This document shows, piece after piece, positions 1 to 64,000 of a DNA stretch of 64,000 bases (positions are counted from its first letter, which is position 1; every line of letters begins with the position of its first letter). The notes below the pieces were generated by a model. The model was not told the DNA's origin and did not search any database. It saw nothing but the letters and a program-made list of their open reading frames with translations. Source of the stretch: Candidatus Udaeobacter sp. (lineage in GTDB: Bacteria; Patescibacteriota; Patescibacteriia; Magasanikbacterales; GWA2-37-8); the NCBI GenBank assembly GCA_035473115.1, contig DATION010000002.1, positions 169,374 through 233,373 on the forward strand, read 5' to 3'. Position numbers and translations under genes: made by a program.

Positions 1-226
1 AATTGCTTTCCGCAAAGAAGCTGTGCAAAAAGCAATACAAAATAGCCAAGGAAATGGCTGGATAGCGATCGATGAAGAAATTGAACTAGCCAAAAAAAAT
101 ATAAAAAAAACAGAGAACCTTGAAGTCTCGTTTAATAGCGCCTTATCTATAGCCGGCCTAAAACTGGCTTTGCAAAATAATTGGAAATTTAATGGATCAG
201 TAGTCTGTATATTAACAGGGCTTTAA
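1..226 (+). CDS. thrC: C-terminal fragment of a PLP-dependent threonine synthase-like enzyme (gene begins upstream of window)
   Basis: Frame is open from the window edge. The C-terminus ...SVVCILTGL resembles the threonine synthase C-terminal TGxGLKD region. Confidence 0.4.
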   Translation, partial: IAFRKEAVQKAIQNSQGNGWIAIDEEIELAKKNIKKTENLEVSFNSALSIAGLKLALQNNWKFNGSVVCILTGL

Positions 227-313
227 TACTAACAGAACAGCTTGCAAAAGAGAACTGCTAGCACAGACATAATCTCTGCTCTCTTTTGCGTTCTTACAGC
301 TTGCCGGTACAAG

Positions 314-640
314 TTATTGCACATAGAGAGTTACAGCCCTTTGCTCGCCATCTCCACCACACAAACAGAGACAAGTTAGGTAATAGCTGGATGTAACCGT
401 CGGGTTGACGAACATATAGCCAACCGCCGGCAAGGTTTCTTTCTGCGACAGTCCTTGGCAGATCACATAGGTGCCGAACCTGCTTGCATCCCACTCGATT
501 AAGGCTCTATCTCCTTTCTTTATGGTACTTGGCTTGACAGTTAGAGAAATTGTGTCAGTTGGATCATTTCCCTTGTCGTCATCAACGACGCAAGAAGATA
601 CTGCCAGACCAACTAGAACACAAAAAAGTAATCTTTGCAT
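314..640 (-). CDS. small secreted lipoprotein, hypothetical
   Basis: N-terminal signal peptide with lipobox LAVSSC. Lies in a high-GC island (approx 294-1560). Confidence 0.5.
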   Translation of the reverse strand: MQRLLFCVLVGLAVSSCVVDDDKGNDPTDTISLTVKPSTIKKGDRALIEWDASRFGTYVICQGLSQKETLPAVGYMFVNPTVTSSYYLTCLCLCGGDGEQRAVTLYVQ

Positions 641-837
641 GGTTGTTCTCCTCTTGGTTTAGAATACCCTAGAGAATAGTTATTTGGCAAGTCATTAAAC
701 GATCTTTCATTTTCCTACTTGTAAGAGGTAAGAATATAAATGGATCGTGCGAGCTTCCGAGAGCTCGCACCTGGAGCTCGGACTGCATAGCCTTGCTTCG
801 CCATTGGCGAATCAGGCACATGCCGTGTCCAAGCTGA

Positions 838-1521
838 CTACTGGGGCGTTCCTCCAGTCTTCGGAGCGACTGAGAAAGGAAAGAGGAGCCTTGAGGTTTT
901 GTTACCGGAACCGCCGATGGTCACGGCCGTTCCGGTGTCGTTTTTCCTTCCAGTGAAGAGATCGGTTTCCGTAACCACATGGACAGTCAGACGGCGATCA
1001 GTCGCTGCGAGCTGAGCTGCCAACTTGGTGTTGGCGTACCTCAGACCAGCGATGTCTGCAGTCGTTTTCTCCGCGCCGGCCTTTAGCTCGGCGACGTCTG
1101 CTGTTGCCTGGTCGGCGCTTGCCTTCACCTCGGCGACGTCTGCTGTTGCCTGCTCAGCCGCGGCTTGAGCCTTGGCAGCATCGGCGACACCTTGGTCAGC
1201 GATCACTTTGGCGGCCGCGGCATCGGCGACGCCTTGGTTGGCCGTGGTTTGGGCGGCCGCGGCGGCAGTGGTAGCGGCCGCGGCGTTCGCGGTAGCCTTG
1301 GCAGCTTCGGCCTTGGCATTGCTGGCCATCGTCTGAGCTTCAACGATTTGCGCATTGAGCCCATTGTACGCCGTTGCAGCGATCAAGATGAGAATAGCCG
1401 CTCCGGCGACAACACCTGCGATCCAGACGATGACCTTCTTGTGATCGGAGGAGCCTCGAACCTCCATGGTCTGCGACGGATCCGGGCTGGACGAGAGATT
1501 CGGGTCAGGGTTTGGCGACAT
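838..1521 (-). CDS. membrane-anchored Ala-rich coiled-coil repeat protein, hypothetical
   Basis: One TM helix followed by 14-residue periodic A/D/Q-rich repeats. AAGGAG lies 9 nt upstream of the ATG at 1521; the ORF could extend to TTG at 1542. High GC. Confidence 0.5.
   Translation of the reverse strand: MSPNPDPNLSSSPDPSQTMEVRGSSDHKKVIVWIAGVVAGAAILILIAATAYNGLNAQIVEAQTMASNAKAEAAKATANAAAATTAAAAAQTTANQGVADAAAAKVIADQGVADAAKAQAAAEQATADVAEVKASADQATADVAELKAGAEKTTADIAGLRYANTKLAAQLAATDRRLTVHVVTETDLFTGRKNDTGTAVTIGGSGNKTSRLLFPFSVAPKTGGTPQ
1088..1261. repeat. 42-nt (14-codon) tandem repeats inside the coiled-coil gene
   Basis: Units at 1088-1111 and 1130-1153 are near-identical, as are units at 1178-1219 and 1220-1261. 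Confidence 0.7.
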
Positions 1522-1663
1522 GGCTGGTAGCTCCTTCTTCAAAATGTTGTGATTTTGCCTGGGTCAACATGACTCAAGCAGTTGCGTTTTCATTTGAATC
1601 ACCACCGATAACCAGTGGTGATTCCAATTAAAAAGGCAACCAAAACATCTTTTATAACTTTAA

Positions 1664-1692
1664 AGTATACCACAAATTTAACCTTTTGTCAA
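1664..1692 (-). promoter_or_regulatory. sigma70-like promoter, TTGACA-17-TATACT with TGn extension
   Basis: Minus strand reads TTGACAaaaggttaaatttgtggTATACT, directed at the 838-1521 gene. Confidence 0.45.
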
Positions 1693-1725
1693 GATTAAAC
1701 CCAATTTTTTGGCTAATTTAAACTA

Positions 1726-1750
1726 AAAAGTAAGTCTTGTTAGACTTACT
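1726..1750 (-). terminator. intrinsic terminator hairpin overlapping the stop of the giant gene
   Basis: 10-bp perfect stem aagtaagtct/agacttactt followed by a T-run on the minus strand. Confidence 0.5.
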
Positions 1751-4700
1751 TTTGTAATCTTAACCAATCCGTAATATCTTCTGGTTTTTGTTTAGCCAAT
1801 CTGATGACTTCGTTCTGACTATGCTTCTCTGTTGTTCCATCTCTATGTAAAGAAACTAGAACTTGGCCATCTTTGGTATCTTGAGAGGTAAACGTAGCAT
1901 CCTTATCATAAATCAATATATCTTTTCCTTCTTCAGGATCATAAACTCGAGCTGCATGACCACCTTTGGTTAGTATCGGTGCAACTTCTGTATTTACGTC
2001 TCTAGACAATACTAAATTCCAATCTTCGTCATTTTTACCAAGCATGGTATCACTAAAAGTTTTTAACCAATCAGATTTATGAAGTGTGAATTCTTTTTCC
2101 GCATTTAGCACATTCCCGATCATGCTTAGATTTTTACCGTCTAGTTGAAAGCTATTAATTTTATTTTGCAGAAAATCCATGGCATTAGCTCTTAAAATTA
2201 GGTTATTCTGTAATTGATCGGTAGCTGCTTCTAGCATTTTATTATATGTACCCAAAAATTCCTTTTTGTTACTCCCTTGAGTTTCCAAAAAGTTACTGAA
2301 CTTTGTTTGATAATCCGCTTCCGGATTTTCAGTAGCCGGAGCATTAGTTTTTTCTGCAACTGGTAAGTGCTCTGCAGTTGCTCTTGCTGTTTCTGGCTTT
2401 GCTTCAGGGTTCGGAATTTGATTATCGACAGCTGTAGTAGTTCTTGATTCGTTATCTTTATGTTCAATTACAGGGGATTTTTCTTCTGAAATTTTTTCTG
2501 CAGGAACTTCATTTACAGGTTGAGTGCTGGCTGGAGCTTGTTCAACTGCTGGCACTACCGAAGAAGCTTTGGCTGGAGGCAAATCATTTGTCCCATAAAC
2601 ATGCAGAGTTTTTTCTACATAAATCGGCTGTTCGTTTTCAGAAATTTGCGTTGCCGCACCATCAGCATTAGAATTTGATCTTGATCCAGCTTGCGCAGCG
2701 CTATATGGAGTTTCAATCTTGGAGATTTCGGCTGCTGCCTTCGGATTATGGTCACCGAATCTGCGTTCTATATCCCTTTCTAAAGCAGCTTTATGCTCAG
2801 CTTTTAGAGTATCAAATCTCTGTTTATCAGCTTCATAATCTTTATCTGTATAAATTGCGGCTTTCGGAGCTTTATTATTGTTTGGTATTGGTTCCCAATC
2901 TTTATCTGTAGCCTCTGTTTGTTCTTTGGAACTCATCTGGTCCACACTTACATAGCCGCTCTTCTTTTCACCGGCAATACCACTTAAAATAGGTTTTTTG
3001 TCTTCTGCTCCAAAGTACATTACTTTGCCATGAACATGATTATCAACAGCTGCTTTATCACCTTTGGCATCGGCTTCTAGTCGGTTATAAGCTAAATTTG
3101 TAGTTTCTGCTCCCTGCTCAGCATAAAACAAACCTTTTTGATTTTCTACAGAACTATTATAATCTTTAACAAAATTATCATAATCTAATTTTCCGTTATG
3201 AATGTACTTCTCCGGTAAATGGGTTAAATGCTGAAAGCTAAAATGCTGATCTTTTAAATACTGAATAGCTAAAGCTTCGCCACCTTCTTGTTTCAATAGT
3301 TCTTCAAAAATAACCTGGCGGCGTTCTCCTCCACTGGCATCTAAAGTTTCAATTTTTCCGATAAACTTATGATGGGAATGAACACCGGCGCCAACTTCAC
3401 TGGCTTTTAAAATATTTTTTATTGATTCTTCGTTATTTAATGCTGGATAATCATGAACTAACTTTTGCACCGCATCGGCATATTCTTGACTAAGTTTATT
3501 CTCAACCGCAAAATGCTCTAAAGAAAAATTAGTTTTTACTTCAGGTGTTGAATCTCCAACAGTTTCTGTCTTATTAACAACCTCAGGAGCTTTTTCTGCC
3601 GCAGCATGATCCGGAGTAATGTTTACCGGCGATTGATCTGCTCTTGCCGGTGCTGTTGCTTCGGCTGCAGGTCGGGCAGTTTCTGATCCAGAGGCTTGGT
3701 TTGGTACTTCTCCAGATCGAGGCGCTGCTACTGGTGATTGCTCCGGAGCAGAGGTAACAGCCGATCGGGATTGTTCTGGAGCTACGGTTGCAACTGAACG
3801 ATCTGTAGGCGTAGTGATATTTGGATTTTCTCGGCCAGATAAATGACTACCTATTGGCTGAGTGTTCACTGTATTTCCTGACGGTAAACTTTCTACAGCT
3901 GTTCTTCCACCAACAACTGCAGCTCCACCTGCAGCTGCTCTAACTTCTGGTTTAGTTAAGTGTTCAGACGCAGAATTTTCTGGTTGCAAATTATCTGCAG
4001 AGTCTTTATGACCGGTAAGTATTTCTGAAGGATGAGTAATTAAATGACCGGCGTGCTGCCAACCTTGGACAATATGCTTTGCATTTTCAATAGGATCAAG
4101 ATTATAAATTATTGCACCAGCTCCTCGTTCTTTTAATTCATGCAAAAGTCTATCTATACTGTTTCCCGGTGCCTCAAAACCATGTAAAGCCATACCGGTA
4201 ATACCAAAAGCGCGGGCAACGGTGCCGGCTGCTTTGATAAATTCGATAGTTCTGCGTTTTGCTCCCAACTGTTCTTTACTAAATACTCCCAGTGTTATGC
4301 CATGAGCAGTTTCTGTAGCCGCAGCCACCAAAATATCTTTATAACTAAGTTCTTTCTCCGGCTCTCCGGCAACATCATTTTTAGTTTCCTGAGCATGTTT
4401 TCTTTTAGCTTTACTTATTCTTTCCGCCACAGCCACACCGGCATACATTACACCGCGCAACACAGACATACCCGTAGCTGTAAGAGCAAGATTGGCTACG
4501 TCTCTGGCAATTTTTATACCGGAAACTTTGCTCTGTACATAATTATCCAAAACTTTTTGTATCTCTTCTTCTCTTTCTTTTTTAACTTCATCTGCAGCTT
4601 CTCGGTGTTTTTGAGAAATTTCAAGCAGTTTATCAAGCAAAGCGGCTTTAGCTTCAGGAGTAATTCTGGAAGACTCGATTTTTTCTTTTAATTCACTGGA

Positions 4701-6953
4701 ACGTTTTTCAATTTCACCATCGTCATTTCCTTTGAGAGCTTCAGTAAGTGCGCTATACGCTTCAGCGATTATTTCTTTAGCTTTTTTTCCTCTCTGCCAT
4801 TCGGCCAAATCGCCTCCTTGTCCTAAGCCTACTTTGCCAGCACCCAAACGTACCACATCAGAAATAATTTTTACACCCAATACAGAAGTGACGGTGTTAT
4901 AACCGGTTTCCAAAGCAATTTTTCCCACTTCACGATTAAAAATAGCGTCTTTAAGCTTCTTGCCGCCTTCGGCTATTCTGGTAAACAAACCTTTTGGCAT
5001 TGGTCTTGCAACAAATTCCTCTAATTTAGCTTTATTAGCTTGGTCTAAAATATTTAACCCTTGGATAGCCTCGTCTAAATCACTTAAATCCTGAGCTGTG
5101 GCTCTATTGTCTGGGTCTGAATAAGTACTTAATCTTTGTTCAATCTCTATGGCTATCTGATTGGCTCTGCCTATGCTATCTGTAAACACTCTCCATTCTT
5201 TTATTTTAACTTTTTTTGGCCACTGTTCATTCTCACGCAAAGCATCTTCTAAAGCCATGAGTTCTTTTATAAAATCATTTCTTTTTAAAATCTCTTCAAA
5301 TCTACTATCAATTTCTGCTGCCGAAACTTCTTCATCTTCTCGGGGCTCATCCACCACAGGTTCTCTTTTTGTAAATTCAGTCAGCGTAGCTTTAATTTCT
5401 GCATTTAAATCATTCCATGATTGCATTTTCTCTTCAAAAGTTGCGTCATCATAAATTCTGGCGTTATCTGAAATTTCTGTTCTTATCTCTTGCGCTCTAT
5501 CTCGTTTAGCCCTAACATCATCCCACTCTTTTGTAGTAATTTGTTTTGGAGGCTCGCTAGTTAAACATGCATGCGCCAGATCTCTTATCTCCGTATTAAA
5601 GGTTTGATCTAAAACTCTTTCCATTCTCTTGTTATAAACATCAAAACTAACTCTTTTATTAATTTTTTTAAGATAATTTAAAATCTTTTCAATAACCGAA
5701 TTCAAATCGGCTAATTTTTTTTCAAAATCAGCATCACTGTCTGTTTTTAATTCATTAGCAATTGCCGCTGTTTTTACGTTTAGTTCATTTTCAATATATG
5801 TATTTATTTGTATCTGTTCTTCTCGTGTACATTTTGGTTTAAATACTACACCTACAAGATCACTGATTTCTTTGATTGCAGGATCTGTAGCTGCGACTTT
5901 TTTTAATCTTTGACCTTGTATTTCTTTAGTAATTTCTGTTTTCTTTTCTGGCTTAGGCTCTCTCTCTTTAATCTCTGTCAGCAAATCTATAATTCCCTTG
6001 CCTAAAAAATTCAATTTTGAAATTTCTTCTGTTAACTCTATATCTGTCACTGTATCTACTTTCGCTTCAATTTCCAACTTTAATTTCTCTAATTCGTCTC
6101 GTTTGGCCATAATAGGCACAATATCGGTTTGTGTGTACTTGCCTTTATGTTCCGGGTAAGCCAATTCGGCCATTGCTTTAATAATTGGCTGAATTAAAGT
6201 GGAATATTCATCATCTATCCGCTTTAGGCGCTGATCGTGAATTTTTTGCTGTTCAGCTTTTTCAGCAGCCGCTTTTAACTCTGCGACCTCATCTTCTCCG
6301 GCTTTTAAAAGCAGGCCTCTATTTTCGGTAAACTCAACATTTTCCGGATCAAGTTTATCATAAAACTTATCAAGTTCTGCCTGAGGTTTTTCTCCTCTTT
6401 TTTCCATTCCAACTAAATCTTCTAATTGTCCTAATTTTACTATAAAAGTTTGGTATGGTTCGGCAAACTTTGCGACATTTTTAAGATTTAATAATCTTTT
6501 TAGTTTTTCCAAATCTTTCTGATAATTAGCGCGATTACCCTGGGTCTTTTTAGCTAAATTATGTTTTTGCATGAACGCAAAAATATCCTCTACCCTTTTT
6601 TTGGCATGAAGATAGTCAATATTAGCCGCTTCAAGCTGCAGAACTTCCGGCTCCGGCGGTTTTTCCATCTCTGCTTTTACCTTTAAAATATCTGCATCTA
6701 TTTTTTTGCGTTTTTTGTCATTATTAGAACCTTTACCATTCAGGTCTTTAATATTTCCAAGTACAGTACCAATTTCTTTTAATAATTTTGCTCTTTTCGG
6801 ATCTTCTGGGTGCAATCGTTCAATTTCAGCTTTTATACCTAAAGCTGCTTTTTGTTGCTCGGCAAAAAATCCTTCCTCTACTTTTACTTTGGTTTCCTTA
6901 TTAAATTCTTTCTCTCGAGGATCTTCTCTGTCCTCGCGTTCAGTTTTAGCCAT
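1746..6953 (-). CDS. giant 1735-aa protein with Lys/Glu-rich coiled-coil N-terminal half, Gly-rich hydrophobic helices, Ser/Pro/Ala/Thr linker and unknown ~600-aa C-terminal domain
   Basis: Single uninterrupted ORF with no recognisable catalytic motif. The central segments GxxxG/AxxxG resemble the glycine-zipper membrane-interacting helices of tape-measure or toxin-translocation proteins. Confidence 0.8.
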   Translation of the reverse strand: MAKTEREDREDPREKEFNKETKVKVEEGFFAEQQKAALGIKAEIERLHPEDPKRAKLLKEIGTVLGNIKDLNGKGSNNDKKRKKIDADILKVKAEMEKPPEPEVLQLEAANIDYLHAKKRVEDIFAFMQKHNLAKKTQGNRANYQKDLEKLKRLLNLKNVAKFAEPYQTFIVKLGQLEDLVGMEKRGEKPQAELDKFYDKLDPENVEFTENRGLLLKAGEDEVAELKAAAEKAEQQKIHDQRLKRIDDEYSTLIQPIIKAMAELAYPEHKGKYTQTDIVPIMAKRDELEKLKLEIEAKVDTVTDIELTEEISKLNFLGKGIIDLLTEIKEREPKPEKKTEITKEIQGQRLKKVAATDPAIKEISDLVGVVFKPKCTREEQIQINTYIENELNVKTAAIANELKTDSDADFEKKLADLNSVIEKILNYLKKINKRVSFDVYNKRMERVLDQTFNTEIRDLAHACLTSEPPKQITTKEWDDVRAKRDRAQEIRTEISDNARIYDDATFEEKMQSWNDLNAEIKATLTEFTKREPVVDEPREDEEVSAAEIDSRFEEILKRNDFIKELMALEDALRENEQWPKKVKIKEWRVFTDSIGRANQIAIEIEQRLSTYSDPDNRATAQDLSDLDEAIQGLNILDQANKAKLEEFVARPMPKGLFTRIAEGGKKLKDAIFNREVGKIALETGYNTVTSVLGVKIISDVVRLGAGKVGLGQGGDLAEWQRGKKAKEIIAEAYSALTEALKGNDDGEIEKRSSELKEKIESSRITPEAKAALLDKLLEISQKHREAADEVKKEREEEIQKVLDNYVQSKVSGIKIARDVANLALTATGMSVLRGVMYAGVAVAERISKAKRKHAQETKNDVAGEPEKELSYKDILVAAATETAHGITLGVFSKEQLGAKRRTIEFIKAAGTVARAFGITGMALHGFEAPGNSIDRLLHELKERGAGAIIYNLDPIENAKHIVQGWQHAGHLITHPSEILTGHKDSADNLQPENSASEHLTKPEVRAAAGGAAVVGGRTAVESLPSGNTVNTQPIGSHLSGRENPNITTPTDRSVATVAPEQSRSAVTSAPEQSPVAAPRSGEVPNQASGSETARPAAEATAPARADQSPVNITPDHAAAEKAPEVVNKTETVGDSTPEVKTNFSLEHFAVENKLSQEYADAVQKLVHDYPALNNEESIKNILKASEVGAGVHSHHKFIGKIETLDASGGERRQVIFEELLKQEGGEALAIQYLKDQHFSFQHLTHLPEKYIHNGKLDYDNFVKDYNSSVENQKGLFYAEQGAETTNLAYNRLEADAKGDKAAVDNHVHGKVMYFGAEDKKPILSGIAGEKKSGYVSVDQMSSKEQTEATDKDWEPIPNNNKAPKAAIYTDKDYEADKQRFDTLKAEHKAALERDIERRFGDHNPKAAAEISKIETPYSAAQAGSRSNSNADGAATQISENEQPIYVEKTLHVYGTNDLPPAKASSVVPAVEQAPASTQPVNEVPAEKISEEKSPVIEHKDNESRTTTAVDNQIPNPEAKPETARATAEHLPVAEKTNAPATENPEADYQTKFSNFLETQGSNKKEFLGTYNKMLEAATDQLQNNLILRANAMDFLQNKINSFQLDGKNLSMIGNVLNAEKEFTLHKSDWLKTFSDTMLGKNDEDWNLVLSRDVNTEVAPILTKGGHAARVYDPEEGKDILIYDKDATFTSQDTKDGQVLVSLHRDGTTEKHSQNEVIRLAKQKPEDITDWLRLQK

Positions 6954-6964
6954 AATAAAAAAAA

Positions 6965-7246
6965 TTAAGCAATGGAATCAAGTTCCTTAATTGCGTCTTC
7001 ATTTATTTGATCTATTTTTTCCTGGTACTTTTGATCTATATTTTTTAGATCATCAGCCAACTGTTTATCCGCGCTTTTGGTGGCAGCCTGCAAATAACTT
7101 GTTTCCAAAATATTAGTTAGGTCTTCCAGTTGCGCTTCGGTCATTTCGGGCAGCAAAGCAAGCAGAGCCTCTCGCTCCTGTGCAGACATATCTAGAGAAG
7201 CAATCAAGAAACCAAGTTTTTTGCCTTTCTCTTCTGCCGATGACAT
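6965..7246 (-). CDS. small acidic helical protein, hypothetical; immediately upstream of the giant gene
   Basis: 93-aa ORF with a 12-nt gap to the giant gene on the same strand. Confidence 0.5.
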   Translation of the reverse strand: MSSAEEKGKKLGFLIASLDMSAQEREALLALLPEMTEAQLEDLTNILETSYLQAATKSADKQLADDLKNIDQKYQEKIDQINEDAIKELDSIA

Positions 7247-7273
7247 ATTACAAATAATTAAATTAATAAAGGC

Positions 7274-8320
7274 TTATTTTGTTTGCAGAACTTTGAGTGT
7301 TAATTCCAATCGCTTGCCGTTTCGTAAAACTTTCGCATTAACTGTCTGATTTCCATCAATAGTATACCATAAATTATCCGCCGAAACAATTCGGCCGTTG
7401 ATTTCCAAAACCACATCTCCGCGGCGCAACAAACTGGCTGCAGACCAAACATCAGAGACCATAAAACCTTGAACTTTTGTTTTTTCCGAAACAATAGTTT
7501 GTTCATCGCCAAACCAACCATCCACCCCAAGCGATGGATAGGAAATTGTTTGCAGACTTAAAATCTTTGGCAGAACCCTGGTTATATAAGAACTTGGCAA
7601 TAATAAGTTTTTTTCTGTTATAAAACCAACTACTCGTCCTTGGCTATTAATCGCCACTTCTCCGGCATTAAATGAGCCGTTTAAGGAATAAAATGATACT
7701 GGGGCAGAATCCAAATGCGGAATTTGATAACTTAAAAAAGGATACAGCACGGATCCGTGATACCAAAATGAGTTATGAAAAGTAAATATATCATCCAAAG
7801 AAGCGCTATCATCATTAAAGCTAATTACTTTAAATTGATCATCTTTTTTTATCTTTAAATAAAGCATTCCGGAATATTTATCCAACAAACCTTTTTCCGG
7901 CTGCCAGACTCTGTCGTCGCTGGTAATTACATACAAGCTTTTTAAGTTTCCGTCATAATTAGGCTGATACACAGCCAGCCAGCCGTCTGAACTTAAAATA
8001 ATTCCGTCGCCTATTTTTTTATTCAAATAACCTGCGCCGCTTAAACTGGATAGTCCTTTATAAATATTTACCATGCGCAAAGAGGCTTCCTCACGAACTC
8101 TGTCTTCCAACTGAGCCCTAGTTAAACCCGGATGGGCGGAAGAAGTTATCCAAGCATCACCCTCGGCAAATTTAGGCCATACCCATCCGACCATCATGGC
8201 CGCTCCGCTCATACCGACAACTAAGCCAAACACAACAATAGCGGCCAACCATTTTAAGCGCTGCCATAAAACTTTATTTTCAAAGCTAAATGTTTTTTTA
8301 GGTAGATGAGGAGGATGCAT
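7274..8320 (-). CDS. membrane-anchored PDZ-domain protein (HtrA-like architecture, catalytic motifs not evident)
   Basis: N-terminal TM helix. The C-terminal GDVVLEINGRIV...VLRNGKRLELTLKV is PDZ-like. No GNSGGP motif seen. Confidence 0.6.
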   Translation of the reverse strand: MHPPHLPKKTFSFENKVLWQRLKWLAAIVVFGLVVGMSGAAMMVGWVWPKFAEGDAWITSSAHPGLTRAQLEDRVREEASLRMVNIYKGLSSLSGAGYLNKKIGDGIILSSDGWLAVYQPNYDGNLKSLYVITSDDRVWQPEKGLLDKYSGMLYLKIKKDDQFKVISFNDDSASLDDIFTFHNSFWYHGSVLYPFLSYQIPHLDSAPVSFYSLNGSFNAGEVAINSQGRVVGFITEKNLLLPSSYITRVLPKILSLQTISYPSLGVDGWFGDEQTIVSEKTKVQGFMVSDVWSAASLLRRGDVVLEINGRIVSADNLWYTIDGNQTVNAKVLRNGKRLELTLKVLQTK

Positions 8321-8356
8321 AATTAAAATATATTATTATAACTACTAAGGCTTCAC

Positions 8357-9148
8357 TTATTTCCAGCGAACTATAAAAATTAAAAATAGAAAAAATAAAA
8401 TCCCGTTAGACCACAAAAACCAATTTTGCTTGCGCCAATTTATACCTTCAGCGGTTAAGTTAAATCTAACCAAAAGCCAAAATATATACCAAAGCCAAAT
8501 TAAAATTAAACCGCCAACCAAATAACCTAACGGCAAAAGCTCTATTACCCAAAGCAGTTCTAAAATCATTAAAAACCAGCATCCAACCCATATCCAAAAA
8601 CGCTTATTTATGGCAACACCATATTCCAGCCATGACCAACCGGCCACAAACGCGGAAAATAGCGACGCTAGTCCAAACCAAACCCAAGAACTGATACTGG
8701 GAACAATTTGAAAAGAAATTATTGCTCCGCTACCTTCAAAGATTCCAGCTAAACCGATAACTGACATAATGAAGCGCCAGCGGAGATGTGGTTTTAAAAA
8801 TGTTGTTAAGCTGACACTTGATGATGGCAATAACCAAAAACTGAAAAAAGAAAAGAAACAAAATAAAGCGCTAAATAGATACCAAGCCAAATTCCATTCA
8901 ATAAATAAAAGAAAAGACAGTGAGCCAACTGTCATGATAACCAAAGACAGTAAATGTTTCCAACGGCTCATTTCGGCCGAATAATATACTAACCAGATTA
9001 AAATTGCCCAAATTATGATTTTTAATAGAAACCAAACACCGACTAACCACCAGGAATGGATATTTCTGAGCCACAAAATCATTATGATATTTATAAATAA
9101 ATCCAAAAAAGCGGCGAATTTTGGATGAAAAGATAAGGACTTGAACAT
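8357..9148 (-). CDS. polytopic integral membrane protein, hypothetical
   Basis: At least 8 Trp/Leu/Phe-rich hydrophobic segments. Confidence 0.6.
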   Translation of the reverse strand: MFKSLSFHPKFAAFLDLFINIIMILWLRNIHSWWLVGVWFLLKIIIWAILIWLVYYSAEMSRWKHLLSLVIMTVGSLSFLLFIEWNLAWYLFSALFCFFSFFSFWLLPSSSVSLTTFLKPHLRWRFIMSVIGLAGIFEGSGAIISFQIVPSISSWVWFGLASLFSAFVAGWSWLEYGVAINKRFWIWVGCWFLMILELLWVIELLPLGYLVGGLILIWLWYIFWLLVRFNLTAEGINWRKQNWFLWSNGILFFLFLIFIVRWK

Positions 9149-9158
9149 ATATGTTTAC

Positions 9159-9195
9159 TGTCATCCCGAGCGAGGTCTTAACCGACGAGGGATCT
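9159..9195. repeat. TGTCATCC...GGATCT dispersed repeat, copy A
   Basis: tgtcatcccgagcgagg...cgacgagggatct. Shares termini with the copies at 11612, 35585 and 37330. Confidence 0.6.
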
Positions 9196-9347
9196 ACACA
9201 TTTTAGATAATAATAGCTTATTTTTTAACAAAAAGCAAACCGCCTAAAAATAACAGTGCCTTCGGGTTGTGAAGCCGAAGGCGGAACGAACACAAGCAGC
9301 CGTGGACTGTGGCGAACGCTGTGCGGGAGCAGTGATTGATGGAGTTA

Positions 9348-10013
9348 CTAGAAGACCTGCGGCCTTCTGCTTCCTTGCCGATAAATACAAGCTCGCGGTT
9401 CCCATTCCTCTAGCTGTTCTATCGGGAAGAACATCTCGCAGTTGCCTTTTTGGTGAAGCACGATCACATCATCAACATCTGTCATTGCTGAATCCAGAAT
9501 AACATTCACTCTCGGCAACCTACCTTCGGCTGCCTGAGATTCAGTACCTGCAAACAAACGCACCTTATCACAGTACAAGCTTTCGCTTGGTCGCCTGCAC
9601 TCACCCGGCTTGAAAGCAATAGTTACGTCAAAGGTAACTTCTGCATCCTCAGGAGCTTGGAAATAGAACATGTTACGGTTACCATCAACCGTATTCAGGT
9701 AGACAAAATCTACGCTAAAGCCACCGTTTACGTTGATGACACTGGCTCCGACCCTGGGCCAACCTCCCGAAGGTGGGTTTACCACTTCTAGGTGGTACAC
9801 CTTCATGATTTCTGGCGGGGTTCCCGCATCTGCTGGCACTCCCGTATCCTCCACACTGGCACCTGCCGGCACTGCGGCATCCCTCATCTGGATGTCTGGT
9901 AACACTTGCGTTTCATTATCCTTGCCTTTACACCCGTCTGCCATGATCAACGCAATGATCACAGCCGCAACGATAATGAGCGACTTCCTTGAGAGGTTCT
10001 GCAGCATGCGCAT
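9348..10013 (-). CDS. secreted lipoprotein, hypothetical (Cys-containing, elevated GC)
   Basis: Signal peptide with lipobox LIMADGC. AAGGAG SD 4 nt before the ATG. A TTGACA-17 promoter-like sequence lies upstream. Confidence 0.65.
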   Translation of the reverse strand: MRMLQNLSRKSLIIVAAVIIALIMADGCKGKDNETQVLPDIQMRDAAVPAGASVEDTGVPADAGTPPEIMKVYHLEVVNPPSGGWPRVGASVINVNGGFSVDFVYLNTVDGNRNMFYFQAPEDAEVTFDVTIAFKPGECRRPSESLYCDKVRLFAGTESQAAEGRLPRVNVILDSAMTDVDDVIVLHQKGNCEMFFPIEQLEEWEPRACIYRQGSRRPQVF

Positions 10014-10170
10014 TGAACTCCTTTAAATTGATACCAGAACCGTTCTGGCAAACGCCGCCAACTAATAGGCGGACAAAATAAAGTACCATAAAAGTAATTT
10101 TTTGTCAAAGGTAATTTATGTAAAATAACGATGAATTGCTTTTGCAATAAGTTTCTGCTAAAATGCAAAA

Positions 10171-10617
10171 ATGATTACCAATCTTGCCGAAAATAAAAAG
10201 GCGCTATTTGACTATGAAATCCTGGAAAAATACGAGGCTGGTTTAGTGCTGTCCGGACAAGAAGTAAAATCAGCTAAAGCTGGTCAAATTAACCTAAAAG
10301 GGTCATATGTAACTTTTCATGATGGCAAAGCTTTTGTTTTGAATATGCATATCACCAAATATAAGCCGGCCGGTCCTCTCCCCGACTATGATCCAACCCG
10401 AACTCGCCAATTACTTCTACACAAAAAAGAAATAGCTTATTTACAGGGAAAATCGCTGGAAAGGGGCTTGACAATAGTGCCTTTAAAAGTGTATACTAAA
10501 CAACGCTTGATAAAGATTGAGGTCGCAATTGCCAAAGGACGCAAGAATTACGACAAAAGAGAAGTCATTAAGACCAGAGAATTAAAAAGAGAACTTGATC
10601 GAGCAAGAAAAAATTAG
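10171..10617 (+). CDS. smpB: SsrA-binding protein SmpB
   Basis: N-terminus KKALFDYEILEKYEAGLVLSGQEVKS is typical SmpB, 148 aa. Confidence 0.9.
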   Translation: MITNLAENKKALFDYEILEKYEAGLVLSGQEVKSAKAGQINLKGSYVTFHDGKAFVLNMHITKYKPAGPLPDYDPTRTRQLLLHKKEIAYLQGKSLERGLTIVPLKVYTKQRLIKIEVAIAKGRKNYDKREVIKTRELKRELDRARKN

Positions 10618-11009
10618 GGGGTGCCGGGCCTTCGACAGAAGCTCCTGGCTACACTGGCATACCGAGGCGGCTCGCAGCCTTGTAAAAAACAGAGCAATAT
10701 AATAAGTGCAAACTTATTTACAAAAGCTAAAGTTGCTGTAGCAAATTTATTTGCTGTTAGCGCTTTCGCTCCGGTAATGGCTTAATACCCAATACCCATC
10801 GCGCCAATGATACTCTGTAATTGGTTAGCGGTGTCACTAACAGAGAGTAGTTCTGCCGCAGTGTCGTCTGCGACAAAATGAAATTCCAACGACTCGTCAA
10901 TGCAATTTTCGTCCCCTTCTATTGCGTTGACTAAAAAACAAGGGACACTAAGTATGTAGAAGGTTTAGTCAAAGTTATCTACACGCGAGTTCAACTCTCG
11001 CCACCTCCA
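10617..11009 (+). ncRNA. ssrA: tmRNA (ssrA)
   Basis: The 5' GGGGGUG pairs with the 3' CACCUCC to give an acceptor stem with a G3:U70 pair. A T-arm gcgag-ttcaact-ctcgc precedes it. It lies directly after smpB. The candidate tag ORF ends ...FAPVMA-TAA at 10783-10785. Confidence 0.7.
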
Positions 11010-11045
11010 CGACGCTGAGCGTCGTAATAGGAACGCTTAGCGTTC
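11010..11045. promoter_or_regulatory. twin palindromes ACGCTGAGCGT / ACGCTTAGCGT spaced 21 bp centre to centre
   Basis: cgACGCTGAGCGTcg-taatag-gaACGCTTAGCGTtc, immediately 3' of tmRNA and 5' of infC. The same pair occurs at 50369-50404. Confidence 0.6.
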
Positions 11046-11061
11046 CACAACACTTCGCCCT

Positions 11062-11607
11062 ATGCGTATATCACACAAAAAACATAAACCCGAGCCAAAA
11101 AAAACATACTTTTTTAATGCGGGCATAACTGTTCCGGAAGTTTTGGTCTTAAATAATGATGGAACAAATTTGGGAGTAATGAAGCCGGTTGATGGCGTGC
11201 GTTTGGCCAAAGAACAAGAATTAGATTTGGTTCTAATTAATCCAAAAACAACTCCACCAGTCGCAAAAATTATTGATTTTGGACAGTTTAAATACCAACA
11301 AGAAAAAGAAGAGCGTTTAAAACAAGCTCATGCTCATGTCACTGAAGTAAAAGGAATTCGCTTATCTCTACGCATCAGCCCGCACGACATGAAGAATAGA
11401 GAAAATCAGACTATAGAATTTTTAAATGATGGCGACAAAGTTAAAATAGAGATATTTTTAAAAGGCCGAGAAATGCAGCAAAAACAGATGGCTCGCGAAA
11501 TAATTGAAAAATTTATAAACAACGTCAACATTTTAGTGCCAGTTCGCAAAGATCAAGAAATAGAATCACAATTTAATAAAGTGACAGCAATTATCGCGAA
11601 GCGATAA
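11062..11607 (+). CDS. infC: translation initiation factor IF-3
   Basis: IF3 N- and C-domain pattern (VLVLNNDGTNLGVM...). First gene of the infC-rpmI-rplT operon order. Confidence 0.85.
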   Translation: MRISHKKHKPEPKKTYFFNAGITVPEVLVLNNDGTNLGVMKPVDGVRLAKEQELDLVLINPKTTPPVAKIIDFGQFKYQQEKEERLKQAHAHVTEVKGIRLSLRISPHDMKNRENQTIEFLNDGDKVKIEIFLKGREMQQKQMAREIIEKFINNVNILVPVRKDQEIESQFNKVTAIIAKR

Positions 11608-11611
11608 TCAC

Positions 11612-11643
11612 TGTCATCCTGAGGTTATAAACCGAAGGATCTC
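11612..11643. repeat. TGTCATCC...GGATCT dispersed repeat, copy B
   Basis: tgtcatcctgaggttataaaccgaaggatctc, directly after the infC stop. Confidence 0.55.
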
Positions 11644-11655
11644 TAAGTTATAAAT

Positions 11656-11853
11656 ATGCCTAAACTAAAAACCCACAAAGCCACAGCCAAGAGATATAAG
11701 CTGACAAAAAATGGAAAAATAATGAAACGTACAGCCGGACAAAACCACTTTAACGCCAGAGAAAATGGAAAAACAGGCCGCAACAAAAAATCCGATGTGG
11801 TTGCCAGCCAAAGTTTACGCCGAGTAATGCAAGTAAATTTACCTAACAGCTAA
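11656..11853 (+). CDS. rpmI: 50S ribosomal protein L35
   Basis: [25 protein letters not shown] is the L35 signature. Confidence 0.9.
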
Positions 11854-11947
11854 TTTAAAATAAATATATAGGCCAAAAGGCATATATTCTCATTCGCTCG
11901 AGAAAGGATTAAACACATTTAATCTTTTTACTCACTCACTTTCGAAT

Positions 11948-12292
11948 ATGACAAGAGTTAAAGGTGGTCTTCTCCACTCCAAACGCCGCCGCGGAATTTT
12001 AAAACATACCCGTGGTTTTAAATGGGGCAGAAAATCCAAAATCAAAGTAGCCAAAGTTGCTAAAATGAAGGCTGGTCAGCACGCTTTCTCCGATCGCCGT
12101 CAAAAAAAGCGCACCAACCGAGGCATCTGGAATGTTCGCATCAACGCAGCAGTCAGAGAATTCGGATTAAGCTACAGCAGACTCATTGACGCTCTCAAGA
12201 AAAATAACATTGCCCTTGATAGAAAAATTTTAGCGGAATTGGCAGAAAAACACGGCTCCGTGTTTGCCAAAATAGTAGAATCCGTAAAATAA
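11948..12292 (+). CDS. rplT: 50S ribosomal protein L20
   Basis: MTRVKGG...RRQKKR..WNVRINAAVRE is the L20 signature. Confidence 0.9.
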   Translation: MTRVKGGLLHSKRRRGILKHTRGFKWGRKSKIKVAKVAKMKAGQHAFSDRRQKKRTNRGIWNVRINAAVREFGLSYSRLIDALKKNNIALDRKILAELAEKHGSVFAKIVESVK

Positions 12293-12594
12293 ATATTCAC
12301 AGCCCAGACCCTTGACAGCAAAAAATAAAATTAGTATACTGTTTAAAACTTAAAGGCCCTGATGATGTTTGGTATCAGAAGGAATCGTACCCTCCTTCGA
12401 TTTCTTTTCTCTTACCAAACACTATCGGGGTCTTTTTTGTTAGTGACGAGATTATCAGAAGTGAAACATAGTGATAATCCGTCTGGCTAACAATGACACC
12501 CAAACGGCGCTGTTAGCGCCCAAAATTTATGAATACATTTGTCTTTTATTTTTTTATACTGTAAGATTAAATAATTAGAATTTTTAACAAAAAT

Positions 12595-13185
12595 ATGCTG
12601 GAAAGCCTTAGTTACCAACCAACAGTAGAAGCAAAGGGAGATAGAACACAAATTTGGTTAGCAGAAATTTTATCAACTGATACACGACAATTTATCTTAA
12701 ACACTCTTAGAAAAAACAATTCTTCTCTTTCAGAAGCTGATGCAGAAGACGTTACGCAACAAGTAATCTTCAAAGCAAGCGAAGCGATTAAAAAAGGACA
12801 GTTTAAAGCTGAGTCAAAATTAAAAACCTGGTTATATACAATAATCAAGCGTGAAGGTCTTAATTTTTTAAGAACACGAAATGTGCGGCCGGTTGCAACA
12901 GATTTTATTTCTCCAGGAAATGAGCTGCCAGATACTAACCTAACAGATTTAGAAACTAAAATAGATGAAGAAGCAAGAAAAGCAGAATTAAAAAAAATGA
13001 TTGTTCTGGCCAACAGGATACTAGAAAAAGGACAGGCAACCGCATTTCGATTACATGCTGAGGGTCTATCCTATGAACAAATTGCAGAACAAATGGGAAT
13101 AGTTCCCGGAACCGCAAAAAGCCAAGTATCCAAAGCGGTTGGGTATTTAAGAGCCATGTACGATAAAAAAAATAAATCCGTTTAA
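12595..13185 (+). CDS. RNA polymerase sigma-70 family (ECF-like) sigma factor
   Basis: Region-2-like DAEDVTQQVIFKA...TWLYTIIKRE and a region-4 HTH LHAEGLSYEQIAEQMGIVPGTAKSQVSKA. Confidence 0.7.
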   Translation: MLESLSYQPTVEAKGDRTQIWLAEILSTDTRQFILNTLRKNNSSLSEADAEDVTQQVIFKASEAIKKGQFKAESKLKTWLYTIIKREGLNFLRTRNVRPVATDFISPGNELPDTNLTDLETKIDEEARKAELKKMIVLANRILEKGQATAFRLHAEGLSYEQIAEQMGIVPGTAKSQVSKAVGYLRAMYDKKNKSV

Positions 13186-13231
13186 TATTGACAAAACTTG
13201 CATTTCCAAGTATCATTCTTGCATAACTTTT

Positions 13232-13305
13232 GGGTCGGTAGTTCAACTGGTTAGAGCACTGCCCTGTCACGGCAGAAGTTGCGGGTTCGAGTCCCGTCCG
13301 ACCCG
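13232..13305 (+). tRNA. tRNA-Asp (anticodon GTC)
   Basis: Cloverleaf with 7-bp acceptor gggtcgg/ccgaccc, anticodon loop ctGTCac and T-loop ttcgagt. No encoded CCA. Confidence 0.85.
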
Positions 13306-13311
13306 CTCACA

Positions 13312-13342
13312 AAAACGTAGCTTATCCTAGCTATGTTTTTTG
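13312..13342 (+). terminator. intrinsic terminator after tRNA-Asp
   Basis: Hairpin acgtagct-tatcc-agctatgt followed by tttttt. Confidence 0.5.
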
Positions 13343-13404
13343 TTACCCCTAGTGTGGTTTAAAACCCTGTGATAGAGTATTATGGAGTTTATAAATTTAA
13401 TTAT

Positions 13405-13662
13405 ATGACGAACATTCACCGTGGTTTAGATATACTTACCGAAGAAGCTCGAGCGCGCTGCATTAAAGAAATTATCGGATTTTTTCAAGATGAGCGAGAC
13501 GAAACTATAGGAATCATTGCTGCTGAGGATGTATTGGATTTTTTCTTACAAAACATAGCATCGGATATTTATAATAAAGCAGTTGAGGATACAAAGGGCC
13601 TTCTCAAGCAACAACTGGAAGGATTGGATTTTGAAATTGATTTGTTAAAGAAACAAAAATAA
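13405..13662 (+). CDS. small conserved protein, DUF2164-like
   Basis: ~85 aa with ...AAEDVLDFFLQNIASDIYNKAV... Tentative family assignment. Confidence 0.35.
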   Translation: MTNIHRGLDILTEEARARCIKEIIGFFQDERDETIGIIAAEDVLDFFLQNIASDIYNKAVEDTKGLLKQQLEGLDFEIDLLKKQK

Positions 13663-13721
13663 CCAACCGACTTTAGGTTGCCCTGGCTACATAACCAAGT
13701 CCCATACTCCCCACTCTAAAT

Positions 13722-13752
13722 AAAAAATAGCTGTAACAAGCTATTTTTTATT
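13722..13752. terminator. bidirectional terminator between convergent genes
   Basis: 9-bp stem aaaatagct/agctatttt with loop gtaaca, then a T-run. Confidence 0.55.
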
Positions 13753-13764
13753 TGCCTAGAAATT

Positions 13765-14403
13765 TTAGAAGTGAAAAACAGTTGATGTCAAAGGAAGCGC
13801 TGCAGAGAGAACAAAACCGTCTGGTATTCTAATTACTTGGAGAAGGTCGCCATTATTATTTTCAGCGTTTACTCTAAAAATCTTAAATTGTAATATTCCA
13901 TGATCTGTTGATGTAGGGAAAGTGTCGGCCAGTAAACGAAGCTCTTTTGATTGACCTGATGGAATAGCTAACAGTAGGTTGTTAAAATCAAAAGTTGTGG
14001 TGGTAAAATGACTCCAAATTCCCAAAACAACTCCATCTGATACAAGTTTAAGTCTGCGAATATGAGAATTGATTACGGAAAGAGAAGAAACCGTTGAGGT
14101 TGTTGAAGAAGTCGAGATTCTTAGGCGCAGTGATTTTACCGATGCATCTTGGGTAGAAGAAGTATGAGGATATGGAGGAAGATTATTGTGAAAGGTAAAA
14201 CCAAAAAGTTCTGTAGCAGTGCTGTTTGCCGGAAAGATTGTGGAAAATGCAAAACCGTCAGTGCGTTCTATTAAGAACCCACTTGGCAATATATTTGATT
14301 TTTTATGACCCTGCGAAGAACCGTAGTTATTATTATAAAGATAAGCGAGAATGATGGATATGATTATTAAAATCAAGATCCATAAACAACTTTTTTTATT
14401 CAT
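13765..14403 (-). CDS. N-terminally anchored secreted protein, Ser/Thr-rich, hypothetical
   Basis: N-terminal hydrophobic anchor LWILILIIISIILAYL. No known motif. Confidence 0.5.
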   Translation of the reverse strand: MNKKSCLWILILIIISIILAYLYNNNYGSSQGHKKSNILPSGFLIERTDGFAFSTIFPANSTATELFGFTFHNNLPPYPHTSSTQDASVKSLRLRISTSSTTSTVSSLSVINSHIRRLKLVSDGVVLGIWSHFTTTTFDFNNLLLAIPSGQSKELRLLADTFPTSTDHGILQFKIFRVNAENNNGDLLQVIRIPDGFVLSAALPLTSTVFHF

Positions 14404-14509
14404 ACAATTTAAATTAAAGTAGTAATGCTTTTATTATACACCAAAATTAATTAAAAGTATAAAAAACTAACTAATTTTAATTTAAACTTTAAAAATACTG
14501 ATTTTTTAG

Positions 14510-14545
14510 CAAAAGACCACCATGATTATGGCGGTCTTTTGGCTG
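14510..14545 (-). terminator. terminator hairpin downstream of the 14617-15039 minus gene
   Basis: aaaagaccacc-atgattat-ggcggtctttt. Confidence 0.4.
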
Positions 14546-14616
14546 AACCCGACTTTAGACTTCGCTTACTAATCTCAACTGTGAGATCAGCCAGACGCAT
14601 ATGCAGAGTCAGGTAC

Positions 14617-15039
14617 TCAATCTTCTTGGGGTTTCTTCATCCAACTCTTCCTCCAGGGAGGATAAATCCAAGCTACAACTATAATCACACTGCTTATACC
14701 AAGCGGTATGACTATGTTCCAAAAAGTGCATGTCCACAACTCTCGCATAATCGCCGTCTTATAGATGAAGACGTAGCAGTAGTGGACCATACCGGTCATG
14801 GCAGCGGCATTCTTGACAAATGGCTTGCCGAAATAAATCAGAAGAGCAATTGCCAGAACGACTACACCTGCATAGATCTCAAACGGGCTTGCTGTAATTG
14901 CCATTGCTTTGACTCCTTGGTATTGGAGAAACGTGTAAATTTGATATCCCCTGACTTTAAACCTAAGGGATGAAGAAGTATAAAACATATTTTCTATTTT
15001 GTCAATAATTTCATATGCTCTAACCTGATACATATGCAT
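14617..15039 (-). CDS. small membrane protein, hypothetical
   Basis: Several TM segments. Preferred over the overlapping plus-strand ORF because of hydrophobic periodicity and the downstream terminator. Confidence 0.3.
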   Translation of the reverse strand: MHMYQVRAYEIIDKIENMFYTSSSLRFKVRGYQIYTFLQYQGVKAMAITASPFEIYAGVVVLAIALLIYFGKPFVKNAAAMTGMVHYCYVFIYKTAIMRELWTCTFWNIVIPLGISSVIIVVAWIYPPWRKSWMKKPQED

Positions 15040-15042
15040 ATC

Positions 15043-15071
15043 TTGACAAAATTAGTAATTTATAATATAAT
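15043..15071 (+). promoter_or_regulatory. consensus sigma70 promoter TTGACA-17-TATAAT
   Basis: cTTGACAaaattagtaatttataaTATAAT, pointing into the high-GC island at 15131-15560. Confidence 0.5.
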
Positions 15072-15172
15072 TTGCTATTACTTTAATAATATATATTTTC
15101 ACCGGAAAATGGACAATAAAACAATATTGTTCATTTTCCTGCGAAAATGCAGGGGAAGGGATTGAAGAGCCA

Positions 15173-15505
15173 ATGGCAGAAAAACTGGCTGAAAACGGTG
15201 ATCACATCGTGCTGACTGGAGATACCGACGTAGGCACGGGGATGGAGAGAGCCGTTGTATTCCACCATAACGGCACCTCCAGCAACGTCCTCGTATCGGA
15301 AGGTGGCAAGGGCGGACAGGACTTCTTCATGGAGCCATGCGGTGAGTTCGGCTACATGGAGACAGGCGTTGGTCACGTCCGTGTTGGCAGCGGACACAAC
15401 GGTCCTCCGTTGGTGAACTGTTCCGCGTTCCGCCAGCGGATCGTGGACATGTTCGGCGAGCACCCGCTCGATCCGAGCCACCCTGACAACCAGCACCGCG
15501 CCTAA
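15173..15505 (+). CDS. hypothetical protein in high-GC island (strand uncertain; an overlapping minus ORF 15131-15550 exists)
   Basis: ~60% GC island. The upstream consensus promoter favours the plus strand. No homology recognised. Confidence 0.3.
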   Translation: MAEKLAENGDHIVLTGDTDVGTGMERAVVFHHNGTSSNVLVSEGGKGGQDFFMEPCGEFGYMETGVGHVRVGSGHNGPPLVNCSAFRQRIVDMFGEHPLDPSHPDNQHRA

Positions 15506-15667
15506 CCCCCTTTCACGTTCAGGTAGACCGCAGTTCTCACGCTCATTCATGAGGCAAGCGGTGCAACAGCTCTGTTCGCTCCACTTGTTTGCAAGTTAAA
15601 ATTTGACTTTCAAACAGGGAGGATTATTAGCGAACAGAGTTTTTGTTTATCAGATATTTTTAATTAA

Positions 15668-15702
15668 AAAAAACAAAAGCGTTCCAAAGGAACGCCGCCT
15701 AC
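15668..15702 (-). terminator. intrinsic terminator for the 15723-16331 gene
   Basis: Minus strand gcgttcc-ttt-ggaacgc followed by tttgtttttttt. Confidence 0.55.
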
Positions 15703-15722
15703 CTACCAAAACCAACCGTCAT

Positions 15723-16331
15723 CTAGCCCCAAGGAAACGGTTCTAGTGTAATATCCGGGAATTTACTCTTTACTCTCGCCGCTAACTCAGAAATCTTGCT
15801 CGGATCGGAATTACCTGCTTCGATCAGAGCCAAACCATTTACTTGCGCCAGCCATGTTTCTGTATCCATTTTACTTTGACAATGACTACAAAGTAAAATA
15901 TCCCCTGTCCAGAGCCCACCACCTCTCAATCCAGAAAAAGTTACACCATAATATCTTACGATATGCCATTGAGGAACCCAACCGTCTTTCCTGCCTACAA
16001 AGTAATCATACGGTATGCTCCGATCCTCAGTTTGACAACGAAAACATACCAAATGCGTAGCTGCGTAGCGCAACCACCAGTTTACAGCGCTTCGGCTTGG
16101 TCTACGCCATTGCAGCAGATTCCCATTTAAAGGACAGAACTTTCCGCTTTCTTGGTTATGTTTATCAAGCTCATTGCCGCATCTTTGGCAAACAAGCTTG
16201 AACCTTTCCGAATGGGAATGTTGACTTGGTAAAAGAAAAAAACAAGCTTGCGGCCGGTCAGTTATCTCTCTAACCCAGACTGCAGACCCGCATTTTTCAC
16301 AAACCGTTGCACTACCTTCTTGATTGGCCAC
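15723..16331 (-). CDS. Cys-rich zinc-ribbon-like protein, hypothetical
   Basis: Multiple CxxC pairs (CEKCGS, CQRCGN, CFRC, CSHC). Elevated GC. Confidence 0.55.
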   Translation of the reverse strand: MANQEGSATVCEKCGSAVWVREITDRPQACFFLLPSQHSHSERFKLVCQRCGNELDKHNQESGKFCPLNGNLLQWRRPSRSAVNWWLRYAATHLVCFRCQTEDRSIPYDYFVGRKDGWVPQWHIVRYYGVTFSGLRGGGLWTGDILLCSHCQSKMDTETWLAQVNGLALIEAGNSDPSKISELAARVKSKFPDITLEPFPWG

Positions 16332-16447
16332 GACAAACCTCCATTTGTTTTAGTATAAACATACTAGCAGCGAACCTATAAATAGTCAAAGCTCAAAACC
16401 AATTATAATGCTTTACAAATGAGTACAAATATAGTAAAATCAACTGC

Positions 16448-16879
16448 ATGAAGCTAAATTTTAAAGACATACTCAATTTATTACTTCTCCCCTTTTTAGT
16501 ATACGAATGTAATGCTATTTGTTTATCCTCAGCGCCGGATTTTTATAATACATACAGCGTAGATACCCTTTCTCATTTTTTAGGCGGATTAACTATCGCC
16601 TATAGTATTTACTATATTTTGTCTTTACTAGAAAAAAAGGATTGGATCCTAGTTAAAAAAAATTACTTAAAAGCCGGAGTTATCATTACCGCGACGGTAA
16701 CTATAGCAGTCTGGTGGGAATTTTATGAATTTATTTCCGATTATTTTTTAGGAACCTTAATGCAGCCAAGCATCGCCGATACTATGAAAGACCTCTGTAT
16801 GGGAATGCTGGGAGCAGTTGTCCTTTCTATTGTAATGATTTATCGAACAAAAAAACCTCAATCTCCAAATTTAAATTAA
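16448..16879 (+). CDS. small integral membrane protein, hypothetical
   Basis: 4 predicted TM helices. Confidence 0.5.
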   Translation: MKLNFKDILNLLLLPFLVYECNAICLSSAPDFYNTYSVDTLSHFLGGLTIAYSIYYILSLLEKKDWILVKKNYLKAGVIITATVTIAVWWEFYEFISDYFLGTLMQPSIADTMKDLCMGMLGAVVLSIVMIYRTKKPQSPNLN

Positions 16880-16889
16880 AACTAAATTT

Positions 16890-17633
16890 ATGTTGACAAA
16901 CATAATACTCGCAACTTTACTCGTCGGGATAATCGGCGCCGTTGGCGCATATGGTATCGTTAATTTTTTTGCCCACGAGCATCATAAATTAATGTTTCTG
17001 GTTAGTTTTGCCGCCGGCACTATGATCGCTGTCTCTTTTTTTGATTTACTGCCAGAAGCTTTGGAAAAAAATAGTAACTTAATGGGTTTAATGGAATTTA
17101 CCGTGATTGGTTTCTTAATCTTTTTACTAATAGAAAAAACTTTCCTCTACTATCATTGCCATGAAGAAGATTGCGATACCCATGCTTCTAAAAAACTCAT
17201 TATTTTTGGCAGCAGCGTCCATAATTTTTTAGATGGCATCACCATTGCCGCTAGCTTCATGGCCAGCATCAACGTAGGCATATTTACCACTTTAGCTATC
17301 ATTATCCATGAAATTCCTCATGAAATTGGTGAATTTGGAGTTTTGATGCATGGTGGTTATAGCAAATTAAAAGCTTTAACCGTAAATCTATTTACTGCTC
17401 TAGTGGCTGTAATGGGCGGATTAGCAGCATATTACTCGCTAAACAGCTTCAAAAGCTTTATACCATACGTGTTGGCTTTTACCGCCGGAGGATTTATTTA
17501 TATTTCAGCCACAGACCTATTACCAGAAATACAAAAAAGTAGCGAAACAAGACTGCAGATATTTTTACATAGTGTGATTTTCATTGTCGGTATTGTTATA
17601 CTATGGTTGCTGATAAAAGTAATGGCTGAATAA
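16890..17633 (+). CDS. zupT: ZIP-family zinc/metal transporter (ZupT-like)
   Basis: ZIP hallmark motifs HNFLDGITIA and HEIPHEIGEFGVL, plus a His-rich loop HCHEEDCDTH. Confidence 0.85.
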   Translation: MLTNIILATLLVGIIGAVGAYGIVNFFAHEHHKLMFLVSFAAGTMIAVSFFDLLPEALEKNSNLMGLMEFTVIGFLIFLLIEKTFLYYHCHEEDCDTHASKKLIIFGSSVHNFLDGITIAASFMASINVGIFTTLAIIIHEIPHEIGEFGVLMHGGYSKLKALTVNLFTALVAVMGGLAAYYSLNSFKSFIPYVLAFTAGGFIYISATDLLPEIQKSSETRLQIFLHSVIFIVGIVILWLLIKVMAE

Positions 17634-17697
17634 ATTTTAATATTAAAACAAAAAAGACGCTTCATTTTTATGGCGCGTCTTTTTGTTTTAAAGCTAT

Positions 17698-17997
17698 TTA
17701 TTTTTTACTAGAAGTTGTTTCTTGAACTGTTGCCGGAATAGCAACGTTCCAACCACCGCGCATCATACCATAACCTTGATAGTTCATCATTGGGTAACCG
17801 CCTCGATCATAATCCCAACCCATATAATAAGCTTTTAACATTCCAATCTTTACGCCAGTGCAAAAAACTATTATTCCGACTACTACCATAGCCAGCAAGC
17901 AAATCAAATGTTTGTGAGCGTAACCATGGCATCCGCCGTGAGCTCCACAGCCGCAGCCGCCCATACCGTTATGAGAATCCATTTTATCGTCGCACAT
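17698..17997 (-). CDS. small Cys/His/Gly-rich membrane protein, putative metal-binding
   Basis: GGCGCGAHGGCHGYAHKH motif followed by a TM helix. Convergent with the ZIP transporter. Confidence 0.5.
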   Translation of the reverse strand: MCDDKMDSHNGMGGCGCGAHGGCHGYAHKHLICLLAMVVVGIIVFCTGVKIGMLKAYYMGWDYDRGGYPMMNYQGYGMMRGGWNVAIPATVQETTSSKK

Positions 17998-18033
17998 AAA
18001 TTATATATAATTAAATTAATATATACCCGACCT

Positions 18034-21006
18034 TTACTTATTGATTTTAAAATTTGCTATTGAATTTACGATCTCGTCAAATCTGCTTTTATCGCCGGAA
18101 ATTTCTATTACATTACGGCTATTTTTAAATCCATTCGGATATAATTCAATAGATTTTCTAAAACCGCCGCTGGCTAATTCTATATTATCAAACACTTTTG
18201 CTTGATATCCGTTCCAAACTGTTGTGGTTGATAAATTAGAACTGGAATTAGCTGAGCCGTCATGCTGAGAAATAATGAAGAAATGAGTTTGATAATCCTG
18301 GCTGCTAAATTCTATTCTTTTTTCTTTATGAGAAACAGCCCACGAAGCAGGATAAAAAATACTAAATTTCACAAAACTATCTTCATTATAAATTGATTTC
18401 TGCTGATCTTTTTCTTCTGTAAATTCTTTAATTAATTCCTTTTTTAACTGAGATTTAGCCACAGCCAATTGATTAGCTATTTCTATCTGTGAATTTTGAA
18501 CGGATAGTTTGCCACCAATATTTTGGCAATTATAACCACCCAAAACAGTAACTAACCCTAATACTCCGAAAATTAAAAGCATTTTGGAAGCGCTGGCTAG
18601 TTTAATGAAAGCGTTTGGTTTAACGGCAACTTTCTTTTCCATCATGGCTATGCGTTCACGGGTTTTAAGAGTTGTATCCGGATTAAGTGAAATACTATCT
18701 ATACCCTCTTGCACCAAAAATTCAGCAAATTCCGGATAATCACTTGGCGCTTGGCCGCAAATACCGACTTTGCGCTTATTTTCATGAGCAACTTTTATTA
18801 CTTGGCGAATCAAAGTTTTTACTGCTTCATTTTTTTCATCATAAACATGACTGACCAAAGCTGAATCTCTGTCCACACCCAAAGTAAGCTGGGTTAAGTC
18901 GTTTGAACCAATACTAAAGCCGTCAAAAATCTCACAGAATTCTTTAGCCAAAATTACATTGGCCGGAATTTCACACATTACATAAACTTTTAAGCCATCT
19001 TTTCCGCGTTCCAAACCAAATTCTTTCATGGTGGCTAAAACTTTTTTACCTTCTTCTATAGTGCGACAAAACGGCACCATAATAATCAAGTTCTTCATCC
19101 CCCATTCATTTCGTACTTTTTTGATGGCCTCGCATTCAAGTTTAAATCCAGGTTTATATTTTTCATCATAGTAGCGAGAAGCGCCGCGCCAGCCGATCAT
19201 TGGATTTTCTTCTTTCGGTTCGTAATTCTTACCGCCGATAAGAGTGGCGTATTCATTGGTTTTGAAATCAGACAAACGAACAATTACGTCGTTAGGAGCA
19301 AAAGCTCCGGTAATAAAGGCGATACCTTCGGCTAATTTATCAACACAAAATTTAGCTTTATCTTTATAGCCGACTGTCAACGCATCGATCTTTTCTTTTA
19401 TATCCGGAGATTGGTCTTTGTAATTGACCAGCGCCAAAGGATGAATTTTAACAAAATTGGTAAAGATAAATTCTTCTCGCGCCAAACCAACGCCATCATT
19501 TGGTATATTGGCCAAAGAAAAAGCGCTGCTTGGATCACCAATATTCATCATTACTCTGGTGCGAGTAGCGGAAACATTTTTGATTTCGGTTTTATTGACT
19601 TCAAACGGTAATAAGCCTTTATAAATATAACCGGTGTCGCCTTCGGCGCAAGAAACTGTAATTTTTTGGCCATTTTTTATCAGTTGACGAGCTTTGGCAG
19701 CTCCGACAACACATGGCGTACCTAGTTCACGGCTCACAATAGCGGCATGAGAAGTTTTGCCGCCTTGTTCGGTTACTATGGCGCTGGCCATGCGCATAAT
19801 TGGCTCCCAATCCGGATCAGTAATGCGAGTAACTAAAACCTCTCCTGCTTTAAATTGCTTCATCTGCTTTGGCGAATTTATTACTCTGGCATTGCCTTGA
19901 CCAATTTTTTGACCAACACTTGAACCAGTAAGTAAAACTTCACCTTTCTGTTTTAGCTGGTATTGTTCAATAACATTTATCTTGGCTCTGGATTTAACTG
20001 TTTCCGATCTGGCCTGGACAATAAAGAGCTTGCCGGTAGTGCCATCTTTGGCCCATTCAATATCCATCGGATGACCATAATGTTCTTCTATGATTACACC
20101 CCATTTAGCTAACTGCAAAACTTCATCATCGGTTAAGCAATATTGTTTTTGATCGGAAGTTTTAACTTTTTCCTGTTTGGTACCAACTGCACCATAAACT
20201 AATTTAACCTCTTTACTGCCCAAATGCTTGCTGATAATAGATTTAAAGCCATTTTTTAAGCCTTCTTTAAATACATAAAATTGATCTGGAATAACCTGGC
20301 CTTTAACAACATATTCGCCCAAACCATAAGCGGCATTTATTAAAACTACGCCTTTAAAACCAGATTCGGTATCCAAAGTAAACATGACGCCACTGGCGCC
20401 AACATCGGATCGCACCATTTCTTGTACGCCCACAGACAAAGCAATGGCTGTATGATCAAAACCTTTATCTTCACGATAAGAAATCGCTCGATCTGTAAAT
20501 AGAGAGGCAATGCATTTTTTGGCGGCCAGTAATAACTCTTTATCACCGCGAACATTTAAATAAGTTTCTTGCTGTCCGGCAAAACTGGCATCAGGCAAAT
20601 CTTCGGCTGTGGCGCTGCTGCGCACAGCGACGTCTAAATTAGTTTTCTTGGCTGACTTACAAAGTTCTTTATAAAAATTCTTAATTTCTTGTTCAATATT
20701 TTTGGGAAAAGTTGCGGCCAAAATCATTTTTCTAATTTTGCTGCCGACTCTTTCTAATTCTTTAATATCTTTTTTATTCAAACCGCTTAAAACTTCTTTA
20801 ATTTTTTTATCCAATTTATTTTCACTCAAAAAAGACCGATAGGCTTCAGCTGTTAAAGCAAACCCATTTGGCACTGGCACGCCTTTGGATTTTAACTTGG
20901 CGTACATTTCTCCCAGAGAGGCGTTTTTGCCGCCTACGGAAGGAATATCATTGATGGTAAGATCTTTGAACCAACTTATATACATAGTGAATATATTATA
21001 CCACAA
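18034..21006 (-). CDS. ppsA: phosphoenolpyruvate synthase (pyruvate, water dikinase) with ~190-aa C-terminal extension containing a TM segment
   Basis: Phospho-His motif GGKTSHAAIVSRELGTPCVVG, an ATP-grasp N-domain and a PEP-utilising C-domain. After ...NPDTTLKTRERIAMMEKK the ORF continues through MLLIFGVLGLVTVLGG into an unknown domain. Confidence 0.85.
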   Translation of the reverse strand: MWYNIFTMYISWFKDLTINDIPSVGGKNASLGEMYAKLKSKGVPVPNGFALTAEAYRSFLSENKLDKKIKEVLSGLNKKDIKELERVGSKIRKMILAATFPKNIEQEIKNFYKELCKSAKKTNLDVAVRSSATAEDLPDASFAGQQETYLNVRGDKELLLAAKKCIASLFTDRAISYREDKGFDHTAIALSVGVQEMVRSDVGASGVMFTLDTESGFKGVVLINAAYGLGEYVVKGQVIPDQFYVFKEGLKNGFKSIISKHLGSKEVKLVYGAVGTKQEKVKTSDQKQYCLTDDEVLQLAKWGVIIEEHYGHPMDIEWAKDGTTGKLFIVQARSETVKSRAKINVIEQYQLKQKGEVLLTGSSVGQKIGQGNARVINSPKQMKQFKAGEVLVTRITDPDWEPIMRMASAIVTEQGGKTSHAAIVSRELGTPCVVGAAKARQLIKNGQKITVSCAEGDTGYIYKGLLPFEVNKTEIKNVSATRTRVMMNIGDPSSAFSLANIPNDGVGLAREEFIFTNFVKIHPLALVNYKDQSPDIKEKIDALTVGYKDKAKFCVDKLAEGIAFITGAFAPNDVIVRLSDFKTNEYATLIGGKNYEPKEENPMIGWRGASRYYDEKYKPGFKLECEAIKKVRNEWGMKNLIIMVPFCRTIEEGKKVLATMKEFGLERGKDGLKVYVMCEIPANVILAKEFCEIFDGFSIGSNDLTQLTLGVDRDSALVSHVYDEKNEAVKTLIRQVIKVAHENKRKVGICGQAPSDYPEFAEFLVQEGIDSISLNPDTTLKTRERIAMMEKKVAVKPNAFIKLASASKMLLIFGVLGLVTVLGGYNCQNIGGKLSVQNSQIEIANQLAVAKSQLKKELIKEFTEEKDQQKSIYNEDSFVKFSIFYPASWAVSHKEKRIEFSSQDYQTHFFIISQHDGSANSSSNLSTTTVWNGYQAKVFDNIELASGGFRKSIELYPNGFKNSRNVIEISGDKSRFDEIVNSIANFKINK

Positions 21007-21043
21007 CTATTTCTTTTGGAGAATACTGCCATTACTTACAAAA

Positions 21044-23143
<2,100 letters not shown>

Positions 23144-23159
23144 AAATTATAATTAAAAT

Positions 23160-23948
23160 TTATCGTAAAAATCCCATATACCAATTAATTATCTGACTTC
23201 CCCATAATAAAACAAAAAAAGCGCTCGCAGACAAAAAAGTGCCAAACGGTATAGCGCTGCCCAACTTTTTTTTACCGGCGGCAATAAGGAGCAACCCAAA
23301 AACAGCTCCGCTTATATAAGATAGAAATAAAGCCAGTAAAACTGCTGGCCAACCTAGCCAAACTCCCAGCATAAAGCCTAAACGCACATCGCCTCCACCT
23401 ATCCACTGGCCTTGAGAAAACAAAAATTGCGCCAAAAAAAATCCACCCGCCAGCAAAAAGCCAATCAGCATTGAAAGCAAACTAATGTGTAAATAAATAT
23501 TAAAAAATAATCCGCCTAGCGCGCCAAGCCAAATTACTTCGGGCAAAATCTCTTCGTATAGCCAATCATAAAGAAATACAACAATCAGCAAAGCGGAAAA
23601 AAATATATCTCTAAAAAAAACAACCGGCGAAATAGTCAAACTGCCCAAGCTATGCCAAGCTACCAACAAAAAAATTAAAGCTGTACTAAGTTCCACAAAA
23701 ATAAAATGTTTGGGAATCAAAGTTTTGCAAGTACGGCACTTTCCTAACAAAAATAAATAGCTAAAAACCGGAATATTTTCATACCAAGCCAGCTGCCGGC
23801 GGCAAACCAAACACATACTGCGAGTTTTGCCGATTTTAATTTTTTCATGAGTGCGCCAAACCCAGGAATTCAAAAAACTGCCCAGGATTAAGCCAAGAAA
23901 AAATATGATTATATAAGCAAATTGATTAATTAAAATTAGATCATTCAT
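23160..23948 (-). CDS. pilD: prepilin peptidase (A24 family, PilD-like)
   Basis: N-terminal Zn motif CLVCRRQLAWYENIPVFSYLFLLGKCRTCK and multiple TMs. Start taken at MNDLILI; the ORF extends to 23984. Confidence 0.85.
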   Translation of the reverse strand: MNDLILINQFAYIIIFFLGLILGSFLNSWVWRTHEKIKIGKTRSMCLVCRRQLAWYENIPVFSYLFLLGKCRTCKTLIPKHFIFVELSTALIFLLVAWHSLGSLTISPVVFFRDIFFSALLIVVFLYDWLYEEILPEVIWLGALGGLFFNIYLHISLLSMLIGFLLAGGFFLAQFLFSQGQWIGGGDVRLGFMLGVWLGWPAVLLALFLSYISGAVFGLLLIAAGKKKLGSAIPFGTFLSASAFFVLLWGSQIINWYMGFLR

Positions 23949-24042
23949 AATCGAAATGAGTGAGCAAAATACGCAGTGAAACATTTGTAAATCTCTTGTG
24001 ATCTAGAAATGTTGAATCTGTGTATTTACGAACGAATGAGAA

Positions 24043-24068
24043 TATATGAACTTTAGTTCATATATTAG
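24043..24068. promoter_or_regulatory. perfect 11-bp-arm palindrome upstream of pilD (candidate operator)
   Basis: atatatgaact-tt-agttcatatat. Confidence 0.35.
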
Positions 24069-24104
24069 CTAATTATACCATAAAAAATATAATCTGCCAG
24101 GCAC

Positions 24105-24141
24105 CAAAAAGCCCGTTCTTACGAAAGGGCTTTTTGTTTTT
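24105..24141 (-). terminator. intrinsic terminator downstream of the pilin gene
   Basis: aaaagcccgtt-cttacg-aaagggctttttgtttttt. Confidence 0.55.
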
Positions 24142-24158
24142 TAAACTTAAGTTTAAAA

Positions 24159-24605
24159 TTACGGGCTGGTATCTGCTATTCCTGAAGGGCTAAGAGTAAC
24201 TTGACCGTTTAAGTTGCTCATAGTTGTTTCTAAGACGGCAGTAACCGAATAAGTACTGGAGCTACCTGTGTAGGTATACACATTAGTTCCGGTATTTACT
24301 GGATCTGAAGGTACTTGACCCATATAAGGAGAGCCACAACCTGCAGCTGCAAATCCGCTAGCATTTAAACAAGCTAGACTTCCAGCACCCAGTGATCCGC
24401 TACCTGAAGGATAAGCGGTTTGATCTGTATAAAAAAGTTCTAAAGCAGTTTGCAGTTGTTTCAAATCAGACAAACGTCTCGCATCGCGAGCTTTCTGTCT
24501 GGCATTTCCTAAAGCTACGACAGCTAAAGTTGATAACAAACCGATAATAGCTATAACTACCAACAACTCGATCAAGGTGAAACCTTTCTTATTCATGTTT
24601 TTCAT
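24159..24605 (-). CDS. type IV pilin (prepilin with class III signal)
   Basis: [24 protein letters not shown] is the canonical N-methyl-Phe/Glu5 pilin N-terminus. Strong SD AGGGGGGTGA. Confidence 0.9.
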
Positions 24606-24659
24606 AGTTTCACCCCCTTTCTATAAATTAGTTCTGACATATTTTTTTATATCCTTTAC

Positions 24660-24668
24660 ATTATACCA
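24660..24668 (-). promoter_or_regulatory. extended -10 (TGgTATAAT) upstream of the pilin gene
   Basis: Minus strand reads atggTATAATgtaaagg, ~60 nt 5' of the pilin ATG. Confidence 0.35.
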
Positions 24669-24677
24669 TACCCTAAT

Positions 24678-25065
24678 CTACTTTTTTGGCAACACAGCCA
24701 GGACTTTATCCACAATCTCTGATGGTTGAAAATGGGTCTTAATTAAATAATCGGCCGCGCCGCTGTCCAAGCCTCTTTGGACATCATCTTTTTGCCCTAA
24801 ACTCGTTAATAAAATTATTGGAATATTTTTAGTGGACGAATTGGCTTTGGCCGCTTCCAAAACTGCAAAACCATCCATTTTTGGCAACAGCACTTCCAGC
24901 AGCACAACATCCGGTTTCTTTTTTTTAATATCGGCCAAACCTTTTTCTCCATTGCTAGCCAAAATTACCTTAAAACCTTCCATCTCAAATTTTTTCTGAT
25001 AAATTTCCGCCAAAAAAGCGTCGTCTTCTATAATTAAAATTTGAAATTGCTTATCTTCAGCCATA
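24678..25065 (-). CDS. single-domain response regulator (CheY-like receiver)
   Basis: ILIIEDD...D(V)VLLEVLLPKMDG...K is receiver-domain Asp/Lys architecture. Start at MAEDKQ (25065). Confidence 0.8.
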
Positions 25066-25072
25066 TAAAAAT

Positions 25073-26212
25073 CTATACTGCGCGCATTGCCAAACCGATA
25101 GCCACAGACATCCGAGGCCCAATTTGACGCAAAACAGGCTTTAAACCGTCCTGATAAACTACTCTGGCCCAAGCATCACCGACATAACATTTAATCTTGA
25201 ATTTATCTTGAATATATTTTGCCAAAAACGGCATCAGGGCTATGCCGCCGGTCAAAATTATTTTTTCCGGACGCTTGCCTTCGTTGCCGGTCTGGCGCAA
25301 ATATAATTCCAGACTTACTTCAATTTCTTTAAAAATAGGATCTATGACCGGCATCAAGATATCCAGCCATTTTTGTTCGCTCAAAATATTATTATTGCCA
25401 GCGGCCAGATAATCGAACATATCATACTTAATCTGCCCAACTAGGTCGTGTTCCACGCCTAAAATATTTTGCAAAATTTTATCTATCTTATCGCCTCCAG
25501 ATTCAATACTTTGGTGCGTAATCGGCACTCCCTGATCAACTATAAAAAAGTTGGTTCTCTCTGAGCCAATATCTATAATCATTGCCACTGCCTGATCGCG
25601 GCCGATTAGGGCTCTGGCCAAAGCGGTAGATTCTGGTTCCAGAGCTTCTAATGACAGGCCCGCGCGCTGAAAAATCTTAGAATAAAATTCTATCATTTTG
25701 TGCGGCACGGCATTGAGTAAAATACGCTGAGTTTTATCTTCGGAAGAACTTTTTAAAATTTGATAATCCAAAGCCATTTCTTCTAGCGGCATAGGCAGAA
25801 GTTTTTTTACTTCCGCTTTCACCAAATGATCTAATTCATCTTTTTTGACAATCGGCAAAGTTACCACCGCGTGAAAAACAGAAGAAACCGGCAGGCTGAC
25901 TACGGCTGTTTTAGAAAGTATTCGTGAAGTTTTGCAGATTGTTTTTATAGCCGAAGCATACTTGTCTATCTGAGCTTCTGCTAATTGGTCAGTCGGAGCG
26001 GCCGTGATTTCTTTTTTGGCTGAGTTTGAGCCAACAAGACTGGCAATGTTTTTTTCTTCGTTAACTAAAAGTTTATGGACATCCTGTTTATTGGAAGTCA
26101 AGCCATAAGAAAACAAAACCGGCCTATTTTTTTCTAGGCGTAATTCAACCATTTTTATTCCGCCGGATCCGATATCAACTCCCAAATAAGATTTTTGTTT
26201 TTTCCAAAACAT
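25073..26212 (-). CDS. pilM: type IV pilus assembly ATPase-fold protein PilM
   Basis: N-terminal YLGVDIGSGGIKMVEL actin-like fold. Conserved position next to the pilin gene. Confidence 0.8.
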   Translation of the reverse strand: MFWKKQKSYLGVDIGSGGIKMVELRLEKNRPVLFSYGLTSNKQDVHKLLVNEEKNIASLVGSNSAKKEITAAPTDQLAEAQIDKYASAIKTICKTSRILSKTAVVSLPVSSVFHAVVTLPIVKKDELDHLVKAEVKKLLPMPLEEMALDYQILKSSSEDKTQRILLNAVPHKMIEFYSKIFQRAGLSLEALEPESTALARALIGRDQAVAMIIDIGSERTNFFIVDQGVPITHQSIESGGDKIDKILQNILGVEHDLVGQIKYDMFDYLAAGNNNILSEQKWLDILMPVIDPIFKEIEVSLELYLRQTGNEGKRPEKIILTGGIALMPFLAKYIQDKFKIKCYVGDAWARVVYQDGLKPVLRQIGPRMSVAIGLAMRAV

Positions 26213-26312
26213 ATTCTATATTATAGCAACAATTCCAACTTAAGTGTATAGTCTTACTTGAAAACTGGGGATAAATAAGATATGATTAGCCTATGAAAGA
26301 ATAAATTTACTT

Positions 26313-27707
26313 ATGAAGAAAAATAAAAACCAGCCTATTTTTTTGTTTAATACTCTTTCTCGCAAAACAGAGGAATTTAAAACAATAAAAAACCACCGTG
26401 TTGGCATGTACACTTGCGGACCGACTGTTTATAATTTTCAGCATATCGGCAATATGCGGACTTATGTTTTTGAAGATATTTTAAAAAAAGTTTTACAATA
26501 TAATAATTATACGGTTAAACATATAATGAATATTACCGACGTTGGCCATCTGACTAGCGATGCAGACACAGGCGAAGATAAAATGGAAAAAGGCGCGGCT
26601 CGAGAAGGCAAAAGCGCCAAACAGATTGCCAAATTTTATACAGAAATTTTTAAAAAAGATTTACAAAAATTGCAAATCTCTGCGCCAAATAAATTCACCA
26701 AAGCCACTGATTATATAAAGGAACAGATTGATTTGATAAAAAAATTGGAAACCAAAGGCTTTACTTACAAAACTGCAGACGGAATATACTTTAATACTGC
26801 CAAACTGCCCGACTACGGCAAACTGGCTCAACTTGATAAACAAGAATTAAAAGCCGGCGCTAGAGTAGAAATTGGCGATAAAAAAAATATCACGGATTTT
26901 GCTTTGTGGAAATTCTCTCCAGCCAATGAAAAGCGACAAATGGAATGGCGAAGTCCTTGGGGCACTGGTTTCCCTGGTTGGCATATAGAATGTTCGGCCA
27001 TGTCGGTCAAGTTTCTTGGCCAGCCTTTTGATATCCATTGCGGCGGTATAGATCATATTCCGGTCCACCACACCAATGAAATTGCGCAAAGTGAAGCGGC
27101 CGAAGGTAAACCACTAGCCAATTATTGGCTGCATGGCGAATTTATTTTGTTGGGCTCAGATAAAATGTCCAAATCTACCGGTAATTTTATCACTTTACAA
27201 ACCTTACAAGAAAAAAATCTGTCTCCCCTAGCCTACCGTTATTTATTACTACAGACTCATTATCGCAAACAATTAAGTTTTTCTTGGGAAGCTATGGAAG
27301 CAGCTCAAAACGGCTTAAATCATCTTCATAATATTGTTAAAAATTGGGACAAAGCTTCTGGCAGCTGCGCCAGCTATGAACAAAAATTTTTAACTGCTAT
27401 AAACAATGATTTGGATACTCCGGCTGCTATGGCTATAATGTGGGACATGATAAAAGACCCAATTTTCCCTACCTCGGCCAAGAAAAAAACTATTCTAAAA
27501 TTTGATAGCATACTTGGTTTGGGATTAAAAAAATTAAAGAAAGAAAAAGTATCTATTTCTAAAGAAATTAACGGCTTAATTATCCAACGAAACCAAGCCC
27601 GTTCTGATAAAAATTGGAAAAAAAGCGATGAACTGCGGAAAGAAATAGAAGCTGCCGGTTATAACGTGATAGATACTCCTGACGGCACAAAAATAAGTAA
27701 AATTTAA
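26313..27707 (+). CDS. cysS: cysteinyl-tRNA synthetase
   Basis: CGPTVYNFQHIGNMRTY (HIGH-class motif) and KMSKSTGN. Confidence 0.9.
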   Translation: MKKNKNQPIFLFNTLSRKTEEFKTIKNHRVGMYTCGPTVYNFQHIGNMRTYVFEDILKKVLQYNNYTVKHIMNITDVGHLTSDADTGEDKMEKGAAREGKSAKQIAKFYTEIFKKDLQKLQISAPNKFTKATDYIKEQIDLIKKLETKGFTYKTADGIYFNTAKLPDYGKLAQLDKQELKAGARVEIGDKKNITDFALWKFSPANEKRQMEWRSPWGTGFPGWHIECSAMSVKFLGQPFDIHCGGIDHIPVHHTNEIAQSEAAEGKPLANYWLHGEFILLGSDKMSKSTGNFITLQTLQEKNLSPLAYRYLLLQTHYRKQLSFSWEAMEAAQNGLNHLHNIVKNWDKASGSCASYEQKFLTAINNDLDTPAAMAIMWDMIKDPIFPTSAKKKTILKFDSILGLGLKKLKKEKVSISKEINGLIIQRNQARSDKNWKKSDELRKEIEAAGYNVIDTPDGTKISKI

Positions 27708-27708
27708 T

Positions 27709-28383
27709 ATGGAAACCAATAAACCATTTGCCGGGGATAAAAAAGTTTCTATTTCTTTATTTGGAAAATTAGAAAAAAAGCTTGTAGAAAAATACGTAGA
27801 TAAAATTCCGCAAAAAATCGAAACGTATCACCTTACTCTGTCCACTATGGCCTGGTGCGCTTTCATTGTTTTATTCGGCTACTTGGCTGGTCACTATAAC
27901 ATCCATTGGCTTTGGGGCACTTCTATCATGATAGTTTTTCAATACTTAACAGATCTGTTTGACGGAGCTGTTGGCCGGCACCGCAACACCGGCTTAATAC
28001 ATTGGGGATATTACATGGACCATTTTTTGGATTATATTTTTCTTTGCTCGATTTTAATCGGCTACTCTTTTATATATAACGACAAATATAACACTGCCTT
28101 TTTTATCCTAGTTAGCTACGGAGCTTTTATGGTAAATTCATTTTTATCATTTGCCGCCACCAACGAATTTCGAATCTCTTATTTCAAAATCGGACCAACT
28201 GAAACCAGATTAGCTTTTATTATTACCAATACTTTAATTACATTCTTTCATGGACACGTACCTCTGGCCCGCACTTTACCCTATATATTTGGTTTATCTA
28301 TCATAGGGCTAACGGCTGTTGTATATACAACTCAAAAACTTATCTGGGAAAAAGATATGAAAAATAAAAAATCTCTTAATTAG
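27709..28383 (+). CDS. CDP-alcohol phosphatidyltransferase family protein
   Basis: Motif DLFDGAVGR...G....D (DxxDGxxAR...G...D) and polytopic. Confidence 0.75.
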   Translation: METNKPFAGDKKVSISLFGKLEKKLVEKYVDKIPQKIETYHLTLSTMAWCAFIVLFGYLAGHYNIHWLWGTSIMIVFQYLTDLFDGAVGRHRNTGLIHWGYYMDHFLDYIFLCSILIGYSFIYNDKYNTAFFILVSYGAFMVNSFLSFAATNEFRISYFKIGPTETRLAFIITNTLITFFHGHVPLARTLPYIFGLSIIGLTAVVYTTQKLIWEKDMKNKKSLN

Positions 28384-28397
28384 CCAAAATTATACTA

Positions 28398-28429
28398 TTG
28401 ACAAATCAGCAATTTTGTGCTATTATAAT
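28398..28429 (+). promoter_or_regulatory. sigma70 promoter TTGACA-17-TATTAT(AAT)
   Basis: TTGACAaatcagcaattttgtgcTATTATAAT. The leader contains the palindrome tgagtttgaaactca. Confidence 0.5.
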
Positions 28430-28544
28430 TTGTTGTTTAGTGAGTTTGAAACTCATATTGACCCCAGCCGAGACAAGCGTTTCGGCGAGTCAAAGGGGTT
28501 TTAACCGCTTTCAACACACTCAGAACCATACAGAGGAGAACACC

Positions 28545-28916
28545 ATGAAGACCGCCCTTTTCGTCACGATCGTCGCCCTGGCCACCACCTTCGGGGGGTG
28601 TGTCATCGACGACATCCAGTTCCGCCCGACCTTCTGCAGCGGCGATCGGTCGCTCGAAGGTCCGTGGACCTGCAGCTGCTCCGGCAGCGCCTGCCACTCG
28701 GACGAGCCGAGCGCCCAGGATGTCGCCACGTGGAGGCCGGTCATCAAGATCGAGCCCAACGAGGAGGAGACCATGTGCGTCATGTCCGCAGAGCGACACT
28801 TCAGTGTCGACTATGCGACCACGCACATGCACGTGGAACTGGACCAATCCGGTTCGAAAAAAATGACCCTGACCTTCGCCACCGATGACGGTCGGCAGTT
28901 CACCTGCACCAGGTGA
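28545..28916 (+). CDS. small Cys-rich secreted lipoprotein, hypothetical (high-GC island)
   Basis: GAGGAG SD 6 nt before the ATG. Signal peptide with lipobox TFGGC. ~63% GC against ~36% flanks. Confidence 0.65.
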   Translation: MKTALFVTIVALATTFGGCVIDDIQFRPTFCSGDRSLEGPWTCSCSGSACHSDEPSAQDVATWRPVIKIEPNEEETMCVMSAERHFSVDYATTHMHVELDQSGSKKMTLTFATDDGRQFTCTR

Positions 28917-29000
28917 CTCCGCCTCCATCCATTTCCGCTCCGGAACGCTTGACGTTCTGCCAGCGGACGCTGTCACGACGCCTCGTGACCAACACAAAAA

Positions 29001-29027
29001 ATCCGACCTTTAAGTCGGGTTTTTTGT
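29001..29027. terminator. bidirectional intrinsic terminator
   Basis: aaaaaatccgac-ctttaa-gtcgggtttttt, between convergent genes. Confidence 0.7.
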
Positions 29028-29048
29028 TTGTTTAATTAAATTAAAGTT

Positions 29049-30008
29049 TTAATCCAGCCATTTTTTGGCTTTAAACACAGCCAACATAGCCAGCGCACCA
29101 ATAAGAACCAAAAATGATACTATCCAGAATCCAAAAGGTTGGTGCACAAATGGAGTGTCTACGGCGCCAATTGAAAAAATAGTTGCCACCAAAGTGAGTG
29201 GAAAAGTAATTACCGAAATTACCGTTAGAGTTTTCATTATTTCGTTCATACGCAAACCAACCACGGATTCGTTTGTCTCATGAAGTGCATCCACGCTTTC
29301 TTTTTGTGTTTCCAGGGTTTGCCAAATCTCATTTAAATGCTGATGGGCCAAATTAATATAATTTTGATATGATTGCAAAGATAATTCACGACCAGCGCCC
29401 GAGACAAGACGATCCAAAACCGTTTTATGGCCTTGCATAGTGCGGCGGAAAGTAACCACATTGGTTTTAAGGCGTAAAATTTCTTCAGCCATTTTCCGAT
29501 CCGGAATTTTGGTAAATAAAATTTTATTAATGGCGTTAATATCTTCGTTGACATGAAGCAAAATAGGAAAAATAGAATCCAAAAGCCGATTTAGCACTTC
29601 CAAAAATAATTGCGCGGCTGTGCCTTGGAAATATTTATCTCTGACAGCGCTGTCTTTCTGGCACTGATTAAAAAAATGTCCGATTATCGGCAAACTGTCA
29701 TCGTGGATTGATACCAAACTGCTGCCATTTAAGAAAAAATCCACTTCGGTAAAACCCAACCGGCGAGTTTTTCTGTCAAAAACCGGAAAATGCAAAACTA
29801 TAAAATAATAGCCATCGCGTTTAACCAGTTTTGGACGCTGCAGCGGCGGCAGACTTTCTTGAATCTCTTGTTTATCAAAAGAAAACCTTTTTTGCAAAGA
29901 TAATAAAGTTTTTTCTTCCTGTTTAGTTATATTAACCCACAGCAAACCTTGCTGTTCAATTTCATAAATGTACTTCATAACAAAAATATTATAGCACATT
30001 GCTGGCAA
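29049..30008 (-). CDS. corA: CorA-family divalent cation transporter (non-canonical loop: GMN replaced by AVD)
   Basis: C-terminal two-TM architecture EIMKTLTVISVITFPLTLVATIFSIGAVDTPF aligns to the CorA ...YGMNF... region. Confidence 0.7.
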   Translation of the reverse strand: MPAMCYNIFVMKYIYEIEQQGLLWVNITKQEEKTLLSLQKRFSFDKQEIQESLPPLQRPKLVKRDGYYFIVLHFPVFDRKTRRLGFTEVDFFLNGSSLVSIHDDSLPIIGHFFNQCQKDSAVRDKYFQGTAAQLFLEVLNRLLDSIFPILLHVNEDINAINKILFTKIPDRKMAEEILRLKTNVVTFRRTMQGHKTVLDRLVSGAGRELSLQSYQNYINLAHQHLNEIWQTLETQKESVDALHETNESVVGLRMNEIMKTLTVISVITFPLTLVATIFSIGAVDTPFVHQPFGFWIVSFLVLIGALAMLAVFKAKKWLD

Positions 30009-30058
30009 TGATAAAATATGCTACAATTACCTCAGCTGATTTAAGATCGAATAGCGCT

Positions 30059-30565
30059 ATGGCAGACAAAAAAATATTTCCCACAATGATTTCGGAAACA
30101 AATCCAGAAATTAAAGCTCCGCTAGAAGAGCTTGATTTAAAATTGGAAAAAGAAAGCTTTACCGAAAAAGAATCCACCGAACAAAAACCAACCCCCGAAG
30201 ATCTGGCCAGCCCGGCTGCCGAAAAAATCCAGCAACTGTCTCGCAAACCGCACAAGCCTAGACCAGCTATACCTCAAGTCGCCAAAAATGCCGTCATGAT
30301 CAAAATCGAAAAAATAATGGAAGACGGATTAAATGATTCTTACCAGCGCCTCTCCCCTGTTGCCAAACAAGAGTTTAAAATAAAAGGAGAAGAAGCGGCC
30401 GCTCAAATCGGCGAACTCCTCAAAAGCAGTCATGTAAAAGCTAAAAAAATATTGCGTTTAGTTTTAGATTGGCTGCGCATGCTGCCAGGAATAAATCATT
30501 TCTTTTTGGAACAAGAAGCCAAAATAAAAACAGACAGAATTATCGCTCTAAAAGACAAGATTTAA
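30059..30565 (+). CDS. hypothetical soluble protein
   Basis: Start at MADKK, with no TM and a charged N-terminal half. Immediately upstream of the ATPase gene. Confidence 0.5.
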   Translation: MADKKIFPTMISETNPEIKAPLEELDLKLEKESFTEKESTEQKPTPEDLASPAAEKIQQLSRKPHKPRPAIPQVAKNAVMIKIEKIMEDGLNDSYQRLSPVAKQEFKIKGEEAAAQIGELLKSSHVKAKKILRLVLDWLRMLPGINHFFLEQEAKIKTDRIIALKDKI

Positions 30566-30568
30566 ACT

Positions 30569-33124
30569 ATGCCCGCATTTTTTAATTCCTTAAATAATAT
30601 TTTGAATTTCCTTTTAAGGAATAGTTTTTTTAGATCATTGCTCTTACCCGCTTTAGGATTAATAGTTTTTATTTCCTTACTATATATCTTAAGAGCAGTA
30701 CTGATGACCAAAAGCCGCGAAAGCAAAGCTTTTCACAAAACTATTCTGCTCATAAAAGTTCCCAAAGAAAAAAAGAGCGACAAACCGGAATCAAGCGGCG
30801 GAGAAAATAATCTTAATCAAATAAGAGAAGAAATTGCTGTCTCAGAAACAATTTTTTCCGCTATTGCCGGTCTAAAACGAGAAAGCGGATTGCTTGCCTG
30901 GCTAAAAGGCCGCAACGACCATGTTTCTTTCGAAATCGTAGTCAAAGACAGCAAAATATCTTTTTATGTGGCTGTGCCCGATAAAACCAAAGGGTTTGTG
31001 GAACAGCAAATTCACGCTCAATACCCTCACGCCGAAATTACCGAAGAACCTGATTATAATATTTTTAAACCGCAAAGCCATATTGTCGGCGCTTATTTAT
31101 GGCTCAAACATAGCTCCAGCTTTCCTCTAAAAACCTATAAAACTTTAGACAGTGACCCACTGGTAGCACTGCTTAATCCGCTGAGTAAAATTTTAGAAGA
31201 TGAAGGCGCTGTAATTCAGTGCATCGTTCGTCCGGCCACCAATAAATGGCGCAAAGAAGGAGTGGAACTAATCCGCAACATCAAAAAAGGAGAAAAATTT
31301 GAAGACGCTGCCAAACGCAGTTTGCTAAGTAAATTTTTAAAAGGCCTGGGCGAGGCTTTGGTTTCTAGTAAAAAGAAAACCGATCCGCAACAAGCTCCAA
31401 AAACTTACCAGATAACCCAGATGGAAGAAGAGATGGTCAAGCACATGGAAGAAAAAATCAGCCGCGGCGGACTGGAAACTACTTTGCGTTTAATAAGTTC
31501 GGCCAACAGCAAAGAAAAAGCAATGTTAAATTTAGAAAACATTGTCAATGCTTTTAGTCAATATAATTTGTATCGTTACGGCAATACTTTGGCCGCGATT
31601 GTGCCTCGCCGACCTAGCACTCTTATCCGTGATTCAATTTATCGTTCCATGCGCGATGATAAATATATGGTGCTCAACACCGAAGAAATGACTAGTCTTT
31701 GGCACTTGCCTATTCCCAACACCGAAACTCCCAACATCAACTGGCTGGGAGCGCGCAAAGCTCCACCGCCAACCAATATTCCCAAAGAAGGTATTATTCT
31801 GGGCCGTTCAGTTTATAGAGGTGAAGAAACTATTATCCGCATGAAAAGAGATGATCGGCGTCGTCATCTTTATGCTATCGGTAAATCCGGCAGCGGCAAA
31901 TCTGTGTTTATCCAAAACTTGGCGGTTCAAGATATTATTAATGGCGAAGGTGTTTGTGTCATCGATCCACACGGCGATTTTGTGGAATATGTTTTACAAC
32001 ATGTGCCCAAAGAAAGAGCCGAGGATGTAGTTTATTTCAATCCTTCCGATGTAGAAAGACCGATCGGTTTAAACATGTTAGAAATAAATACCGAAGAACA
32101 AAAGGATTTTGCCACTCAAGAAATGATTTCTATCTTTTATAAACTAGTTACCGACCCATCAATGATCGGCCCGATGTTTGAACACAACATGCGCAACGTG
32201 ATGCTTACTTTGATGGCCGACATGAAAAACCCAGGCACTATCGCTGAAGTCCCTCGCATGTTTACCGATGACGAATTTGTTAATGAATGGAAGAAAAAAT
32301 TAACCGATCCGATGGTTTTGGCTTTCTGGGAAAAAGAGATGGCCAAAACTTCTGACTTCCATAAATCAGAAATGTTGGGTTATTTAATTTCCAAAGTCGG
32401 CCGCTTCGTCGAGAATTCCATGATCCGCAATATTATTGGCCAATCCCATTCCGGATTTAACTTCCGCGAAATAATGGATAAGAAAAAAATATTACTGGTA
32501 AACTTGGCCAAAGGTTTGGTCGGAGAAATAAACTCCAATTTGCTCGGTTTAATTATCGTGTCCAAACTGCAGATGACTGCTCTGGAGCGCGCTTCCCTAC
32601 CCGAAGACCAACGCAATGATTTTTATTTATATATCGATGAGTTCCAAAACTTTATTACTGAATCTATCGCTACCATTCTTTCCGAAGCCAGAAAATATCG
32701 CTTAGAGCTTATCATTGCTCATCAGTATATGAAACAGTTGGAAGACAACAAGGGTAAAACCACCGTGCGCGATGCTGTGCTTGGTAATGCCGGTACGATT
32801 GTCTCTTTCCGCATCGGTGTAGAAGATGCCGAAATCTTGGCCAAAGAGTTTGCGCCGGTCTTTAGCGCTTATGATTTGGTAAATGTGGAACAATACACCG
32901 CTTATACCAAGCTCTTAATTGACAATACTGCTGCCAAGCCGTTTAATATGCTTACTTATCCGCCTCGATCGGGCAACAAAGAACTGGCTGCCGCCATCAA
33001 AGAACTCTCTCGGCTAAAATACGGCCGGCCAAGAGAAATTGTGGAAGCGGAAATCAACGAACGAGCCCGTTTGGGAGTAGCTATTGCCGGAAGCGACACG
33101 GCTGCTAGCGAACCATCATTATAA
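30569..33124 (+). CDS. membrane-anchored FtsK/HerA/VirB4-superfamily P-loop ATPase (T4SS-type ATPase-like)
   Basis: N-terminal TM. Walker A YAIGKSGSGKSVF, then CVIDPHGDFVEY, Walker B LYIDEFQNF, and a HQYMKQL box. The first ~420 aa are paralogous to the protein at 38582-40027. Confidence 0.75.
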   Translation: MPAFFNSLNNILNFLLRNSFFRSLLLPALGLIVFISLLYILRAVLMTKSRESKAFHKTILLIKVPKEKKSDKPESSGGENNLNQIREEIAVSETIFSAIAGLKRESGLLAWLKGRNDHVSFEIVVKDSKISFYVAVPDKTKGFVEQQIHAQYPHAEITEEPDYNIFKPQSHIVGAYLWLKHSSSFPLKTYKTLDSDPLVALLNPLSKILEDEGAVIQCIVRPATNKWRKEGVELIRNIKKGEKFEDAAKRSLLSKFLKGLGEALVSSKKKTDPQQAPKTYQITQMEEEMVKHMEEKISRGGLETTLRLISSANSKEKAMLNLENIVNAFSQYNLYRYGNTLAAIVPRRPSTLIRDSIYRSMRDDKYMVLNTEEMTSLWHLPIPNTETPNINWLGARKAPPPTNIPKEGIILGRSVYRGEETIIRMKRDDRRRHLYAIGKSGSGKSVFIQNLAVQDIINGEGVCVIDPHGDFVEYVLQHVPKERAEDVVYFNPSDVERPIGLNMLEINTEEQKDFATQEMISIFYKLVTDPSMIGPMFEHNMRNVMLTLMADMKNPGTIAEVPRMFTDDEFVNEWKKKLTDPMVLAFWEKEMAKTSDFHKSEMLGYLISKVGRFVENSMIRNIIGQSHSGFNFREIMDKKKILLVNLAKGLVGEINSNLLGLIIVSKLQMTALERASLPEDQRNDFYLYIDEFQNFITESIATILSEARKYRLELIIAHQYMKQLEDNKGKTTVRDAVLGNAGTIVSFRIGVEDAEILAKEFAPVFSAYDLVNVEQYTAYTKLLIDNTAAKPFNMLTYPPRSGNKELAAAIKELSRLKYGRPREIVEAEINERARLGVAIAGSDTAASEPSL

Positions 33125-33128
33125 ATTT

Positions 33129-34736
33129 ATGTCTACAATTTACCGTAAATACCGCCCGCAGAAATTTGCTGACATTGTTGGTCAGCAACATATTATCAAA
33201 ACAATTACTAACGAAATAACTAGCGATAAGATTGCCCACGCTTATCTTTTTTCCGGTCCACGCGGCACTGGCAAAACCACTCTAGCTCGCCTGTTGGCTA
33301 AATCTATAAATTGTCAAGATCGTAAAAAAGATAAATTTGAACCTTGCGGTACTTGTTCGGCTTGTACGGAAATTACTAACAGCCACAGTATTGATGTTAT
33401 CGAAATTGATGCTGCCAGCCATACTGGTGTAGATAATGTACGCGAAAATATTATCGACAACGCCCAATTTAAACCAACTAAACTAAAATACAAAGTATTT
33501 ATCATCGACGAAGTCCACATGCTTTCCACCAGCGCTTTTAACGCTCTCTTAAAAACATTAGAAGAACCGCCAAGCCATGTGATTTTTATTCTGGCCACTA
33601 CCGAACAGCACAAACTGCCGGCTACCATTATCTCTCGCTGCCAACGATTCAGCTTCAAACGAGTTGGCTACGATGATATGCTTGGGCGGCTGGAGGAAAT
33701 CTGCAAAAATGAAAAAATAAAAATTGATAAAAAAGTTTTAGAAAGAATCATCAACAAAAGCGATGGCTGCATGCGCGATGCCGAAAGTTTACTTGGGCAA
33801 GTCTTAAGTTTGGATCTAAAAAATATTTCTGCCGAAGACGCCGAGATGATCTTGCCAACTTCTAATGTTGAAACAGTGCTGGAATTTATTAATTTTATTT
33901 TAGAAAAAGAAACCAGCTCCGGCCTAAAATTAATTAATCAGCTGGTTGGCGACGGCGTAAATCTGGAGCAATTTGTTTATGACTGTTTAGAAGTCTTGCG
34001 CCTACTGATGATTTTGCAAATTGATTCGCAAACAAAAAATATTAATACCGATTACAGCGCCGAAGCTGTCAAAACACTCAAAAAACTATCAGCTAAAATT
34101 TCTGCGCCCCAACTAATAAAAATGATTGAATCATTGATTGCTCGCCGCCAAGAAATAAAATCTGCGCCAATGCCACAGCTGCCTTTGGAATTATTTATTG
34201 TGGAATTTACTTGCGCCCCTGACATATCAAATTCCGATATATCAGCTGTAATTCCGACGAAGAAAGAGGAATCCCTGTCTGGTAAGGAAAAAGAAATGGA
34301 CAGAGATCCCTCGTCAGCTAAAGCCTCGCTCGGGATGACAGCCTTGCCAGAAAAACATCACTCCATTTCTCAAACCATAAAAGATGCCGTTTCTTCTATC
34401 ACTCACGGAGCGCCAATTAAAACAACTCTGGAAGAAATAAAAGCCAAATGGGATGAATTAATCCAAGCCATTGCCAAAGATAACCATTCCTTGGGTTTTA
34501 TCTTAAAAATGTGCAAAATTGAAGATATCAGCAACGACGGACTGCGTGTATCTGTCCCCTATTCTTTTCATAAAGACAAACTGGACGAAAATAAAACCAA
34601 AAAAACTATCGAGCAATACTTGACTGACTTTTTCTCTGAACGAATAATGCTGCACTGCGAAGTTTTGGAAACTGTAAATGAAACTAACGACGAATTAAAT
34701 AAATTAGCCGCTGATTTCGGCGGAGAGGTTATCTAA
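33129..34736 (+). CDS. dnaX: DNA polymerase III subunit gamma/tau
   Basis: GPRGTGKTT Walker A, Zn module CQDRKKDKFEPCGTCSAC and DEVHMLS. Confidence 0.9.
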   Translation: MSTIYRKYRPQKFADIVGQQHIIKTITNEITSDKIAHAYLFSGPRGTGKTTLARLLAKSINCQDRKKDKFEPCGTCSACTEITNSHSIDVIEIDAASHTGVDNVRENIIDNAQFKPTKLKYKVFIIDEVHMLSTSAFNALLKTLEEPPSHVIFILATTEQHKLPATIISRCQRFSFKRVGYDDMLGRLEEICKNEKIKIDKKVLERIINKSDGCMRDAESLLGQVLSLDLKNISAEDAEMILPTSNVETVLEFINFILEKETSSGLKLINQLVGDGVNLEQFVYDCLEVLRLLMILQIDSQTKNINTDYSAEAVKTLKKLSAKISAPQLIKMIESLIARRQEIKSAPMPQLPLELFIVEFTCAPDISNSDISAVIPTKKEESLSGKEKEMDRDPSSAKASLGMTALPEKHHSISQTIKDAVSSITHGAPIKTTLEEIKAKWDELIQAIAKDNHSLGFILKMCKIEDISNDGLRVSVPYSFHKDKLDENKTKKTIEQYLTDFFSERIMLHCEVLETVNETNDELNKLAADFGGEVI

Positions 34737-35575
34737 TGCAAAATATAAACTCAAAATTATTTCCTTTCGTTTTTCTAACAATATTTCTGATTGCTAGTCC
34801 TTTGGCTGCGCAAGCTGCAGACATGCTTAACCTGCCCGTGCCTTATATTTCCGAAGCTCCGGATGGGTTAATGGTTAAACCTTGGAACAATTCCTGCGAA
34901 GAGGCTTCCATGTCGATGCTTGATGAATATTATGCCGGTAAGCGAGACAAAAAAACTGCCAATGATACTGCCAAAAAGTCTATCTTGCGCTATGTAAATA
35001 TTGAAAACGAAATTTTTGGCTACAACGGCAACACTAATGCCGCCGAAATTACTAAAACAGTAAACGACTATTCGAAATACTTTGAAGCGACTATAAAAAC
35101 TGATCCGACTTTGGAAGATATAAAAAATGAATTGCAAGCCAACCGGCCGGTAATCGCGCTTCTCTATGGCTACAACTTACAAAATCCACGCATTTTATTT
35201 TCCCGAACCGGCTCCTATTACCACACTTTTGTTATCAAAGGCTTTGATGACACGAACAAAGAATTTATTGTAAATGATAACGGCGACCTGCAAAAAGGCC
35301 TTGACTTGCGCTATTCTTATGATACAATCATGGGCGCTCTACGTGACTATGATCACAAAACTGCCAAGACAGTAAAACCGGCCACAGTGCTGTTTTCTAG
35401 CCAAAGAATGCTGGTAAAAACAGCTAGCAGCAACCGAATTTACGTGATTAAAGATGGTCAAAAACACCACATTACCTCTCCACAAGTGTTTAAAGATCGC
35501 AACTGGAAATGGAGTTTGGTAATGACCGTAGAAAAGGCTTGGTTGGATAAATTTGAGTCAGGATCGGCAATATAA
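34736..35575 (+). CDS. secreted C39-like (papain-fold) peptidase domain protein
   Basis: Signal peptide, then Cys in NNSCEEASMSM and His in YYHTFVIKGFDD, consistent with peptidase_C39-like. Confidence 0.5.
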   Translation: MQNINSKLFPFVFLTIFLIASPLAAQAADMLNLPVPYISEAPDGLMVKPWNNSCEEASMSMLDEYYAGKRDKKTANDTAKKSILRYVNIENEIFGYNGNTNAAEITKTVNDYSKYFEATIKTDPTLEDIKNELQANRPVIALLYGYNLQNPRILFSRTGSYYHTFVIKGFDDTNKEFIVNDNGDLQKGLDLRYSYDTIMGALRDYDHKTAKTVKPATVLFSSQRMLVKTASSNRIYVIKDGQKHHITSPQVFKDRNWKWSLVMTVEKAWLDKFESGSAI

Positions 35576-35584
35576 CCTTTCGCT

Positions 35585-35635
35585 TGTCATCCCGAGCGAA
35601 CCAGCTCTTCGCGAAGGGTGGGTGACGAGGGATCT
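35585..35635. repeat. TGTCATCC...GGATCT dispersed repeat, copy C
   Basis: tgtcatcccgagcgaaccagctcttcgcgaagggtgggtgacgagggatct, right after the peptidase stop. Confidence 0.6.
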
Positions 35636-35664
35636 ATACCTATAAAATAAAATTCAAAATAAAC

Positions 35665-35735
35665 TCCGAGGTGGTCTAATGGTAGGACAGCAGACTCTGA
35701 ATCTGCTTATCTTGGTTCGAATCCAAGCCTCGGAA
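35665..35735 (+). tRNA. tRNA-Gln (anticodon CTG)
   Basis: Acceptor tccgagg/cctcgga, anticodon loop ctCTGaa, T-loop ttcgaat. Confidence 0.8.
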
Positions 35736-35885
35736 CAAAATCTACCATCTAAAACAACTACCACTAAATACTACCCATTGACTAACGGGTTGTTTTATGA
35801 TATATAAATACCAGTTTGTAGCATTTTTTGTGATACAAACCAATCCTAGGCCCAAGCGAGCCTACCCAAAAAAGGAGCAATCGCC

Positions 35886-36332
35886 ATGGTAAGAAAAGTA
35901 AACGTAACTTTTGAGAAATTGCTAAAACGCTTATTACTGATCGAAGGGCAAGATAGAGAGATATTTGATACTCATTTCAAACCAGGGATTAATGCAGCTC
36001 TTGAGCTCGTTAGAACTATCACCTATATCTGTCTAAGTACCCATGACCTCGGTATAGGAGACATTCAAACAAGATCTGCACTACCTTCCTCTATACAGCC
36101 ATTCACCAAACTATTCGTCAGCGGATGGGCAGAGAGAGACGAGTTGATGAATCTAATTAGAAGATCAAGCCGTGTAGAAATCAGGCTTAGCTGTAATGGG
36201 AATGATCAACATAACATAAACGTGGCAATAATCTTTTTTCAGAAAGCTAGGGTTAAGCTAGGTTGTATATACGCAAACTACTTATTCTACAATGGCAGTA
36301 TCTCTTTCACATCTTTCTCTGCCAGTCACTAG
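35886..36332 (+). CDS. hypothetical protein downstream of tRNA-Gln
   Basis: 148-aa ORF with no recognisable motif. Located in a tRNA-adjacent segment rich in palindromes. Confidence 0.35.
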   Translation: MVRKVNVTFEKLLKRLLLIEGQDREIFDTHFKPGINAALELVRTITYICLSTHDLGIGDIQTRSALPSSIQPFTKLFVSGWAERDELMNLIRRSSRVEIRLSCNGNDQHNINVAIIFFQKARVKLGCIYANYLFYNGSISFTSFSASH

Positions 36333-36374
36333 ACGATAGGCAGATTAACTAAATTATTTGCATATTACAACTAG

Positions 36375-36445
36375 TTTAATTAATATAACCTCTGTCGTAC
36401 TATATTTAGAATAAAATTGTAAATATAGTATGAGGTTATATATTT
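36375..36445. repeat. nested imperfect palindrome (~70 bp)
   Basis: atataacctc...tactatattt...aaatatagta...gaggttatat. Confidence 0.5.
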
Positions 36446-36474
36446 AAAAAATTCTACCTAAAGTAGAATTTTTT
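36446..36474. terminator. bidirectional terminator, perfect 12-bp stem
   Basis: aaaaaattctac-ctaaa-gtagaatttttt. Confidence 0.65.
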
Positions 36475-36485
36475 AAATATTAATT

Positions 36486-37280
36486 TTACTTAATTTTTCT
36501 CCCCTCCAAAAATAAAAATAAAGGAAATTCTTTTCGTGCTTTATCTTCCGCCGCAAAACGTGGCCCTCTAGTTGGCTCACGGTGCGAAATCCATTCTTCC
36601 AGCTTGGCTACCGCAAAACCATTTTTGCGCAGCATTTTAAAATACCATTGCAATGATCGGTGAAACGAAACTGTTTTTTCTGATTGTTTCTTGCCCGGAT
36701 TCATATCTATTTCTGTTTGGAATTCCGATAAATACGCATCCATACGGCGATACTGAATTTTGGCTTGCTCATCCCACTGCCAACTGGAAACTTTGGGCGC
36801 GCGAAAGGCTGGGTGGTTTAAAACCAAAAATATACTCCCCTTTTCTTTTAAGACTCTGGCGCACTCGGCTAATACGCCATCCACATTTTTTATATTCTGC
36901 AAAGCTAAAATTATTGTAATAGAATCTACGGATTTATCGGCACAAAAATTAATTTTATCCGCTGGCGATACGTGGTATTCAATATTTTTTGATTTAGCGA
37001 AATCATGCCGCGTAACGTCATTTGAAACGCGGCGGCTCTTGGCGATTTGGATAAGTTCCGGAGAAATATCCGAAGCAATAACTTTGGCGCCGCTTTGCGC
37101 AAAAATACGGCTAAAAAATCCTTGGCCGCAAGCCAAATCTAAGACTATCTGGTTTTTGTCCAAAGTCATTGAACGGATTAAATTTGGCAAAATAACTTTC
37201 TGCTGAAAAGAATCATCGTCTTTCTCTAGCATGCTATCATACCAATTGGCTACTTTGCCCCAAGAAGTTTGTTTTTTCAT
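36486..37280 (-). CDS. class I SAM-dependent methyltransferase
   Basis: Motif I VLDLACGQGFFS with an acidic-loop D after beta2. Carries the in-frame insert ...TRHDFAKSK.... Confidence 0.8.
   Translation of the reverse strand: MKKQTSWGKVANWYDSMLEKDDDSFQQKVILPNLIRSMTLDKNQIVLDLACGQGFFSRIFAQSGAKVIASDISPELIQIAKSRRVSNDVTRHDFAKSKNIEYHVSPADKINFCADKSVDSITIILALQNIKNVDGVLAECARVLKEKGSIFLVLNHPAFRAPKVSSWQWDEQAKIQYRRMDAYLSEFQTEIDMNPGKKQSEKTVSFHRSLQWYFKMLRKNGFAVAKLEEWISHREPTRGPRFAAEDKARKEFPLFLFLEGRKIK
36985..37033. repeat. in-frame palindromic mini-element, copy 1 (inside methyltransferase gene)
   Basis: tttgatttagcgaaatcatg followed by hairpin gccgcgt-aacgtcatttga-acgcggc. Same element in secA (44056-44106) and at 51657-51697. 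Confidence 0.7.
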
Positions 37281-37329
37281 ACCCCTATATTCTAAAGTAA
37301 AAAATCTTATGGGTCAATCTGTCATCCTG

Positions 37330-37403
37330 AACGCAGTGAAGGATCTCTCTCAGTTCAATGTTAAGGGATTCTTCGTTGCACTCAGAATGACAAATAAGCT
37401 CTA
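37330..37403. repeat. TGTCATCC dispersed repeat, copy D (full ~74-bp imperfect palindrome)
   Basis: tgtcatcctgaacgcagtgaaggatctc...gggattcttcgttgcactcagaatgaca. Outer inverted repeat gtcatcctga/tcagaatgac. Confidence 0.6.
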
Positions 37404-37438
37404 ACATTCTTGCCAAAACACCTTAAAAATGATAGTAT

Positions 37439-38296
37439 TTGGGTATGTCAAAAATAATAAACGGAAAACTTATTGCCGCTAAGATAGAAACAGAGACCGC
37501 CAAACAAGTGGCTGCCTTAAAAAAACAAGGCATCACTACCAAATTGGCGGTAGTTTTGGTTGGCGAAAACAGAGCTTCCCGCACCTATATCCGCCGCAAA
37601 CAAGAAGCGGCACAGCGGGTTGGCATTGACTTTGCTTTACATGAATTTCCTAAAAATATCTCCAAAGACGACCTGGCTACGGCCATCAAAAAACTACAGC
37701 AAGAATCAAATCTTTCCGGACTGATTATTCAATTGCCATTACCAGAAAAATTATATAAACCAGAAGTTTTAAACTCCATTGACCCCAGCATCGATGTTGA
37801 TTGTCTAAATGACGCTAATATCGGCAAACTGGTAATGAAAACGAATTTAATTGAACCGCCGACTCCTTGGGCAGTAATCAAAACTTTAAAAGAAATAAAA
37901 TTTAATTTGGCTGGGAAAAACGCCACTATTGTTGGCGCTGGCGCGCTGGTTGGCAAACCACTAGCTATAATGCTAGTAAACGAATATGCCAGTGTTACTA
38001 CCTGCAATAGTTTAACTAAAAATATTAAAAAGAAATGTCTGGAAGCAGACGTGGTAATTTCGGCTGTAGGCAAAAAAAACCTGATTACTGCTGATATGAT
38101 AAAGAAGGGCGCAGTCGTGATTGATACGGGATTTGTTTACGAGAAAGGCAAGATATACGGTGATGTTGATTTTCCTAAAATTTCTAAAAAAACAAGCTTC
38201 ATTACTCCCACTCCGGGCGGAATTGGCCCAATTACCGTGGCCAAACTTCTTCTGAACACTGCTACTTGCGCAAAAAATAAAAATAAGGTAAGGTAA
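37439..38296 (+). CDS. folD: bifunctional methylenetetrahydrofolate dehydrogenase/cyclohydrolase
   Basis: FolD fold with NATIVGAGALVGKPLAIML and ...PTPGGIGPITVA. Confidence 0.85.
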   Translation: MGMSKIINGKLIAAKIETETAKQVAALKKQGITTKLAVVLVGENRASRTYIRRKQEAAQRVGIDFALHEFPKNISKDDLATAIKKLQQESNLSGLIIQLPLPEKLYKPEVLNSIDPSIDVDCLNDANIGKLVMKTNLIEPPTPWAVIKTLKEIKFNLAGKNATIVGAGALVGKPLAIMLVNEYASVTTCNSLTKNIKKKCLEADVVISAVGKKNLITADMIKKGAVVIDTGFVYEKGKIYGDVDFPKISKKTSFITPTPGGIGPITVAKLLLNTATCAKNKNKVR

Positions 38297-38322
38297 ATTT
38301 AAGCAATAACCAAGAGGTCACC

Positions 38323-38490
38323 ATGTCCAATCTCCGTTGCGGATACGTCAAGAATGCCAATACTGGCGAGCAGTGTGGTGGCGAACTGATCTTATGTACA
38401 CGTGGCCACAATCATGATGTGTACAAATGTACAAAAAAAGGATGCGAAAGAACAAATCGCATTTCACATGAACCAAGCGCGGTAGCCTGA
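38323..38490 (+). CDS. small (55 aa) Cys/His-rich zinc-ribbon-like protein, not in ORF track
   Basis: AAGAGGT SD 5 nt before the ATG. Sequence C6...C18...C25..H29xH31...C36...C41. GC higher than the surroundings. Confidence 0.4.
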   Translation: MSNLRCGYVKNANTGEQCGGELILCTRGHNHDVYKCTKKGCERTNRISHEPSAVA

Positions 38491-38581
38491 ACTCTATCCG
38501 CATAACAACCGAAAGAGTTTGTCGGATTCTGCTTTATAAAAACCGTCAATGTAAACTAATAAACGGCTAAAAAGCCAAAAA

Positions 38582-40027
38582 TTAAGCGTAAGGCAAATCT
38601 GCCGGCGGCTGCCCCAGACCTGGAGTATTTTCTTCTTCAGGCAAAGCAGCTTCAACCGGTTCTTCTTTAACTTTTTTTCGTAACGGACTCTCCACAACTT
38701 CTTCAATCGGCAAATTAATTGGCGGTTCAGCTCTCTTGCTGGCCGTCTTTTGTAATAACGGAGCTTTAACCAGCGGCAATGGGAAGTGCCATAAAGTAGC
38801 CAGTTCTTCGATATTTAAAATAAACGGATTTTTGCCAATCTTAATTTTTCTCTTTTTAAAAGCGCTAACAAATTGGTTTTTTCCTTTGTCATTTTTGGGA
38901 GACAAAACCGGCACAATCGCATTACGTCCAGGATAAGAAAATTGATTGATAGCACCGATTAAGCCTTCCAAACAGCGGCTAGGCTTAAAAGCTTCCTTTT
39001 CCGCTGCATACATTACCCGAATTTTAGCTTTAAAACCAATCTTACTAATTTTTTCTTCAATGGCCACAATAGTATCTCTCATTCCCGGACTCAAATCGCT
39101 CACTTTGCCAGGAGCAGCCTTTTCTTCTTTTTTCTTTACCACCGCTTCACCAGGTGAAGCGATATTGTGCAAAATATCGGTAGCGACACTGTTTAAAATC
39201 TTGAGCAAGAAATTTTGTTTAACTTCGTGCTTTTTATTTTCAATCAAAGATTTGACCAGCTTGTTGCCTTTTTCGTGCAGACTGTTTTTAACCAAACCAA
39301 TGCCATGCTCTTTCCACTTACTGGAAATAGGCTCTACGATAATCTGCAACCACAAATTTTCTCCCGCGCCAATGCGGGTAAAATTTTCTAAGATCGCAGC
39401 CATCGGATCATTAAAAGTAAAATCCGGAGTCACGCTATGTTCAAAATCAGAATAAGTTCTGATCGGGTACGCGTCTTCGGTAGCCAAACCGAACTCAATA
39501 CCAACTACATCATGAGTTTTGTTTGGGTAAGTATTAGGAATTACGGAAACATAATCTTCGACTTCAGTTATTTCGGCCATTGGATATTGGGCATAAACAG
39601 CTGCTTCCACCAAATCTCGGAATTTTTCTTCGGTATAGACCAAAAATTGAATATAGCCTTCTAGACTAATAACTTCCAAACTAAACCAGCGCTGCTTGAA
39701 TCCCGGGCCGTACTTATCGGCCACACTTGAGCCGCTATGGGCGCCGCTGATAATGGCAAAAATCTGCTCTACCGCTTTTGGGCTTTGGATGGTATCTGGC
39801 GGAACATCCACAGCCAAGACAGTCCATTTCCAATCACTGGTATATTTGGTCTGCCGCAATGATGCCCACAACTCCGCACCCATAAAAAACAAGATCAAAG
39901 CCAAAATTGCCCAGCCGATGATAGCAAAAACAACCTTGCCCAGCTCAAAACTTGGCAATTCTAAAATTGTTCCCCAGAAAGATAAATCAGCGACAAAACC
40001 AAATGGCAATTCTACGGTTGTTGGCAT
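38582..40027 (-). CDS. standalone paralog of the N-terminal domain of the VirB4/HerA-like ATPase (no P-loop)
   Basis: Two N-terminal hydrophobic segments. Shared blocks AQYPMAEITEVEDY and EELATLWHFPLPL...RAEPPINLP match the 30569-33124 product. ATG at 40027; the ORF track uses TTG at 40033. Confidence 0.7.
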   Translation of the reverse strand: MPTTVELPFGFVADLSFWGTILELPSFELGKVVFAIIGWAILALILFFMGAELWASLRQTKYTSDWKWTVLAVDVPPDTIQSPKAVEQIFAIISGAHSGSSVADKYGPGFKQRWFSLEVISLEGYIQFLVYTEEKFRDLVEAAVYAQYPMAEITEVEDYVSVIPNTYPNKTHDVVGIEFGLATEDAYPIRTYSDFEHSVTPDFTFNDPMAAILENFTRIGAGENLWLQIIVEPISSKWKEHGIGLVKNSLHEKGNKLVKSLIENKKHEVKQNFLLKILNSVATDILHNIASPGEAVVKKKEEKAAPGKVSDLSPGMRDTIVAIEEKISKIGFKAKIRVMYAAEKEAFKPSRCLEGLIGAINQFSYPGRNAIVPVLSPKNDKGKNQFVSAFKKRKIKIGKNPFILNIEELATLWHFPLPLVKAPLLQKTASKRAEPPINLPIEEVVESPLRKKVKEEPVEAALPEEENTPGLGQPPADLPYA

Positions 40028-40051
40028 AAGCAATGTTAAGCATGAGCCGGA

Positions 40052-40213
40052 TTATTTCTTGACAATACTAAGAACTCCGCCATAAATTATCAAAACACCA
40101 AATATTGTCCATTTCAAACCATACTGATGCGAAATCCAGCCGCTGTAATAAGCTAAGGCGCAAATAACCGTAGCTAGCAGCGCTATCAGATGCCGAATAA
40201 GATTATCGGACAT
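40052..40213 (-). CDS. 53-aa two-TM small membrane protein, not in ORF track
   Basis: MSDNLIRHLIALLATVICALAYYSGWISHQYGLKWTIFGVLIIYGGVLSIVKK. 24 nt upstream of the paralog gene on the same strand. Confidence 0.4.
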   Translation of the reverse strand: MSDNLIRHLIALLATVICALAYYSGWISHQYGLKWTIFGVLIIYGGVLSIVKK

Positions 40214-40331
40214 ATAGAATTTAATTACTAATAAACAACCGAGCTTACAACTTAAAATATTATATCATATTTATAGCAAAAACAAAACTCGTTTTTTAGA
40301 CGAGTTTTGTAAGTATTTAAAGTATAAATTA

Positions 40332-41249
40332 TTAGGCATTTTTACCCAAGCGCCAAGTTTGCGCCAATACCAACAGCGGACTAGCAATAAATATAGAAGA
40401 ATAAGCGCCGCTGGCAATACCGATAAGCAGAGCCAAAGCAAAATTATGAATTGTTGGACCACCCAAGAAATACAGAGCAAACAGAGGCAGCAAAGTAATT
40501 AAGGTTGTATTAATTGAACGCATCAAAGTTTGATTCAAACCCATATTCACCATTTCAGCAAAATTCTGGGCGCTATGATGGTTTAAGTTCTCTCTGATTC
40601 GGTCATAAACTACGATCGTATCGGTAACTGAATAACCTAACACAGTTAGCAAGGCTACCACAAAGCCAATATCAATTTCTATGCCTCTAAAATGGCCTAG
40701 GAGTGTAAATACCCCCACCACCAACATAACATCATGAATAAGGGCAATAATGGCCAAAACACCGTATTTCCAGCTGGCTACCGGTCTAGACACTCCACGG
40801 AACGCGTAAGCTACGTAGATAATAATACCCAAATTTACTAAAATTATAGCCGCAATAGCTCTTTGACGTAATTGACTACTGATAACTGAACCAATGGTTT
40901 GAAAATTTTCTTCATGGATTTCATTGCCATCAGTTTGATATTCAGCTCTTAAGTTGCTAAGAATAAATTGATGCTGATCTTCGGTCAAAAATTCAGTGCG
41001 AATAATATAACCATTGTCCCCTACTTTTTGAATAACCGCATTTGGCTGATGCAGATCAGCCAAAGTTTTTTGCATGCTTTCTACAGCCGGAATACTCTTG
41101 CTAAAGGTAAGTTCGGTTAAAGATCCGCCGGTAAAATCAATGCCTAACTTTAAACCTAAAAATATAAATAAGGTTATACAGGTTAAAACTGTCAGGGCGC
41201 TAATTGTTACCCAAACTTTTGTATACTTGATGAAAGGAATATTAATCAT
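40332..41249 (-). CDS. secF: protein translocase subunit SecF
   Basis: ~300 aa, 6 TM, follows secD. Confidence 0.85.
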   Translation of the reverse strand: MINIPFIKYTKVWVTISALTVLTCITLFIFLGLKLGIDFTGGSLTELTFSKSIPAVESMQKTLADLHQPNAVIQKVGDNGYIIRTEFLTEDQHQFILSNLRAEYQTDGNEIHEENFQTIGSVISSQLRQRAIAAIILVNLGIIIYVAYAFRGVSRPVASWKYGVLAIIALIHDVMLVVGVFTLLGHFRGIEIDIGFVVALLTVLGYSVTDTIVVYDRIRENLNHHSAQNFAEMVNMGLNQTLMRSINTTLITLLPLFALYFLGGPTIHNFALALLIGIASGAYSSIFIASPLLVLAQTWRLGKNA

Positions 41250-41260
41250 AGAAGAATGAG

Positions 41261-43021
41261 TTATTTAATTTCTGATTCAACTGCTTTTGTCTGATGACCT
41301 AAAAATAACCAATTACCATTATCTTTAAACCAATGCAAAACTAAACGCATTATGGTGCGAGTAACAATAATCGCCGTAAACATACTGACTAACACACCAA
41401 TAGCCAAAGTAACAGCAAAACCTTTCACAAAACCGGTACCGAACCAAATGAGACAGACACAGCTGATAAGCGCACTCACATTACTATCACGAATTGACGG
41501 CCAAGCGCGGACGAAAGCTTCCTCCATAGCTGAGCGTAAATTTTTGCCCAAACGCAATTCTTCTTTTAGACGCTCAAACACCAAAACATTGGCATCCACC
41601 GCCACCCCGATAGACAGGACAAAACCGGCAATACCGGAAAGGGTAAGAGTAACACCAATCAATTTAAATATTGCCAAAGACACAGCTGCATAGGCCATCA
41701 AAGCCAAACCAGCCAAGACACCTGGCAAGCGATAGTAGAAAATCATGAAAATAATAACTGCTAGTAAACCAGCTACTCCGGCTTTGAAGCTTTTAGCCAA
41801 AGAATCTGACCCTAAAGTGGCGCCGATTTTCTGCTGACTGATTAAATCAACTGAAACCGGTAAAGCACCGGAATTCAAACGCTGAGCCAACAGTCTGGCT
41901 TCTTGAATAGAAAAACTTCCCGAAATAACGGCGCTGCCGGTTAAAATCGGCTCATTAACTCTTGGAATGCTAACTGGAGTGCCATCCAAAAATATGGCTA
42001 CCGGCTTGCCAATATTGCGTTTGGTTAGATCGGCAAACAGCTGTGTACCTTCATCATTGAATTGCAAATTTACCTGCACTTGGCCGGTGCGAGTATCTTG
42101 AGTTACTTCGGTTCTTTTTAATTGTTTACCGGATAAACCAGTGTTCTTCCATTGATCGGAGGCAGGCACAATGTCTATCGGCTGTTTTGTTTTTACAAAA
42201 ATTCTGGCAACGTTGTATAGTTTGGTTGGGGAAGCCGTTTGACCAGCTTCTTCCTTAACAGAAATTCTTTTAATAATATTTAAACCATCAAAACTTTTTA
42301 CCAGTTCTTTGCTTACTTCTCCGTCTTTATGAGCGTCAGCCCATTTATAAATATCGGGAAAAACTTCATTATCAATAAAACCTAAAGCGCCGCCATTAGT
42401 TTTGCTTCTTTCATCTTCGGAATATTTGGCTGCGACATCGGCAAAGTCTTGGCCTTTATTTACCGCTGCCAAAGCTTCTTTAATTTTTTTATCCGCTTGC
42501 GCGTTAAAATCATTCATCTCTTTTGTTTCAGCTGCAGTTAATTCTCTAAGCGGTTTATCATCGCCTTCTTTAAATTCCAAAATTGGCGTTTCCCCGATCA
42601 TTTTAATAGCTTGATTAACATCAGTTACGCCCGGCAATTCCACAATGATACGATAATCATTATTAGCAACTTTGGTTGTCTGCACCAAAGGTTCGGATAC
42701 TCCCAAACCACCGCGCACCCGGCGTTCAATCACATCGCGCACACCTTCAACTGCGCCAGCTCTGTCGCTGTCGGCTATAGTGTCAGTTTTGGCTTGATAG
42801 ATAAGATGGGCTCCGCCTTGCAGATCCAACCCTAAATTAAAACCGGAAGCAGGAAAGTTTGGCAAACCTACATTGGCTTTTTTATTTACCCAATCTATGC
42901 CTTTGTTGGCATAAACCGGAAATACAATTAACAGACAAAAAACAGTTAAAATAAAAATACTAAAAACGCGCCATTTTAATTTTTCTCTGGACAGAACTTT
43001 GACCTGATTTCTTACAGCCAT
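41261..43021 (-). CDS. secD: protein translocase subunit SecD
   Basis: N-terminal TM, large periplasmic domain and C-terminal 5-TM bundle. SecD-SecF gene order. Confidence 0.85.
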   Translation of the reverse strand: MAVRNQVKVLSREKLKWRVFSIFILTVFCLLIVFPVYANKGIDWVNKKANVGLPNFPASGFNLGLDLQGGAHLIYQAKTDTIADSDRAGAVEGVRDVIERRVRGGLGVSEPLVQTTKVANNDYRIIVELPGVTDVNQAIKMIGETPILEFKEGDDKPLRELTAAETKEMNDFNAQADKKIKEALAAVNKGQDFADVAAKYSEDERSKTNGGALGFIDNEVFPDIYKWADAHKDGEVSKELVKSFDGLNIIKRISVKEEAGQTASPTKLYNVARIFVKTKQPIDIVPASDQWKNTGLSGKQLKRTEVTQDTRTGQVQVNLQFNDEGTQLFADLTKRNIGKPVAIFLDGTPVSIPRVNEPILTGSAVISGSFSIQEARLLAQRLNSGALPVSVDLISQQKIGATLGSDSLAKSFKAGVAGLLAVIIFMIFYYRLPGVLAGLALMAYAAVSLAIFKLIGVTLTLSGIAGFVLSIGVAVDANVLVFERLKEELRLGKNLRSAMEEAFVRAWPSIRDSNVSALISCVCLIWFGTGFVKGFAVTLAIGVLVSMFTAIIVTRTIMRLVLHWFKDNGNWLFLGHQTKAVESEIK

Positions 43022-43106
43022 AAAAAAGGAGTTAGTTAAGTGCTAATTAATTTGGACTAATCTTAATGTATTTAGCTATTTTTGGCAAGGGGATAAAACC
43101 AGGTCG

Positions 43107-43322
43107 TTACTCTCCAATATATTCAAACCGAGGCATAGTTTTTCCGTCTATTTCAACATTCTCTATAAACATTGCCAAAGGCCGTACCCATAAACCATGA
43201 TCGTCGTAGAGTTTTCTATATACAACCAATTCTTCCATGGTTTCACTATGCTTGGCTACTCCCAAAACCTGATAATCTTTACCTTTATAATGACGGTATT
43301 TGCCGAGTTTTAACATACCCAT
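43107..43322 (-). CDS. DUF1653-like small protein
   Basis: GKYRHYKGKDYQVLGVAKHSETMEELVVYR. Start taken at MGMLKL to avoid overlap with secA. Confidence 0.5.
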   Translation of the reverse strand: MGMLKLGKYRHYKGKDYQVLGVAKHSETMEELVVYRKLYDDHGLWVRPLAMFIENVEIDGKTMPRFEYIGE

Positions 43323-43327
43323 TAATT

Positions 43328-46129
43328 TTAAGCTCCATGGCATTTTTTGAATTTTTTTCCGCTTCCGCATGAACACAAATCATTGCGGCCGATAACTTTT
43401 CCTGATTCATCTGTTTTTTTACCGGTAGCAATATGAGTTTCTTCACTACTGCTAGTTTTGGCAGCGCCGCTGAAGTTTAGCGCGTTACTATTCATTACCG
43501 ATGGCGCCATTTGAATCCCCAGATTAACTTTATAAATCAGATAAACAACTTCTTTTTGAATAAAATTAATTAGTTCATTAAACATGCGGAAAGTTTCTTT
43601 TTTGTATTCTACCAGTGGATCATGCTGGCCATAACCGCGCAGTCCTATACCGGTACGCAAATAATCTACGGCCACCAAATGTTCTACCCACAAATTATCT
43701 ATAGCGCGCAACAAAACCTGTTTTTCTATTTCTAGCAACATCATTGGATCAGGCACAGTCTTTTCTAGTAAAGTTTCATATTTTTTATTAGCCAATTCCA
43801 CCAAATAGTCGATTATTTTATTGCGCAATTCAATATCATCTAACTTTTCTCCTCTGGCTCCGGAAGCTAATTCTTCAATTGTTTTTCTTTCTTCATCGGC
43901 TAATGGGAAAATTGTAGTTATGGTCTGAGTTATTTCTTTGACGTTCCATTCTTTTCTATCTTCGGTATTGGTATGAAACGAGATTACCTGTTCTATTTCT
44001 TGCTCAATCATATCCAAAATCATTTCCCGCATGGTTCTGGAACCTTCCGGCAAAGTTTTATTTGATTTAGCGAAATCATGCTGGGTAGCGTCCATTGAAA
44101 CCCAGCGCTTTTCCATTTCAAACGCGTTTAAAATTTCTCGGCGCTTGCCATAGATAACTTCACGGTGACGATTTAATACATCATCGTATTCCAACAAATG
44201 TTTACGGGTATCAAAATGAATGCCTTCCACTTTTTTCTGGGCGGATTCTATAATACGAGTAATCATCCCCTGCTCTATCGGCATATCATCGGGAACTTTT
44301 AAAGTTTCCATTACTTTGCGGATACGATCACCGGCAAAAATACGCATTAAATCGTCTTGGGTAGAAAGATAAAATTGCGATTCACCCGGATCACCCTGAC
44401 GGCCACTGCGGCCGCGCAGCTGATTATCGATACGGCGACTTTCGTGGCGTTCAGTACCAATAACATGCAGACCACCGGCAGCGCGCACTTTTTCGGCTTC
44501 AGCCGGATCTGGCGGATTGCCGCCTAAAATAATATCCACACCGCGGCCAGCCATATTGGTTGCTAAAGTAACTGCGCCAGCGCGGCCAGCTTGAGCAATA
44601 ATCTCACCTTCACGTTCATGATTTTTGGCGTTTAAAATTTCATGCTTGATTCCTTCTCTTTCCAAATACAAACTAAGCTCTTCGTTTTTATCAACGGCAA
44701 TTGTACCAATCAAAACCGGCTGGCCTTTGACCTGTAATTCTTTTACTTTCAAAGCAATCGCTTTGTATTTTGCTTCTTCAGTTTTATAAATTCTGTCCGG
44801 ATAATTTATTCTTTGATTTTTTCTGTTTGGCGGAATAACTACTACTTCTAATTTATAAATTTTACCAAATTCTTCCGCTTCGGTAACCGCGGTACCAGTC
44901 ATGCCGGATAATTTTTCGTAAAGACGGAAATAATTTTGGAAGGTAACCGTAGCCATAGTCTGGCTTTCTTGCTGAATCTTTACGCCCTCTTGAGCTTCTA
45001 TAGCCTGGTGCAGACCTTCGCTGTAGCGGCGGCCAGGCATTTTGCGGCCGGTAAATTCATCAACGATTATTACTTCGCCATTTTCTACGATATAATCGCG
45101 ATCTTTTTTAAATAAAGCATAAGCGCGCAAAGCTTGTTCTAAGTGATGAACGGTTTTAATGCCGCCTTCGGCATAAATATTGTCTATGCCCAACATTTTT
45201 TCCATTTTGGTTATACCAACTTCGGTAAGCGTGGAGGAACGCATTTTTTCATCAACATTATAATCTTCATTTTCTTTTAATTTTTTTACCAAATCGGCAA
45301 ACTGATAATACATGTCAGCCGCTTCTTCGGCTGGAGCAGAAATAATTAGCGGGGTGCGAGCTTCATCAATTAAAATCGAATCAACTTCATCAACAATCGC
45401 AAAATAAAACGGCCGTTGAGACATCTCGGCTTTATTTTGCACCATATTGTCGCGCAAATAATCAAAACCAAATTCATTATTGGTGCCGTAAGTAATATCA
45501 CAAGCATAGGCTTGCTGACGAGTACAAGCTTCCAAATATTCTGTTTCCACTTTAAACATGCCTTTGGCATCACGCTCTTTATCTGGCGCGCTGCCTTCGG
45601 ATAAATCTTCTTCCGGCTTAATTGATTTTTGGGCGTTATATTTAAATGAAACTAATTGTTGTTGGATAATACCAACGCTTAGTCCAAGAGCGTCATAAAT
45701 TTGACTCATCCAAACTGCATCGCGTTTAGCCAAGTAATCGTTGACAGTGACCACGTGCACGCCTTTGCCGGCTAAAGCATTTAAATATATTGGCAAAGTT
45801 CCCACCAAAGTTTTACCTTCACCGGTGCCCATTTCGGCAATACTGCCGCGATGCAAAACAACACCACCGATTAGCTGCACATCAAAATGACGCATGCCAG
45901 TCAAACGCTTGGAAGTTTCGCGGACAACCGCAAAGGCTTCGGGTAAAATATCGTCTAAAGTTTCACCATTAGCCAAACGGCCTTTAAATTCATCAGTTTT
46001 GCTGCGCAAATCAGCCAAAGTTAATTTGACCATTTCCGCTTCTAATGAATTTATTTTTTCAATTATCGGCTGGATACTCTTGACCACTTTGGCGTTGGGG
46101 TCTCCAAAAATTTTGGTTAAAAATGACAT
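43328..46129 (-). CDS. secA: preprotein translocase ATPase SecA
   Basis: MGTGEGKTLV Walker A, DEAD-like motor domains, C-terminal Zn finger CSCGSGKKFKKCHG. Contains the in-frame insert ...TQHDFAKSNK.... Confidence 0.95.
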   Translation of the reverse strand: MSFLTKIFGDPNAKVVKSIQPIIEKINSLEAEMVKLTLADLRSKTDEFKGRLANGETLDDILPEAFAVVRETSKRLTGMRHFDVQLIGGVVLHRGSIAEMGTGEGKTLVGTLPIYLNALAGKGVHVVTVNDYLAKRDAVWMSQIYDALGLSVGIIQQQLVSFKYNAQKSIKPEEDLSEGSAPDKERDAKGMFKVETEYLEACTRQQAYACDITYGTNNEFGFDYLRDNMVQNKAEMSQRPFYFAIVDEVDSILIDEARTPLIISAPAEEAADMYYQFADLVKKLKENEDYNVDEKMRSSTLTEVGITKMEKMLGIDNIYAEGGIKTVHHLEQALRAYALFKKDRDYIVENGEVIIVDEFTGRKMPGRRYSEGLHQAIEAQEGVKIQQESQTMATVTFQNYFRLYEKLSGMTGTAVTEAEEFGKIYKLEVVVIPPNRKNQRINYPDRIYKTEEAKYKAIALKVKELQVKGQPVLIGTIAVDKNEELSLYLEREGIKHEILNAKNHEREGEIIAQAGRAGAVTLATNMAGRGVDIILGGNPPDPAEAEKVRAAGGLHVIGTERHESRRIDNQLRGRSGRQGDPGESQFYLSTQDDLMRIFAGDRIRKVMETLKVPDDMPIEQGMITRIIESAQKKVEGIHFDTRKHLLEYDDVLNRHREVIYGKRREILNAFEMEKRWVSMDATQHDFAKSNKTLPEGSRTMREMILDMIEQEIEQVISFHTNTEDRKEWNVKEITQTITTIFPLADEERKTIEELASGARGEKLDDIELRNKIIDYLVELANKKYETLLEKTVPDPMMLLEIEKQVLLRAIDNLWVEHLVAVDYLRTGIGLRGYGQHDPLVEYKKETFRMFNELINFIQKEVVYLIYKVNLGIQMAPSVMNSNALNFSGAAKTSSSEETHIATGKKTDESGKVIGRNDLCSCGSGKKFKKCHGA
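44056..44106. repeat. in-frame palindromic mini-element, copy 2 (inside secA)
   Basis: tttgatttagcgaaatcatg followed by hairpin gctgggt-agcgtccattga-acccagc. The stem differs from copy 1 by two compensatory base-pair changes. Confidence 0.7.
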
Positions 46130-46201
46130 ATTTTAATTGAGTAAAATTCAAAAAATTAGCCTCTAACAGCTAACCTATTTTATCATAGTAAAGCTAAATA
46201 A

Positions 46202-46504
46202 TCAAGGTTTGGCCAAATAGCCTTTTATCCTCTCGCCTTCTCTTTCTACCACCTCGCCGTCATATTCTCCGGAATGAGCCGTGACACCTTCGTAGATTGG
46301 CCGTTTTTGATCTAAATGCAAATTAAAAACAATCGCTTCGTTTTCAAGTTGAATATAAACATGGAAGCGCGGATAAAAATCTCGGTGAATCCGCTTGGCA
46401 TAACTAATTTTATTCATCCGGCGATCAATAATCTTGGCATAGCCGCAGCGGCGGATAAACTGTTCCGGATCGCTTATCTGTTCTTTTTTTACTCTGATTA
46501 TCAT
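46202..46504 (-). CDS. hypothetical protein
   Basis: ORF downstream of tdk. Start at MIIRVKK to avoid a 56-nt overlap with tdk. Confidence 0.4.
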   Translation of the reverse strand: MIIRVKKEQISDPEQFIRRCGYAKIIDRRMNKISYAKRIHRDFYPRFHVYIQLENEAIVFNLHLDQKRPIYEGVTAHSGEYDGEVVEREGERIKGYLAKP

Positions 46505-46511
46505 AAAAAAT

Positions 46512-47057
46512 TTAAATACTGACAAAGCAACTTCGACAAACCGGCTGGTAGGTAAAAGTTCCATCATCAGGGATTACCGGCGGCATACCTTGGGTAATGG
46601 GCAAACCTTTATTAAAAACTTGCGAATAAACTGCCGTCGGCTGACGGCAAACTTCACAAACTGCTCGCTTATACCTGACTTCTTTTGGACCTAATTCCAA
46701 CAGGCCTTTGATAATATCAAACATCTTGCCTCGATAATCCATATCCAGTCCCGCAGCCACAACTTTTACGCCTTTATTTAACAATTCAGCCACCGCCAAA
46801 ACATCTTTTGGATCAAACATATGCAATTCATCCAAACCGACCACCGAAAAATTTTTATCTAAAACATCTTTTAAGGTATTGATTTTTTTGGATTCTATTA
46901 TCACTCCATTGCGCGAAGAGATATGCTCATCGCGAACATTGCGGCTGGACTGATAAAGCACGTGAGAAATATCCGTATATTTTAAAGGCGCAAAATAACT
47001 GATCAAATCAAAAGATTTCCCGCTCTTCATTGGCCCCAAAATTAAAGTTAAATCCAT
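46512..47057 (-). CDS. tdk: thymidine kinase
   Basis: GPMKSGKS Walker A and C-terminal Zn ribbon CEVCRQ...CRSC. Confidence 0.9.
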   Translation of the reverse strand: MDLTLILGPMKSGKSFDLISYFAPLKYTDISHVLYQSSRNVRDEHISSRNGVIIESKKINTLKDVLDKNFSVVGLDELHMFDPKDVLAVAELLNKGVKVVAAGLDMDYRGKMFDIIKGLLELGPKEVRYKRAVCEVCRQPTAVYSQVFNKGLPITQGMPPVIPDDGTFTYQPVCRSCFVSI

Positions 47058-47205
47058 AATTAAATTCCGTTAATTTCAGCCATATTATATCACACTTAAA
47101 TTAACAGAGTCGTCCCAAGCCAAAACTCGGAACGACCCGCCGAACGAATTTCCCCATGGTCCACCTATTTCTAAAATTAACTTCATAAGCAGATCCTTAA
47201 GCTAA

Positions 47206-48039
47206 CTAGAATGGTATTTCAGCCTGGAGAAACCCTCCAAATAACCACTTATTTTTTTTGACCAAACCTCCGTTTAGTTTAAAAGAGAGTTTGAAGTTTT
47301 CTCCATTCCATTTGATTCCGGGAACAAGCGATCCGGAGTTTGCCCACTTTTCAATAACCCGATTAACTATCTTTGTTTGATCAACTTTCAAGATCTCAAG
47401 AAGATGTCTCGTTTCTTCATCAACATTGAAGCGAAACACCATATGAATTCTTTGGTATGAGGCGCCAAAGATAAAAGAGAGGTTATGCCATCCAGACTGG
47501 ATTTCAACACCTGCCTCAACATTCCCCATTTCTAATCTACCATTACTAGATAGACGACCAGCCGCTAAATATGTAAGATCTACAGGCCCATTACCGAAAT
47601 CGTAACTCACTGCTTGCAATTCAAATCTGTTGGCATTGGCGATTTCCACTCCCGCCAACACAAAAAGTTCTACAGATTGATGGACTTTGAACGAAGCTCC
47701 CAACGATTCCATAATGCCCATAGTTCTATAGGCGGCGGCACCGCTCAAGTCAGAAGTCAGATAGGAGACATCCAGCGTACCATAACTAATAGCCGACTCC
47801 ATTGCTAGAGTCAGCCAGGAGCGCCTATTGTAGTTGCATCTAACCCCTAGAGACAGGTTTTTTCTGTCTAAATTCCCAGCTCCGCTATCTCCACTGAACT
47901 CACCAGCCAAGTATTGAGCCTGACTGTAGATGCTGCACCAAGTTCTTCTTTCGTCAGTTTTGTCTTCAGCCCAAGTGGTGCGGACTGTGACAAGAATGAC
48001 TAGACAGGTAAACAGTTTTATCAAAGAGCGGCTCTTCAT
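47206..48039 (-). CDS. secreted beta-barrel-like protein (OMP-like C-terminal motif)
   Basis: Signal peptide. Alternating hydrophobic pattern ending ...GGFLQAEIPF with a terminal Phe. ~48% GC. Confidence 0.5.
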   Translation of the reverse strand: MKSRSLIKLFTCLVILVTVRTTWAEDKTDERRTWCSIYSQAQYLAGEFSGDSGAGNLDRKNLSLGVRCNYNRRSWLTLAMESAISYGTLDVSYLTSDLSGAAAYRTMGIMESLGASFKVHQSVELFVLAGVEIANANRFELQAVSYDFGNGPVDLTYLAAGRLSSNGRLEMGNVEAGVEIQSGWHNLSFIFGASYQRIHMVFRFNVDEETRHLLEILKVDQTKIVNRVIEKWANSGSLVPGIKWNGENFKLSFKLNGGLVKKNKWLFGGFLQAEIPF

Positions 48040-48091
48040 GGTGATTCCTCCTAATATTTAGTCTAAGGTTAGAAAAGATTTATGTCAAACA

Positions 48092-48129
48092 AAAAGCGGT
48101 GTTTATTTTATAAAATAAACACCGCTTTT
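48092..48129. terminator. 38-nt perfect palindrome (bidirectional terminator)
   Basis: aaaagcggtgtttatttta|taaaataaacaccgctttt. Confidence 0.65.
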
Positions 48130-48144
48130 AAAATTCTAAAAAAA

Positions 48145-48333
48145 TTAACCCATTGTTTCATCTTGATCACCCAGAACCTTGTCCATTCCTTCTTCTTCCT
48201 CTGCTGGATCTGGCGAAAATTCATCTAGACCGGCCGGAGCTAGCCGACCATTTTTACTATCTTTATTATGAGCATTTTTATTTTCTGCTAGCTCTTTCAA
48301 ATAATTTTGAAATGCTCCAGTTGTTTCTGGCAT
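48145..48333 (-). CDS. small acidic protein, hypothetical
   Basis: 62-aa ORF with a Glu-rich C-terminus. Confidence 0.35.
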   Translation of the reverse strand: MPETTGAFQNYLKELAENKNAHNKDSKNGRLAPAGLDEFSPDPAEEEEGMDKVLGDQDETMG

Positions 48334-48407
48334 ATATTTAAAAAAATTAAAGTTAAAATTTATACGACCATTATACGCGAAAGGTTTACAACTGTCAACA
48401 TCTGACT

Positions 48408-48950
48408 TTACTTATAAAATTGAGCGTATTTTTGTCTAAATTTAGCCAATTTTGGAGCAATCACAGCTTGGCAATAAGCTTGCTCCGGATTTTTAGCAAA
48501 ATACTGCTGGTGATAATCTTCAGCCGGATAAAAATCCTTAAGCGAATAAAGTTCGGTCACAATCGGCTGGTCATAAACCCTTTCCTCGGCCAGATCTTTC
48601 ATAATTTTATCGGCAATATCGTATTGTTCTTTAGTATTATAAAAAATCGCGGAGCGGTACTGGGTGCCAATATCATTTCCCTGACGATCCGGCGTAGTTG
48701 GGTTATGAATTAAAAAAAAGATATGCAAAATATCGTCTAAAGTTATCACAGCCGGATCATAAGAAATTTTTACCACTTCAGCATGACCAGTTCGGCCGCC
48801 GCTAACTTCTTCGTAAGTTGGATTTTTGGTTTTGCCGCCAGCGTATCCGGAGACTGCAGAAATAATTCCTTTGGTATGAGAATAAGCGGCTTCAACACAC
48901 CAAAAGCAGCCGCCACCCAAAACTATTGATTGAATATTTTTATCGGACAT
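48408..48950 (-). CDS. msrA: peptide methionine sulfoxide reductase MsrA
   Basis: GGGCFWCVEAAY active-site motif. Confidence 0.9.
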   Translation of the reverse strand: MSDKNIQSIVLGGGCFWCVEAAYSHTKGIISAVSGYAGGKTKNPTYEEVSGGRTGHAEVVKISYDPAVITLDDILHIFFLIHNPTTPDRQGNDIGTQYRSAIFYNTKEQYDIADKIMKDLAEERVYDQPIVTELYSLKDFYPAEDYHQQYFAKNPEQAYCQAVIAPKLAKFRQKYAQFYK

Positions 48951-49050
48951 ATTATCTAAAGAATTTATTTACAAATTTAATAATAATTCATTATAGCACG
49001 CTTTTAAATTAAAACAGAAGTATTTTTCGTACTTCTGTTTTATTTGATAT

Positions 49051-50358
49051 TTAGTAGCGTCTGCGAAAATTTTTATTCCCTCCGGAACTGCCGCCGCCTT
49101 GTGGTTTTCTATGGCCATGAAAATTTCCTCCTCCGGTAGGGCCTCGGCGCGGAGCTCGGTTACGCCCTTGAAAACCGGAAGTTTCTTCATAATGATCCGC
49201 TGCGACTGCGCGGCGCGGTGGCAAAACCGGCAGCGGTTTAACTGGGATAGTTTTTTTGATTAATTTTTCAATATGTCTGATATCTACCCACTCTTGCGGA
49301 GAAGCAAAAGATATGGCCTTGCCAAAACTTTGCGCCCGGCCGGTACGGCCAATACGATGCACATAATCTTCGGTGTTATCCGGCAAATCATAATTTATCA
49401 CCAAAGAAATTCCGGTTACATCTATGCCGCGGGAAGCAATATCAGTGGCCACCAGTACACGGAATCTGCCGGTTTTAAATCCTTCCAAAGCCATCTTGCG
49501 TTGAGATAAAGATTTATTGGAATGGATTTCGGAAGCAGTATGCCCCATAGCGCGCACGCCGTTAGCAATCCTTTTAGCACCATGTTTGGTGCGAGAAAAA
49601 AGTAAAACAGAACCTTTATTATCTTCTAAAACTTTCTCCAAAAGCTGCATCTTGGCATCTTTGTTCACAATAAAAATTTCTTGTTCCACATTTTTTGCCG
49701 AAGTTCCAGCCGGAGCCACTTCAATACGCAACGGTGTTTTCATAAATCTATTGGCTATGTCGGCAATTGCTTGCGGCATAGTGGCGGAAAACATTAAAGT
49801 TTGACGTTCGCGTGGCACCATTGCCAAAATCTGTTTGATTTGCGGCATAAAACCAATATCAAACATGCGGTCAGCTTCATCCAAAACTACCATCTTCATT
49901 CTGTTTAAAGTAAGATTTTTTTGCTGAATATGATCCATCAATCTACCAGGAGTAGAGACGATAATATGAGGACCTCGGGCTAACATCTGTCTTTGCTGGT
50001 AAGCCGAAGCACCACCAATAAGCACAGCAGTTCTAAGTCCAATTGGTCGGCCAATTTTCTGCAAAACTTCATCAACTTGCAAAGCTAATTCGCGGGTTGG
50101 CAGCAAAACTAAACCTTGGCCATTACCTACAACTTGGGAAAGAATTTGAATCATTGGGATACCGAAAGCCAAAGTCTTGCCGGTGCCGGTTTGAGCGATA
50201 CCAACAATATCTTTGCCCTGTAAGGCATGAGGAATACATTGGTGCTGAATAGGAGTCGGCGTAACAAATTTTAACCGCTCAAGATTGTCGAGCAGTTTTG
50301 GAGCAATGCCAAGGTCGCTAAAACGAGCTTGGGATGGCGTATTCTGTGTCATCGTCAT
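49051..50358 (-). CDS. DEAD-box ATP-dependent RNA helicase with RGG-rich tail
   Basis: Q motif, AQTGTGKT, DEAD, SAT, HRIGRTGR. Confidence 0.9.
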   Translation of the reverse strand: MTMTQNTPSQARFSDLGIAPKLLDNLERLKFVTPTPIQHQCIPHALQGKDIVGIAQTGTGKTLAFGIPMIQILSQVVGNGQGLVLLPTRELALQVDEVLQKIGRPIGLRTAVLIGGASAYQQRQMLARGPHIIVSTPGRLMDHIQQKNLTLNRMKMVVLDEADRMFDIGFMPQIKQILAMVPRERQTLMFSATMPQAIADIANRFMKTPLRIEVAPAGTSAKNVEQEIFIVNKDAKMQLLEKVLEDNKGSVLLFSRTKHGAKRIANGVRAMGHTASEIHSNKSLSQRKMALEGFKTGRFRVLVATDIASRGIDVTGISLVINYDLPDNTEDYVHRIGRTGRAQSFGKAISFASPQEWVDIRHIEKLIKKTIPVKPLPVLPPRRAVAADHYEETSGFQGRNRAPRRGPTGGGNFHGHRKPQGGGSSGGNKNFRRRY

Positions 50359-50368
50359 ATTTTTAGTG

Positions 50369-50404
50369 GGACGCTTAGCGTCCTAAAAACCACGCTGAGC
50401 GTGG
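50369..50404. promoter_or_regulatory. twin palindromes ACGCTTAGCGT / ACGCTGAGCGT spaced 21 bp, in the 5' leader of the helicase gene
   Basis: ggACGCTTAGCGTcc-taaaaa-ccACGCTGAGCGTgg. Same pair as at 11010-11045. Confidence 0.6.
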
Positions 50405-50539
50405 TGACCCGATATAACTTATAGGGCCACACTATATAATGACACTTAAAGAAGTTCGAGTCTGAAGCTAGCCAAATTGGCAGCTATTTATTAAAGAAAA
50501 GTTAGTATAGCAGAGAAAATGGGTATTGTCAAGCTGGTG

Positions 50540-50568
50540 TTGACAAGAAAAGCTTGTTGCAATATAGT
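50540..50568 (+). promoter_or_regulatory. sigma70 promoter TTGACA-17-TATAGT
   Basis: TTGACAagaaaagcttgttgcaaTATAGT, 60 nt upstream of the 50628 ORF. Confidence 0.45.
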
Positions 50569-50627
50569 AATCTGTTAAGATTAATACTGGACGCTCTTTT
50601 AAAAATGGTCTCTTTGCTAGCACAGCT

Positions 50628-51209
50628 TTGTTCATAAAAACGGATAAAGCCGTACTAGCAAAGACAATCTTGATACGAACAACACAAAGAGGAGATATAC
50701 CAGTGAATAATGCCAGGGTTGATACAAGGAATATCCCAGATGTTTTTCGAGCTATTGCCAGACGATTTCCGGCCATCCCGGTATCAACTGCCGCAGGACT
50801 GGAGAAACTCGAGATACAGCGTGTAAACGGAGCAACAGTCATCACCACAATGCAAATAACCATTTCCCATGGAAGCAGACTGCTCTGCGCTGTATATAGC
50901 GCTCACTTTTTCCAAGGCGATCAGCCGTTCTTTACTCTAACAAGCCACGGCAAGTCGCACTTGCAAGGAAGAAATGCAGACAAGCAAGTCTGGGCCGCGA
51001 GAGTAAGGAATGACGCACTTTTACAGGTGAAAAACAATCATCATGACAGATTTTCACTTGAACATCTCGTAACTCACATCGTCCCCGTATTCGGAGAGCG
51101 GGAATTCTACGAAACAATCGCCGACGAATCAACTGCGAAAGCAATTCGCCAACAAGTACGGCAAGCTGGACAGGCCAAAAGCTCCGAAGCACAAGCTACG
51201 GCATCCTGA
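50628..51209 (+). CDS. hypothetical protein (elevated GC ~50%)
   Basis: 193-aa ORF with an upstream promoter and a downstream terminator. Preferred over the overlapping minus ORF. Confidence 0.4.
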   Translation: MFIKTDKAVLAKTILIRTTQRGDIPVNNARVDTRNIPDVFRAIARRFPAIPVSTAAGLEKLEIQRVNGATVITTMQITISHGSRLLCAVYSAHFFQGDQPFFTLTSHGKSHLQGRNADKQVWAARVRNDALLQVKNNHHDRFSLEHLVTHIVPVFGEREFYETIADESTAKAIRQQVRQAGQAKSSEAQATAS

Positions 51210-51344
51210 TCACAGCACCTCCACGGCAATGTGGAGTCAACAACCCAACCCAAGCAGCCTGAGAGCGATTGCCCGTTCTCTCCCCGCCTCTATCGATGAC
51301 TTCGATACTGATGAGTCCAAGATAATTTTGTTAAGGACGAAAGG

Positions 51345-51392
51345 TAAAAAAATAGCCCCACTTCTCGCGAGAGGTGGGGCTATTTTTATTTT
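51345..51392. terminator. bidirectional intrinsic terminator
   Basis: aaaaatagccccacttctcg-cgagaggtggggctatttttatttt (15-bp stem, one G-U). Confidence 0.7.
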
Positions 51393-51398
51393 AAGTAA

Positions 51399-51653
51399 TT
51401 AGGAAAGGTGTTTGGAAACAAGTTTAGTCATTTCAAACATGTTTACTGTTGCCTTACCGCCAAATACTACTTTTAAAGCAGCATCAGCGTTGATATTGCG
51501 CTTATTTTTTTGATCTTGAAGATTTTTACCCTTGATGTAAGCCCATAATTTTTTTACCACTTCAGAACGTGGCATAGGACCTGGACCGACGACAGCGGCT
51601 AATTCGGCGCTGACGTTCATCGGCTTCATAAACGCGGAGTTTGCTTTTGGCAT
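51399..51653 (-). CDS. SWIB/MDM2 domain protein
   Basis: LAAVVGPGPMPRSEVVKKLWAYIKGKNLQDQKNKRNINAD...MFEMTKLVSKHL is a SWIB signature. Confidence 0.8.
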   Translation of the reverse strand: MPKANSAFMKPMNVSAELAAVVGPGPMPRSEVVKKLWAYIKGKNLQDQKNKRNINADAALKVVFGGKATVNMFEMTKLVSKHLS

Positions 51654-51656
51654 AAC

Positions 51657-51697
51657 TTGTTTTATTTAGCGAAATCATGTCCTGATTAAACTAGGAC
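51657..51697. repeat. palindromic mini-element, copy 3 (intergenic, immediately 5' of SWIB start)
   Basis: gttttatttagcgaaatcatg followed by hairpin gtcct-gattaaact-aggac. Confidence 0.55.
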
Positions 51698-51767
51698 GCT
51701 GACTTCTATTAGTAAATATAGTAATTTAAGTATAGCAGCTATTCTAGAATAGCGCAACTGACCAAGC

Positions 51768-52367
51768 TTAAGGCCTTACTTTTTTAAAGGCTTCACGCTG
51801 ACCCACACGGTTCATCCAAGCAGTAATATTTGGATAGGCAGACATATCATAATTAATAAAACTTGCCATTTCCATTATAGACATAACTGTAATATCTGCC
51901 AAAGTAAACTTATCCAATGCCACATATTCTTTATCAGACAAATGACTCTCTAAAATTGGTAAATAGTGGGGTAAATCCTTTTCTCGTGCAATTTTGGTAG
52001 CTTCCGACTCAGGTAAATTGCTAAATTTTTGTATTACTAATGGGTAAAATGATGGCTGCAGATGAGAGATTGACCATACTATCCATTGATTAACTTCGGC
52101 GTGCTGCTGTAAAGTTTCTCCGACCAAATTAGTGGCTTTATATTTTTCAATTAAATAATAATTGATGGCTAAAGATTCCCACAAAACAAAACCATCATCT
52201 ACTATGACCGGCACTTTGCCATTTGGATTCATCTTTAAAAATTCCGGACTTTGGCTGTCTCCTTTGGAAAAATCAAAAGGCATCACTTCGTAAGGAACAC
52301 CAAGTTCCTCTAATAACCAATAACAACGCAAGGCTGATGATGCTTTAGGGCCGTAGATCTGGATCAT
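51768..52367 (-). CDS. glutathione S-transferase family protein
   Basis: Thioredoxin-like N-domain MIQIYGPKASSALRCYWLLEELGVPYE plus an all-helical C-domain. Confidence 0.75.
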   Translation of the reverse strand: MIQIYGPKASSALRCYWLLEELGVPYEVMPFDFSKGDSQSPEFLKMNPNGKVPVIVDDGFVLWESLAINYYLIEKYKATNLVGETLQQHAEVNQWIVWSISHLQPSFYPLVIQKFSNLPESEATKIAREKDLPHYLPILESHLSDKEYVALDKFTLADITVMSIMEMASFINYDMSAYPNITAWMNRVGQREAFKKVRP

Positions 52368-52389
52368 ACAATTAAAATTAATTATTAAA

Positions 52390-53151
52390 CTATTTAATTA
52401 CAATGTTGCGTTTAGCAACCAGTTGCATAATAGTAAAAAATATAACAGAAAATCCAAAAATGACTAACAGTGAAACTAGCGGATTTAAATCAGAGTAGCC
52501 GGTAAAAGAATAACGGAAAAAATTAATATTATGATGAATAGGATTGAAAAGACTGATGGCGTTCCATGGTTTTGGCAAAGTAGCCACCGGATAAAAAACT
52601 CCGGCCAAAAAAATCATCGGCTGCATTACAAACACATTCATAAATGTTAGAGCTTCAAAATTCTTTGCCCAAAAACCAAACGCCACGCCCAACATGCCAA
52701 ACTCCAGCCCGGTCATAAATAATCCGATAAGAAAATATAAAGGATGCGCCGGGAAACCTAAACCGGGAATAAACCAAACGGTAGCAAACAAAGCTATTAA
52801 AAGTGTTACTACGCCGCGGGTAAAAGCAGCCAGAGAATAAGCAATGCCGATTCGCCAGACCGGAATTGGTACCAGTTGTAAATCGATAATATTACCAACA
52901 TTTTTGGCAATCACCAAAGCAAAGGACGGATTGGAAAAACTATTGTTGACTACCAACATCGCCAAAAGACCGGTGTAAACAAAAGTTAAATACGGCAAGC
53001 TGCCGATTGTTCGGCCGGAAGTGACAATGCCAAACACTCCCAAATATAAAGCAACTGAAACTATCGGATTAAATACAGTATCGATCCAAATTTTCTGAAA
53101 ACGTTTTACTTCTCGGGCGTATAAAGCCCACATGTTTGTTTGCATACTCAA
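52390..53151 (-). CDS. ABC-2 type transporter permease
   Basis: 6 TM, ABC-2 family features. Downstream of the ATPase gene. Confidence 0.75.
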   Translation of the reverse strand: MSMQTNMWALYAREVKRFQKIWIDTVFNPIVSVALYLGVFGIVTSGRTIGSLPYLTFVYTGLLAMLVVNNSFSNPSFALVIAKNVGNIIDLQLVPIPVWRIGIAYSLAAFTRGVVTLLIALFATVWFIPGLGFPAHPLYFLIGLFMTGLEFGMLGVAFGFWAKNFEALTFMNVFVMQPMIFLAGVFYPVATLPKPWNAISLFNPIHHNINFFRYSFTGYSDLNPLVSLLVIFGFSVIFFTIMQLVAKRNIVIK

Positions 53152-53161
53152 AATAAAGAGG

Positions 53162-54070
53162 TTAAGAACCGTTATTAGTTAATTTCAAAAAGATGTGTTC
53201 CAAAGAAGCAGCTTCGGAACGAATTGATTTTAAGTTTTTATTATAATGATTGGTAAGCTTAGCCATATCAGAAGCTAAATCGGTGGTAATTGGAAATTCA
53301 TACTCCACACCAACTTCTGAAACTCCGGCTAGCGGAGCTGCGGAGCGATCAAACAATTCAAAGTGAATGCTATTTTTGGAAAATTCCTGCTGAATATCTT
53401 TTAATTTTCCACTTTTAATAACCTGTCCGTGATCGATAAGAGTAATTGAATCGCAAAGTTGTTCGGCTTCTTCTAAATAATGAGTGGTAAAAACAATCGT
53501 TGTGCCTTCTTCGTTTAGGCGGCGTACCAAACTCCAAATTTTTTGCCGCAAACTAACATCTACTCCGGCGCTCGGTTCATCTAAAATTAAAAGTTTTGGT
53601 TTATGCAAAATAGCTTTGGCGATCATTAAACGGCGCTTCATACCTCCGGAAAGGCTGCGCGCTTTTTCATGAACTTTATCTGCTAAACCCAGATCATCTA
53701 ACACAGCTTTTATGCGTGATTTTCTTTCCTGTCTGGGTACGCCATACATGCCGCTAAAATAATATAGAACTTCTTCAACAGTAAAAGCCATTTCCATCAC
53801 AATTTCTTGCGGCACAACACCAATAAGCTGTTTGGTTTTATTTGTCTCTTTGGCTACATTTAAACCAAAAACTTCAATATTGCCGCCAGTAGGCAGCAAA
53901 ATTCCACTGATCATATTTATGAGAGTGGACTTCCCTGCTCCGTTTGGACCAAGCAAACCAAAAATTTTGCCCGGCTCTATAGACAAAGAAACATTATCTA
54001 CCGCCTTAAAATCTTGGCCTTTGGAATTTTTAAAAATTTTACTGACATTATTTACTTGCAAAGGTAACAT
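53162..54070 (-). CDS. ABC transporter ATP-binding protein
   Basis: GLLGPNGAGKST Walker A, LSGGMKRRL signature, ILDEPSAGVD Walker B. Start at MLPLQV. Confidence 0.85.
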   Translation of the reverse strand: MLPLQVNNVSKIFKNSKGQDFKAVDNVSLSIEPGKIFGLLGPNGAGKSTLINMISGILLPTGGNIEVFGLNVAKETNKTKQLIGVVPQEIVMEMAFTVEEVLYYFSGMYGVPRQERKSRIKAVLDDLGLADKVHEKARSLSGGMKRRLMIAKAILHKPKLLILDEPSAGVDVSLRQKIWSLVRRLNEEGTTIVFTTHYLEEAEQLCDSITLIDHGQVIKSGKLKDIQQEFSKNSIHFELFDRSAAPLAGVSEVGVEYEFPITTDLASDMAKLTNHYNKNLKSIRSEAASLEHIFLKLTNNGS

Positions 54071-54213
54071 AGAAAAATATTTTATATAGATTTCAATTAT
54101 ATATGAAAAAATAAAACTTAACAAGTGTTTAAAAAAAACAAAACCGGACACGTTGTCCGGGGTTGACTCTCTTTTTTTGGAGAGTCGCTGTGTCGCTCTT
54201 GGCGACTAAGGTA

Positions 54214-54984
54214 CTACTGATCGATGGCTGTGCCGAATTCCTGCTGCGGCTCTGCAGACACTAGCCGAGCACTGGTGCCCGGAAAGTTTGGGTCACAGCT
54301 GGTCGACCCATTATCGCAGAGATCCCGCACATCGGCGGCTGTCATCAGCAGTGTGTGATGGGACAAACTCATCAGACCGGGCGTATCTGGAGGAAATCCG
54401 GAAAAATCTTCGTCCAGGTGAACTGCGCCGCCCGTGTGACAGAGTTCATGTCCTACCACATCGGCAACAGCAGAACCAAAATAAGTCCAGGCACAACTCG
54501 ATCCCACCGGACAAGAAGGAGCGATGGGGAAAAAGATAAATATGTTCTTATCCCCCTCTGCATTGTAATACCCTAGAGTTCGCTCGCCGCCTAGCTTGGC
54601 CATCTTGTAAGCGAACATATCCCGTCCCGCTTGGGTTGGGTATTCCTTGTCCGTGGGTATCCAGAAAACACACCTACCTTTTACCTGTTTGCTTTCCTTT
54701 GTTCCATAGAAAGCATCGGGTAGAATACCGGCAAGCCGGAAAAGTGGTTGTTGACCTTTCCTATTCCTGACATTGGCGTCAATGTCTTTCAGAGCCAGCT
54801 TCACCTGATAGGCGAAGGCTTCTCCATCCAAATAGGTCCCAAAGGCTTTTCCTGGATCACCACAGATGTAGATATCAACAGTCTGGTCACGGCTCAACTC
54901 CTCCCAGGGAGGAATGTCCAGGACACACGCCTGGCCAAGCAAGGCGAAACAAACCACAATAACCACAAAAATCCAGTTCTTCAT
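54214..54984 (-). CDS. secreted metzincin-type zinc metalloprotease lipoprotein (high-GC island)
   Basis: Lipobox LLGQAC. Exact metzincin motif HELCHTGGAVH (HExxHxxGxxH). AGGAGG SD. ~57% GC. Confidence 0.7.
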   Translation of the reverse strand: MKNWIFVVIVVCFALLGQACVLDIPPWEELSRDQTVDIYICGDPGKAFGTYLDGEAFAYQVKLALKDIDANVRNRKGQQPLFRLAGILPDAFYGTKESKQVKGRCVFWIPTDKEYPTQAGRDMFAYKMAKLGGERTLGYYNAEGDKNIFIFFPIAPSCPVGSSCAWTYFGSAVADVVGHELCHTGGAVHLDEDFSGFPPDTPGLMSLSHHTLLMTAADVRDLCDNGSTSCDPNFPGTSARLVSAEPQQEFGTAIDQ

Positions 54985-55045
54985 TTTGGCCTCCTAAGCC
55001 TTTGTTAAGGCTTTGATGTTTTTATCAATGAACACTACTGCTCTA

Positions 55046-55074
55046 CTTATACCACAAAATAAGGCTTTTGTCAA
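55046..55074 (-). promoter_or_regulatory. sigma70 promoter TTGACA-17-TATAAG with TGn extension
   Basis: Minus strand reads TTGACAaaagccttattttgtggTATAAG, ~60 nt 5' of the metzincin ATG. Confidence 0.5.
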
Positions 55075-55149
55075 GCCTTATTTGCATTATTTTGGCTAAT
55101 CTAAAGCCAAAAAATGATCAGTTCAAAAAACTTAAGCTACTTTCCAAAG

Positions 55150-56940
55150 TTATTCTAGGATAATACGCACGCCACCAAAATCCTGGTAGTCAAATTCATG
55201 AGTTTCATGAATTGAACCAATAAAAACTTTACTAGGAGAAATATTATTCTGCTCCGTAAACTCACGGACTGTTTCCGGACCAAACTTTTTATCAATATGA
55301 TTACAATTAATATTCATATGTGGGAATACTCCGCTTTTTTTGAAGACACGAACGCTTTCCAGAACATCATCGCATAAATTAACTTGATCCTTATCTTGGC
55401 AGTGAACAAAAGTTACATTTTTACCGTTTTCATTGCGATTTATATATTCCAAAGCGGGGAAAATATTGCTCATATCATGGAGAAAAACATAATAATGAGA
55501 CTCGGTAATTAAATCTATCCGACCATTAATATACTGCTTTAATTTGGGAATAAAACCAACAATATGACCTACAGTAAGTAAGAAATCTCGCTTAAACAAC
55601 ATGGTCATCACAATTAAAATTGCCGGAATAAAGTAGATCAAAAAATACATAACATTTTGATGATCTACTTGGATATTGCCTATAATACCAACAATGGTTG
55701 ACAAAGCTGCTAAAATAACAACTATTACCGGAGCGCGATAAGGACGTTTAAGTTCACGGCGAGTACGACGTAAAATTAAATTACCGACAGCAAAAAGAGT
55801 CATTACGCTAAGGAAGCTGATGGTATAGACACCGGCCAGCGAAAGTAAATCACCGCGCGTTACTAATAAAATAGAAAGACACAAAGCAAAGAAAAGCAGA
55901 ATGATTCTAGTATAGGAACCTTTATTATTTTTTTTGCTAAAAAACTGCGGTAAGATATGATCCAAACTCATACGATACATTAAACCTGACACGCCAACAT
56001 AACTTGTTAACACCGCTCCGCAAAGCACCAAAAACGCATCAATCGCTATTAAGCCAAGCAAAATCATTCCACCAAATTTAAAGGCCACGGAAGCCAAAAG
56101 AAAATCTTTGCCATTAATAATTTCTACCATTGGCAAAACCAGCAAACAAACTGCTGCAATAAGCGGATTGAATACTGTTACCCCAGCCGTCATATTGCGC
56201 AAGGTTTTTTTAAAGACACCCGGCTGTTGCTCTTCAACAAAATTGGCCGAACTCTCAAAACCGGAGATTCCAAGCAGCGATACGGAAAAAGCCAAAAAAA
56301 TTGTGTTTAACAAGCCTCCGTTGTTTGCCACAATATCTTTGGTAACAGCAATGTTATGTAAAATAATACTATTGCCTCCTTTAGTAATCCAAAAAATAAC
56401 GCCGATGATAATAAATAGAGTGAGAGTAACGAGGTGTAAACTAAAAATTCCGGCTACTACTTTGGCCGAATCCTTTACTCCGGCAATAACCAAAAGCGCA
56501 AACGCAAATAATATAACTATAGTAAAAGGAACAACTAATTCACGAAATGTTTCAGCCGATACTTGTAAGTGCATGGTTTCAAATAACGGACGAATAAATT
56601 GAAATAAATATTCAATAGCAGTTTTGGCAGAAATAACTGCGGTGGCAATATAAGACAAAACTGTCATAGTGCCGGCAACCGAAGCCACACCTTTACTGGC
56701 CGAGTTAAGCAAAGCATTATAGGCGCCGCCATTGACCGGCAAAGCTTCGACTACTTCGCGATATACGGAACGATACAAAAGTAATACTACCCCAACACAA
56801 AGTAAAACAATCGGCGCATAGATACCGGCAAAAAGAGCCGCAATGCCGGAAACATAGAGCGCTGAACTTAAAATATCATTGCCACAGATAGCGGTAGCAA
56901 AAAATTGTCCGAGTTTGGTATGCTTATGTTCGTTAGACAT
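55150..56940 (-). CDS. APC-superfamily amino acid/polyamine permease with C-terminal cytoplasmic domain
   Basis: 12 TM N-terminal region and a ~150-aa soluble tail. Confidence 0.7.
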   Translation of the reverse strand: MSNEHKHTKLGQFFATAICGNDILSSALYVSGIAALFAGIYAPIVLLCVGVVLLLYRSVYREVVEALPVNGGAYNALLNSASKGVASVAGTMTVLSYIATAVISAKTAIEYLFQFIRPLFETMHLQVSAETFRELVVPFTIVILFAFALLVIAGVKDSAKVVAGIFSLHLVTLTLFIIIGVIFWITKGGNSIILHNIAVTKDIVANNGGLLNTIFLAFSVSLLGISGFESSANFVEEQQPGVFKKTLRNMTAGVTVFNPLIAAVCLLVLPMVEIINGKDFLLASVAFKFGGMILLGLIAIDAFLVLCGAVLTSYVGVSGLMYRMSLDHILPQFFSKKNNKGSYTRIILLFFALCLSILLVTRGDLLSLAGVYTISFLSVMTLFAVGNLILRRTRRELKRPYRAPVIVVILAALSTIVGIIGNIQVDHQNVMYFLIYFIPAILIVMTMLFKRDFLLTVGHIVGFIPKLKQYINGRIDLITESHYYVFLHDMSNIFPALEYINRNENGKNVTFVHCQDKDQVNLCDDVLESVRVFKKSGVFPHMNINCNHIDKKFGPETVREFTEQNNISPSKVFIGSIHETHEFDYQDFGGVRIILE

Positions 56941-57104
56941 ATAATTAAAATTAATTAGATGTTATGTAAGGTTTAACAAGTGAAGATTATAGCACCATTA
57001 TTAAATGTTGGCAATACTTTTTTATTATAGACAAATGCGAACTTAATTTTGGGTATATTTTACAACTTATTTCTGCTACACTATACTTATTAAATAATTA
57101 ATCT

Positions 57105-57250
57105 CTTGGGTGGCGTGAGATTCGCCAATCGGAAGTATAGCCTTCGACTACACCTCGTTGTAGATGACCATGTGAAACTCATGGGCCGACCGTATAGTCG
57201 GGACTTTGGCGAAAGCCAGAGTATCGCGCAAGCGATAGAAAGAAGAGAAC
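57105..57250 (+). promoter_or_regulatory. structured 5' leader (candidate riboswitch/cis-regulatory RNA) upstream of the EamA transporter
   Basis: Six consecutive short hairpins (ggcg-tgagatt-cgcc, gaag-tatagc-cttc, ctaca..tgtag, ccatg-tgaaact-catgg, ccgac..gtcgg, ggc-gaaa-gcc, tatcgc-gcaa-gcgata). Confidence 0.4.
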
Positions 57251-57253
57251 AAT

Positions 57254-58171
57254 ATGAAACACGTATATCGTGGCTCTATTGCTGTTGTAGTAGCAGCAAT
57301 ACTATGGAGCTTAGACGGACTACTGCGCCGGCAACTTTATAATTTACCGTCTAGCGTTGTGGTGTTTTGGGAACACCTGCTTGGCTTAATAATTCTAGCA
57401 CCGATATTTTTTGCCACATTTAAAAAATATAAAACCTTTACCCGCAAACAGTGGCTATCCATAATTTTGGTTTCGGCATTATCGGGCGCACTCGGCACCT
57501 ACTTTTACACTTCCGCTCTGGGCCATGTTCAGTATATTCCCTACTCTGTTGTCGTTCTATTGCAACAATTACAGCCAATATTTGCGATACTGGCAGCGGC
57601 ATTTTTATTACGCGAACAGATTGGCAAACGATTTGTTTTCTATACCGTCATCGCTCTGGTGGCCGCATATTTTGTTTCTTTCCCTGACTTGCAAGTTCAT
57701 TGGCAGACCGGTAAAGGCACAGCTATTGCCGCTTTACTGGCAGTGGGAGCAGCTATCTGCTGGGGAAGCTCTACAGCTTTTTCCAAATATACTCTGCGCG
57801 ATACATCATTTTTGCAGACAACCACAGCCCGTTTTGCTTTCACGCCAATTTTTGCCTTGATCCTTACTTTTATTCTTGGCCGCAGCAGCAGCTTGGGAGC
57901 GATAACCATTATGCAATGGAAAAATCTACTAGCCATTACTTTTTCTACCGGCATGGTGGCTTTAGCAATTTATTATTATGGACTGCAAAAAATTCTTGCT
58001 TCCCGATCAACGATCTTGGAATTAACTTGGCCAATCTCGGCAGTAGTAATTGGGTTTTTTGTTCTGCACGAAAAACTTAGCCCAACGCAAATAGTTGGCA
58101 GTATTGTTTTACTTGGTGCTATGTATGGCGTGGTGCAGGAAACAAAAATATTGCCCACAAATGAATTGTAA
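57254..58171 (+). CDS. EamA/DMT-family transporter
   Basis: 10 TM with two EamA-like repeats. Confidence 0.75.
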   Translation: MKHVYRGSIAVVVAAILWSLDGLLRRQLYNLPSSVVVFWEHLLGLIILAPIFFATFKKYKTFTRKQWLSIILVSALSGALGTYFYTSALGHVQYIPYSVVVLLQQLQPIFAILAAAFLLREQIGKRFVFYTVIALVAAYFVSFPDLQVHWQTGKGTAIAALLAVGAAICWGSSTAFSKYTLRDTSFLQTTTARFAFTPIFALILTFILGRSSSLGAITIMQWKNLLAITFSTGMVALAIYYYGLQKILASRSTILELTWPISAVVIGFFVLHEKLSPTQIVGSIVLLGAMYGVVQETKILPTNEL

Positions 58172-58193
58172 GGCAATATTTTATTACGAAAAC

Positions 58194-58757
58194 TTACTTT
58201 TGTTTTTTCGTATTCTTTGCTGCAACCAGCTTGGCTCGCGGATCTTTAAAGTTATTACCAAGTTCTTTCCAAGGAAATAATGGCCAAGAAGTAATAATAC
58301 GGCCGCGATAATCGGGCTTGAACTGTGACCACGGCTGTTGATATAAAACAGCGTATTTTACCTGTCGAGGATTTTTTGTTTGTAAGTATTTACTAACTAA
58401 TTTTAAGGTTTCACCGGATACGGTCATTTCATCAACTACCAAAACCTTTAAACCTTTTAAACTTCGCTTGATCCGCTGCGAAAGTACAGGCCGGCTGCGT
58501 AAATCCTGAGAACTGTCTTTTGATTGTGTTTTGGAGAAATCAGCTTTTATTACATACAGCTGCTTATTGCTCAGACAATAAGAAATCATAGCTGCCGGGA
58601 TAAGACCGGAACGAGCCAAAGAAATAATAACATCCGGCTTAAAATTACTCTTAGCCATCGCATGCACAATATACAAAGTATCTCGCTCTACATCTTGCCA
58701 AGTTATTTTTATTTCGCCTTTATTTTTTTTATAAAATTTCTGAGCACCAGATGGCAT
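58194..58757 (-). CDS. phosphoribosyltransferase family protein
   Basis: PRPP-binding motif LKVLVVDEMTVSGETL. Confidence 0.7.
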   Translation of the reverse strand: MPSGAQKFYKKNKGEIKITWQDVERDTLYIVHAMAKSNFKPDVIISLARSGLIPAAMISYCLSNKQLYVIKADFSKTQSKDSSQDLRSRPVLSQRIKRSLKGLKVLVVDEMTVSGETLKLVSKYLQTKNPRQVKYAVLYQQPWSQFKPDYRGRIITSWPLFPWKELGNNFKDPRAKLVAAKNTKKQK

Positions 58758-58829
58758 AAAGTTTCGTGATGAAATAACAATTGCCGTAGTTTACTATGGT
58801 TTTTTTAGGTGGTCAAATTAAATTAATCG

Positions 58830-58991
58830 CTAACTCAGAAATCTGACTGCCAGCCAGATACCGAGTATGCCGCCGACAAAAGCGCCGAGGATTGTAAGTA
58901 GTGAAAAAGAATCAGCGCCAAACCAAGTTGGCGCGTAGGCTCCGATCGTGCTTCCAACTATCATACCAAGACTGACCAATCTTTTATCCAT
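58830..58991 (-). CDS. 53-aa glycine-zipper small membrane protein, not in ORF track
   Basis: MDKRLVSLGMIVGSTIGAYAPTWFGADSFSLLTILGAFVGGILGIWLAVRFLS. Confidence 0.35.
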   Translation of the reverse strand: MDKRLVSLGMIVGSTIGAYAPTWFGADSFSLLTILGAFVGGILGIWLAVRFLS

Positions 58992-59009
58992 AATAAGCTG
59001 ATTATAAAC

Positions 59010-59231
59010 TTAATTTATCTTTTTTCCCCAGTGTATTTTGTTCCAGATACGCTCGTGAAAAAAATACAATATTGTGCTAGAAAAATTAGAAAGAATCATT
59101 AAACCAAAAGTAATATCATAGCGCCGAGTAACTGTAAAAATTATTACAAAATCAGAAATTAAAATAATACAGCGAAACGTAAGAGCTTTAACGATAGAAC
59201 GGGAATTATGCTCAAAAAAAGCCATAAACAA
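59010..59231 (-). CDS. DUF2061-like small membrane protein
   Basis: ITFGLMILSNFSSTILYFFHERIWNKIHWG. Confidence 0.45.
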   Translation of the reverse strand: MFMAFFEHNSRSIVKALTFRCIILISDFVIIFTVTRRYDITFGLMILSNFSSTILYFFHERIWNKIHWGKKIN

Positions 59232-59263
59232 ATTTAGTTTAAAGATTAGAAAAATGAATTATA

Positions 59264-59779
59264 TCATTTTTTTGGAGCAGTCTCGCCAATAGCTTCATCT
59301 GCCAGGTCAGCATCGGCATCAGCTTTGGTAGCGTGAACGCGACCATCAATGTGATTAGGAGGAGAATAAACAGTATAAACCTTTAGATCTTCGGCGCCTG
59401 TATTCCAAAAGTTATGTTTAGTGCCCGGAACTACGACCACCACATCGCCGGGATTAATTGGAAATTTTTTATCATTAAGCATACCTTCCCCTTTTCCGGA
59501 AAGAAAAAATAATGTCTGTTCTGTATATTTGTGGATCTCTTCTCCAATCTCGCCGCCAGGCGGAATGCTCATAACTACCAACTGGCTATTTTTGCCGGTA
59601 AATAAAACACGGCGAAAATTTTTATTCTCTTGCGTGGCTTTAATAATATTCGTATAAAAACTGCTCGGAAGTTTTTCTTTAGAAATAATCGACAAAGGCT
59701 TTACTGGAATTTTTATATACAACAAATATACCAAACTAATAAATACCGAGCCTGCAAGAAAAATAAGCACATACCGCAT
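59264..59779 (-). CDS. membrane-anchored cupin-domain protein
   Basis: N-terminal TM. Cupin beta-barrel with PGGEIGEEIH...GDVVVVVPGTKHNFWNTG. Confidence 0.65.
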   Translation of the reverse strand: MRYVLIFLAGSVFISLVYLLYIKIPVKPLSIISKEKLPSSFYTNIIKATQENKNFRRVLFTGKNSQLVVMSIPPGGEIGEEIHKYTEQTLFFLSGKGEGMLNDKKFPINPGDVVVVVPGTKHNFWNTGAEDLKVYTVYSPPNHIDGRVHATKADADADLADEAIGETAPKK

Positions 59780-60012
59780 ACAGATCGGGGTTAATAAATA
59801 AACTATATAGCTATCATAGCACGTTTGTTAATTAACATAAACAAAAATTCACCAAATATAATTAACTAAACAAACTAACCTTGACAAAACTATATTTTTA
59901 CAGTATATTAATTTATTATTTTCCAATGTTTAAGACTCTTATTGACCCTTACCGAATCTAGTTTTCGGTAGTCAAAGGGGTCTTAACAAAACACATTACG
60001 GCGAGGATCATC

Positions 60013-60369
60013 ATGTCCACCAAAACTGTTACCGTTGTTCTCTCTACCATGGGCTGTCCCAAGACTGGCATGCCTGCAGGAATCGAAATTGGCCAATTTC
60101 AGACAACAACCAACAATAATGGGAGCCAATCTACAAGTAACTGGCCAGAAGGGTTTCCATCCAAAAGGACTGGCCGGCAAGTCATAGACAACTGCATCAT
60201 CTTCGCTGCTATGGCAGGCGTAGACCGATCAATTTTCGAGGCATGGCGTCCTATTCTTGAAGCTTGTGGCCTGCCCGAGCAATCGCAACACGATTCGGTC
60301 TTCGACGCCTATGCGCGACAGACACACTTCACACATATGGAGCACGTGTTCGCCAGTCCGGCGGCATGA
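60013..60369 (+). CDS. hypothetical protein (high-GC island)
   Basis: GAGGA SD before the ATG. ~57% GC in a ~35% background. No motif recognised. Confidence 0.45.
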   Translation: MSTKTVTVVLSTMGCPKTGMPAGIEIGQFQTTTNNNGSQSTSNWPEGFPSKRTGRQVIDNCIIFAAMAGVDRSIFEAWRPILEACGLPEQSQHDSVFDAYARQTHFTHMEHVFASPAA

Positions 60370-60500
60370 ACCGATCTCACGCAAGCACGCAGAAGGTGAT
60401 GATGCGAGAATGAAGAAGCACTCGCCGTCCAACACCTTTTTACAAATAAAATTTGTTTGTAAAAAAGTGACGGTGAACTTCTTTATAAAAAATATAATAC

Positions 60501-60539
60501 AAAACATCTTTCTTGATTGAAAGATGTTTTGTTTTTTTT
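60501..60539. terminator. intrinsic terminator, perfect 12-bp stem
   Basis: aaaacatctttc-ttgatt-gaaagatgttttgtttttttt. Confidence 0.65.
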
Positions 60540-60675
60540 GGAAATTTTTTCGCCGAGCATTGTACAGGACGTTAAAACAATTTTTATGAATATGAATTGG
60601 CATGTTTATATGCCGCACTTTACTCTTTAGTACTATTCAATATATATTTGCCGTGTTAAGTGGTATTTATTTTAT

Positions 60676-61191
60676 CTATTCAGCTTTACTATACACCTCT
60701 TTATTTTCAATAAAAAAATTAATTTCTGTAAGCAATAACAAAAATACATTATATAAAAAAGCATCAAAATAAGCTTTGTCTGAATCAGCAACCAGATCTC
60801 TTCCTAAGTACCTAATAACAAAATCTGTATAACTTTTACCGAACGGTCTACCAATACTATCAACATCATTTTCAGTAATTTGATAATCAATATCATGAGC
60901 TGATTTATTTCTTAACGCATTGAGCTTTTTAATACTAATTATTATGTTTTCAGGCAATATTCCAAATGAATCTACTAAATTTAATTTTTGTGAAAAAGTA
61001 ATATTATTATCAGTAATAACAAAACCTCTCTTTAAGTAACTTGTTATTATAAAATCAAGGTAATACTCAACTAACAAATGAAATCTCAGTGTGGTAGCTA
61101 ACCTCTTACTATTTTGAGTTTCTGTTAAAACTTTTATAATTCTCTTAAAAGCCTCGCTGTCTACATGTAACGATTTTTCTATATTTTTCAT
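60676..61191 (-). CDS. HEPN-domain protein (R-x4-H motif), last gene of AT-rich cassette
   Basis: Motif LNALRNKSAHDID (R-N-x-x-A-H), all-helical. Start taken at MKNIEKS; the ORF extends to 61296. ~28% GC. Confidence 0.55.
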   Translation of the reverse strand: MKNIEKSLHVDSEAFKRIIKVLTETQNSKRLATTLRFHLLVEYYLDFIITSYLKRGFVITDNNITFSQKLNLVDSFGILPENIIISIKKLNALRNKSAHDIDYQITENDVDSIGRPFGKSYTDFVIRYLGRDLVADSDKAYFDAFLYNVFLLLLTEINFFIENKEVYSKAE

Positions 61192-61332
61192 AATAATAAA
61201 AAAACTAACTTCACTTAACGTTGTGCATAACCAACCTTTGCCTCTACTAATACTATATATTACGACTGCGCAGGCCTTGTGGGATGCAATTGGCACTTAG
61301 TTGGCTAAGCTATGAATAATAAGCTTTTAATT

Positions 61333-62007
61333 TTATAAAGGATTGTCAAAAGAGTAAATATCGATATCAAATTTTCTTTTTTTGATTGTTTCGTCTAATC
61401 CTTTTGCTGTATTATATAAATGGCCACTAACATTCATATAAGGAGATAGATGGTTTTCCATACGCCATTTTTTATTCCTAATTTTTTTTAATCTACCTGG
61501 TTGCAATTCATAAACCATACCAATAAAACCAGCTACTAACTCTGCGAAGGCCGACATGTGCTTTACTTCTCCAAAAGAAATGAGGTCTTTATTTGGTAAA
61601 GCTGTATCTGTTGAATAAGATTCTAAATCAACATCATTCATAATAACTACATCACAACAAATATTCGATCTGTAAAGATTTTTATCTCTATGTGCTTTTG
61701 TAGAAACTCTAAGCTGATGCCTGATTTGATATTTCAAACCGTTTTTTTTACAAATAAAATAACTGTATTTTGAAGGCGCCCCTCTTGTTGAGAATTTTAA
61801 ATTAAATATTCTTCTTCCTTTCATTTTTGGATTAACTATCTGTACTAACCAACCATTATCTTTAAACCATTTAACAGTTTGCACAAAGGTATAGGCTTCA
61901 AAAGTTTGATTAACTTTATTACCAAAAGAATTTAAATTAGTCTTCTCGTCTTTAAAAAACTCTTTTAATCCTTGTTTTGCAAATTCTTGATCAAAATAAT
62001 AACCCAT
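61333..62007 (-). CDS. putative PD-(D/E)xK-fold nuclease-like protein
   Basis: CCDVVIMNDVD...SFGEVKHM gives a D-x26-E-V-K arrangement. AT-rich cassette. Confidence 0.45.
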   Translation of the reverse strand: MGYYFDQEFAKQGLKEFFKDEKTNLNSFGNKVNQTFEAYTFVQTVKWFKDNGWLVQIVNPKMKGRRIFNLKFSTRGAPSKYSYFICKKNGLKYQIRHQLRVSTKAHRDKNLYRSNICCDVVIMNDVDLESYSTDTALPNKDLISFGEVKHMSAFAELVAGFIGMVYELQPGRLKKIRNKKWRMENHLSPYMNVSGHLYNTAKGLDETIKKRKFDIDIYSFDNPL

Positions 62008-62011
62008 AACT

Positions 62012-62464
62012 TTATCCCCTTATTTCTTTATACTTTTCTAAAATTTCATAAATATACTTCGAATTTAGTACTAAATCTCTTGTTTTATTATCCAATAAAG
62101 CTAATAATCTTTGAGCTAGCCTATCCCCCAATACTACATTTTCATTTCTTTCCTCAAAAAAAGAACGCCCTAAATAAAATCCAGAAACATTAAATTCTTT
62201 TAATATATCAATGGTTTTTTTAGCCATTCTAGACCCTTCTGTAAAAAAATTATTTATAACAAATATAAAAACTAATAAAGTCGCTTCATCTGATATTGAC
62301 CTCATCATTTTATATTCATTTTTTCTTTCATTTAGCGTTTTAATTCTAGATAGAACTTTTCTTCTATAATCATTTGGAAATAAATTATCCCAAACATAAG
62401 AACTTAGAGAATTATATCTGATTATCAGATATCTTGGTGCGTTTTTTAAGGCTTCGTTAAACAT
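62012..62464 (-). CDS. hypothetical protein (cassette gene 2)
   Basis: 150-aa ORF, 4-nt gap to the next gene. Confidence 0.45.
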   Translation of the reverse strand: MFNEALKNAPRYLIIRYNSLSSYVWDNLFPNDYRRKVLSRIKTLNERKNEYKMMRSISDEATLLVFIFVINNFFTEGSRMAKKTIDILKEFNVSGFYLGRSFFEERNENVVLGDRLAQRLLALLDNKTRDLVLNSKYIYEILEKYKEIRG

Positions 62465-62472
62465 AATTCTGT

Positions 62473-62910
62473 TTATTTCTTCCCTATCTCAGCACTTGCT
62501 TTTGCATGAAACACAAGAGCTTCATTACCTAGCCTATTTGAGAGTGGACAATAAATAAGCTCTATAGATTTAGGAAAGCGCATTTCACTACGTTTTTTAA
62601 ATTTTTCAAAAAATAATTTGTCGGTAAAAACAAGCAAACGTTTTTTTGCTTTTATCTGGGTAAGAAAAAGGATTTCGGTGTATGTTGCTTTTATTTTTCC
62701 ACCTTCTTGCCATGTATTTTTTCTAGCCACACTCGAACGAATCCCAGCAACTATCTCCCTGTCCTTTGAAACGGCGTCAAACCTGTGCAACCCACCCGGT
62801 TTAAGCTTTAGTTCAACCTCACCTATTTCAAATTCTTTTTGAAATTTATCAGCAAGCCATCCTCTAACATACGGCTCTATCTTATTTTTATAAAAATTTG
62901 TGTTTGCCAT
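62473..62910 (-). CDS. hypothetical protein (cassette gene 1)
   Basis: 145-aa ORF, 8-nt gap to the next gene. A possible D/E...K nuclease-like core (RFDAVSKDREIV) is uncertain. Confidence 0.45.
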   Translation of the reverse strand: MANTNFYKNKIEPYVRGWLADKFQKEFEIGEVELKLKPGGLHRFDAVSKDREIVAGIRSSVARKNTWQEGGKIKATYTEILFLTQIKAKKRLLVFTDKLFFEKFKKRSEMRFPKSIELIYCPLSNRLGNEALVFHAKASAEIGKK

Positions 62911-63053
62911 ATATTTATATATTTAATACGGCAATTAATTACCCTCTTATACGTTTGTGCAAGGCATCATACAGAACGTTAGAACTATTTTTATCAATAC
63001 AAATCGGTATATTTATATACCAGGTTTTACCGCTTAGCTGTACTCTCTATAAT

Positions 63054-63962
63054 TTACTCCCGAAGCTTATCTGCTATTTCAGGATTTAAAACACTCTCTA
63101 AATCTTTCCATTCGATAATATATTCTACAAGTGGACTTACTGTAAATGGACTATCAATGGTCAATAATACCCCATTTTTAGTAAATAAAAATCTTTGAAA
63201 CCCGTCATCAAAAGCTTCGCCAAAATCTTGTTTAGTATATTTGTTTATTATCTCTGACATTTTAATTGAATAATCTTTTGTAAAGATATCATTGAGCAAT
63301 ATTTCTTTATTATTAACACTATCAAATACAATTGAATCAATTGACCAAGCGCCACCTTTTACGGTTCTTCGAGAAATTCCAGAAAATATCTGCATACTAA
63401 TTAAACCATTTTCTCTTATATATATTCTATAGTTAAAAGATATGTAACTCTTATCAGATAAGTTAAGGCTGTCCGCGTTAAAAGCCTCATAATCTTGTTT
63501 AGCGAAGTAAATATTTTTATCTGTTTCTTTCTGTATTATTTCTTTGATTTTATTATTTAAAAATAGCTCACTTTCTTTGTTGGAAAAACCGCTAAATACT
63601 GGAAAAGAGGTAGTTAATTGGTAGTTATACTTTGAGTTTTTTATAATTTTAGTCGAATCAGTAACTATTATTGTTGGATGAAAATTGATTATTGTGTTGA
63701 TATAAAGATTCCTATATAGTTTTACTAAGTCATTTAAACTTTCCTCCCTTGTTTGGGAATTTATAGTTGTGATTGTTGATGAGTTAGTATTTTGATTAAC
63801 TGCTGGTGTTGATGAAATTGAATTTGTTGTAGAAATATTGTTTGTTGCTGAAGAAATATTTTTTGCTAATTTTTGTTTAATTAAAAATTTTTTAAAAAAT
63901 AATCCACCACCAATGAATAATAAGATCATTAAACTTGCTAATAAAAACAGTCTTGGTTTCAT
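63054..63962 (-). CDS. secreted/anchored DUF3298/DUF4163 (RsiV/PdaC-like) domain protein
   Basis: N-terminal TM, a Ser/Thr/Asn-rich linker and a C-terminal ...YISFNYRIYIRENGLISMQI... pattern. Confidence 0.45.
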   Translation of the reverse strand: MKPRLFLLASLMILLFIGGGLFFKKFLIKQKLAKNISSATNNISTTNSISSTPAVNQNTNSSTITTINSQTREESLNDLVKLYRNLYINTIINFHPTIIVTDSTKIIKNSKYNYQLTTSFPVFSGFSNKESELFLNNKIKEIIQKETDKNIYFAKQDYEAFNADSLNLSDKSYISFNYRIYIRENGLISMQIFSGISRRTVKGGAWSIDSIVFDSVNNKEILLNDIFTKDYSIKMSEIINKYTKQDFGEAFDDGFQRFLFTKNGVLLTIDSPFTVSPLVEYIIEWKDLESVLNPEIADKLRE

Positions 63963-64000
63963 ATTTAAAATTAATGAAATGAATTGATATTTAATTTAAG

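What the first reader, a model, noticed from the sequence alone, without database searches (positions are those of the whole stretch)
294..1560. High-GC islands encoding secreted proteins scattered through a low-GC genome
Discrete segments of ~55-65% GC are embedded in ~35% GC DNA at approximately 294-1560, 9270-10020, 15130-15560, 28545-28916, 54214-54984 and 60013-60369, with a milder case at 47206-48039. Almost all encode signal-peptide or lipobox proteins (lipoproteins, a metzincin, a beta-barrel-like protein, a coiled-coil anchor). Several are driven by near-consensus native-style promoters (TTGACA-17-TATAMT, often with TGn) and strong SD sequences. They therefore look domesticated and not like assembly chimeras. 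This suggests repeated acquisition of surface or secreted proteins from a high-GC donor (host or neighbour), or a distinct compositional class of effector genes.
Basis: seen in the sequence. Interest (0 to 1): 0.65.

Follow-up and report, generated by a model that had tools for sequence, protein, structure and literature searches.

The report
Persistently GC-rich surface-protein genes in a CPR bacterium
Six short GC-rich stretches in this AT-rich genome of an ultra-small (Magasanikbacteria) bacterium are real, strongly promoted single genes, mostly for cell-surface proteins. They look like members of a clade-wide class of genes that stays GC-rich over long evolutionary time, not recent imports from a GC-rich donor.

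Summary
The GC spikes are real. Six segments (742-1534, 9254-10011, 15149-15584, 28460-28990, 54144-54946, 60141-60436; GC 0.52-0.61 against 0.39) exceed every shuffle, and two independently assembled contigs match them base for base. About half of the excess comes from synonymous codon choice. Two claimed cases (314-640, 47206-48039) are not significant.

Each island is a stand-alone unit: native near-consensus promoter, hairpin leader, Shine-Dalgarno site, one Pfam-less gene, and a GC-rich 3' tail of 62-96 nt ending at or shortly before a terminator. Four of the six genes encode lipoproteins or membrane-anchored proteins.

By SecA and synteny the organism is a Magasanikbacterium (CPR), not "Udaeobacter".

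No high-GC donor was found. The three searches run gave self-hits only, plus two distant homologues. One homologue lies in the same synteny block of another Magasanikbacterium. It is also a GC island behind the same promoter, although neutral sites between the two genomes are nearly saturated.

Eighty related genomes carry 55 similar islands. All 20 ORFs tested there lack Pfam domains, and three diversity-generating-retroelement (DGR) targets in relatives are GC-rich beside AT-rich reverse transcriptases.

Best reading: a maintained, GC-rich class of fast-evolving surface genes. The cause of the GC-richness is unresolved.

The parts
742..1534 (-). GC-rich block A (GC 0.61), covering CDS 838-1521 and a 96-nt GC-rich 3' tail (742-837, GC 0.60) with GC-rich hairpins
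   Evidence: Maximal segment LLR 95.5. UTR composition. Sequence.
838..1521 (-). Gene for a 227-aa membrane-anchored, alanine-rich coiled-coil protein. ATG at 1521 follows a GAAGGAG Shine-Dalgarno site. Layout: Pro/Ser-rich N-terminus, one TM helix, Ala-rich stalk with three 14-aa repeats (DNA 1049-1174), small C-terminal domain.
   Evidence: Translation. 42-nt x3 repeat. GC1/2/3 0.63/0.54/0.66. Codon-choice z = 9.3. No Pfam or NCBIfam family. Logan gene call of 227 aa.
1664..1716 (-). Promoter of island A: TTAGCCAAAA box (1707-1716), TTGACA-17-TATACT with TG (1692-1664). A leader hairpin GAATCACCAC..GGTGGTGATTC follows at 1596-1625.
314..640 (-). 108-aa lipoprotein gene (lipobox LAVSSC) with a weak promoter of its own. 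It lies next to island A but is not significantly GC-rich (GC 0.46).
9254..10011 (-). GC-rich block B (GC 0.52). CDS 9348-10013 encodes 221 aa with an N-terminal signal/anchor ..ALIMADGC. The 94-nt 3' tail has GC 0.59. Terminator hairpin at 9246-9282. Promoter TTGACA (10108-10103) with TGn and a weak -10.
   Evidence: (z = 5.2).
15149..15584 (+). GC-rich block C (GC 0.59). CDS 15173-15505 on the + strand (110 aa, no signal peptide). The 79-nt GC tail ends in a long-loop terminator at 15571-15648.
   Evidence: sequence. Perfect 12/12 promoter at 15043-15071 on +. The antisense ORF 15131-15550 starts directly after the neighbouring gene's terminator and has no promoter. GC1/2/3 0.66/0.41/0.70. 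z = 8.2.
28460..28990 (+). GC-rich block D (GC 0.61). CDS 28545-28916 encodes a 123-aa Cys-rich lipoprotein (lipobox TFGGC, GC3 0.85). About 85 nt of 5' leader and 80 nt of 3' tail are GC-rich. A native AT-rich terminator follows at 28996-29030.
   Evidence: (z = 11.5). Self-hit only among 5.8e9 proteins.
28361..28505 (+). Promoter-plus-leader module, copy 1: TTAGCCAAAA 28380-28389, TTGACA-17-TATTAT 28398-28426, and a three-helix leader hairpin at 28447-28505.
   Evidence: Local alignment to 59838-59987 scores 95 against shuffles of 25 +/- 3.6. Fold z = -3.1. A-U to G-C compensatory change in P1.
54144..54946 (-). GC-rich block E (GC 0.53). CDS 54214-54984 encodes a 256-aa lipoprotein (lipobox LGQAC) with HELCHTGGAVH, which fits the metzincin motif HExxHxxGxxH. 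62-nt GC tail. Terminator at 54131-54160.
   Evidence: z = 6.4. Homologues P0024 and P0026. Only sub-threshold metzincin matches in PDB and Pfam.
55046..55099 (-). Promoter of island E: TTAGCCAAAA 55090-55099, GGCTTGACAAAAGCC, and TTGACA-17-TATAAG with TGn (55074-55046). It is conserved in the orthologous locus L136.
60141..60436 (+). GC-rich block F (GC 0.55). ORF 60013-60369 (118 aa) has no codon periodicity (GC1/2/3 0.52/0.50/0.52) and only a degenerate lipoprotein-like N-terminus. It may be a decaying gene. NCBI did not annotate it.
   Evidence: z = 4.0.
59838..59987 (+). Promoter-plus-leader module, copy 2: TTGACA-17-TATATT 59881-59909 and the three-helix hairpin at 59930-59987.
47206..48039 (-). 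277-aa secreted protein gene claimed as a 'mild' island. It is not significantly GC-rich and is vertically inherited, with ~30%-identical homologues at the syntenic site in relatives.

Best explanation
The GC-rich segments are genuine, stand-alone, strongly promoted transcription units. Each carries one lineage-specific (Pfam-less), fast-evolving gene, most often for a cell-envelope protein: a lipoprotein, a membrane-anchored coiled coil, or a metzincin-like lipoprotein.

They belong to a class of GC-rich genes found throughout Candidatus Magasanikbacteria (CPR/Patescibacteria). In relatives this class also includes the target genes of diversity-generating retroelements (DGRs).

Shown:
- The islands are real, coding, and natively promoted.
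- Similar islands are widespread in the clade.
- One window island has an ortholog that is still GC-rich at the same locus, behind the same promoter, in a genome whose neutral sites are nearly saturated relative to this one.

Inferred:
- The GC-richness is actively maintained, not a fading trace of recent import from a high-GC donor.
- The other five window islands belong to the same class. This rests on shared architecture and promoter module only.

Most likely cause (speculative, about one chance in four): a GC-biased process tied to frequent recombination or allele replacement at hypervariable surface-protein loci. It would act on the whole variable segment, including the 3' tail, and not on the conserved flanks. 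Selection on the transcript (for example mRNA stability) and repeated intra-CPR exchange are the alternatives.
For: 1. Real and coding.
- LLR 18-96 against a shuffle maximum of 15.
- Synonymous-codon excess z = 4-11.5.
- Codon periodicity, SD-ATG starts and lipoboxes.
- Logan contigs 100% identical across all six islands.

2. Native expression signals.
- CTTGACAAAA occurs 4 times in 64 kb, and all four are island promoters.
- TTAGCCAAAA occurs 4 times, three of them upstream of island promoters.
- Across window plus relatives the TTAGCCAAAA-N-TTGACA module is followed by GC-rich DNA in 6 of 10 cases, against 4% expected.
- A near-consensus promoter lies upstream of 15% of GC-rich ORFs against 4% of ordinary ORFs (odds ratio 4.1, p = 0.0013).

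3. No donor.
- Self-hits only in 5.8e9 proteins for 54214 and 28545.
- Nothing in phages, plasmids or viral contigs.

4. Orthology with persistent GC.
- The exhaustive HMMER scan finds only P0024 and P0026.
- P0024 lies in L136 within the same gene block: ABC ATPase 84%, ABC2 82%, GST 66%, SWIB 89%, DEAD helicase 85%, SecA 81% amino-acid identity.
- Its gene is GC 0.55 with GC3 0.61, against neighbours' GC3 of 0.27-0.38, behind a conserved promoter.
- P0026 (L137) has GC 0.58 with flanks of 0.28. A second GC-rich lipoprotein gene (GC3 0.81) follows it.
- Four-fold degenerate sites between window and L136 are 34% identical against 27% expected at random. Passive amelioration should therefore have erased about 70% of any excess since the split. 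GC3 of 0.61 would then need an impossible ancestral value above 1.

5. Clade-wide.
- 55 islands in 1.43 Mb from 80 genomes.
- 20 of 20 best-frame island ORFs have no Pfam hit, against my tally of about 66% of ordinary window genes with one, counted from the Logan Pfam tables.
- Several GC-rich families are conserved among relatives and keep their GC excess at 30-57% identity.
- A GC3 0.95 gene (L036) has homologues only in unnamed metagenome contigs and named Magasanikbacteria MAGs (P0013; P0017 in GCA_023246665.1). It is a DGR target there: GC3 0.84 and 0.92 beside reverse transcriptases with GC3 0.31 and 0.53. A third DGR is in L044.
Against: - Orthology with persistent GC-richness is shown for one of the six window islands only. 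The others have no known homologues, so their membership of the class rests on shared architecture.
- The closest SecA relatives (L051, L005, L004, L045) lack the 54214 gene at that junction. That also fits gain and loss, or transfer.
- Codon patterns of the extreme cases (A3 0.01-0.06, C3 above G3) are exactly what genes from 65-70% GC genomes look like.
- GC-richness extends into non-coding 3' tails, as an imported fragment would.
- The saturation argument assumes a simple substitution model. An independent replacement by a distant allele from a GC-rich source would evade it.
- No mechanism for maintenance was demonstrated.
- Known bacterial GC-biased gene conversion effects are much weaker than GC3 of 0.85-0.95 (my knowledge; cf. 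PMC4450053).
Confidence: 0.55

Rival explanations
1. Recent, independent single-gene horizontal transfers ('moron'-like islets) from unsampled high-GC donors. Each landed behind, or later recruited, a native promoter, and each is now at a different stage of amelioration.
For: - GC3 up to 0.85 in the window and 0.96 in relatives, with codon patterns typical of high-GC genomes.
- The GC-rich block includes non-coding tails.
- The proteins are ORFans.
- The islands lie at synteny breakpoints and are absent from the closest relatives at the one locus that could be compared.
- The organism carries type IV pilus genes (PilM, pilin, prepilin peptidase). Such genes are commonly linked to DNA uptake in CPR bacteria (my knowledge; no competence gene was identified here).
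Against: - No donor was found in the three protein searches run (two islands) or in the phage, plasmid and viral collections.
- The only homologues of 54214 are in AT-rich Magasanikbacteria. One is syntenic, shares the promoter, and is still GC-rich despite near-saturated neutral divergence.
- 0 of 20 island ORFs in relatives have Pfam domains. That is unexpected for random imports from well-sampled high-GC phyla.
- GC-rich families are conserved inside the clade.
- No integrase, att sites, flanking repeats or tRNA targets.
Confidence: 0.3
2. The GC-richness is selected at the level of protein or transcript. Ala/Gly/Pro/Arg-rich secreted proteins would combine with selection for GC-rich, RNase-resistant, long-lived mRNAs for abundantly expressed surface proteins.
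For: - About half of the GC excess is amino-acid composition.
- The promoters are the strongest class in the window. The same upstream box precedes rpoB in L132.
- Every unit has a 5' leader hairpin and a GC-rich structured 3' tail. So the whole transcript is GC-rich, not only the CDS.
Against: - Ribosomal protein L20, an expected highly expressed gene, shows only z = 2.1.
- GC3 of 0.85-0.96 would mean using the genome's rarest codons.
- There are no expression data.
- Two islands (15173, 60013) are not secreted.
- 5' UTRs are near native GC (0.33-0.45).
Confidence: 0.1
3. Artefact or non-coding. The islands would be assembly or binning chimeras, or GC-rich structured RNA genes whose ORFs are accidental.
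For: - GC-rich DNA gives long ORFs in several frames. NCBI and Logan disagree on strand at 15.1-15.6 kb and 28.4-29.0 kb.
- 60013-60369 has no codon periodicity.
- GC-rich islands in AT-rich genomes are a classic ncRNA signature (my knowledge).
Against: - A different assembler gives 100% identical sequence over all islands.
- The same phenomenon appears in 35 of 80 unrelated MAG loci.
- SD-ATG followed by a lipobox or TM segment in four islands, strong codon periodicity in five, and a conserved protein family for one.
- Rfam finds only tmRNA and two tRNAs.
Confidence: 0.03

Closest known systems
Phage 'morons' and single-gene horizontally acquired islets (Hendrix/Juhala concept; amelioration model of Lawrence & Ochman) - from my knowledge
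   Same: An autonomous unit with its own promoter and terminator. Base composition deviates from the neighbours. Often a lipoprotein or surface protein. Inserted between conserved genes.
   Different: The setting is a chromosomal housekeeping context, with no phage or mobility genes. No donor is known. At least one unit is orthologous and still GC-rich in a distant relative, which passive amelioration does not predict.
Variable-protein (target) genes of diversity-generating retroelements
   Same: In relatives the same kind of GC-rich, Pfam-less island is a DGR target, with a VR/TR pair, bAvd and an AT-rich reverse transcriptase (L132, L044, L141). DGR targets are commonly surface-displayed binding proteins (PMC5758913).
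   Different: The window has no reverse transcriptase, no Avd and no VR/TR-like repeat. The island proteins are unrelated to each other and to the DGR-target family.
Integron gene cassettes
   Same: Small, single, mostly ORFan genes with atypical composition.
   Different: The islands are scattered, not arrayed. Each has its own promoter. No attC-like R''/R' sites were seen by eye, and I saw no integrase among the window genes scanned against Pfam. The shared hairpin leader has the wrong arm sequences for attC (attC consensus from my knowledge).
GC-biased gene conversion in recombining bacterial genes (Lassalle et al. 2015, PMC4450053)
   Same: GC3 is raised specifically in genes that recombine. 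The effect does not depend on coding, so it would include UTR tails.
   Different: The reported effect sizes are small (my knowledge). Here GC3 is 0.2-0.6 above background over only 300-800 bp. Recombination was not measured.
Propagated ('mobile') promoters upstream of unrelated genes (Matus-Garcia et al. 2012, from my knowledge)
   Same: A ~150-nt promoter-plus-leader module is duplicated upstream of two unrelated island genes. An upstream box plus an extended promoter recurs at several islands.
   Different: The module also carries a structured leader with a compensatory base-pair change. It was not found outside this genome.

Membership tests
Horizontally acquired genomic islet / moron | Base composition and codon usage deviate from the host genome | tested here: met
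   GC 0.52-0.61 against 0.39. Synonymous-codon z = 4-11.5.
Horizontally acquired genomic islet / moron | Own promoter and terminator | tested here: met
Horizontally acquired genomic islet / moron | Homologues in a plausible donor lineage, with phylogeny discordant with the host | tested here: not met
   Self-hits only. The only homologues of 54214 are in related AT-rich Magasanikbacteria. Nothing in phages, plasmids or viral contigs. Only two of the six proteins had the billion-protein search.
Horizontally acquired genomic islet / moron | Absent from relatives at the syntenic site | tested here: inconclusive
   For 54214: absent in L051, L005, L004 and L045, but present in the same block in L136. 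Other islands could not be compared.
Horizontally acquired genomic islet / moron | Mobility signatures (integrase, att/direct repeats, tRNA target) | tested here: not met
   No flanking repeats. The tRNAs and tmRNA are not adjacent to island borders.
DGR variable-protein gene | VR at the 3' end matching a TR, with differences at TR adenines | tested here: not met
   No such repeat in the 64-kb window. It is met in relatives L132 (13 of 20 differences at TR adenines) and L044. A TR elsewhere on the 234-kb contig could not be examined.
DGR variable-protein gene | Reverse transcriptase and Avd nearby | tested here: not met
   tblastn with the L132 RT and Avd finds nothing in the window.
Bacterial lipoprotein (PROSITE PS51257 rule) | K/R in the first 7 residues, a hydrophobic core, and a lipobox with Cys at position 15-35 | tested here: met
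   Met by 28545-28916, 54214-54984 and 314-640. 9348-10013 fails (Asp at -2). 60013 passes formally but has a weak hydrophobic core. Lipidation itself cannot be tested with these tools.
Metzincin zinc metalloprotease (for 54214-54984) | HExxHxxGxxH zinc-binding motif | tested here: met
   HELCHTGGAVH. The motif is conserved as HELGHAFGAKH and HELGHALGGEH in P0024 and P0026.
Metzincin zinc metalloprotease (for 54214-54984) | Significant match to a metzincin family or fold, including the Met-turn | tested here: inconclusive
   PDB profile hits are all metzincins but at E 0.04-1.6 and over the motif only. Peptidase_M10/Reprolysin matches at E 4e-4 to 0.03 for the two homologues, none for the window protein. 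The AF2 model has pLDDT 40 and is unusable.
Integron cassette | attC recombination site and an integrase/attI platform | tested here: not met
   No shared 3' element between islands. The hairpin arms do not fit RYYYAAC/GTTRRRY (by eye). I saw no integrase among the window genes scanned against Pfam.
Structured non-coding RNA gene | Match to a known RNA family, or structure without coding signal | tested here: not met
   Rfam finds only tmRNA and 2 tRNAs. Codon periodicity and signal peptides argue for coding in five of the six islands.

The most novel reading that the evidence does not exclude
Magasanikbacteria, and perhaps CPR bacteria generally, keep a dispersed compartment of GC-rich, strongly promoted, hypervariable genes for surface proteins and DGR targets. 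On this reading the base composition is actively driven up. The driver could be a recombination-linked or retroelement-linked GC-biased conversion process, or selection on the transcript. Single-gene GC islands in these genomes would then mark the host-interaction or diversification repertoire and not foreign DNA.
Probability: 0.3. Interest if true: 0.85.

Novelty: new variant of a known kind. Interest (0 to 1): 0.62.

Why it matters
Atypical GC is routinely read as horizontal transfer. If a whole clade of ultra-small episymbiotic bacteria maintains GC-rich single-gene islands for its fastest-evolving surface proteins and DGR targets, three things follow.

1. Composition-based HGT calls in CPR genomes are misleading.
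2. A cheap sequence signature would point to the otherwise unannotatable genes that most likely mediate attachment to hosts.
3. It would give a tractable bacterial case for asking what can hold local base composition far from mutational equilibrium: biased gene conversion, retroelement activity, or transcript-level selection.

I found no description of this in the searchable literature.

Tried and rejected
- **Donor search.** Two word-indexed searches of 5.8e9 proteins and one exhaustive HMMER scan gave no non-CPR homologue. tblastn against phages and plasmids and viral-contig scans found nothing.
- **Paralogy among islands.** All-against-all blastp and tblastn found none.
- **Shared mobile-element ends.** There are no direct repeats between or around islands. 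The 3' flanks of the two islands that share a 5' module are not similar. A 'CCAACAC' match at two 3' borders is only a 7-mer.
- **The 60-nt leader hairpin as a wider RNA family.** Rfam gave nothing. A covariance model built from the two copies found no further copy in the window, in 1.44 Mb of relatives, or in L132-L137. The exact-pattern scan of JGI metagenomes returned 47 stretches and the viral-contig scan 2; all looked like chance matches without the inner hairpin or P1.
- **DGR in the window.** No RT, Avd or VR/TR was found.
- **Sense-strand adenine depletion as a retro-mutagenesis footprint.** A3 is below T3 in most island genes, but high-GC genomes show the same, so this is uninformative.
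- **Structure of the metzincin-like protein.** The AF2 model from 3 sequences has pLDDT 40, so I did not run a fold search.
- **Walking along the 234-kb NCBI contig.** Look-ups are limited to window proteins, and end-of-window proteins were not on record.
- **My first crude signal-peptide heuristic.** It was uninformative and I replaced it with the PROSITE lipobox rule.
Full report

The window is 39.0% GC. A log-likelihood maximal-segment scan (0.60 against 0.37 GC) gives six outstanding blocks:

| Block | GC | LLR |
|---|---|---|
| 742-1534 | 0.61 | 95.5 |
| 28460-28990 | 0.61 | 63.5 |
| 15149-15584 | 0.59 | 42.0 |
| 54144-54946 | 0.53 | 30.9 |
| 9254-10011 | 0.52 | 23.2 |
| 60141-60436 | 0.55 | 18.4 |

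The largest value in 100 shuffles was 15.1.

I resampled synonymous codons from the window's own codon usage for each island protein. The GC excess splits roughly in half:
- an amino-acid part of +0.058 to +0.120;
- a synonymous part of +0.054 to +0.171 (z = 4.0-11.5).

For secA, the DEAD helicase and ribosomal protein L20 the synonymous z is 0.8, 0.4 and 2.1. So the islands are a real compositional anomaly, not only Ala/Gly-rich proteins.

Three Logan contig stretches from run SRR9656165, built with a different assembler from the NCBI MAG, are 100% identical to the window. They cover 1-16953, 16313-37707 and 49264-64000, and so all six islands. That makes assembly chimeras very unlikely, although the reads are the same.

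**2. What organism is this?**

NCBI labels the 233,864-bp contig 'Candidatus Udaeobacter sp.'. SecA is 59-90% identical to SecA of 80 genomes, most named Candidatus Magasanikbacteria or Patescibacteria. Many others carry placeholder 'uncultured Gammaproteobacteria' titles. Gene order around secA is conserved with them. The window therefore comes from a CPR bacterium, and the NCBI label is wrong.

**3. Anatomy of an island.**

All six have the same plan.
- An AT-rich native promoter comes first:
  - TTGACA-17-TATAAT is 12/12 at 15043-15071.
  - It is 11/12 with TG at 1692-1664.
  - TTGACA with a TGn-extended -10 precedes the others.
- A leader containing a stable hairpin follows, then a good Shine-Dalgarno site and ATG, and then one GC-rich ORF.
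- Next is a non-coding 3' tail of 62-96 nt that is as GC-rich as the CDS (0.52-0.62).
- GC then drops abruptly to 0.23-0.34, at or shortly before an intrinsic terminator. In the 60013 unit an AT-rich spacer of about 65 nt intervenes.

The 10-mer CTTGACAAAA occurs four times in 64 kb, and all four are island promoters. TTAGCCAAAA occurs four times, three of them 15-25 nt upstream of an island -35.

The gene products:
- **838-1521:** a 227-aa type-II membrane protein with an Ala-rich coiled-coil stalk built partly from three 14-aa repeats.
- **9348-10013:** a 221-aa protein with a signal/anchor.
- **15173-15505:** a 110-aa protein without a signal. The + strand is favoured by the perfect promoter and a downstream terminator.
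- **28545-28916:** a 123-aa Cys-rich lipoprotein with GC3 0.85.
- **54214-54984:** a 256-aa lipoprotein with HELCHTGGAVH, which fits the metzincin motif.
- **60013-60369:** a 118-aa ORF with no codon periodicity, possibly decaying.

None has a Pfam or NCBIfam family.

By the PROSITE lipobox rule, the only convincing lipoproteins in the window are 28545, 54214 and 314-640. Many native-GC lipoproteins in the relatives have a G-A-G-C type lipobox. The island lipoproteins in the window have AVSSC, TFGGC and LGQAC.

**4. Is there a donor?**

None was found.
- The 54214 and 28545 proteins hit only themselves among 5.8 billion proteins.
- Phage, plasmid and viral collections gave nothing.
- The filter-free HMMER scan of 1.84 billion representatives with 54214 found two true homologues, P0024 (35%) and P0026 (28%). 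Both are lipoproteins with HELGHxxGxxH.
- P0024 is encoded on L136, a 40%-GC contig from another sample. That contig carries the same block as the window: ABC ATPase, ABC-2 permease, GST, SWIB, DEAD helicase, MsrA, thymidine kinase and SecA, at 65-89% amino-acid identity.
- There the gene is again a GC island: GC 0.55 and GC3 0.61, against 0.27-0.38 for its neighbours.
- It is preceded by the same promoter, ATTAGCCAAAA...GGCTTGACAAAAGCC...TTTTGTGsTATA.
- P0026 (L137) is GC 0.58 between flanks of 0.28. A second GC-rich lipoprotein gene (GC3 0.81) follows it.

Four-fold degenerate sites in the conserved neighbours are 33.8% identical between window and L136, against 27.4% expected at random. Under a simple model, each lineage should by now have lost about 70% of any compositional excess present at their split. 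A GC3 of 0.61 in L136 would then need an ancestral GC3 above 1, and the window's 0.53 would need about 1.0. Passive amelioration of an old import therefore does not explain this family. Either something keeps it GC-rich, or distant alleles were re-imported independently into the same promoter slot.

**5. The phenomenon is clade-wide.**

In 1.43 Mb around secA from 80 relatives there are 55 islands at LLR >= 20, in 35 loci, with a median length of 513 bp. Their best-frame ORFs have GC3 up to 0.96. All 20 that I scanned lack any Pfam match. By my tally of the Logan Pfam tables, roughly two-thirds of ordinary window genes have one.

Some of these ORFs form families shared between relatives, and every member is GC-elevated at 30-57% identity.

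One GC3 0.95 gene (L036:534-1166) has 13 database hits including itself, that is 12 homologues. All are Pfam-less. The one named hit is from a Magasanikbacteria MAG, and the rest are unnamed metagenome proteins.
- In RIFOXYD1_FULL_40_23 (L132) it is a DGR target. VR 10496-10628 and TR 10993-11125 are 85% identical, and 13 of 20 differences fall at TR adenines. bAvd and an RT lie next to it. The target has GC3 0.84 and the RT 0.31.
- The same arrangement holds in L141 (target 0.92, RT 0.53).
- A different GC-rich target shows it in L044.

The TTAGCCAAAA-N-TTGACA module occurs 10 times in about 1.5 Mb. In six of those the DNA downstream is more than 0.08 above background GC, against 4.3% of random windows. 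Near-consensus promoters are four times more frequent upstream of GC-rich ORFs than of ordinary ORFs (p = 0.0013).

**6. Interpretation.**

The simplest account covering all of this is that the window's islands belong to a lineage-wide class: GC-rich, stand-alone, strongly promoted, fast-evolving, lineage-specific genes enriched for envelope proteins and DGR targets.

What is shown is the class, its architecture, and persistence for one window family plus the DGR-target family. What is inferred is that the other five window islands, for which no homologues are known, are the same kind of thing.

The cause of the GC-richness is not established.
- GC-richness covers the 3' non-coding tail but not the conserved promoter. 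That argues against pure codon-level selection.
- It fits a process acting on the whole variable segment. Candidates are GC-biased repair during frequent allele replacement (cf. PMC4450053), selection on the transcript, or import of the segment as a block.
- Recent HGT from an unsampled GC-rich source remains a serious rival for the extreme cases such as 28545-28916. I give it about 0.3.

**7. Side observation.**

The 28545 and 60013 units share a ~150-nt promoter-plus-leader module: 28361-28505 against 59838-59987, score 95 against shuffles of 25 +/- 3.6. The leader folds into the same three-helix hairpin in both (z -3.1 and -3.9) and has one A-U to G-C compensatory change. Similarity stops exactly at the 3' base of the hairpin, where the unique GC-rich DNA begins. 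I could not find the element elsewhere.

**8. Limits.**
- Only the secA neighbourhood could be compared across genomes.
- Only two island proteins had the billion-protein word search, and one had the exhaustive search.
- Signal peptides were judged by rule, not by a trained predictor.
- No reads, expression data or population data were available.
- The structure prediction failed (pLDDT 40).

Noticed in passing
whole window; NCBI contig with locus tags VLK22_01275-01525: The source MAG is labelled 'Candidatus Udaeobacter sp.' in NCBI. SecA identity (up to 90%) and gene order place it in Candidatus Magasanikbacteria (CPR). Many related MAGs carry placeholder 'uncultured Gammaproteobacteria' titles.
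   Followed up: yes
window 28361-28505 and 59838-59987: A ~150-nt promoter-plus-leader module is duplicated upstream of two unrelated GC-rich genes. The leader is a three-helix hairpin (ATTGACCC..CCGA..TCGG..AGTCAAAGGGGTYTTAAC) with one compensatory pair change. Similarity ends at the hairpin's 3' base. It was not found in Rfam, relatives or JGI metagenomes.
   Followed up: yes
window 1707-1716(-), 28380-28389(+), 55090-55099(-); L136 42-51; L059 14621; L073 18147: A TTAGCCAAAA box lies 13-25 nt upstream of the -35 of strong promoters and preferentially precedes GC-rich genes (6 of 10). A one-mismatch variant (TTAGCTAAAA) also precedes rpoB in L132. It may be an UP-like element or a regulator site.
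   Followed up: partly
L132 10001-12614; L044 601-3352; L141 479-3190: In three Magasanikbacteria DGRs the variable-protein gene is far more GC-rich (GC3 0.73-0.92) than the adjacent reverse transcriptase and Avd (GC3 0.29-0.53 where measured, in L132 and L141). I found no mention of this in the DGR survey I read (PMC5758913).
   Followed up: partly
window 60600-64000: A block of 24-36% GC holds five consecutive minus-strand ORFs (145-302 aa), none with a Pfam hit. An 88-nt intergenic repeat occurs at 60557-64644's first copy 60557-60644 and again at 62964-63051 (72% identical). This is a second, low-GC compositional class. A Logan contig ends just past the window end here.
   Followed up: partly
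window 50400-51390: About 850 bp lie between the SWIB gene and the DEAD helicase. Relatives have only ~190 nt there (L136). GC is 0.49-0.51 (segment 51080-51290, LLR 15.7). It holds a 193-aa plus-strand ORF (50628-51209) without Pfam.
   Followed up: partly
window 1746-6953 (-): A 1735-aa protein rich in charged coiled-coil-like sequence has no Pfam domain. It contains a GC-rich Ala/Pro/Ser low-complexity stretch (3596-3811) and lies directly upstream of island A.
   Followed up: no
window 41261-43021 (-): SecD carries a PPIC-type peptidyl-prolyl isomerase domain inserted in its periplasmic P1 region (residues 168-253).
   Followed up: no
window 23160-26212 and 30569-33124: A type IV pilus gene set is present: prepilin peptidase A24, pilin with N-methylation motif, response regulator and PilM. 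An 851-aa VirD4/TraG-like coupling-protein ATPase lies nearby. Both are relevant to DNA uptake and cell-cell contact in CPR bacteria.
   Followed up: no
window 10171-11012: smpB is immediately followed by tmRNA (10617-11012, 124 bits). The tmRNA promoter (TTGACA-18-TATACT) lies inside the end of smpB. Island B lies divergently upstream of smpB.
   Followed up: no
window 15131-15550 and 28437-28997: Public gene calls disagree on strand in two islands. Logan calls the antisense ORFs and NCBI the sense ones. GC-rich DNA gives long ORFs in several frames, so island proteins in public databases may be partly antisense artefacts.
   Followed up: yes
L137 1-2040: A 2-kb contig from another sample carries two consecutive GC-rich lipoprotein genes. 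Each sits behind an AT-rich spacer with a long perfect leader hairpin (GTGCCTTACCGAATT..AATTCGGTAAGGCAC and CAAACCGTGAATT..AATTCACGGTTTG). This echoes the leader hairpins of the window's islands.
   Followed up: partly

Follow-up and report, generated by a model that had tools for sequence, protein, structure and literature searches.

The 851-residue ATPase encoded at position 30,569 of the window, by which we mean the whole 64-kb stretch of DNA analyzed here, is, judged by its sequence, a type IV coupling protein (T4CP; VirD4/TrwB family, FtsK-HerA superfamily), and the standalone protein paralogous to its N-terminal domain is the orphaned N-terminal half of a split form of such an ATPase. 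The explanation that we favor as a whole, with a probability of roughly 60%, is that a chromosomal long-form T4CP homolog and an orphaned N-half have been exapted as membrane-tethered hexameric translocase motors for which the domain DUF8128 provides the platform. The fused ATPase consists of a transmembrane (TM) helix, DUF8128, a junction of the form EELxxLWHxP...PPxNxP and the T4CP nucleotide-binding domain (Table 1). DUF8128 (Pfam PF26449) is a domain of unknown function, and a search of the accessible literature found no paper on it.

Table 1. Features of the fused ATPase, the standalone DUF8128 gene and their neighborhoods (window coordinates)
Feature	Position	Strand	Remarks
PilD	23160-23984		type IV pilus gene
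Pilin	24159-24605		type IV pilus gene
PilM	25073-26212		type IV pilus gene
Partner ORF, 168 aa	30059..30565	+	ends 3 nt before fused ATPase start
Fused ATPase ORF	30569..33124	+	851 aa; DUF8128 + T4CP-like ATPase (TM anchor, N-domain, ATPase)
TM helix of fused ATPase, aa 23-41	30635..30691	+	hydropathy scan; AF2 helix 19-55
DUF8128 N-domain of fused ATPase, aa ~56-410	30734..31798	+	alignment to paralog; pLDDT mostly 80-90
Junction motif of fused ATPase, LNTEEMTSLWHLPIP...APPPTNIP	31673..31783	+	directly precedes ATPase domain
T4CP-type nucleotide-binding domain of fused ATPase	31799..32968	+	TrwB_AAD_bind alignment aa 425-765
Walker A of fused ATPase, GKSGSGKS, aa 438-445	31880-31903	+	
Putative helical insert in nucleotide-binding domain	about 32066-32488	+	
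Walker B of fused ATPase, YLYIDEFQNF, aa 686-695	32624-32653	+	
dnaX	33129..34736	+	starts 5 nt after fused ATPase stop
Peptidase_C39_2 gene	34736-35575		after dnaX
Standalone DUF8128 protein (paralog)	38582..40027	-	481 aa: TM helix, N-domain, disordered tail, C-terminal motif
C-terminal motif repeat of paralog, PPADLPYA	38585..38608	-	end of disordered tail
Domain-end motif of paralog, LNIEELATLWHFPLP...AEPPINLP	38708..38818	-	nearly invariant in 50 family members
TM helix of paralog, aa 32-50	39878..39934	-	hydropathy scan; AF2 helix 26-63
53-aa two-TM protein	40052..40213	-	directly upstream of paralog; two hydrophobic segments
secF	40332-41249	-	upstream neighbor of standalone DUF8128 gene
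secD	41261-43021	-	upstream neighbor of standalone DUF8128 gene

The initial annotation had recognized an N-terminal TM helix, an N-domain and a C-terminal ATPase of the FtsK/HerA superfamily, and this architecture is borne out, with all the quoted motifs present, including DPHGD and AHQYMKQL besides the Walker motifs. The assignment to the T4CPs follows from Pfam matches above the gathering scores (TrwB_AAD_bind, PF10412, E = 2e-10, 40.4 bits against 20.5; T4SS-DNA_transf, PF02534, E = 1e-9, 38 bits against 20.1; TraG-D_C, PF12696, 28.7 bits against a cut-off of 22), from the TraD and VirD4-like families that top the NCBIfam matches, and from TrwB as the best solved relative (1e9r, E = 1.4e-8). 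DUF87 was matched as well; of the profiles that had been proposed as a check, T4SS-DNA_transf and DUF87 thus found the protein, while CagE_TrbE_VirB, like TraC_F_IV, gave no match in the Pfam scan. The VirB4 profile TIGR00929 reached 15.7 bits, far below its cut-off of 643.1, TIGR02746 18.4 bits against 567, the HerA equivalog NF040819 13 bits against 970, and FtsK_SpoIIIE (PF01580) 12.5 bits against 24, over 33 residues around the P-loop. Precomputed annotation of the exact protein (P0121) combines PF26449 with PF10412, PF01935, PF02534 and PF12696. In hhalign comparisons of the ATPase family with single sequences of plasmid pGO1, the profiles of which are shallow, TrsE (VirB4) aligned over 72 columns around Walker A only and TrsK (T4CP) gave a short, weak alignment. 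AF2 modeled the ATPase domain with low confidence (pLDDT 30–75), and this model was set aside for domain-level claims; the putative helical insert is suggested by the TrwB_AAD_bind alignment, which covers profile positions 9–323 of 387, and by residues 509–637, which are modeled as helices only, at a low pLDDT of 45–75.

A search of plasmids with the fused ATPase matched 302 records, 14 of them over at least 80% of the query. The N-domain and the junction (ELxxLxHLP...PPxxIP) of a T4CP from Embleya (plasmid NZ_CP108778, WP_331738717.1; 28% identity over 726 aa, E = 2e-70) match those of the fused ATPase, and its gene is accompanied by PrgI, a separate VirB4-like ATPase, a replication-relaxation protein and NlpC/P60. 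Since this full-length homolog has PrgI, a relaxase and a VirB4-like ATPase of its own as neighbors, the architecture of the fused ATPase is standard for "long" coupling proteins in monoderm conjugation. Homologs with the N-domain are also found in Firmicutes and haloarchaea, the full-length form being a coupling protein in conjugation clusters of Actinobacteria, and the junction motif recurs in the homologs from Bacillus and Haladaptatus. The window protein is like the T4CPs (VirD4/TrwB/TraD) in its membrane anchor, in a T4CP nucleotide-binding domain with a putative helical insert and in a TraG-D_C region; it differs in being encoded on the chromosome, in housekeeping synteny, with relaxase and T4SS genes absent nearby, and in having one TM helix where canonical T4CPs usually have two. 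Furthermore, plasmid T4CP genes are far less conserved than the window gene, and Patescibacteria have a second, split copy.

The open reading frame of the paralog spans 38582..40033 on the minus strand, with an ATG at 40027. Its relationship to the N-domain of the ATPase, claimed in the initial annotation, is significant in pairwise alignment (BLASTP E = 1e-33, 26% identity; hhalign of the family profiles, probability 99.8%, E = 3.7e-29, 364 columns), although the extent given there, residues ~100–420, is too narrow: the match runs from residue 12 to 410 of the ATPase and from 9 to 445 of the paralog and includes the TM helix. The most conserved stretch common to both is the junction motif of the ATPase, which aligns with the domain-end motif of the paralog. 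Precomputed annotation assigns PF26449 (PF26449.1) to the exact paralog (P0001) too, whereas our Pfam scan, the model set of which presumably lacks PF26449, matched the N-domain in neither window protein. That the paralog has no P-loop is correct, in that it contains no Walker A pattern and matches no ATPase family in Pfam or NCBIfam; in the same scans, neither the paralog nor the 53-aa and 168-aa ORFs gave a meaningful match. The standalone family is large: clustered at 50% identity, it comprises at least 2,482 clusters, and in 204 of 269 of its members a loose version of the C-terminal motif lies in the last 12 residues, the tails of the orphan family retaining ELPYA, ELPYG, DLPYG and similar sequences.

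In 56 of 80 diverse metagenome loci, a match to the ATPase domain lies immediately 3' of the DUF8128 gene. Such pairs usually follow secD and secF, with an HTH gene or a gene for a small membrane protein before the DUF8128 half and the ATPase half; among diverse loci, secF is found upstream in 22 of the 47 for which the upstream DNA suffices. The N-half ends in PPxNLP, and this C-terminal motif directly precedes the stop codon and the gene for an ATPase-only half; the two genes overlap by 35 nt in L094, and in L112 a TAG is followed 3 nt later by an ATG. Two further pairs of this kind, L171 and L172, are of Kerfeldbacteria and Parcubacteria type, with Pfam-labeled halves and linkage to secDF. 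The ATPase-only halves belong to a large family without PF26449, many members of which carry a zinc ribbon. The paralog is closer to the N-half of L094 (36% identity, E = 1e-87) than that N-half is to the N-domain of the ATPase (24%, E = 9e-25), and sequence comparison thus identifies it as the ortholog of the first gene of the two-gene split ATPase of other Patescibacteria. A decoupled N-domain, which had been put forward as unusual, is the N-half of a split pair in most of the other Patescibacteria that were sampled. The peculiarity of the Magasanikbacteria lineage is a paralog locus without the ATPase half: neither a second ATPase nor a remnant of one occurs in the window, none was detected downstream of the paralog at E ≤ 10 or by direct reading of the 286-nt gap, and no split-type ATPase occurs within 7 kb of 85 Magasanik-type loci. 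Published tables give two T4CP-profile matches in two Magasanikbacteria genomes, so an unlinked ATPase half may exist there, and the "orphan" could be nothing more than a split pair that has been relocated. In a tree of the ATPase domain, the fused and split forms are separate clades; these two are sisters, with Embleya as sister to both, and the identities of N-halves and ATPases are not correlated (r = -0.16). The sampled fused and split forms come from different lineages, and it is therefore conceivable, if less likely, that they are orthologs that have changed at an accelerated rate.

A comparable fission occurs on haloarchaeal megaplasmids. In Haladaptatus halobius (NZ_CP085339), a 355-aa hypothetical protein that matches the N-domain (E = 4e-17) is encoded directly upstream of a 932-aa T4SS DNA-binding protein. 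Such pairs share with the patescibacterial ones a separate N-domain gene that lies just upstream of the ATPase and ends in the same junction motif; they differ in being single-copy, without a fused paralog, plasmid-borne and outside any secDF context, and the fission probably occurred independently.

Foldseek placed R388 TrwK/VirB4 first among PDB structures for the models of both the paralog and the ATPase, with a probability of 1.0 and low TM-scores of 0.20–0.36. The N-domain is modeled as an α/β structure, not as the HAS-barrel expected of HerA, with VirB4 and not HerA as the top PDB match. The matches of the paralog contain neither VirB4 structures limited to the C-terminal domain nor TrwB, which indicates that the fold match is to the N-terminal domain of VirB4; the predicted structures of DUF8128 resemble that domain. 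The VirB4/TraC-like character suggested in the initial annotation may hold at the level of predicted fold and fails at the level of sequence, where the ATPase matches T4CP profiles. None of the sequence methods tried linked DUF8128 to VirB4, and a profile search of the PDB was empty at E ≤ 10. With VirB4 (R388 TrwK), the fused ATPase shares a two-part plan in which an N-terminal domain precedes an ATPase of FtsK/HerA type, and the fold predicted for the former may be shared as well; it differs in that the VirB4 N-domain profiles do not match, the ATPase scores as a T4CP, and the neighborhood lacks VirB3, VirB6 and VirB8. TrsD and VirB4 resemble the split pairs in that an N-half gene adjoins an ATPase gene in the same organisms, and TrsD is, according to PMC12102498, a precedent for a standalone VirB4 N-domain protein. 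Homology of the paralog to TrsD was considered and rejected (hhalign probability 0.2% against pGO1 TrsD; no virB4 nearby).

Conservation of the fused ATPase exceeds that of SecA. Across relatives, its identity is 75–80%, compared with 71–77% for SecA, about 50–63% for DnaX and 46–57% for the paralog; across 120 clusters it is 72–100%, and the mean within the family is 87% for the nucleotide-binding domain versus 68% for the N-domain. The gaps to the neighboring genes, including dnaX, are 3–5 nt. The order fused ATPase-dnaX is also present in L001–L003 and in 16 of 80 loci within reach, and the conserved synteny is corA, a 165-aa ORF, ATPase, dnaX and C39. The 168-aa partner has an acidic, disordered-looking N-half, a conserved C-terminal part of ~85 residues and no TM segment in a hydropathy scan, and occupies the same position in L001, L002, L003 and L043. 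Of the 3,035 Patescibacteria genomes counted by Quinonero-Coronel et al. 2025 (PMC12102498), 2,918 (about 96%) have T4CP homologs, at about two per genome; 148 of 5,713 VirD4-profile matches lie near virB4; VirB4 is present in 2,417 Patescibacteria genomes, about 500 fewer; and relaxases are nearly absent. The same paper describes the T4CP homolog of S. epibionticum as non-essential and its T4SS as essential, suggests exaptation for the orphan T4CP homologs and acknowledges their role as an open question. These orphans are very probably the same genes as those described here; in the portions searched we found no mention of DUF8128, fused or split forms, secDF linkage or an orphan N-half. Conservation above that of SecA, fixed synteny, the lack of any T4SS gene or relaxase among the ORFs scanned in the window and the published T4CP counts together argue for a core function of the fused ATPase.

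On the basis of these data, we infer that the fused and split forms would both be hexameric translocase motors, tethered to the membrane and driven by ATP, which left conjugation by exaptation for a core function that is largely independent of any T4SS. DUF8128 would form a cytoplasmic, membrane-proximal platform that anchors and organizes the ATPase ring, as the N-terminal domain of VirB4 does, and the PPxNLP segment would pack on the ATPase domain, in cis when fused and in trans when split. As the orphan N-half has kept the motif, it probably still docks onto an ATPase ring, either that of the fused paralog encoded 5.5 kb away or that of an unlinked ATPase half, and it may act as an extra anchor or regulator of that ring. 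The weakest step is the substrate: we guess at a nucleic acid, in view of the descent from T4CPs, of a gene packed tightly against dnaX and of the zinc ribbon that many split ATPase halves carry, yet the linkage to secDF points to protein export as much as that to dnaX points to DNA.

The alternative that deserves most attention, although we consider it unlikely, is that the fused ATPase works as a coupling protein for a VirB4-type T4SS that the same genome encodes elsewhere (in Patescibacteria, typically near dnaA) and for which it would recruit protein or DNA, with the standalone N-half as an accessory of the same machine. Its nearest characterizable relatives indeed belong to the coupling proteins of conjugative clusters, genes for T4CPs often lie apart from virB4, and most Patescibacteria possess a T4SS of monoderm (MPF-FATA) ancestry, according to PMC12102498. 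The excess of genomes with T4CPs over those with VirB4, the two copies per genome, the scarcity of relaxases and the dispensability of the S. epibionticum homolog beside an essential T4SS speak against such a role, and conservation and housekeeping synteny of this degree are unlike those of conjugation genes. It is rather unlikely that the standalone DUF8128 protein is instead an ATPase-independent membrane protein that serves, together with the 53-aa protein, alongside SecDF, for example as a translocon scaffold. Such a role would account for secD-secF, which directly precede the gene in 72 of 80 Magasanik-type loci (scored by secF on the same strand), for at least 80 columns that are invariant in the standalone family despite the missing ATPase half, and for the 53-aa gene, which the wider survey detected in 10 loci, all lacking an ATPase half after the DUF8128 gene; it sits poorly with the pairing of the secDF-linked gene with an ATPase half in most other lineages, with the retention of a C-terminal junction motif that makes sense only beside an ATPase domain, and with a terminator-like hairpin that, in the window, parts secF from the 53-aa/DUF8128 pair.

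An FtsK/SpoIIIE-like translocase acting on the chromosome or other DNA in replication or segregation would explain the operon with dnaX, the arrangement of which is kept in relatives, and would suit a very highly conserved member of the FtsK-HerA superfamily. With an FtsK_SpoIIIE score below the cut-off and no gamma domain, this is improbable; moreover, TM7x, a member of the phylum, reportedly has FtsK. The reading from which the analysis started, a VirB4/TraC-family T4SS ATPase with a recently duplicated N-domain, is largely refuted and now very improbable. It would fit the Foldseek ranking and the TrsD precedent, but not the profile scores, the coexistence of full-length homologs with a separate VirB4, the lack of similarity to TrsD, or a duplicate that is ancient and widespread. 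Finally, T4CP ancestry without the rest of a T4SS nearby might suggest the decaying remnant of an integrated conjugative element, to which we give practically no credence: the ORFs are intact, conservation across the 120 clusters and a fixed housekeeping synteny refute decay, and the window contains no integrase, relaxase or repeat boundary.

In its boldest form, which we regard as doubtful, the favored explanation of exapted T4CP-type motors would extend to a so far unrecognized, T4SS-independent membrane translocation machine built from T4CP-type rings and VirB4-N-domain-like DUF8128 subunits and encoded with secDF when split; in Magasanikbacteria, the orphan N-half would hetero-oligomerize with the fused ATPase through its tethered PPxNLP peptide, in a two-layer assembly like the VirB4 hexamer of dimers. 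If this were true, the long coupling proteins would also imply that the N-domain was already present in an ancestor shared by VirB4 and VirD4. Quite apart from this extension, the analysis provides the orphan T4CPs with an anatomy: they share a DUF8128 module, the predicted fold of which is VirB4-like, come in a fused and a split form with a precise, conserved point of fission at a short motif, and have fixed neighbors (secDF and dnaX) and a conservation above that of SecA. The label "orphan T4CP" thereby gives way to testable hypotheses of complex formation and of a core function in ultra-small bacteria, and a structural bridge between the ATPase families of VirB4 and VirD4 may emerge as well.

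The type IV pilus genes to which the initial annotation drew attention do lie 4.4–7.4 kb upstream of the fused ATPase, separated from it by cysS, a membrane-protein gene, a GC-rich island and corA; nothing ties them to it functionally, and nothing in the sequence supports the proposed connection to a host-associated lifestyle. The 53-aa protein said to precede the paralog does so, and with its two hydrophobic segments it is kept in 58 of 80 Magasanik-type loci (48% identity in L003). It is similar to VirB3 in size and in its two TM segments only, with no Pfam or NCBIfam match to VirB3 or PrgI at E ≤ 1. In a single, uncorrected comparison between TM proteins, it matched a 138-aa membrane protein of L112 at E = 4e-5.

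Of the two related genes of this locus, one encodes a chromosomal, probably exapted homolog of type IV coupling proteins (T4CPs), here called the fused ATPase; the other encodes the orphaned N-half of a further copy that is normally split into two genes. All ATPase motifs quoted in the initial annotation are present in the 851-aa product, and the N-domain paralogy proposed there is borne out by BLASTP (E=1e-33, residues 12-410 of the fused ATPase against 9-445 of the 481-aa paralog) and by an hhalign-type comparison of the two family profiles (probability 99.8%, E=3.7e-29). The best-conserved block common to both is the domain end, LNTEEMTSLWHLPIP...APPPTNIP in the fused ATPase and LNIEELATLWHFPLP...AEPPINLP in the paralog. 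In public annotation the shared domain is DUF8128 (PF26449), of which a literature search found no mention.

Coordinates of features in the window and in related loci (L handles)
Sequence	Feature	Position	Strand	Description
Window	1,735-aa ORF	1746-6953	-	no Pfam match at E<=0.001
Window	tmRNA gene	10617-11012	+	Rfam 123.9 bits
Window	tRNA-Asp	13232-13306
Window	GC-rich island	28400-29000		~600 bp
Window	Fused ATPase	30569-33124	+	851 aa: single TM helix (aa 23-41), well-modelled alpha/beta region (aa ~56-410), P-loop ATPase
Window	tRNA-Gln	35665-35736
Window	Cys-rich ORF	38323-38490	+	55 aa, zinc-ribbon-like
Window	Paralog	38582-40027	-	481 aa: one TM helix, same alpha/beta region, disordered tail
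Window	Two-TM ORF			53 aa, 19 nt upstream of paralog
Window	Hairpin	40282-40310	-	terminator-like, 11-bp stem and T run
L094	Sigma70_r4/HARE-HTH gene	5810-6967
L171	Sigma70_r4/HARE-HTH gene	5458-6576
L172	Sigma70_r4/HARE-HTH gene	5397-6551
L112	Zinc-ribbon ATPase half	8366-10153
L172	Zinc-ribbon ATPase half	8001-9857
L003 (GCA_030647465.1)	RVT_1/bAvd pair	16932-18349

By sequence profiles, the C-terminal half of the fused ATPase falls in the T4CP family: TrwB_AAD_bind, T4SS-DNA_transf and TraG-D_C each score above gathering, the best NCBIfam models are TraD and VirD4-like, and TrwB is the only solved relative recovered by sequence, whereas the VirB4 model, with its cut-off of 643, scores only 15.7 bits. 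Within the family, mean identity is 87% for the ATPase domain and 68% for the N-domain. The AF2 model of the paralog (pLDDT 74.7, pTM 0.66) has as its best PDB matches four R388 TrwK/VirB4 chains (E=9.5e-5 to 1.5e-3, probability 0.99-1.0). In an independent model of the full fused ATPase, whose ATPase-domain part is poorly modelled, the top 13 matches are full-length TrwK over ~750 columns, with DotL and the VirB4 C-terminal domain ranking lower. The Foldseek TM-scores are low (0.20-0.36). Since ATPase-only structures are missing from the paralog's matches, the resemblance would be to the VirB4 N-terminal domain, a relation that we propose for DUF8128 with moderate confidence and that was seen by no sequence method tried. 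This fold match explains why the protein had been read as VirB4-like: the observation was correct and the reading partly so, in that the predicted organisation looks VirB4-like, but by sequence the family is T4CP. After VirB4, Foldseek gave weak matches to a mycobacterial ESX-3 (type VII) translocon chain, 6umm_A (E=0.02), and also to 6sgz_D; type VII systems likewise use an FtsK-like ATPase.

A tblastn search of plasmids with the fused ATPase matched 302 records, 14 of them spanning at least 80% of the protein, most of the N-domain included, from Streptomyces, Embleya, Bacillus, Priestia, haloarchaea and Sulfolobus. The 812-aa Embleya homolog (28% identity over 726 aa, E=2e-70) shares the N-domain, the ATPase and the junction motif with the fused ATPase, but is plasmid-borne and lies inside a conjugative type IV secretion (T4SS) cluster with its own VirB4, flanked by a VirB4-like ATPase (PrgI upstream) on one side and a replication-relaxation protein and NlpC/P60 hydrolase on the other. 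In Haladaptatus, unlike in the fused ATPase, a 355-aa gene of its own encodes the N-domain and immediately precedes the ATPase gene (E=4e-17). The combination of N-domain and T4CP ATPase is therefore an ancient layout among the coupling proteins of monoderms and archaea, in which the N-domain is a separable module.

The chromosomal setting suggests a core function. The fused gene has close neighbours on both sides, a conserved 168-aa ORF upstream (3-nt gap) and dnaX downstream (5-nt gap), and the order corA, ORF, ATPase, dnaX, C39 peptidase repeats in relatives. Full-length ortholog identity is 75-80% for the fused ATPase, 71-77% for SecA, about 50-63% for DnaX and 46-57% for the paralog. The scanned window ORFs yielded neither a T4SS component nor a relaxase or integrase. 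In a published survey (PMC12102498), T4CP homologs occur in 2,918 of 3,035 Patescibacteria genomes at roughly two copies each, and 148 of the 5,713 homologs lie near virB4; VirB4 itself is reported in 2,417 genomes, and the relaxases found number just 109. The survey's authors raise exaptation of these homologs, and the S. epibionticum homolog is given as non-essential, the T4SS there being essential (PMC12102498; PMC10633639). These counts fit a core function with no T4SS nearby.

The initial annotation had considered a decoupled N-domain paralog unusual; the standalone family is in fact large: one search gave over 2,000 members, an exhaustive one at least 2,482 clusters at 50% identity, and the best 150 matches are all standalone (270-690 aa). 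In the Magasanikbacteria group, 80 species-level genomes were compared: 72 have secD-secF immediately before the standalone gene in the same orientation, 58 have a recognisable 53-aa gene, and no ATPase gene follows the standalone gene at any surveyed locus. In the window, a hairpin separates secF from the 53-aa ORF, suggesting that the latter and the paralog may be transcribed apart from secDF. Downstream of the paralog, a Cys-rich ORF lies on the opposite strand in the adjoining 286-nt gap.

Outside this group the gene often has a partner. Across 80 diverse metagenome loci, collected with distant paralog-family members as seeds, 56 have an ATPase-domain match directly after the DUF8128 gene, with 42-48% identity to the ATPase domain encoded in the window. 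Gene structure was read explicitly in four: in L094, a 487-aa N-half and a 590-aa ATPase half overlap by 35 nt, and in L112 the N-half ends ...PPPNLPM before TAG, the ATPase half beginning 3 nt on. The order in Kerfeldbacteria GCA_016214565.1 is secD, secF, Sigma70_r4/HARE-HTH (372-385 aa in non-Magasanik Patescibacteria), DUF8128, TrwB_AAD_bind protein; a Parcubacteria-type contig repeats it, its ATPase half bearing a C-terminal zinc ribbon. This is a conserved five-gene cluster of non-Magasanik Patescibacteria. The ATPase-only proteins make up a large family that has no PF26449 and carries the annotation 'type IV secretion system DNA-binding domain-containing protein'. Many split ATPase halves terminate in a CxxC-x17-CxxC zinc ribbon (PF23477), absent from the fused protein. 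The paralog is the ortholog of the split N-halves: it is 36% identical to that of L094 (E=1e-87), which in turn is 24% identical to the fused N-domain (E=9e-25). Neither a second ATPase nor an ATPase remnant downstream of the paralog was found in the window; a second ATPase may lie elsewhere in such genomes, since published tables give two T4CP-profile hits in two Magasanikbacteria genomes.

In a neighbour-joining tree, the ATPase domains of the fused and split forms fall into two sister clades, with the Embleya protein as their next relative. The two forms are a flat 41-48% identical however far the N-half has diverged (r=-0.16). This identity is below that of SecA between the same groups (55-62%), yet inside the Magasanik group conservation of the ATPase exceeds that of SecA, which favours an old duplication. 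The forms may instead be orthologs with accelerated change, as their sampled lineages differ.

Standalone proteins carry the PPxNLP motif twice, after the domain and at the extreme C-terminus past a disordered linker (tails of 29-280 aa beyond WHxP; second copy, in loose form, in 204 of 269). The fused protein has a single such copy directly before its ATPase domain, split pairs have the terminal copy directly before the stop codon and ATPase gene, and Magasanik orphans retain it (ELPYA, ELPYG, DLPYG). From these sequence patterns we hypothesize that the segment makes contact with the ATPase domain of its own chain (in cis) or of another (in trans). Each form would be a membrane-tethered hexameric T4CP-type ATPase moving a polymer at the membrane, with DUF8128 as a cytoplasmic, membrane-proximal platform; positive residues after the TM helix in both window proteins would place it on the same side as the ATPase. 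The orphan has probably kept its binding to an ATPase ring, formed by either the fused paralog or an unlinked half, and would act there as anchor or regulator. As putative substrate, nucleic acid ranks slightly above protein export: descent from T4CPs, the operon with dnaX and the zinc ribbon that many split halves carry favour the former, and the secDF linkage points to the latter.

The window is otherwise housekeeping DNA from a low-GC Patescibacteria genome (ligA, pilD, pilin, pilM, cysS, corA, dnaX, folD, secDF, secA, tmRNA). Its closest relatives are labelled Magasanikbacteria, class ABY1; the exact paralog protein (P0001) is deposited as 'Candidatus Udaeobacter sp.' (Verrucomicrobiota), its relatives all being Patescibacteria, and this label of the bin is probably mistaken. 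An island of 58-66% GC against a 33-40% background, flanked by a membrane-protein gene and corA and with many open frames and a lipoprotein-like ORF (..MKTALFVTIVALATTFGGC..), may be a foreign insertion or assembly chimera. In L003, an RVT_1 reverse transcriptase beside a bAvd gene, a diversity-generating-retroelement-like pair, separates the ATPase locus from the standalone DUF8128 gene.

Follow-up and report, generated by a model that had tools for sequence, protein, structure and literature searches.

REP and BIME sequences are short, GC-rich, dispersed extragenic hairpins that are co-transcribed and undergo compensatory change, and REPs can stabilise mRNA. Bypass elements, represented by the T4 gene 60 gap and the mitochondrial byp, are hairpin inserts of ~50 nt in coding sequence in which the nucleotides matter and the codons do not. 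Leader and intercistronic mRNA hairpins are gene-specific, and we know of no example in frame inside genes. The RPEs of Rickettsia, repeats of ~100-150 bp, are found between genes and in frame within unrelated genes (PMC10969869).

The element described here was found in a 64-kb stretch of DNA, the whole of which is referred to as the window. Similar to RPEs, it is a short hairpin repeat with intergenic copies and in-frame copies in unrelated housekeeping genes, it uses one reading frame and its fusions appear fold-compatible (PMC10969869). It differs from them in its length of 45-47 nt, in its Patescibacteria hosts, in that coding copies are the minority and in that an ATG typically follows at a fixed 1 nt; the two are set apart by description (size, host) rather than by direct sequence comparison. 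With REP and BIME sequences it shares a GC-rich hairpin, mostly extragenic, whose structure is kept by compensatory change. Unlike them, it has no inverted doublets (REPIN), is much sparser in the DNA sampled, carries a second, AU-rich hairpin and is coupled to start codons. Candidate phyla share its sequence, whereas REPs are species-specific. As with leader and intercistronic hairpins, it lies on the sense strand directly before the AUG, often of highly expressed genes and in an SD-poor genome, but it is a dispersed cassette of conserved sequence.

Three copies are present in the window, all on the minus strand. Copy c1 (36990-37035; covariance model match 36987-37038, 68.3 bits, E 4.8e-14) is a 45-nt unit within a methyltransferase (MTase) gene, c2 (44063-44108; 69.5 bits) lies within secA and c3 (51659-51702; 30.5 bits, E 2.9e-5) is degenerate and intergenic; the earlier note had counted only two. 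Over the whole window, the model gave no significant match beyond these three (all others E >= 1.5). The layout of c1 is CC, hairpin 1, A and hairpin 2. Its hairpin 1 (37007-37033, minus strand) consists of a 5′ arm GCCGCGT (37033-37027), a 13-nt loop TTCAAATGACGTT (37026-37014) and a 3′ arm ACGCGGC (37013-37007), and its hairpin 2 (36990-37005, minus strand) of TGATTT (37005-37000), the loop CGCT (36999-36996) and AAATCA (36995-36990). The in-frame translation of c1 is (S)RRVSNDVTRHDFAKS, and that of c2, in the same frame, is (K)RWVSMDATQHDFAKS. Copy c3 has a 5-bp stem, a loop without GGACG and a broken hairpin 2 (AAATAA); some 10 nt separate its 3′ end from the downstream ATG, which belongs to a gene with a SWIB domain (51399-51653; SWIB by Pfam).

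The repeat is real, and a chance match is excluded. A repeat search paired 36985-37034 with 44058-44107 (84% over 50 nt) and with 51657-51679, and the tail GCATGATTTCGCTAAATCAAA is common to the MTase and secA copies at 21/21 positions. As the earlier note held, c1 and the secA copy are the same element. The covarying stem claimed for them was also recovered: the 7-bp stems, GCCGCGT/ACGCGGC in c1 and GCTGGGT/ACCCAGC in c2, differ at two pairs, both compensated. The 16-mer CATGATTTCGCTAAAT has three exact occurrences in the window, all on the minus strand. When up to 3 mismatches are tolerated, the average over shuffled sequences is 1.64 matches; the window then yields a single extra match, with 3 mismatches.

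The host of c1 is a class I SAM-dependent methyltransferase of 264 aa (P0001; 36486-37280, minus strand) with Pfam domains Methyltransf_11/25/31 and 4189 homologs. The best solved-structure matches of its AF2 model are the SAM-MTases 3g5l and 3bkw. Copy c1 is in frame within this ORF, as had been stated. Its product, ..SRRVSNDVTRHDFAKSKNIEY.., connects helix 74-82 of the model to strand 100-104, and the loop there is 12 residues longer for it. The pLDDT across the insert is 57-60, and the model of an insert-less ortholog keeps the same flanking helix and strand. The comparison of models with and without the insert, suggested earlier as a check, thus places the insert in a predicted, low-confidence loop between a conserved helix and a conserved strand. 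The earlier size of 18 aa is wrong, as the repeat unit is 45 nt (15 codons) and the site has a net gain of 36 nt (12 aa) over orthologs that lack the insert.

The segment is an insertion relative to most members of the MTase family and not a structural element conserved in all of them. It is missing from 21 of the 26 aligned homologs, among them the closest (91% identity in that alignment), and from the orthologs P0002, P0003, P0026 and P0034. Two other lineages (75-81% protein identity) carry related copies at this very codon, and one of them is decayed; homolog P0020 is an example of a decayed copy. In a NJ tree the position is filled in at least three non-sister lineages. A single old insertion was disfavoured, as the tree scatters the insert-bearing sequences, each beside an insert-less sister. 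The copies of the window and of P0005, however, have a common junction geometry and an unusual T-A closing pair. The history of the insert may be either one origin with transfer or loss of the allele, or repeated gain at the same site. The proposed recent spread of a mobile or selected module is upheld as regards a propagating and/or selected module; "recent" is uncertain for the MTase copy, given the same-position copies in the two other lineages.

The host of c2 is secA (43328-46129, minus strand; 933 aa, with SecA Pfam domains). The SecA ortholog in locus L053 has 918 aa, is 89% identical and shows a single gap of 15 aa, exactly 45 nt being absent. The empty site reads GAAAA followed directly by AAACAAG, and the filled site reads GAAAA, then GCGCTGGG...GCTAAATC, then AAATAAA. 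This is a clean insertion of 45 nt into an A-run, whose seven A's are split 4+3, and no target-site duplication was found between the empty and filled sites. The window SecA has ~29 extra residues relative to M. tuberculosis SecA1. Terminal inverted repeats are also lacking, since one end of the element, ..GC-G[CT]CGCGC, does not recur inverted at the other, AAATCA. A classical MITE was rejected on the two independent hairpins and on the absence of both terminal inverted repeats and target duplication. Insertion flanks are A-rich, and no fixed motif emerges from them.

Across the family, the GC-rich stem of hairpin 1 is 7 bp long and closes a conserved loop of ~13 nt (..YAAWGGACG..), and hairpin 2 is TGATTT-CGNN-AAATCA. 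Over 42 copies, the helix of hairpin 1 is 97.6% paired with double changes at 6/7 pairs, and 0/500 shuffles were as good. Over 67 copies, hairpin 2 is 99.8% paired with double changes at 3/6 pairs, and its variants include TGATTC/GAATCA, CGTTTT/AAAACG (L056) and CGATTT/AAATCG; its 3′ arm, which was not selected for, is complementary in 61/61 copies. To judge from these alignments, both helices are shown to be maintained by compensatory substitutions. The stems form genome-specific subfamilies. Almost no sequence variation is seen in loop 1 or helix 2, even between separate candidate phyla. RNA minimum free energy folding recovered both hairpins in the secA copy and in a canonical copy; for the MTase copy hairpin 2 was recovered as well, but the hairpin-1 segment folded into a hairpin with other pairs. 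The z-scores of folding are modest, at -1.1 to -1.8.

The family is widespread in Parcubacteria-group Patescibacteria (CPR) and has apparently not been described before. The exact 20-mer tail has 45 matches in species-representative genomes against ~2 expected (an estimate that assumes uniform base composition), nearly all in MAGs labelled Patescibacteria. In metagenomes, more than 120 element loci are found among the matches listed, a lower bound; L068, L083, L114 and L132 come from the Hainich H43/H51 assemblies of CPR-rich groundwater. The window holds three copies in 64 kb, other loci hold about one each, and the density is approximately one per 10-20 kb of sampled DNA. Both samples of copies were selected by pattern, ORF maps are crude and taxa are as labelled in the records. 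No match was found in IMG/VR viral contigs, and a phage origin was set aside on this ground. An Rfam 15 scan of the window at gathering thresholds returned only tmRNA and two tRNAs, and permissive scans of two copies gave chance-level matches only (E >= 1.2), so that a known RNA family was likewise rejected. Neither the sequence nor the encoded peptide occurs in any paper found, and no paper on a CPR repeat was found. DGR template/variable repeats, integron attC sites and CRISPR repeats were set aside, because copy differences are not adenine-specific, there are two separate hairpins instead of one R/L-box hairpin, and there are no arrays, respectively.

Coding copies are the rare class. The normal place of the element, missed in the earlier note, is non-coding and 5′ of start codons. 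Among 61 copies sampled without selection on the tail, the ATG of an ORF lies within ~3 nt of hairpin 2 in 50, one of which has the ATG overlapping the last base of the hairpin. The usual range is 0-3 nt with a mode of 1, the spacing being exactly 1 nt in 36/61. Copies within genes are 12 sense to 1 antisense, and those between co-directional genes 23 sense to 3 antisense. Locus L044 has one copy on each DNA strand, and both are sense to the gene that hosts them, so that a replication-strand bias does not explain this orientation well. These data show that the element normally lies on the sense strand of its transcription unit, and that hairpin 2 is directly 5′ of the start codon. Orthologous starts of secE, tuf, rpsL, rplL and rpsE keep the element where the flanking proteins have diverged to 57-72% identity; the helices there are intact and stem differences are compensatory. 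Not every copy is maintained, as is seen from the decay of the P0020 copy and of c3, from copies in 3′-UTR positions ahead of terminators (L008, L016, L039) and from antisense copies (L032, L017). Tandem copies also occur.

The downstream genes are diverse and include those for ribosomal proteins, EF-Tu, SecE, RpoC, DnaJ, PyrF, PPDK, RNase H, pilins and small membrane proteins. A riboswitch or other gene-specific cis-regulator was rejected for this lack of functional coherence. A sigma-70 promoter with a leaderless start was rejected on spacing, as the best -10-like hexamer (TAAAAT/CTAAAT) ends 3 nt before the ATG and the -35-like TTGCGC is 12-13 nt from it. SD-like cores precede only 8/57 window genes. 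A Shine-Dalgarno sequence in loop 1 (GGACG, similar to GGAGG) is not supported, as it would lie within a stem-loop, ~28 nt from the AUG of the gene; no 16S 3′ end with which pairing could be compared was found in the sampled DNA. An exact stop-to-start intercistronic spacer was also rejected, a stop codon being within 5 nt of hairpin 1 in only 6 of 52 assessable copies.

The hosts of in-frame copies are SecA, SAM-MTases, FtsK, UvrD, TatD, TrmD and an O-antigen-ligase-like protein. The shortest form of the element is exactly 15 codons and is stop-free in one sense frame, so it can sit inside genes, always in that frame, within loops of proteins that are unrelated to one another. All internal copies, which were recognised by an open frame in the host gene, are in frame 0, have the 26-nt form of hairpin 1 and are 45 nt long. 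In orthologous coding pairs, nucleotide identity is 87% and 91% in the element against 75% and 73% elsewhere in the gene. Of third codon positions, 28/30 are identical in the element and 259/502 outside it (Fisher p = 2e-6). Peptide identity in the same pairs is 67% and 80% in the element, compared to 82% and 75% in the host protein. Compensatory changes in coding copies alter residues (F>S with K>E; R>G with R>P). On these sequence comparisons, coding copies appear to be kept as nucleic acid and not as peptide. The description of the segment as a mobile or selected nucleic-acid module agrees with this pattern and with the covariation of both helices. The excess conservation could instead reflect recurrent insertion at the same site or gene conversion; a recombination tract around the coding copies was rejected, as identity of the flanks is not raised.

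The flagged segment is probably an ectopic, translated, in-frame copy of a propagating, cis-acting RNA leader module. As RNA, the module would act in cis on its own mRNA, where it forms a leader next to the AUG in genomes with little use of Shine-Dalgarno sequences; this is suggested by the orientation bias, the covariation and the coupling to start codons. Likely roles are the processing or stabilisation of the transcript and/or presentation of the start site, and a conserved CPR factor may recognise the element. New copies would arise by a form of copying that leaves no target duplication and prefers A-rich sites. Within genes, copies may survive only in the 45-nt form, with an open frame and in a tolerant loop. 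The survivors would be translated (..RHDFAKS..), their nucleotide sequence and structure being kept, and not their peptide.

A bolder form of this proposal is put forward only tentatively and may well be wrong. It holds that the element is a self-propagating RNA "start-codon cassette" shared by several Parcubacteria-group candidate phyla, the leader of which marks or processes mRNAs 5′ of the AUG and is read by a dedicated CPR factor. For example, cleavage after hairpin 2 would give near-leaderless cistrons in SD-poor genomes. Inside ORFs, the cassette would still be maintained and might act on the mRNA (by processing, pausing or internal initiation) while being translated.

The main rival, unlikely though by no means far-fetched, is that the element is non-autonomous mobile DNA that is purely selfish and has no host function, like REP/RAYT, IS200/IS605-PATE or RPE sequences. 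A transposase encoded elsewhere would then recognise the hairpins in single-stranded DNA, and ATG adjacency and sense bias would result from insertion preference and from loss of antisense and out-of-frame copies. Recognition of single-stranded DNA together with purifying selection could also yield the orientation bias, covariation and start-codon coupling on which the RNA leader proposal relies. Presence/absence polymorphism in orthologs, clean insertion without duplication, the many unrelated host and neighbour genes, the genome-specific stem subfamilies and the tandem, antisense, 3′-UTR and decaying copies all fit such an element. So do the A-rich flanks, which suggest a target preference, the filling of one MTase codon position in at least three non-sister lineages, and in-frame copies in protein loops, as for RPEs (PMC10969869). 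The likeness to IS200/IS605 PATEs extends to hairpins, absence of terminal inverted repeats and target duplication, and strand asymmetry; the element is, however, far shorter, has A-rich flanks in which no fixed tetra- or pentanucleotide target emerged, and is oriented by gene and not by one DNA strand (L044). No transposase, reverse transcriptase or Rep gene was found within ~60 kb of the window copies, and no RAYT or TnpA gene in the annotated neighbourhoods (the window and loci of ~20 kb). Other observations that count against a selfish element are the exact 1-nt spacing in 36/61 copies, which is hard to obtain by tolerance alone, the retention of intact helices at starts of orthologs as divergent as 57-72%, the near-invariance of loop 1 and helix 2 across candidate phyla, and the L044 copies, which speak against replication-strand bias.

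Two further explanations are far less probable than the RNA leader module. In the first, which is very unlikely, in-frame copies are untranslated, the 45 nt being removed from the mRNA or bypassed by the ribosome. A size of 45-50 nt and hairpin content do resemble bypass elements, and skipping would explain why nucleotides and hairpins are conserved while residues change. Unlike bypass elements, every insert has a length divisible by three and an open frame, which points to read-through. That every internal copy is 45 nt, open and in one frame would be needless if it were skipped, though this argument is partly circular because internal copies were identified by their open frame. No gene split into two ORFs by the element was seen in an unsystematic look.

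The second, of equally slight probability, is a DNA-level site, at which a dimeric global regulator would bind the hairpin-2 palindrome TGATTT-N4-AAATCA as its operator, hairpin 1 being unrelated. An operator would suit the palindrome, whose 6+6 arms hardly vary while the 4 nt between them do, and its constant spacing to the ATG. The symmetric double changes TGATTC/GAATCA, CGTTTT/AAAACG and CGATTT/AAATCG, however, keep pairing and not sequence, the arms of hairpin 1 vary freely yet stay complementary, and the strong strand bias is unexpected for a symmetric duplex site. A functional protein motif (..R-H-D-F-A-K-S..), with DNA similarity merely following, can practically be dismissed: all coding copies do use the same frame and so give the same peptide, but most copies are non-coding, the host proteins have no function in common, the model shows the insert as a loop of low confidence, and the near-invariant third positions, with a peptide no better conserved than its host, contradict it.

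CPR bacteria, or Patescibacteria, make up a large share of bacterial diversity, and to our knowledge almost nothing is known of their transcript organisation and translation start. The putative RNA leader module is short and easily recognised, has covariation in its favour and keeps a constant spacing to the starts of core genes (tuf, rpsL, rplL, secE and others) in SD-poor genomes, and these properties make the question testable with metatranscriptomes and simple reporters. Its in-frame copies also provide a second independent example, after the RPEs of Rickettsia, of structured repeats that colonise essential protein-coding genes. The twist relative to RPEs is that nucleotides are conserved while the peptide drifts.

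The loop of hairpin 1 carries GGACG in ~35/45 tail-anchored copies (by eye), ~28 nt before the ATG. A GGA in a hairpin loop near a translation start is a property of CsrA/Rsm-type sites; these have a second GGA over the ribosome-binding site, which the element lacks. A search of 1.28 Mb of contigs that carry the element, fragments of many genomes, found nothing similar to CsrA. The same GGACG is ~12 nt from the element's own AUG. In the annotation of CPR genomes, the element can mislead the calling of start codons, and it accounts for spurious 'RHDFAKS' insertions of 12-15 aa and 'MISLN[HQ]M' N-terminal extensions.

The methyltransferase copy of the element (c1, 36990-37035, minus strand) lies within an ORF of 264 aa (36486-37280, minus strand) with class I SAM-methyltransferase (MTase) Pfam domains, for which a protein search returns thousands of homologs. 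A repeat search of the window pairs 36985-37034 with 44058-44107 (84% over 50 nt) and also with 51657-51679, and the 16-mer CATGATTTCGCTAAAT has three exact occurrences in the window, all on the minus strand. The sequence of c1 is GCCGCGT-TTCAAATGACGTT-ACGCGGC-A-TGATTT-CGCT-AAATCA, in which the outer pair of arms forms hairpin 1 and the last three segments hairpin 2. The copy in the SecA ORF (43328-46129) is c2 (44063-44108, minus strand), GCTGGGT-TTCAATGGACGCT-ACCCAGC-A-TGATTT-CGCT-AAATCA. The two share an identical 21-nt tail and differ at two stem pairs, each changed on both sides, which confirms the claim of the earlier note that the MTase contains a copy of the secA element with a covarying stem. 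That note counted two copies in the window, and the actual number is three. The third (c3, 51659-51702, minus strand) is intergenic, 5′ of a SWIB gene; its stem is shorter (GTCCT/AGGAC) and its hairpin 2 damaged. A covariance-model search of the window, with rough E-values, matched c1, c2 and c3 only; the source genome was covered over 64 kb.

Comparison with homologs lacking the MTase insert and modelling with and without it, both suggested by the earlier note, were carried out. Most of the 26 aligned homologs are 251 aa long and lack the segment, as does the closest (88% identical by BLASTP and 91% as aligned). Ortholog DNA on syntenic contigs has empty sites in four homologs (P0002, P0003, P0026 and P0034); related inserts at the same position are diverged in P0005 and decayed in P0020. 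Other inserts occur there in the distant homologs P0036 (PGEQGRHAQEKNQ) and P0045 (SPEATADGGQAKQDK), within a loop at columns 94-107 of alignment A1; these look unrelated and might represent earlier copies of the element that have decayed. AlphaFold models show an ordinary class I SAM-MTase fold, and the protein with the insert and an insert-less ortholog have in common helix 74-81/82 and the strand that follows it. The connecting loop is extended from 6 residues (pLDDT about 88) to 17 (pLDDT 57-60). The SecA of a syntenic locus in Parcubacteria group bacterium Gr01-1014_13 (L053) is 918 aa long and 89% identical, with one 15-aa gap. Relative to that locus, the secA insertion is a clean 45 nt in an A-run without duplication (GAAAA/AAACAAG vs GAAAA[GCGCTGGG...GCTAAATC]AAATAAA). 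This region of SecA has about 29 residues extra compared with solved SecA structures.

Both hairpins of the element are maintained by compensatory change. Across 42 tail-anchored copies, pairing in the 7-bp hairpin 1 is 97.6%, with double changes at six of the seven pairs, and shuffles and slid registers all fall far below this. The tail-anchored set was selected on hairpin 2, which is invariant there by design, so hairpin 2 was assessed in 61 real copies from a hairpin-1-anchored sample, with the 3′ arm unselected. The 3′ arm is complementary in all 61, as TGATTT/AAATCA in 58 and TGATTC/GAATCA in three, with no uncompensated change. A 67-copy alignment gives 99.8% pairing and double changes at three of six pairs; other variants are CGATTT/AAATCG and CGTTTT/AAAACG. 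The hairpin-1 loop is conserved in sequence (..Y-A-A-W-G-G-A-C-G..), and the 4-nt loop of hairpin 2 varies freely after CG in the 61 copies. RNA folding, with modest z-scores, recovered both proposed hairpins in c2 and one canonical copy, and in c1 recovered hairpin 2 with a differently paired hairpin in the hairpin-1 segment.

The typical location of the element is the start of a gene. In 50 of the 61 hairpin-1-anchored copies, no more than about 3 nt separate the end of hairpin 2 from the ATG of an ORF, and in 36 the spacing is exactly 1 nt (AAATCA-N-ATG). At the 1-nt spacing, an AUG internal to the element (cAUGauu) is 18 nt upstream of the gene AUG and in frame with it. The 5′ side is variable. 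Sense orientation exceeds antisense by 12:1 inside genes and 23:3 between co-directional genes, on simple longest-ORF gene maps and with both large copy samples pattern-selected. One locus (L044) contains two copies on opposite strands, each sense relative to its host gene. The downstream genes are diverse, many of them in translation. The element recurs at orthologous starts of secE, tuf, rpsL, rplL and rpsE in different genomes where the proteins have diverged (57-82% identity for secE), and stem differences at such starts are compensatory. In L056 (5400-7950), paralogous genes for small two-TM membrane proteins form an array of five, and at three of these the element stands 1 nt before the ATG; one copy shows double compensation in hairpin 2 (CGTTTT/AAAACG). 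Of 57 ORFs in the window, only 8 have an SD-like core ahead of them, and TATAAT is found 8-16 nt before the ATG of several (e.g. 18033-20985, 25072-26212), so that SD-less initiation is the norm in this genome; this suggests that leaderless or short-leader mRNAs are widespread.

A few copies occupy a 3′-UTR position ahead of terminator-like hairpins. At three gene 3′ ends (L008 5224-5310, L016 4977-5060, L039 7333-7420) such a hairpin lies 5-8 nt past the copy, an arrangement that means a location in the 3′ UTR or, possibly, an independent small RNA of three hairpins. Atypical tandem copies, 72 nt apart and antisense to their neighbours, occur at L032 260-384 and L101 10239-10363.

A first search pattern (..AAATCMAAA) missed the commonest ending, AAATCA-Y-ATG, and enriched atypical copies. 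Owing to this exclusion, about a quarter of the first set lay inside genes, compared with almost none of the second. The internal copies use one sense frame throughout (..R-H-D-F-A-K-S..), in SecA, two MTases, FtsK, UvrD, TatD (two genomes), TrmD, an O-antigen-ligase-like protein and others. In every one hairpin 1 takes its 26-nt form, giving a unit of 45 nt, or 15 codons; the 27-nt form places a TAA in that frame. On the consensus, generally only sense frames 0 and +1 of the six are open, with the antisense frames blocked by the tail or by a TGA in the loop.

Conservation of coding copies was examined in two orthologous in-frame pairs. For the MTase (window vs L047), nucleotide identity is 87% in the element and 75% in the rest of the gene, third positions are conserved at 13/15 vs 52%, and amino acid identity is 67% vs 82%. 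The corresponding values for TatD (L036 vs L044) are 91% vs 73%, 15/15 vs 51%, and 80% vs 75%. Pooled third positions are conserved at 28/30 in the element and 259/502 elsewhere (Fisher p = 2e-6), and no raised flank identity was found around the pairs. Compensatory stem changes alter residues in hairpin 2 (TTC>TCC with AAA>GAA) and in hairpin 1 (CGC>GGC with CGG>CCG). As nucleotides and third positions are conserved above the host gene and substitutions change residues, the persisting entity in the coding copies, judged from these alignments, is the nucleic acid and not the peptide. Its persistence could be due to in-place selection, gene conversion from other copies or same-site re-insertion.

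The combined evidence is best explained by a cis-acting RNA structure at the 5′ edge of coding regions, because the sense bias tracks the gene rather than the DNA strand, compensation keeps both helices, the loop and helix 2 are sequence-conserved across candidate phyla, the distance to the AUG is fixed at 1 nt, and the element is retained at orthologous core-gene starts. Such a structure may direct endonucleolytic processing directly 5′ of the AUG, act as a 5′ or intercistronic stabiliser, or present the start site in SD-poor mRNAs, with no preference among the three. In the MTase, a stop-free 45-nt copy would have landed in a Rossmann-fold loop and been read through with a gain of 12 residues. 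A serious rival is that the element is purely selfish, its hairpins being mobilised in single-stranded DNA form; the presence/absence polymorphism, the insertions in coding sequence and the decay seen in some copies are compatible with this. The two readings are not mutually exclusive. A stop-to-start spacer was dropped, as a same-strand stop lies ≤5 nt from hairpin 1 in only 6 of 52 assessable copies.

Known systems fit in part. The coding copies behave functionally like Rickettsia palindromic elements, but the element differs from these in size, taxon and typical location. It differs from MITEs in having neither TIR nor TSD, and shares hairpins and the lack of TIR and TSD with IS200/IS605-type elements, whose other testable defining features were not found at the loci covered. 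It matches no curated RNA family, including those of Rfam 15. These partial fits place it with dispersed structured repeats able to sit in frame, among which its start-codon coupling is unusual.

When the insert columns are removed, an NJ tree places every insert-bearing MTase sequence beside an insert-less sister. Repeated gain, transfer of alleles or precise loss would each fit this pattern. A common origin is suggested, however, by the junction geometry and the T-A closing pair that the window copy shares with that of P0005. The flanks are A-rich, and neither target duplication nor terminal inverted repeats were found at the copies examined. At the MTase site, about 9 nt of native sequence partly resembling the element tail is replaced (native CAY GCN TCA AAA vs CAT GAT TTC GCT AAA TCA AAA), for a net gain of 36 nt; this one site hints at microhomology-guided copying rather than cut-and-paste. 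No transposase, reverse transcriptase or Rep genes lie within about 60 kb of the window copies.

The element is one of a family spread widely among CPR bacteria. A scan of one genome per species with CATGATTTCGCTAAATMAAA found 45 loci, against roughly 2 expected by our own estimate under uniform base composition. Nearly all are in MAGs labelled Nomura-, Zambryski-, Taylor- or Magasanikbacteria, Paceibacterota, Minisyncoccia or Patescibacteria, separate candidate phyla within the Parcubacteria group in the NCBI taxonomy. Taxon labels are as deposited throughout; a few element-bearing MAGs are labelled as Saccharibacteria or uncultured Gammaproteobacteria. The labels of L009, L011, L014, L041 and the window MTase (P0001) look unreliable, the last being deposited as 'Candidatus Udaeobacter sp.' with close homologs and synteny all CPR. 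The hairpin-1-anchored scan of metagenomes gave at least 120 loci, and a scan of a viral collection gave none. A literature search found no paper with the sequence, the peptide or such a CPR repeat.

Other features were also observed. Between the divergent MTase and FolD genes in the window (37320-37392), TGTCATCCTGAACGCAGTGAAGGATCTC, of a different palindromic repeat family, lies opposite an inverted and diverged partner; 38-nt arms related to it, at 9158-9195 and 34304-34341, show 89% complementarity. Near the P0020 MTase, L050 (about 9600-12350) contains extra genes amid those collinear with L049, which encode a large serine recombinase and a rolling-circle Rep-like (REP_ORF2-G2P) protein; the segment looks like an integrated mobile element absent from L049. 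In the window, an SmpB ORF (10170-10617) is directly followed by a tmRNA gene (10617-11012, 123.9 bits). In window ORF 837-1521 (minus strand), three tandem 42-nt coding repeats and related 33-nt repeats (1049-1327) produce a repetitive Ala-rich protein segment.
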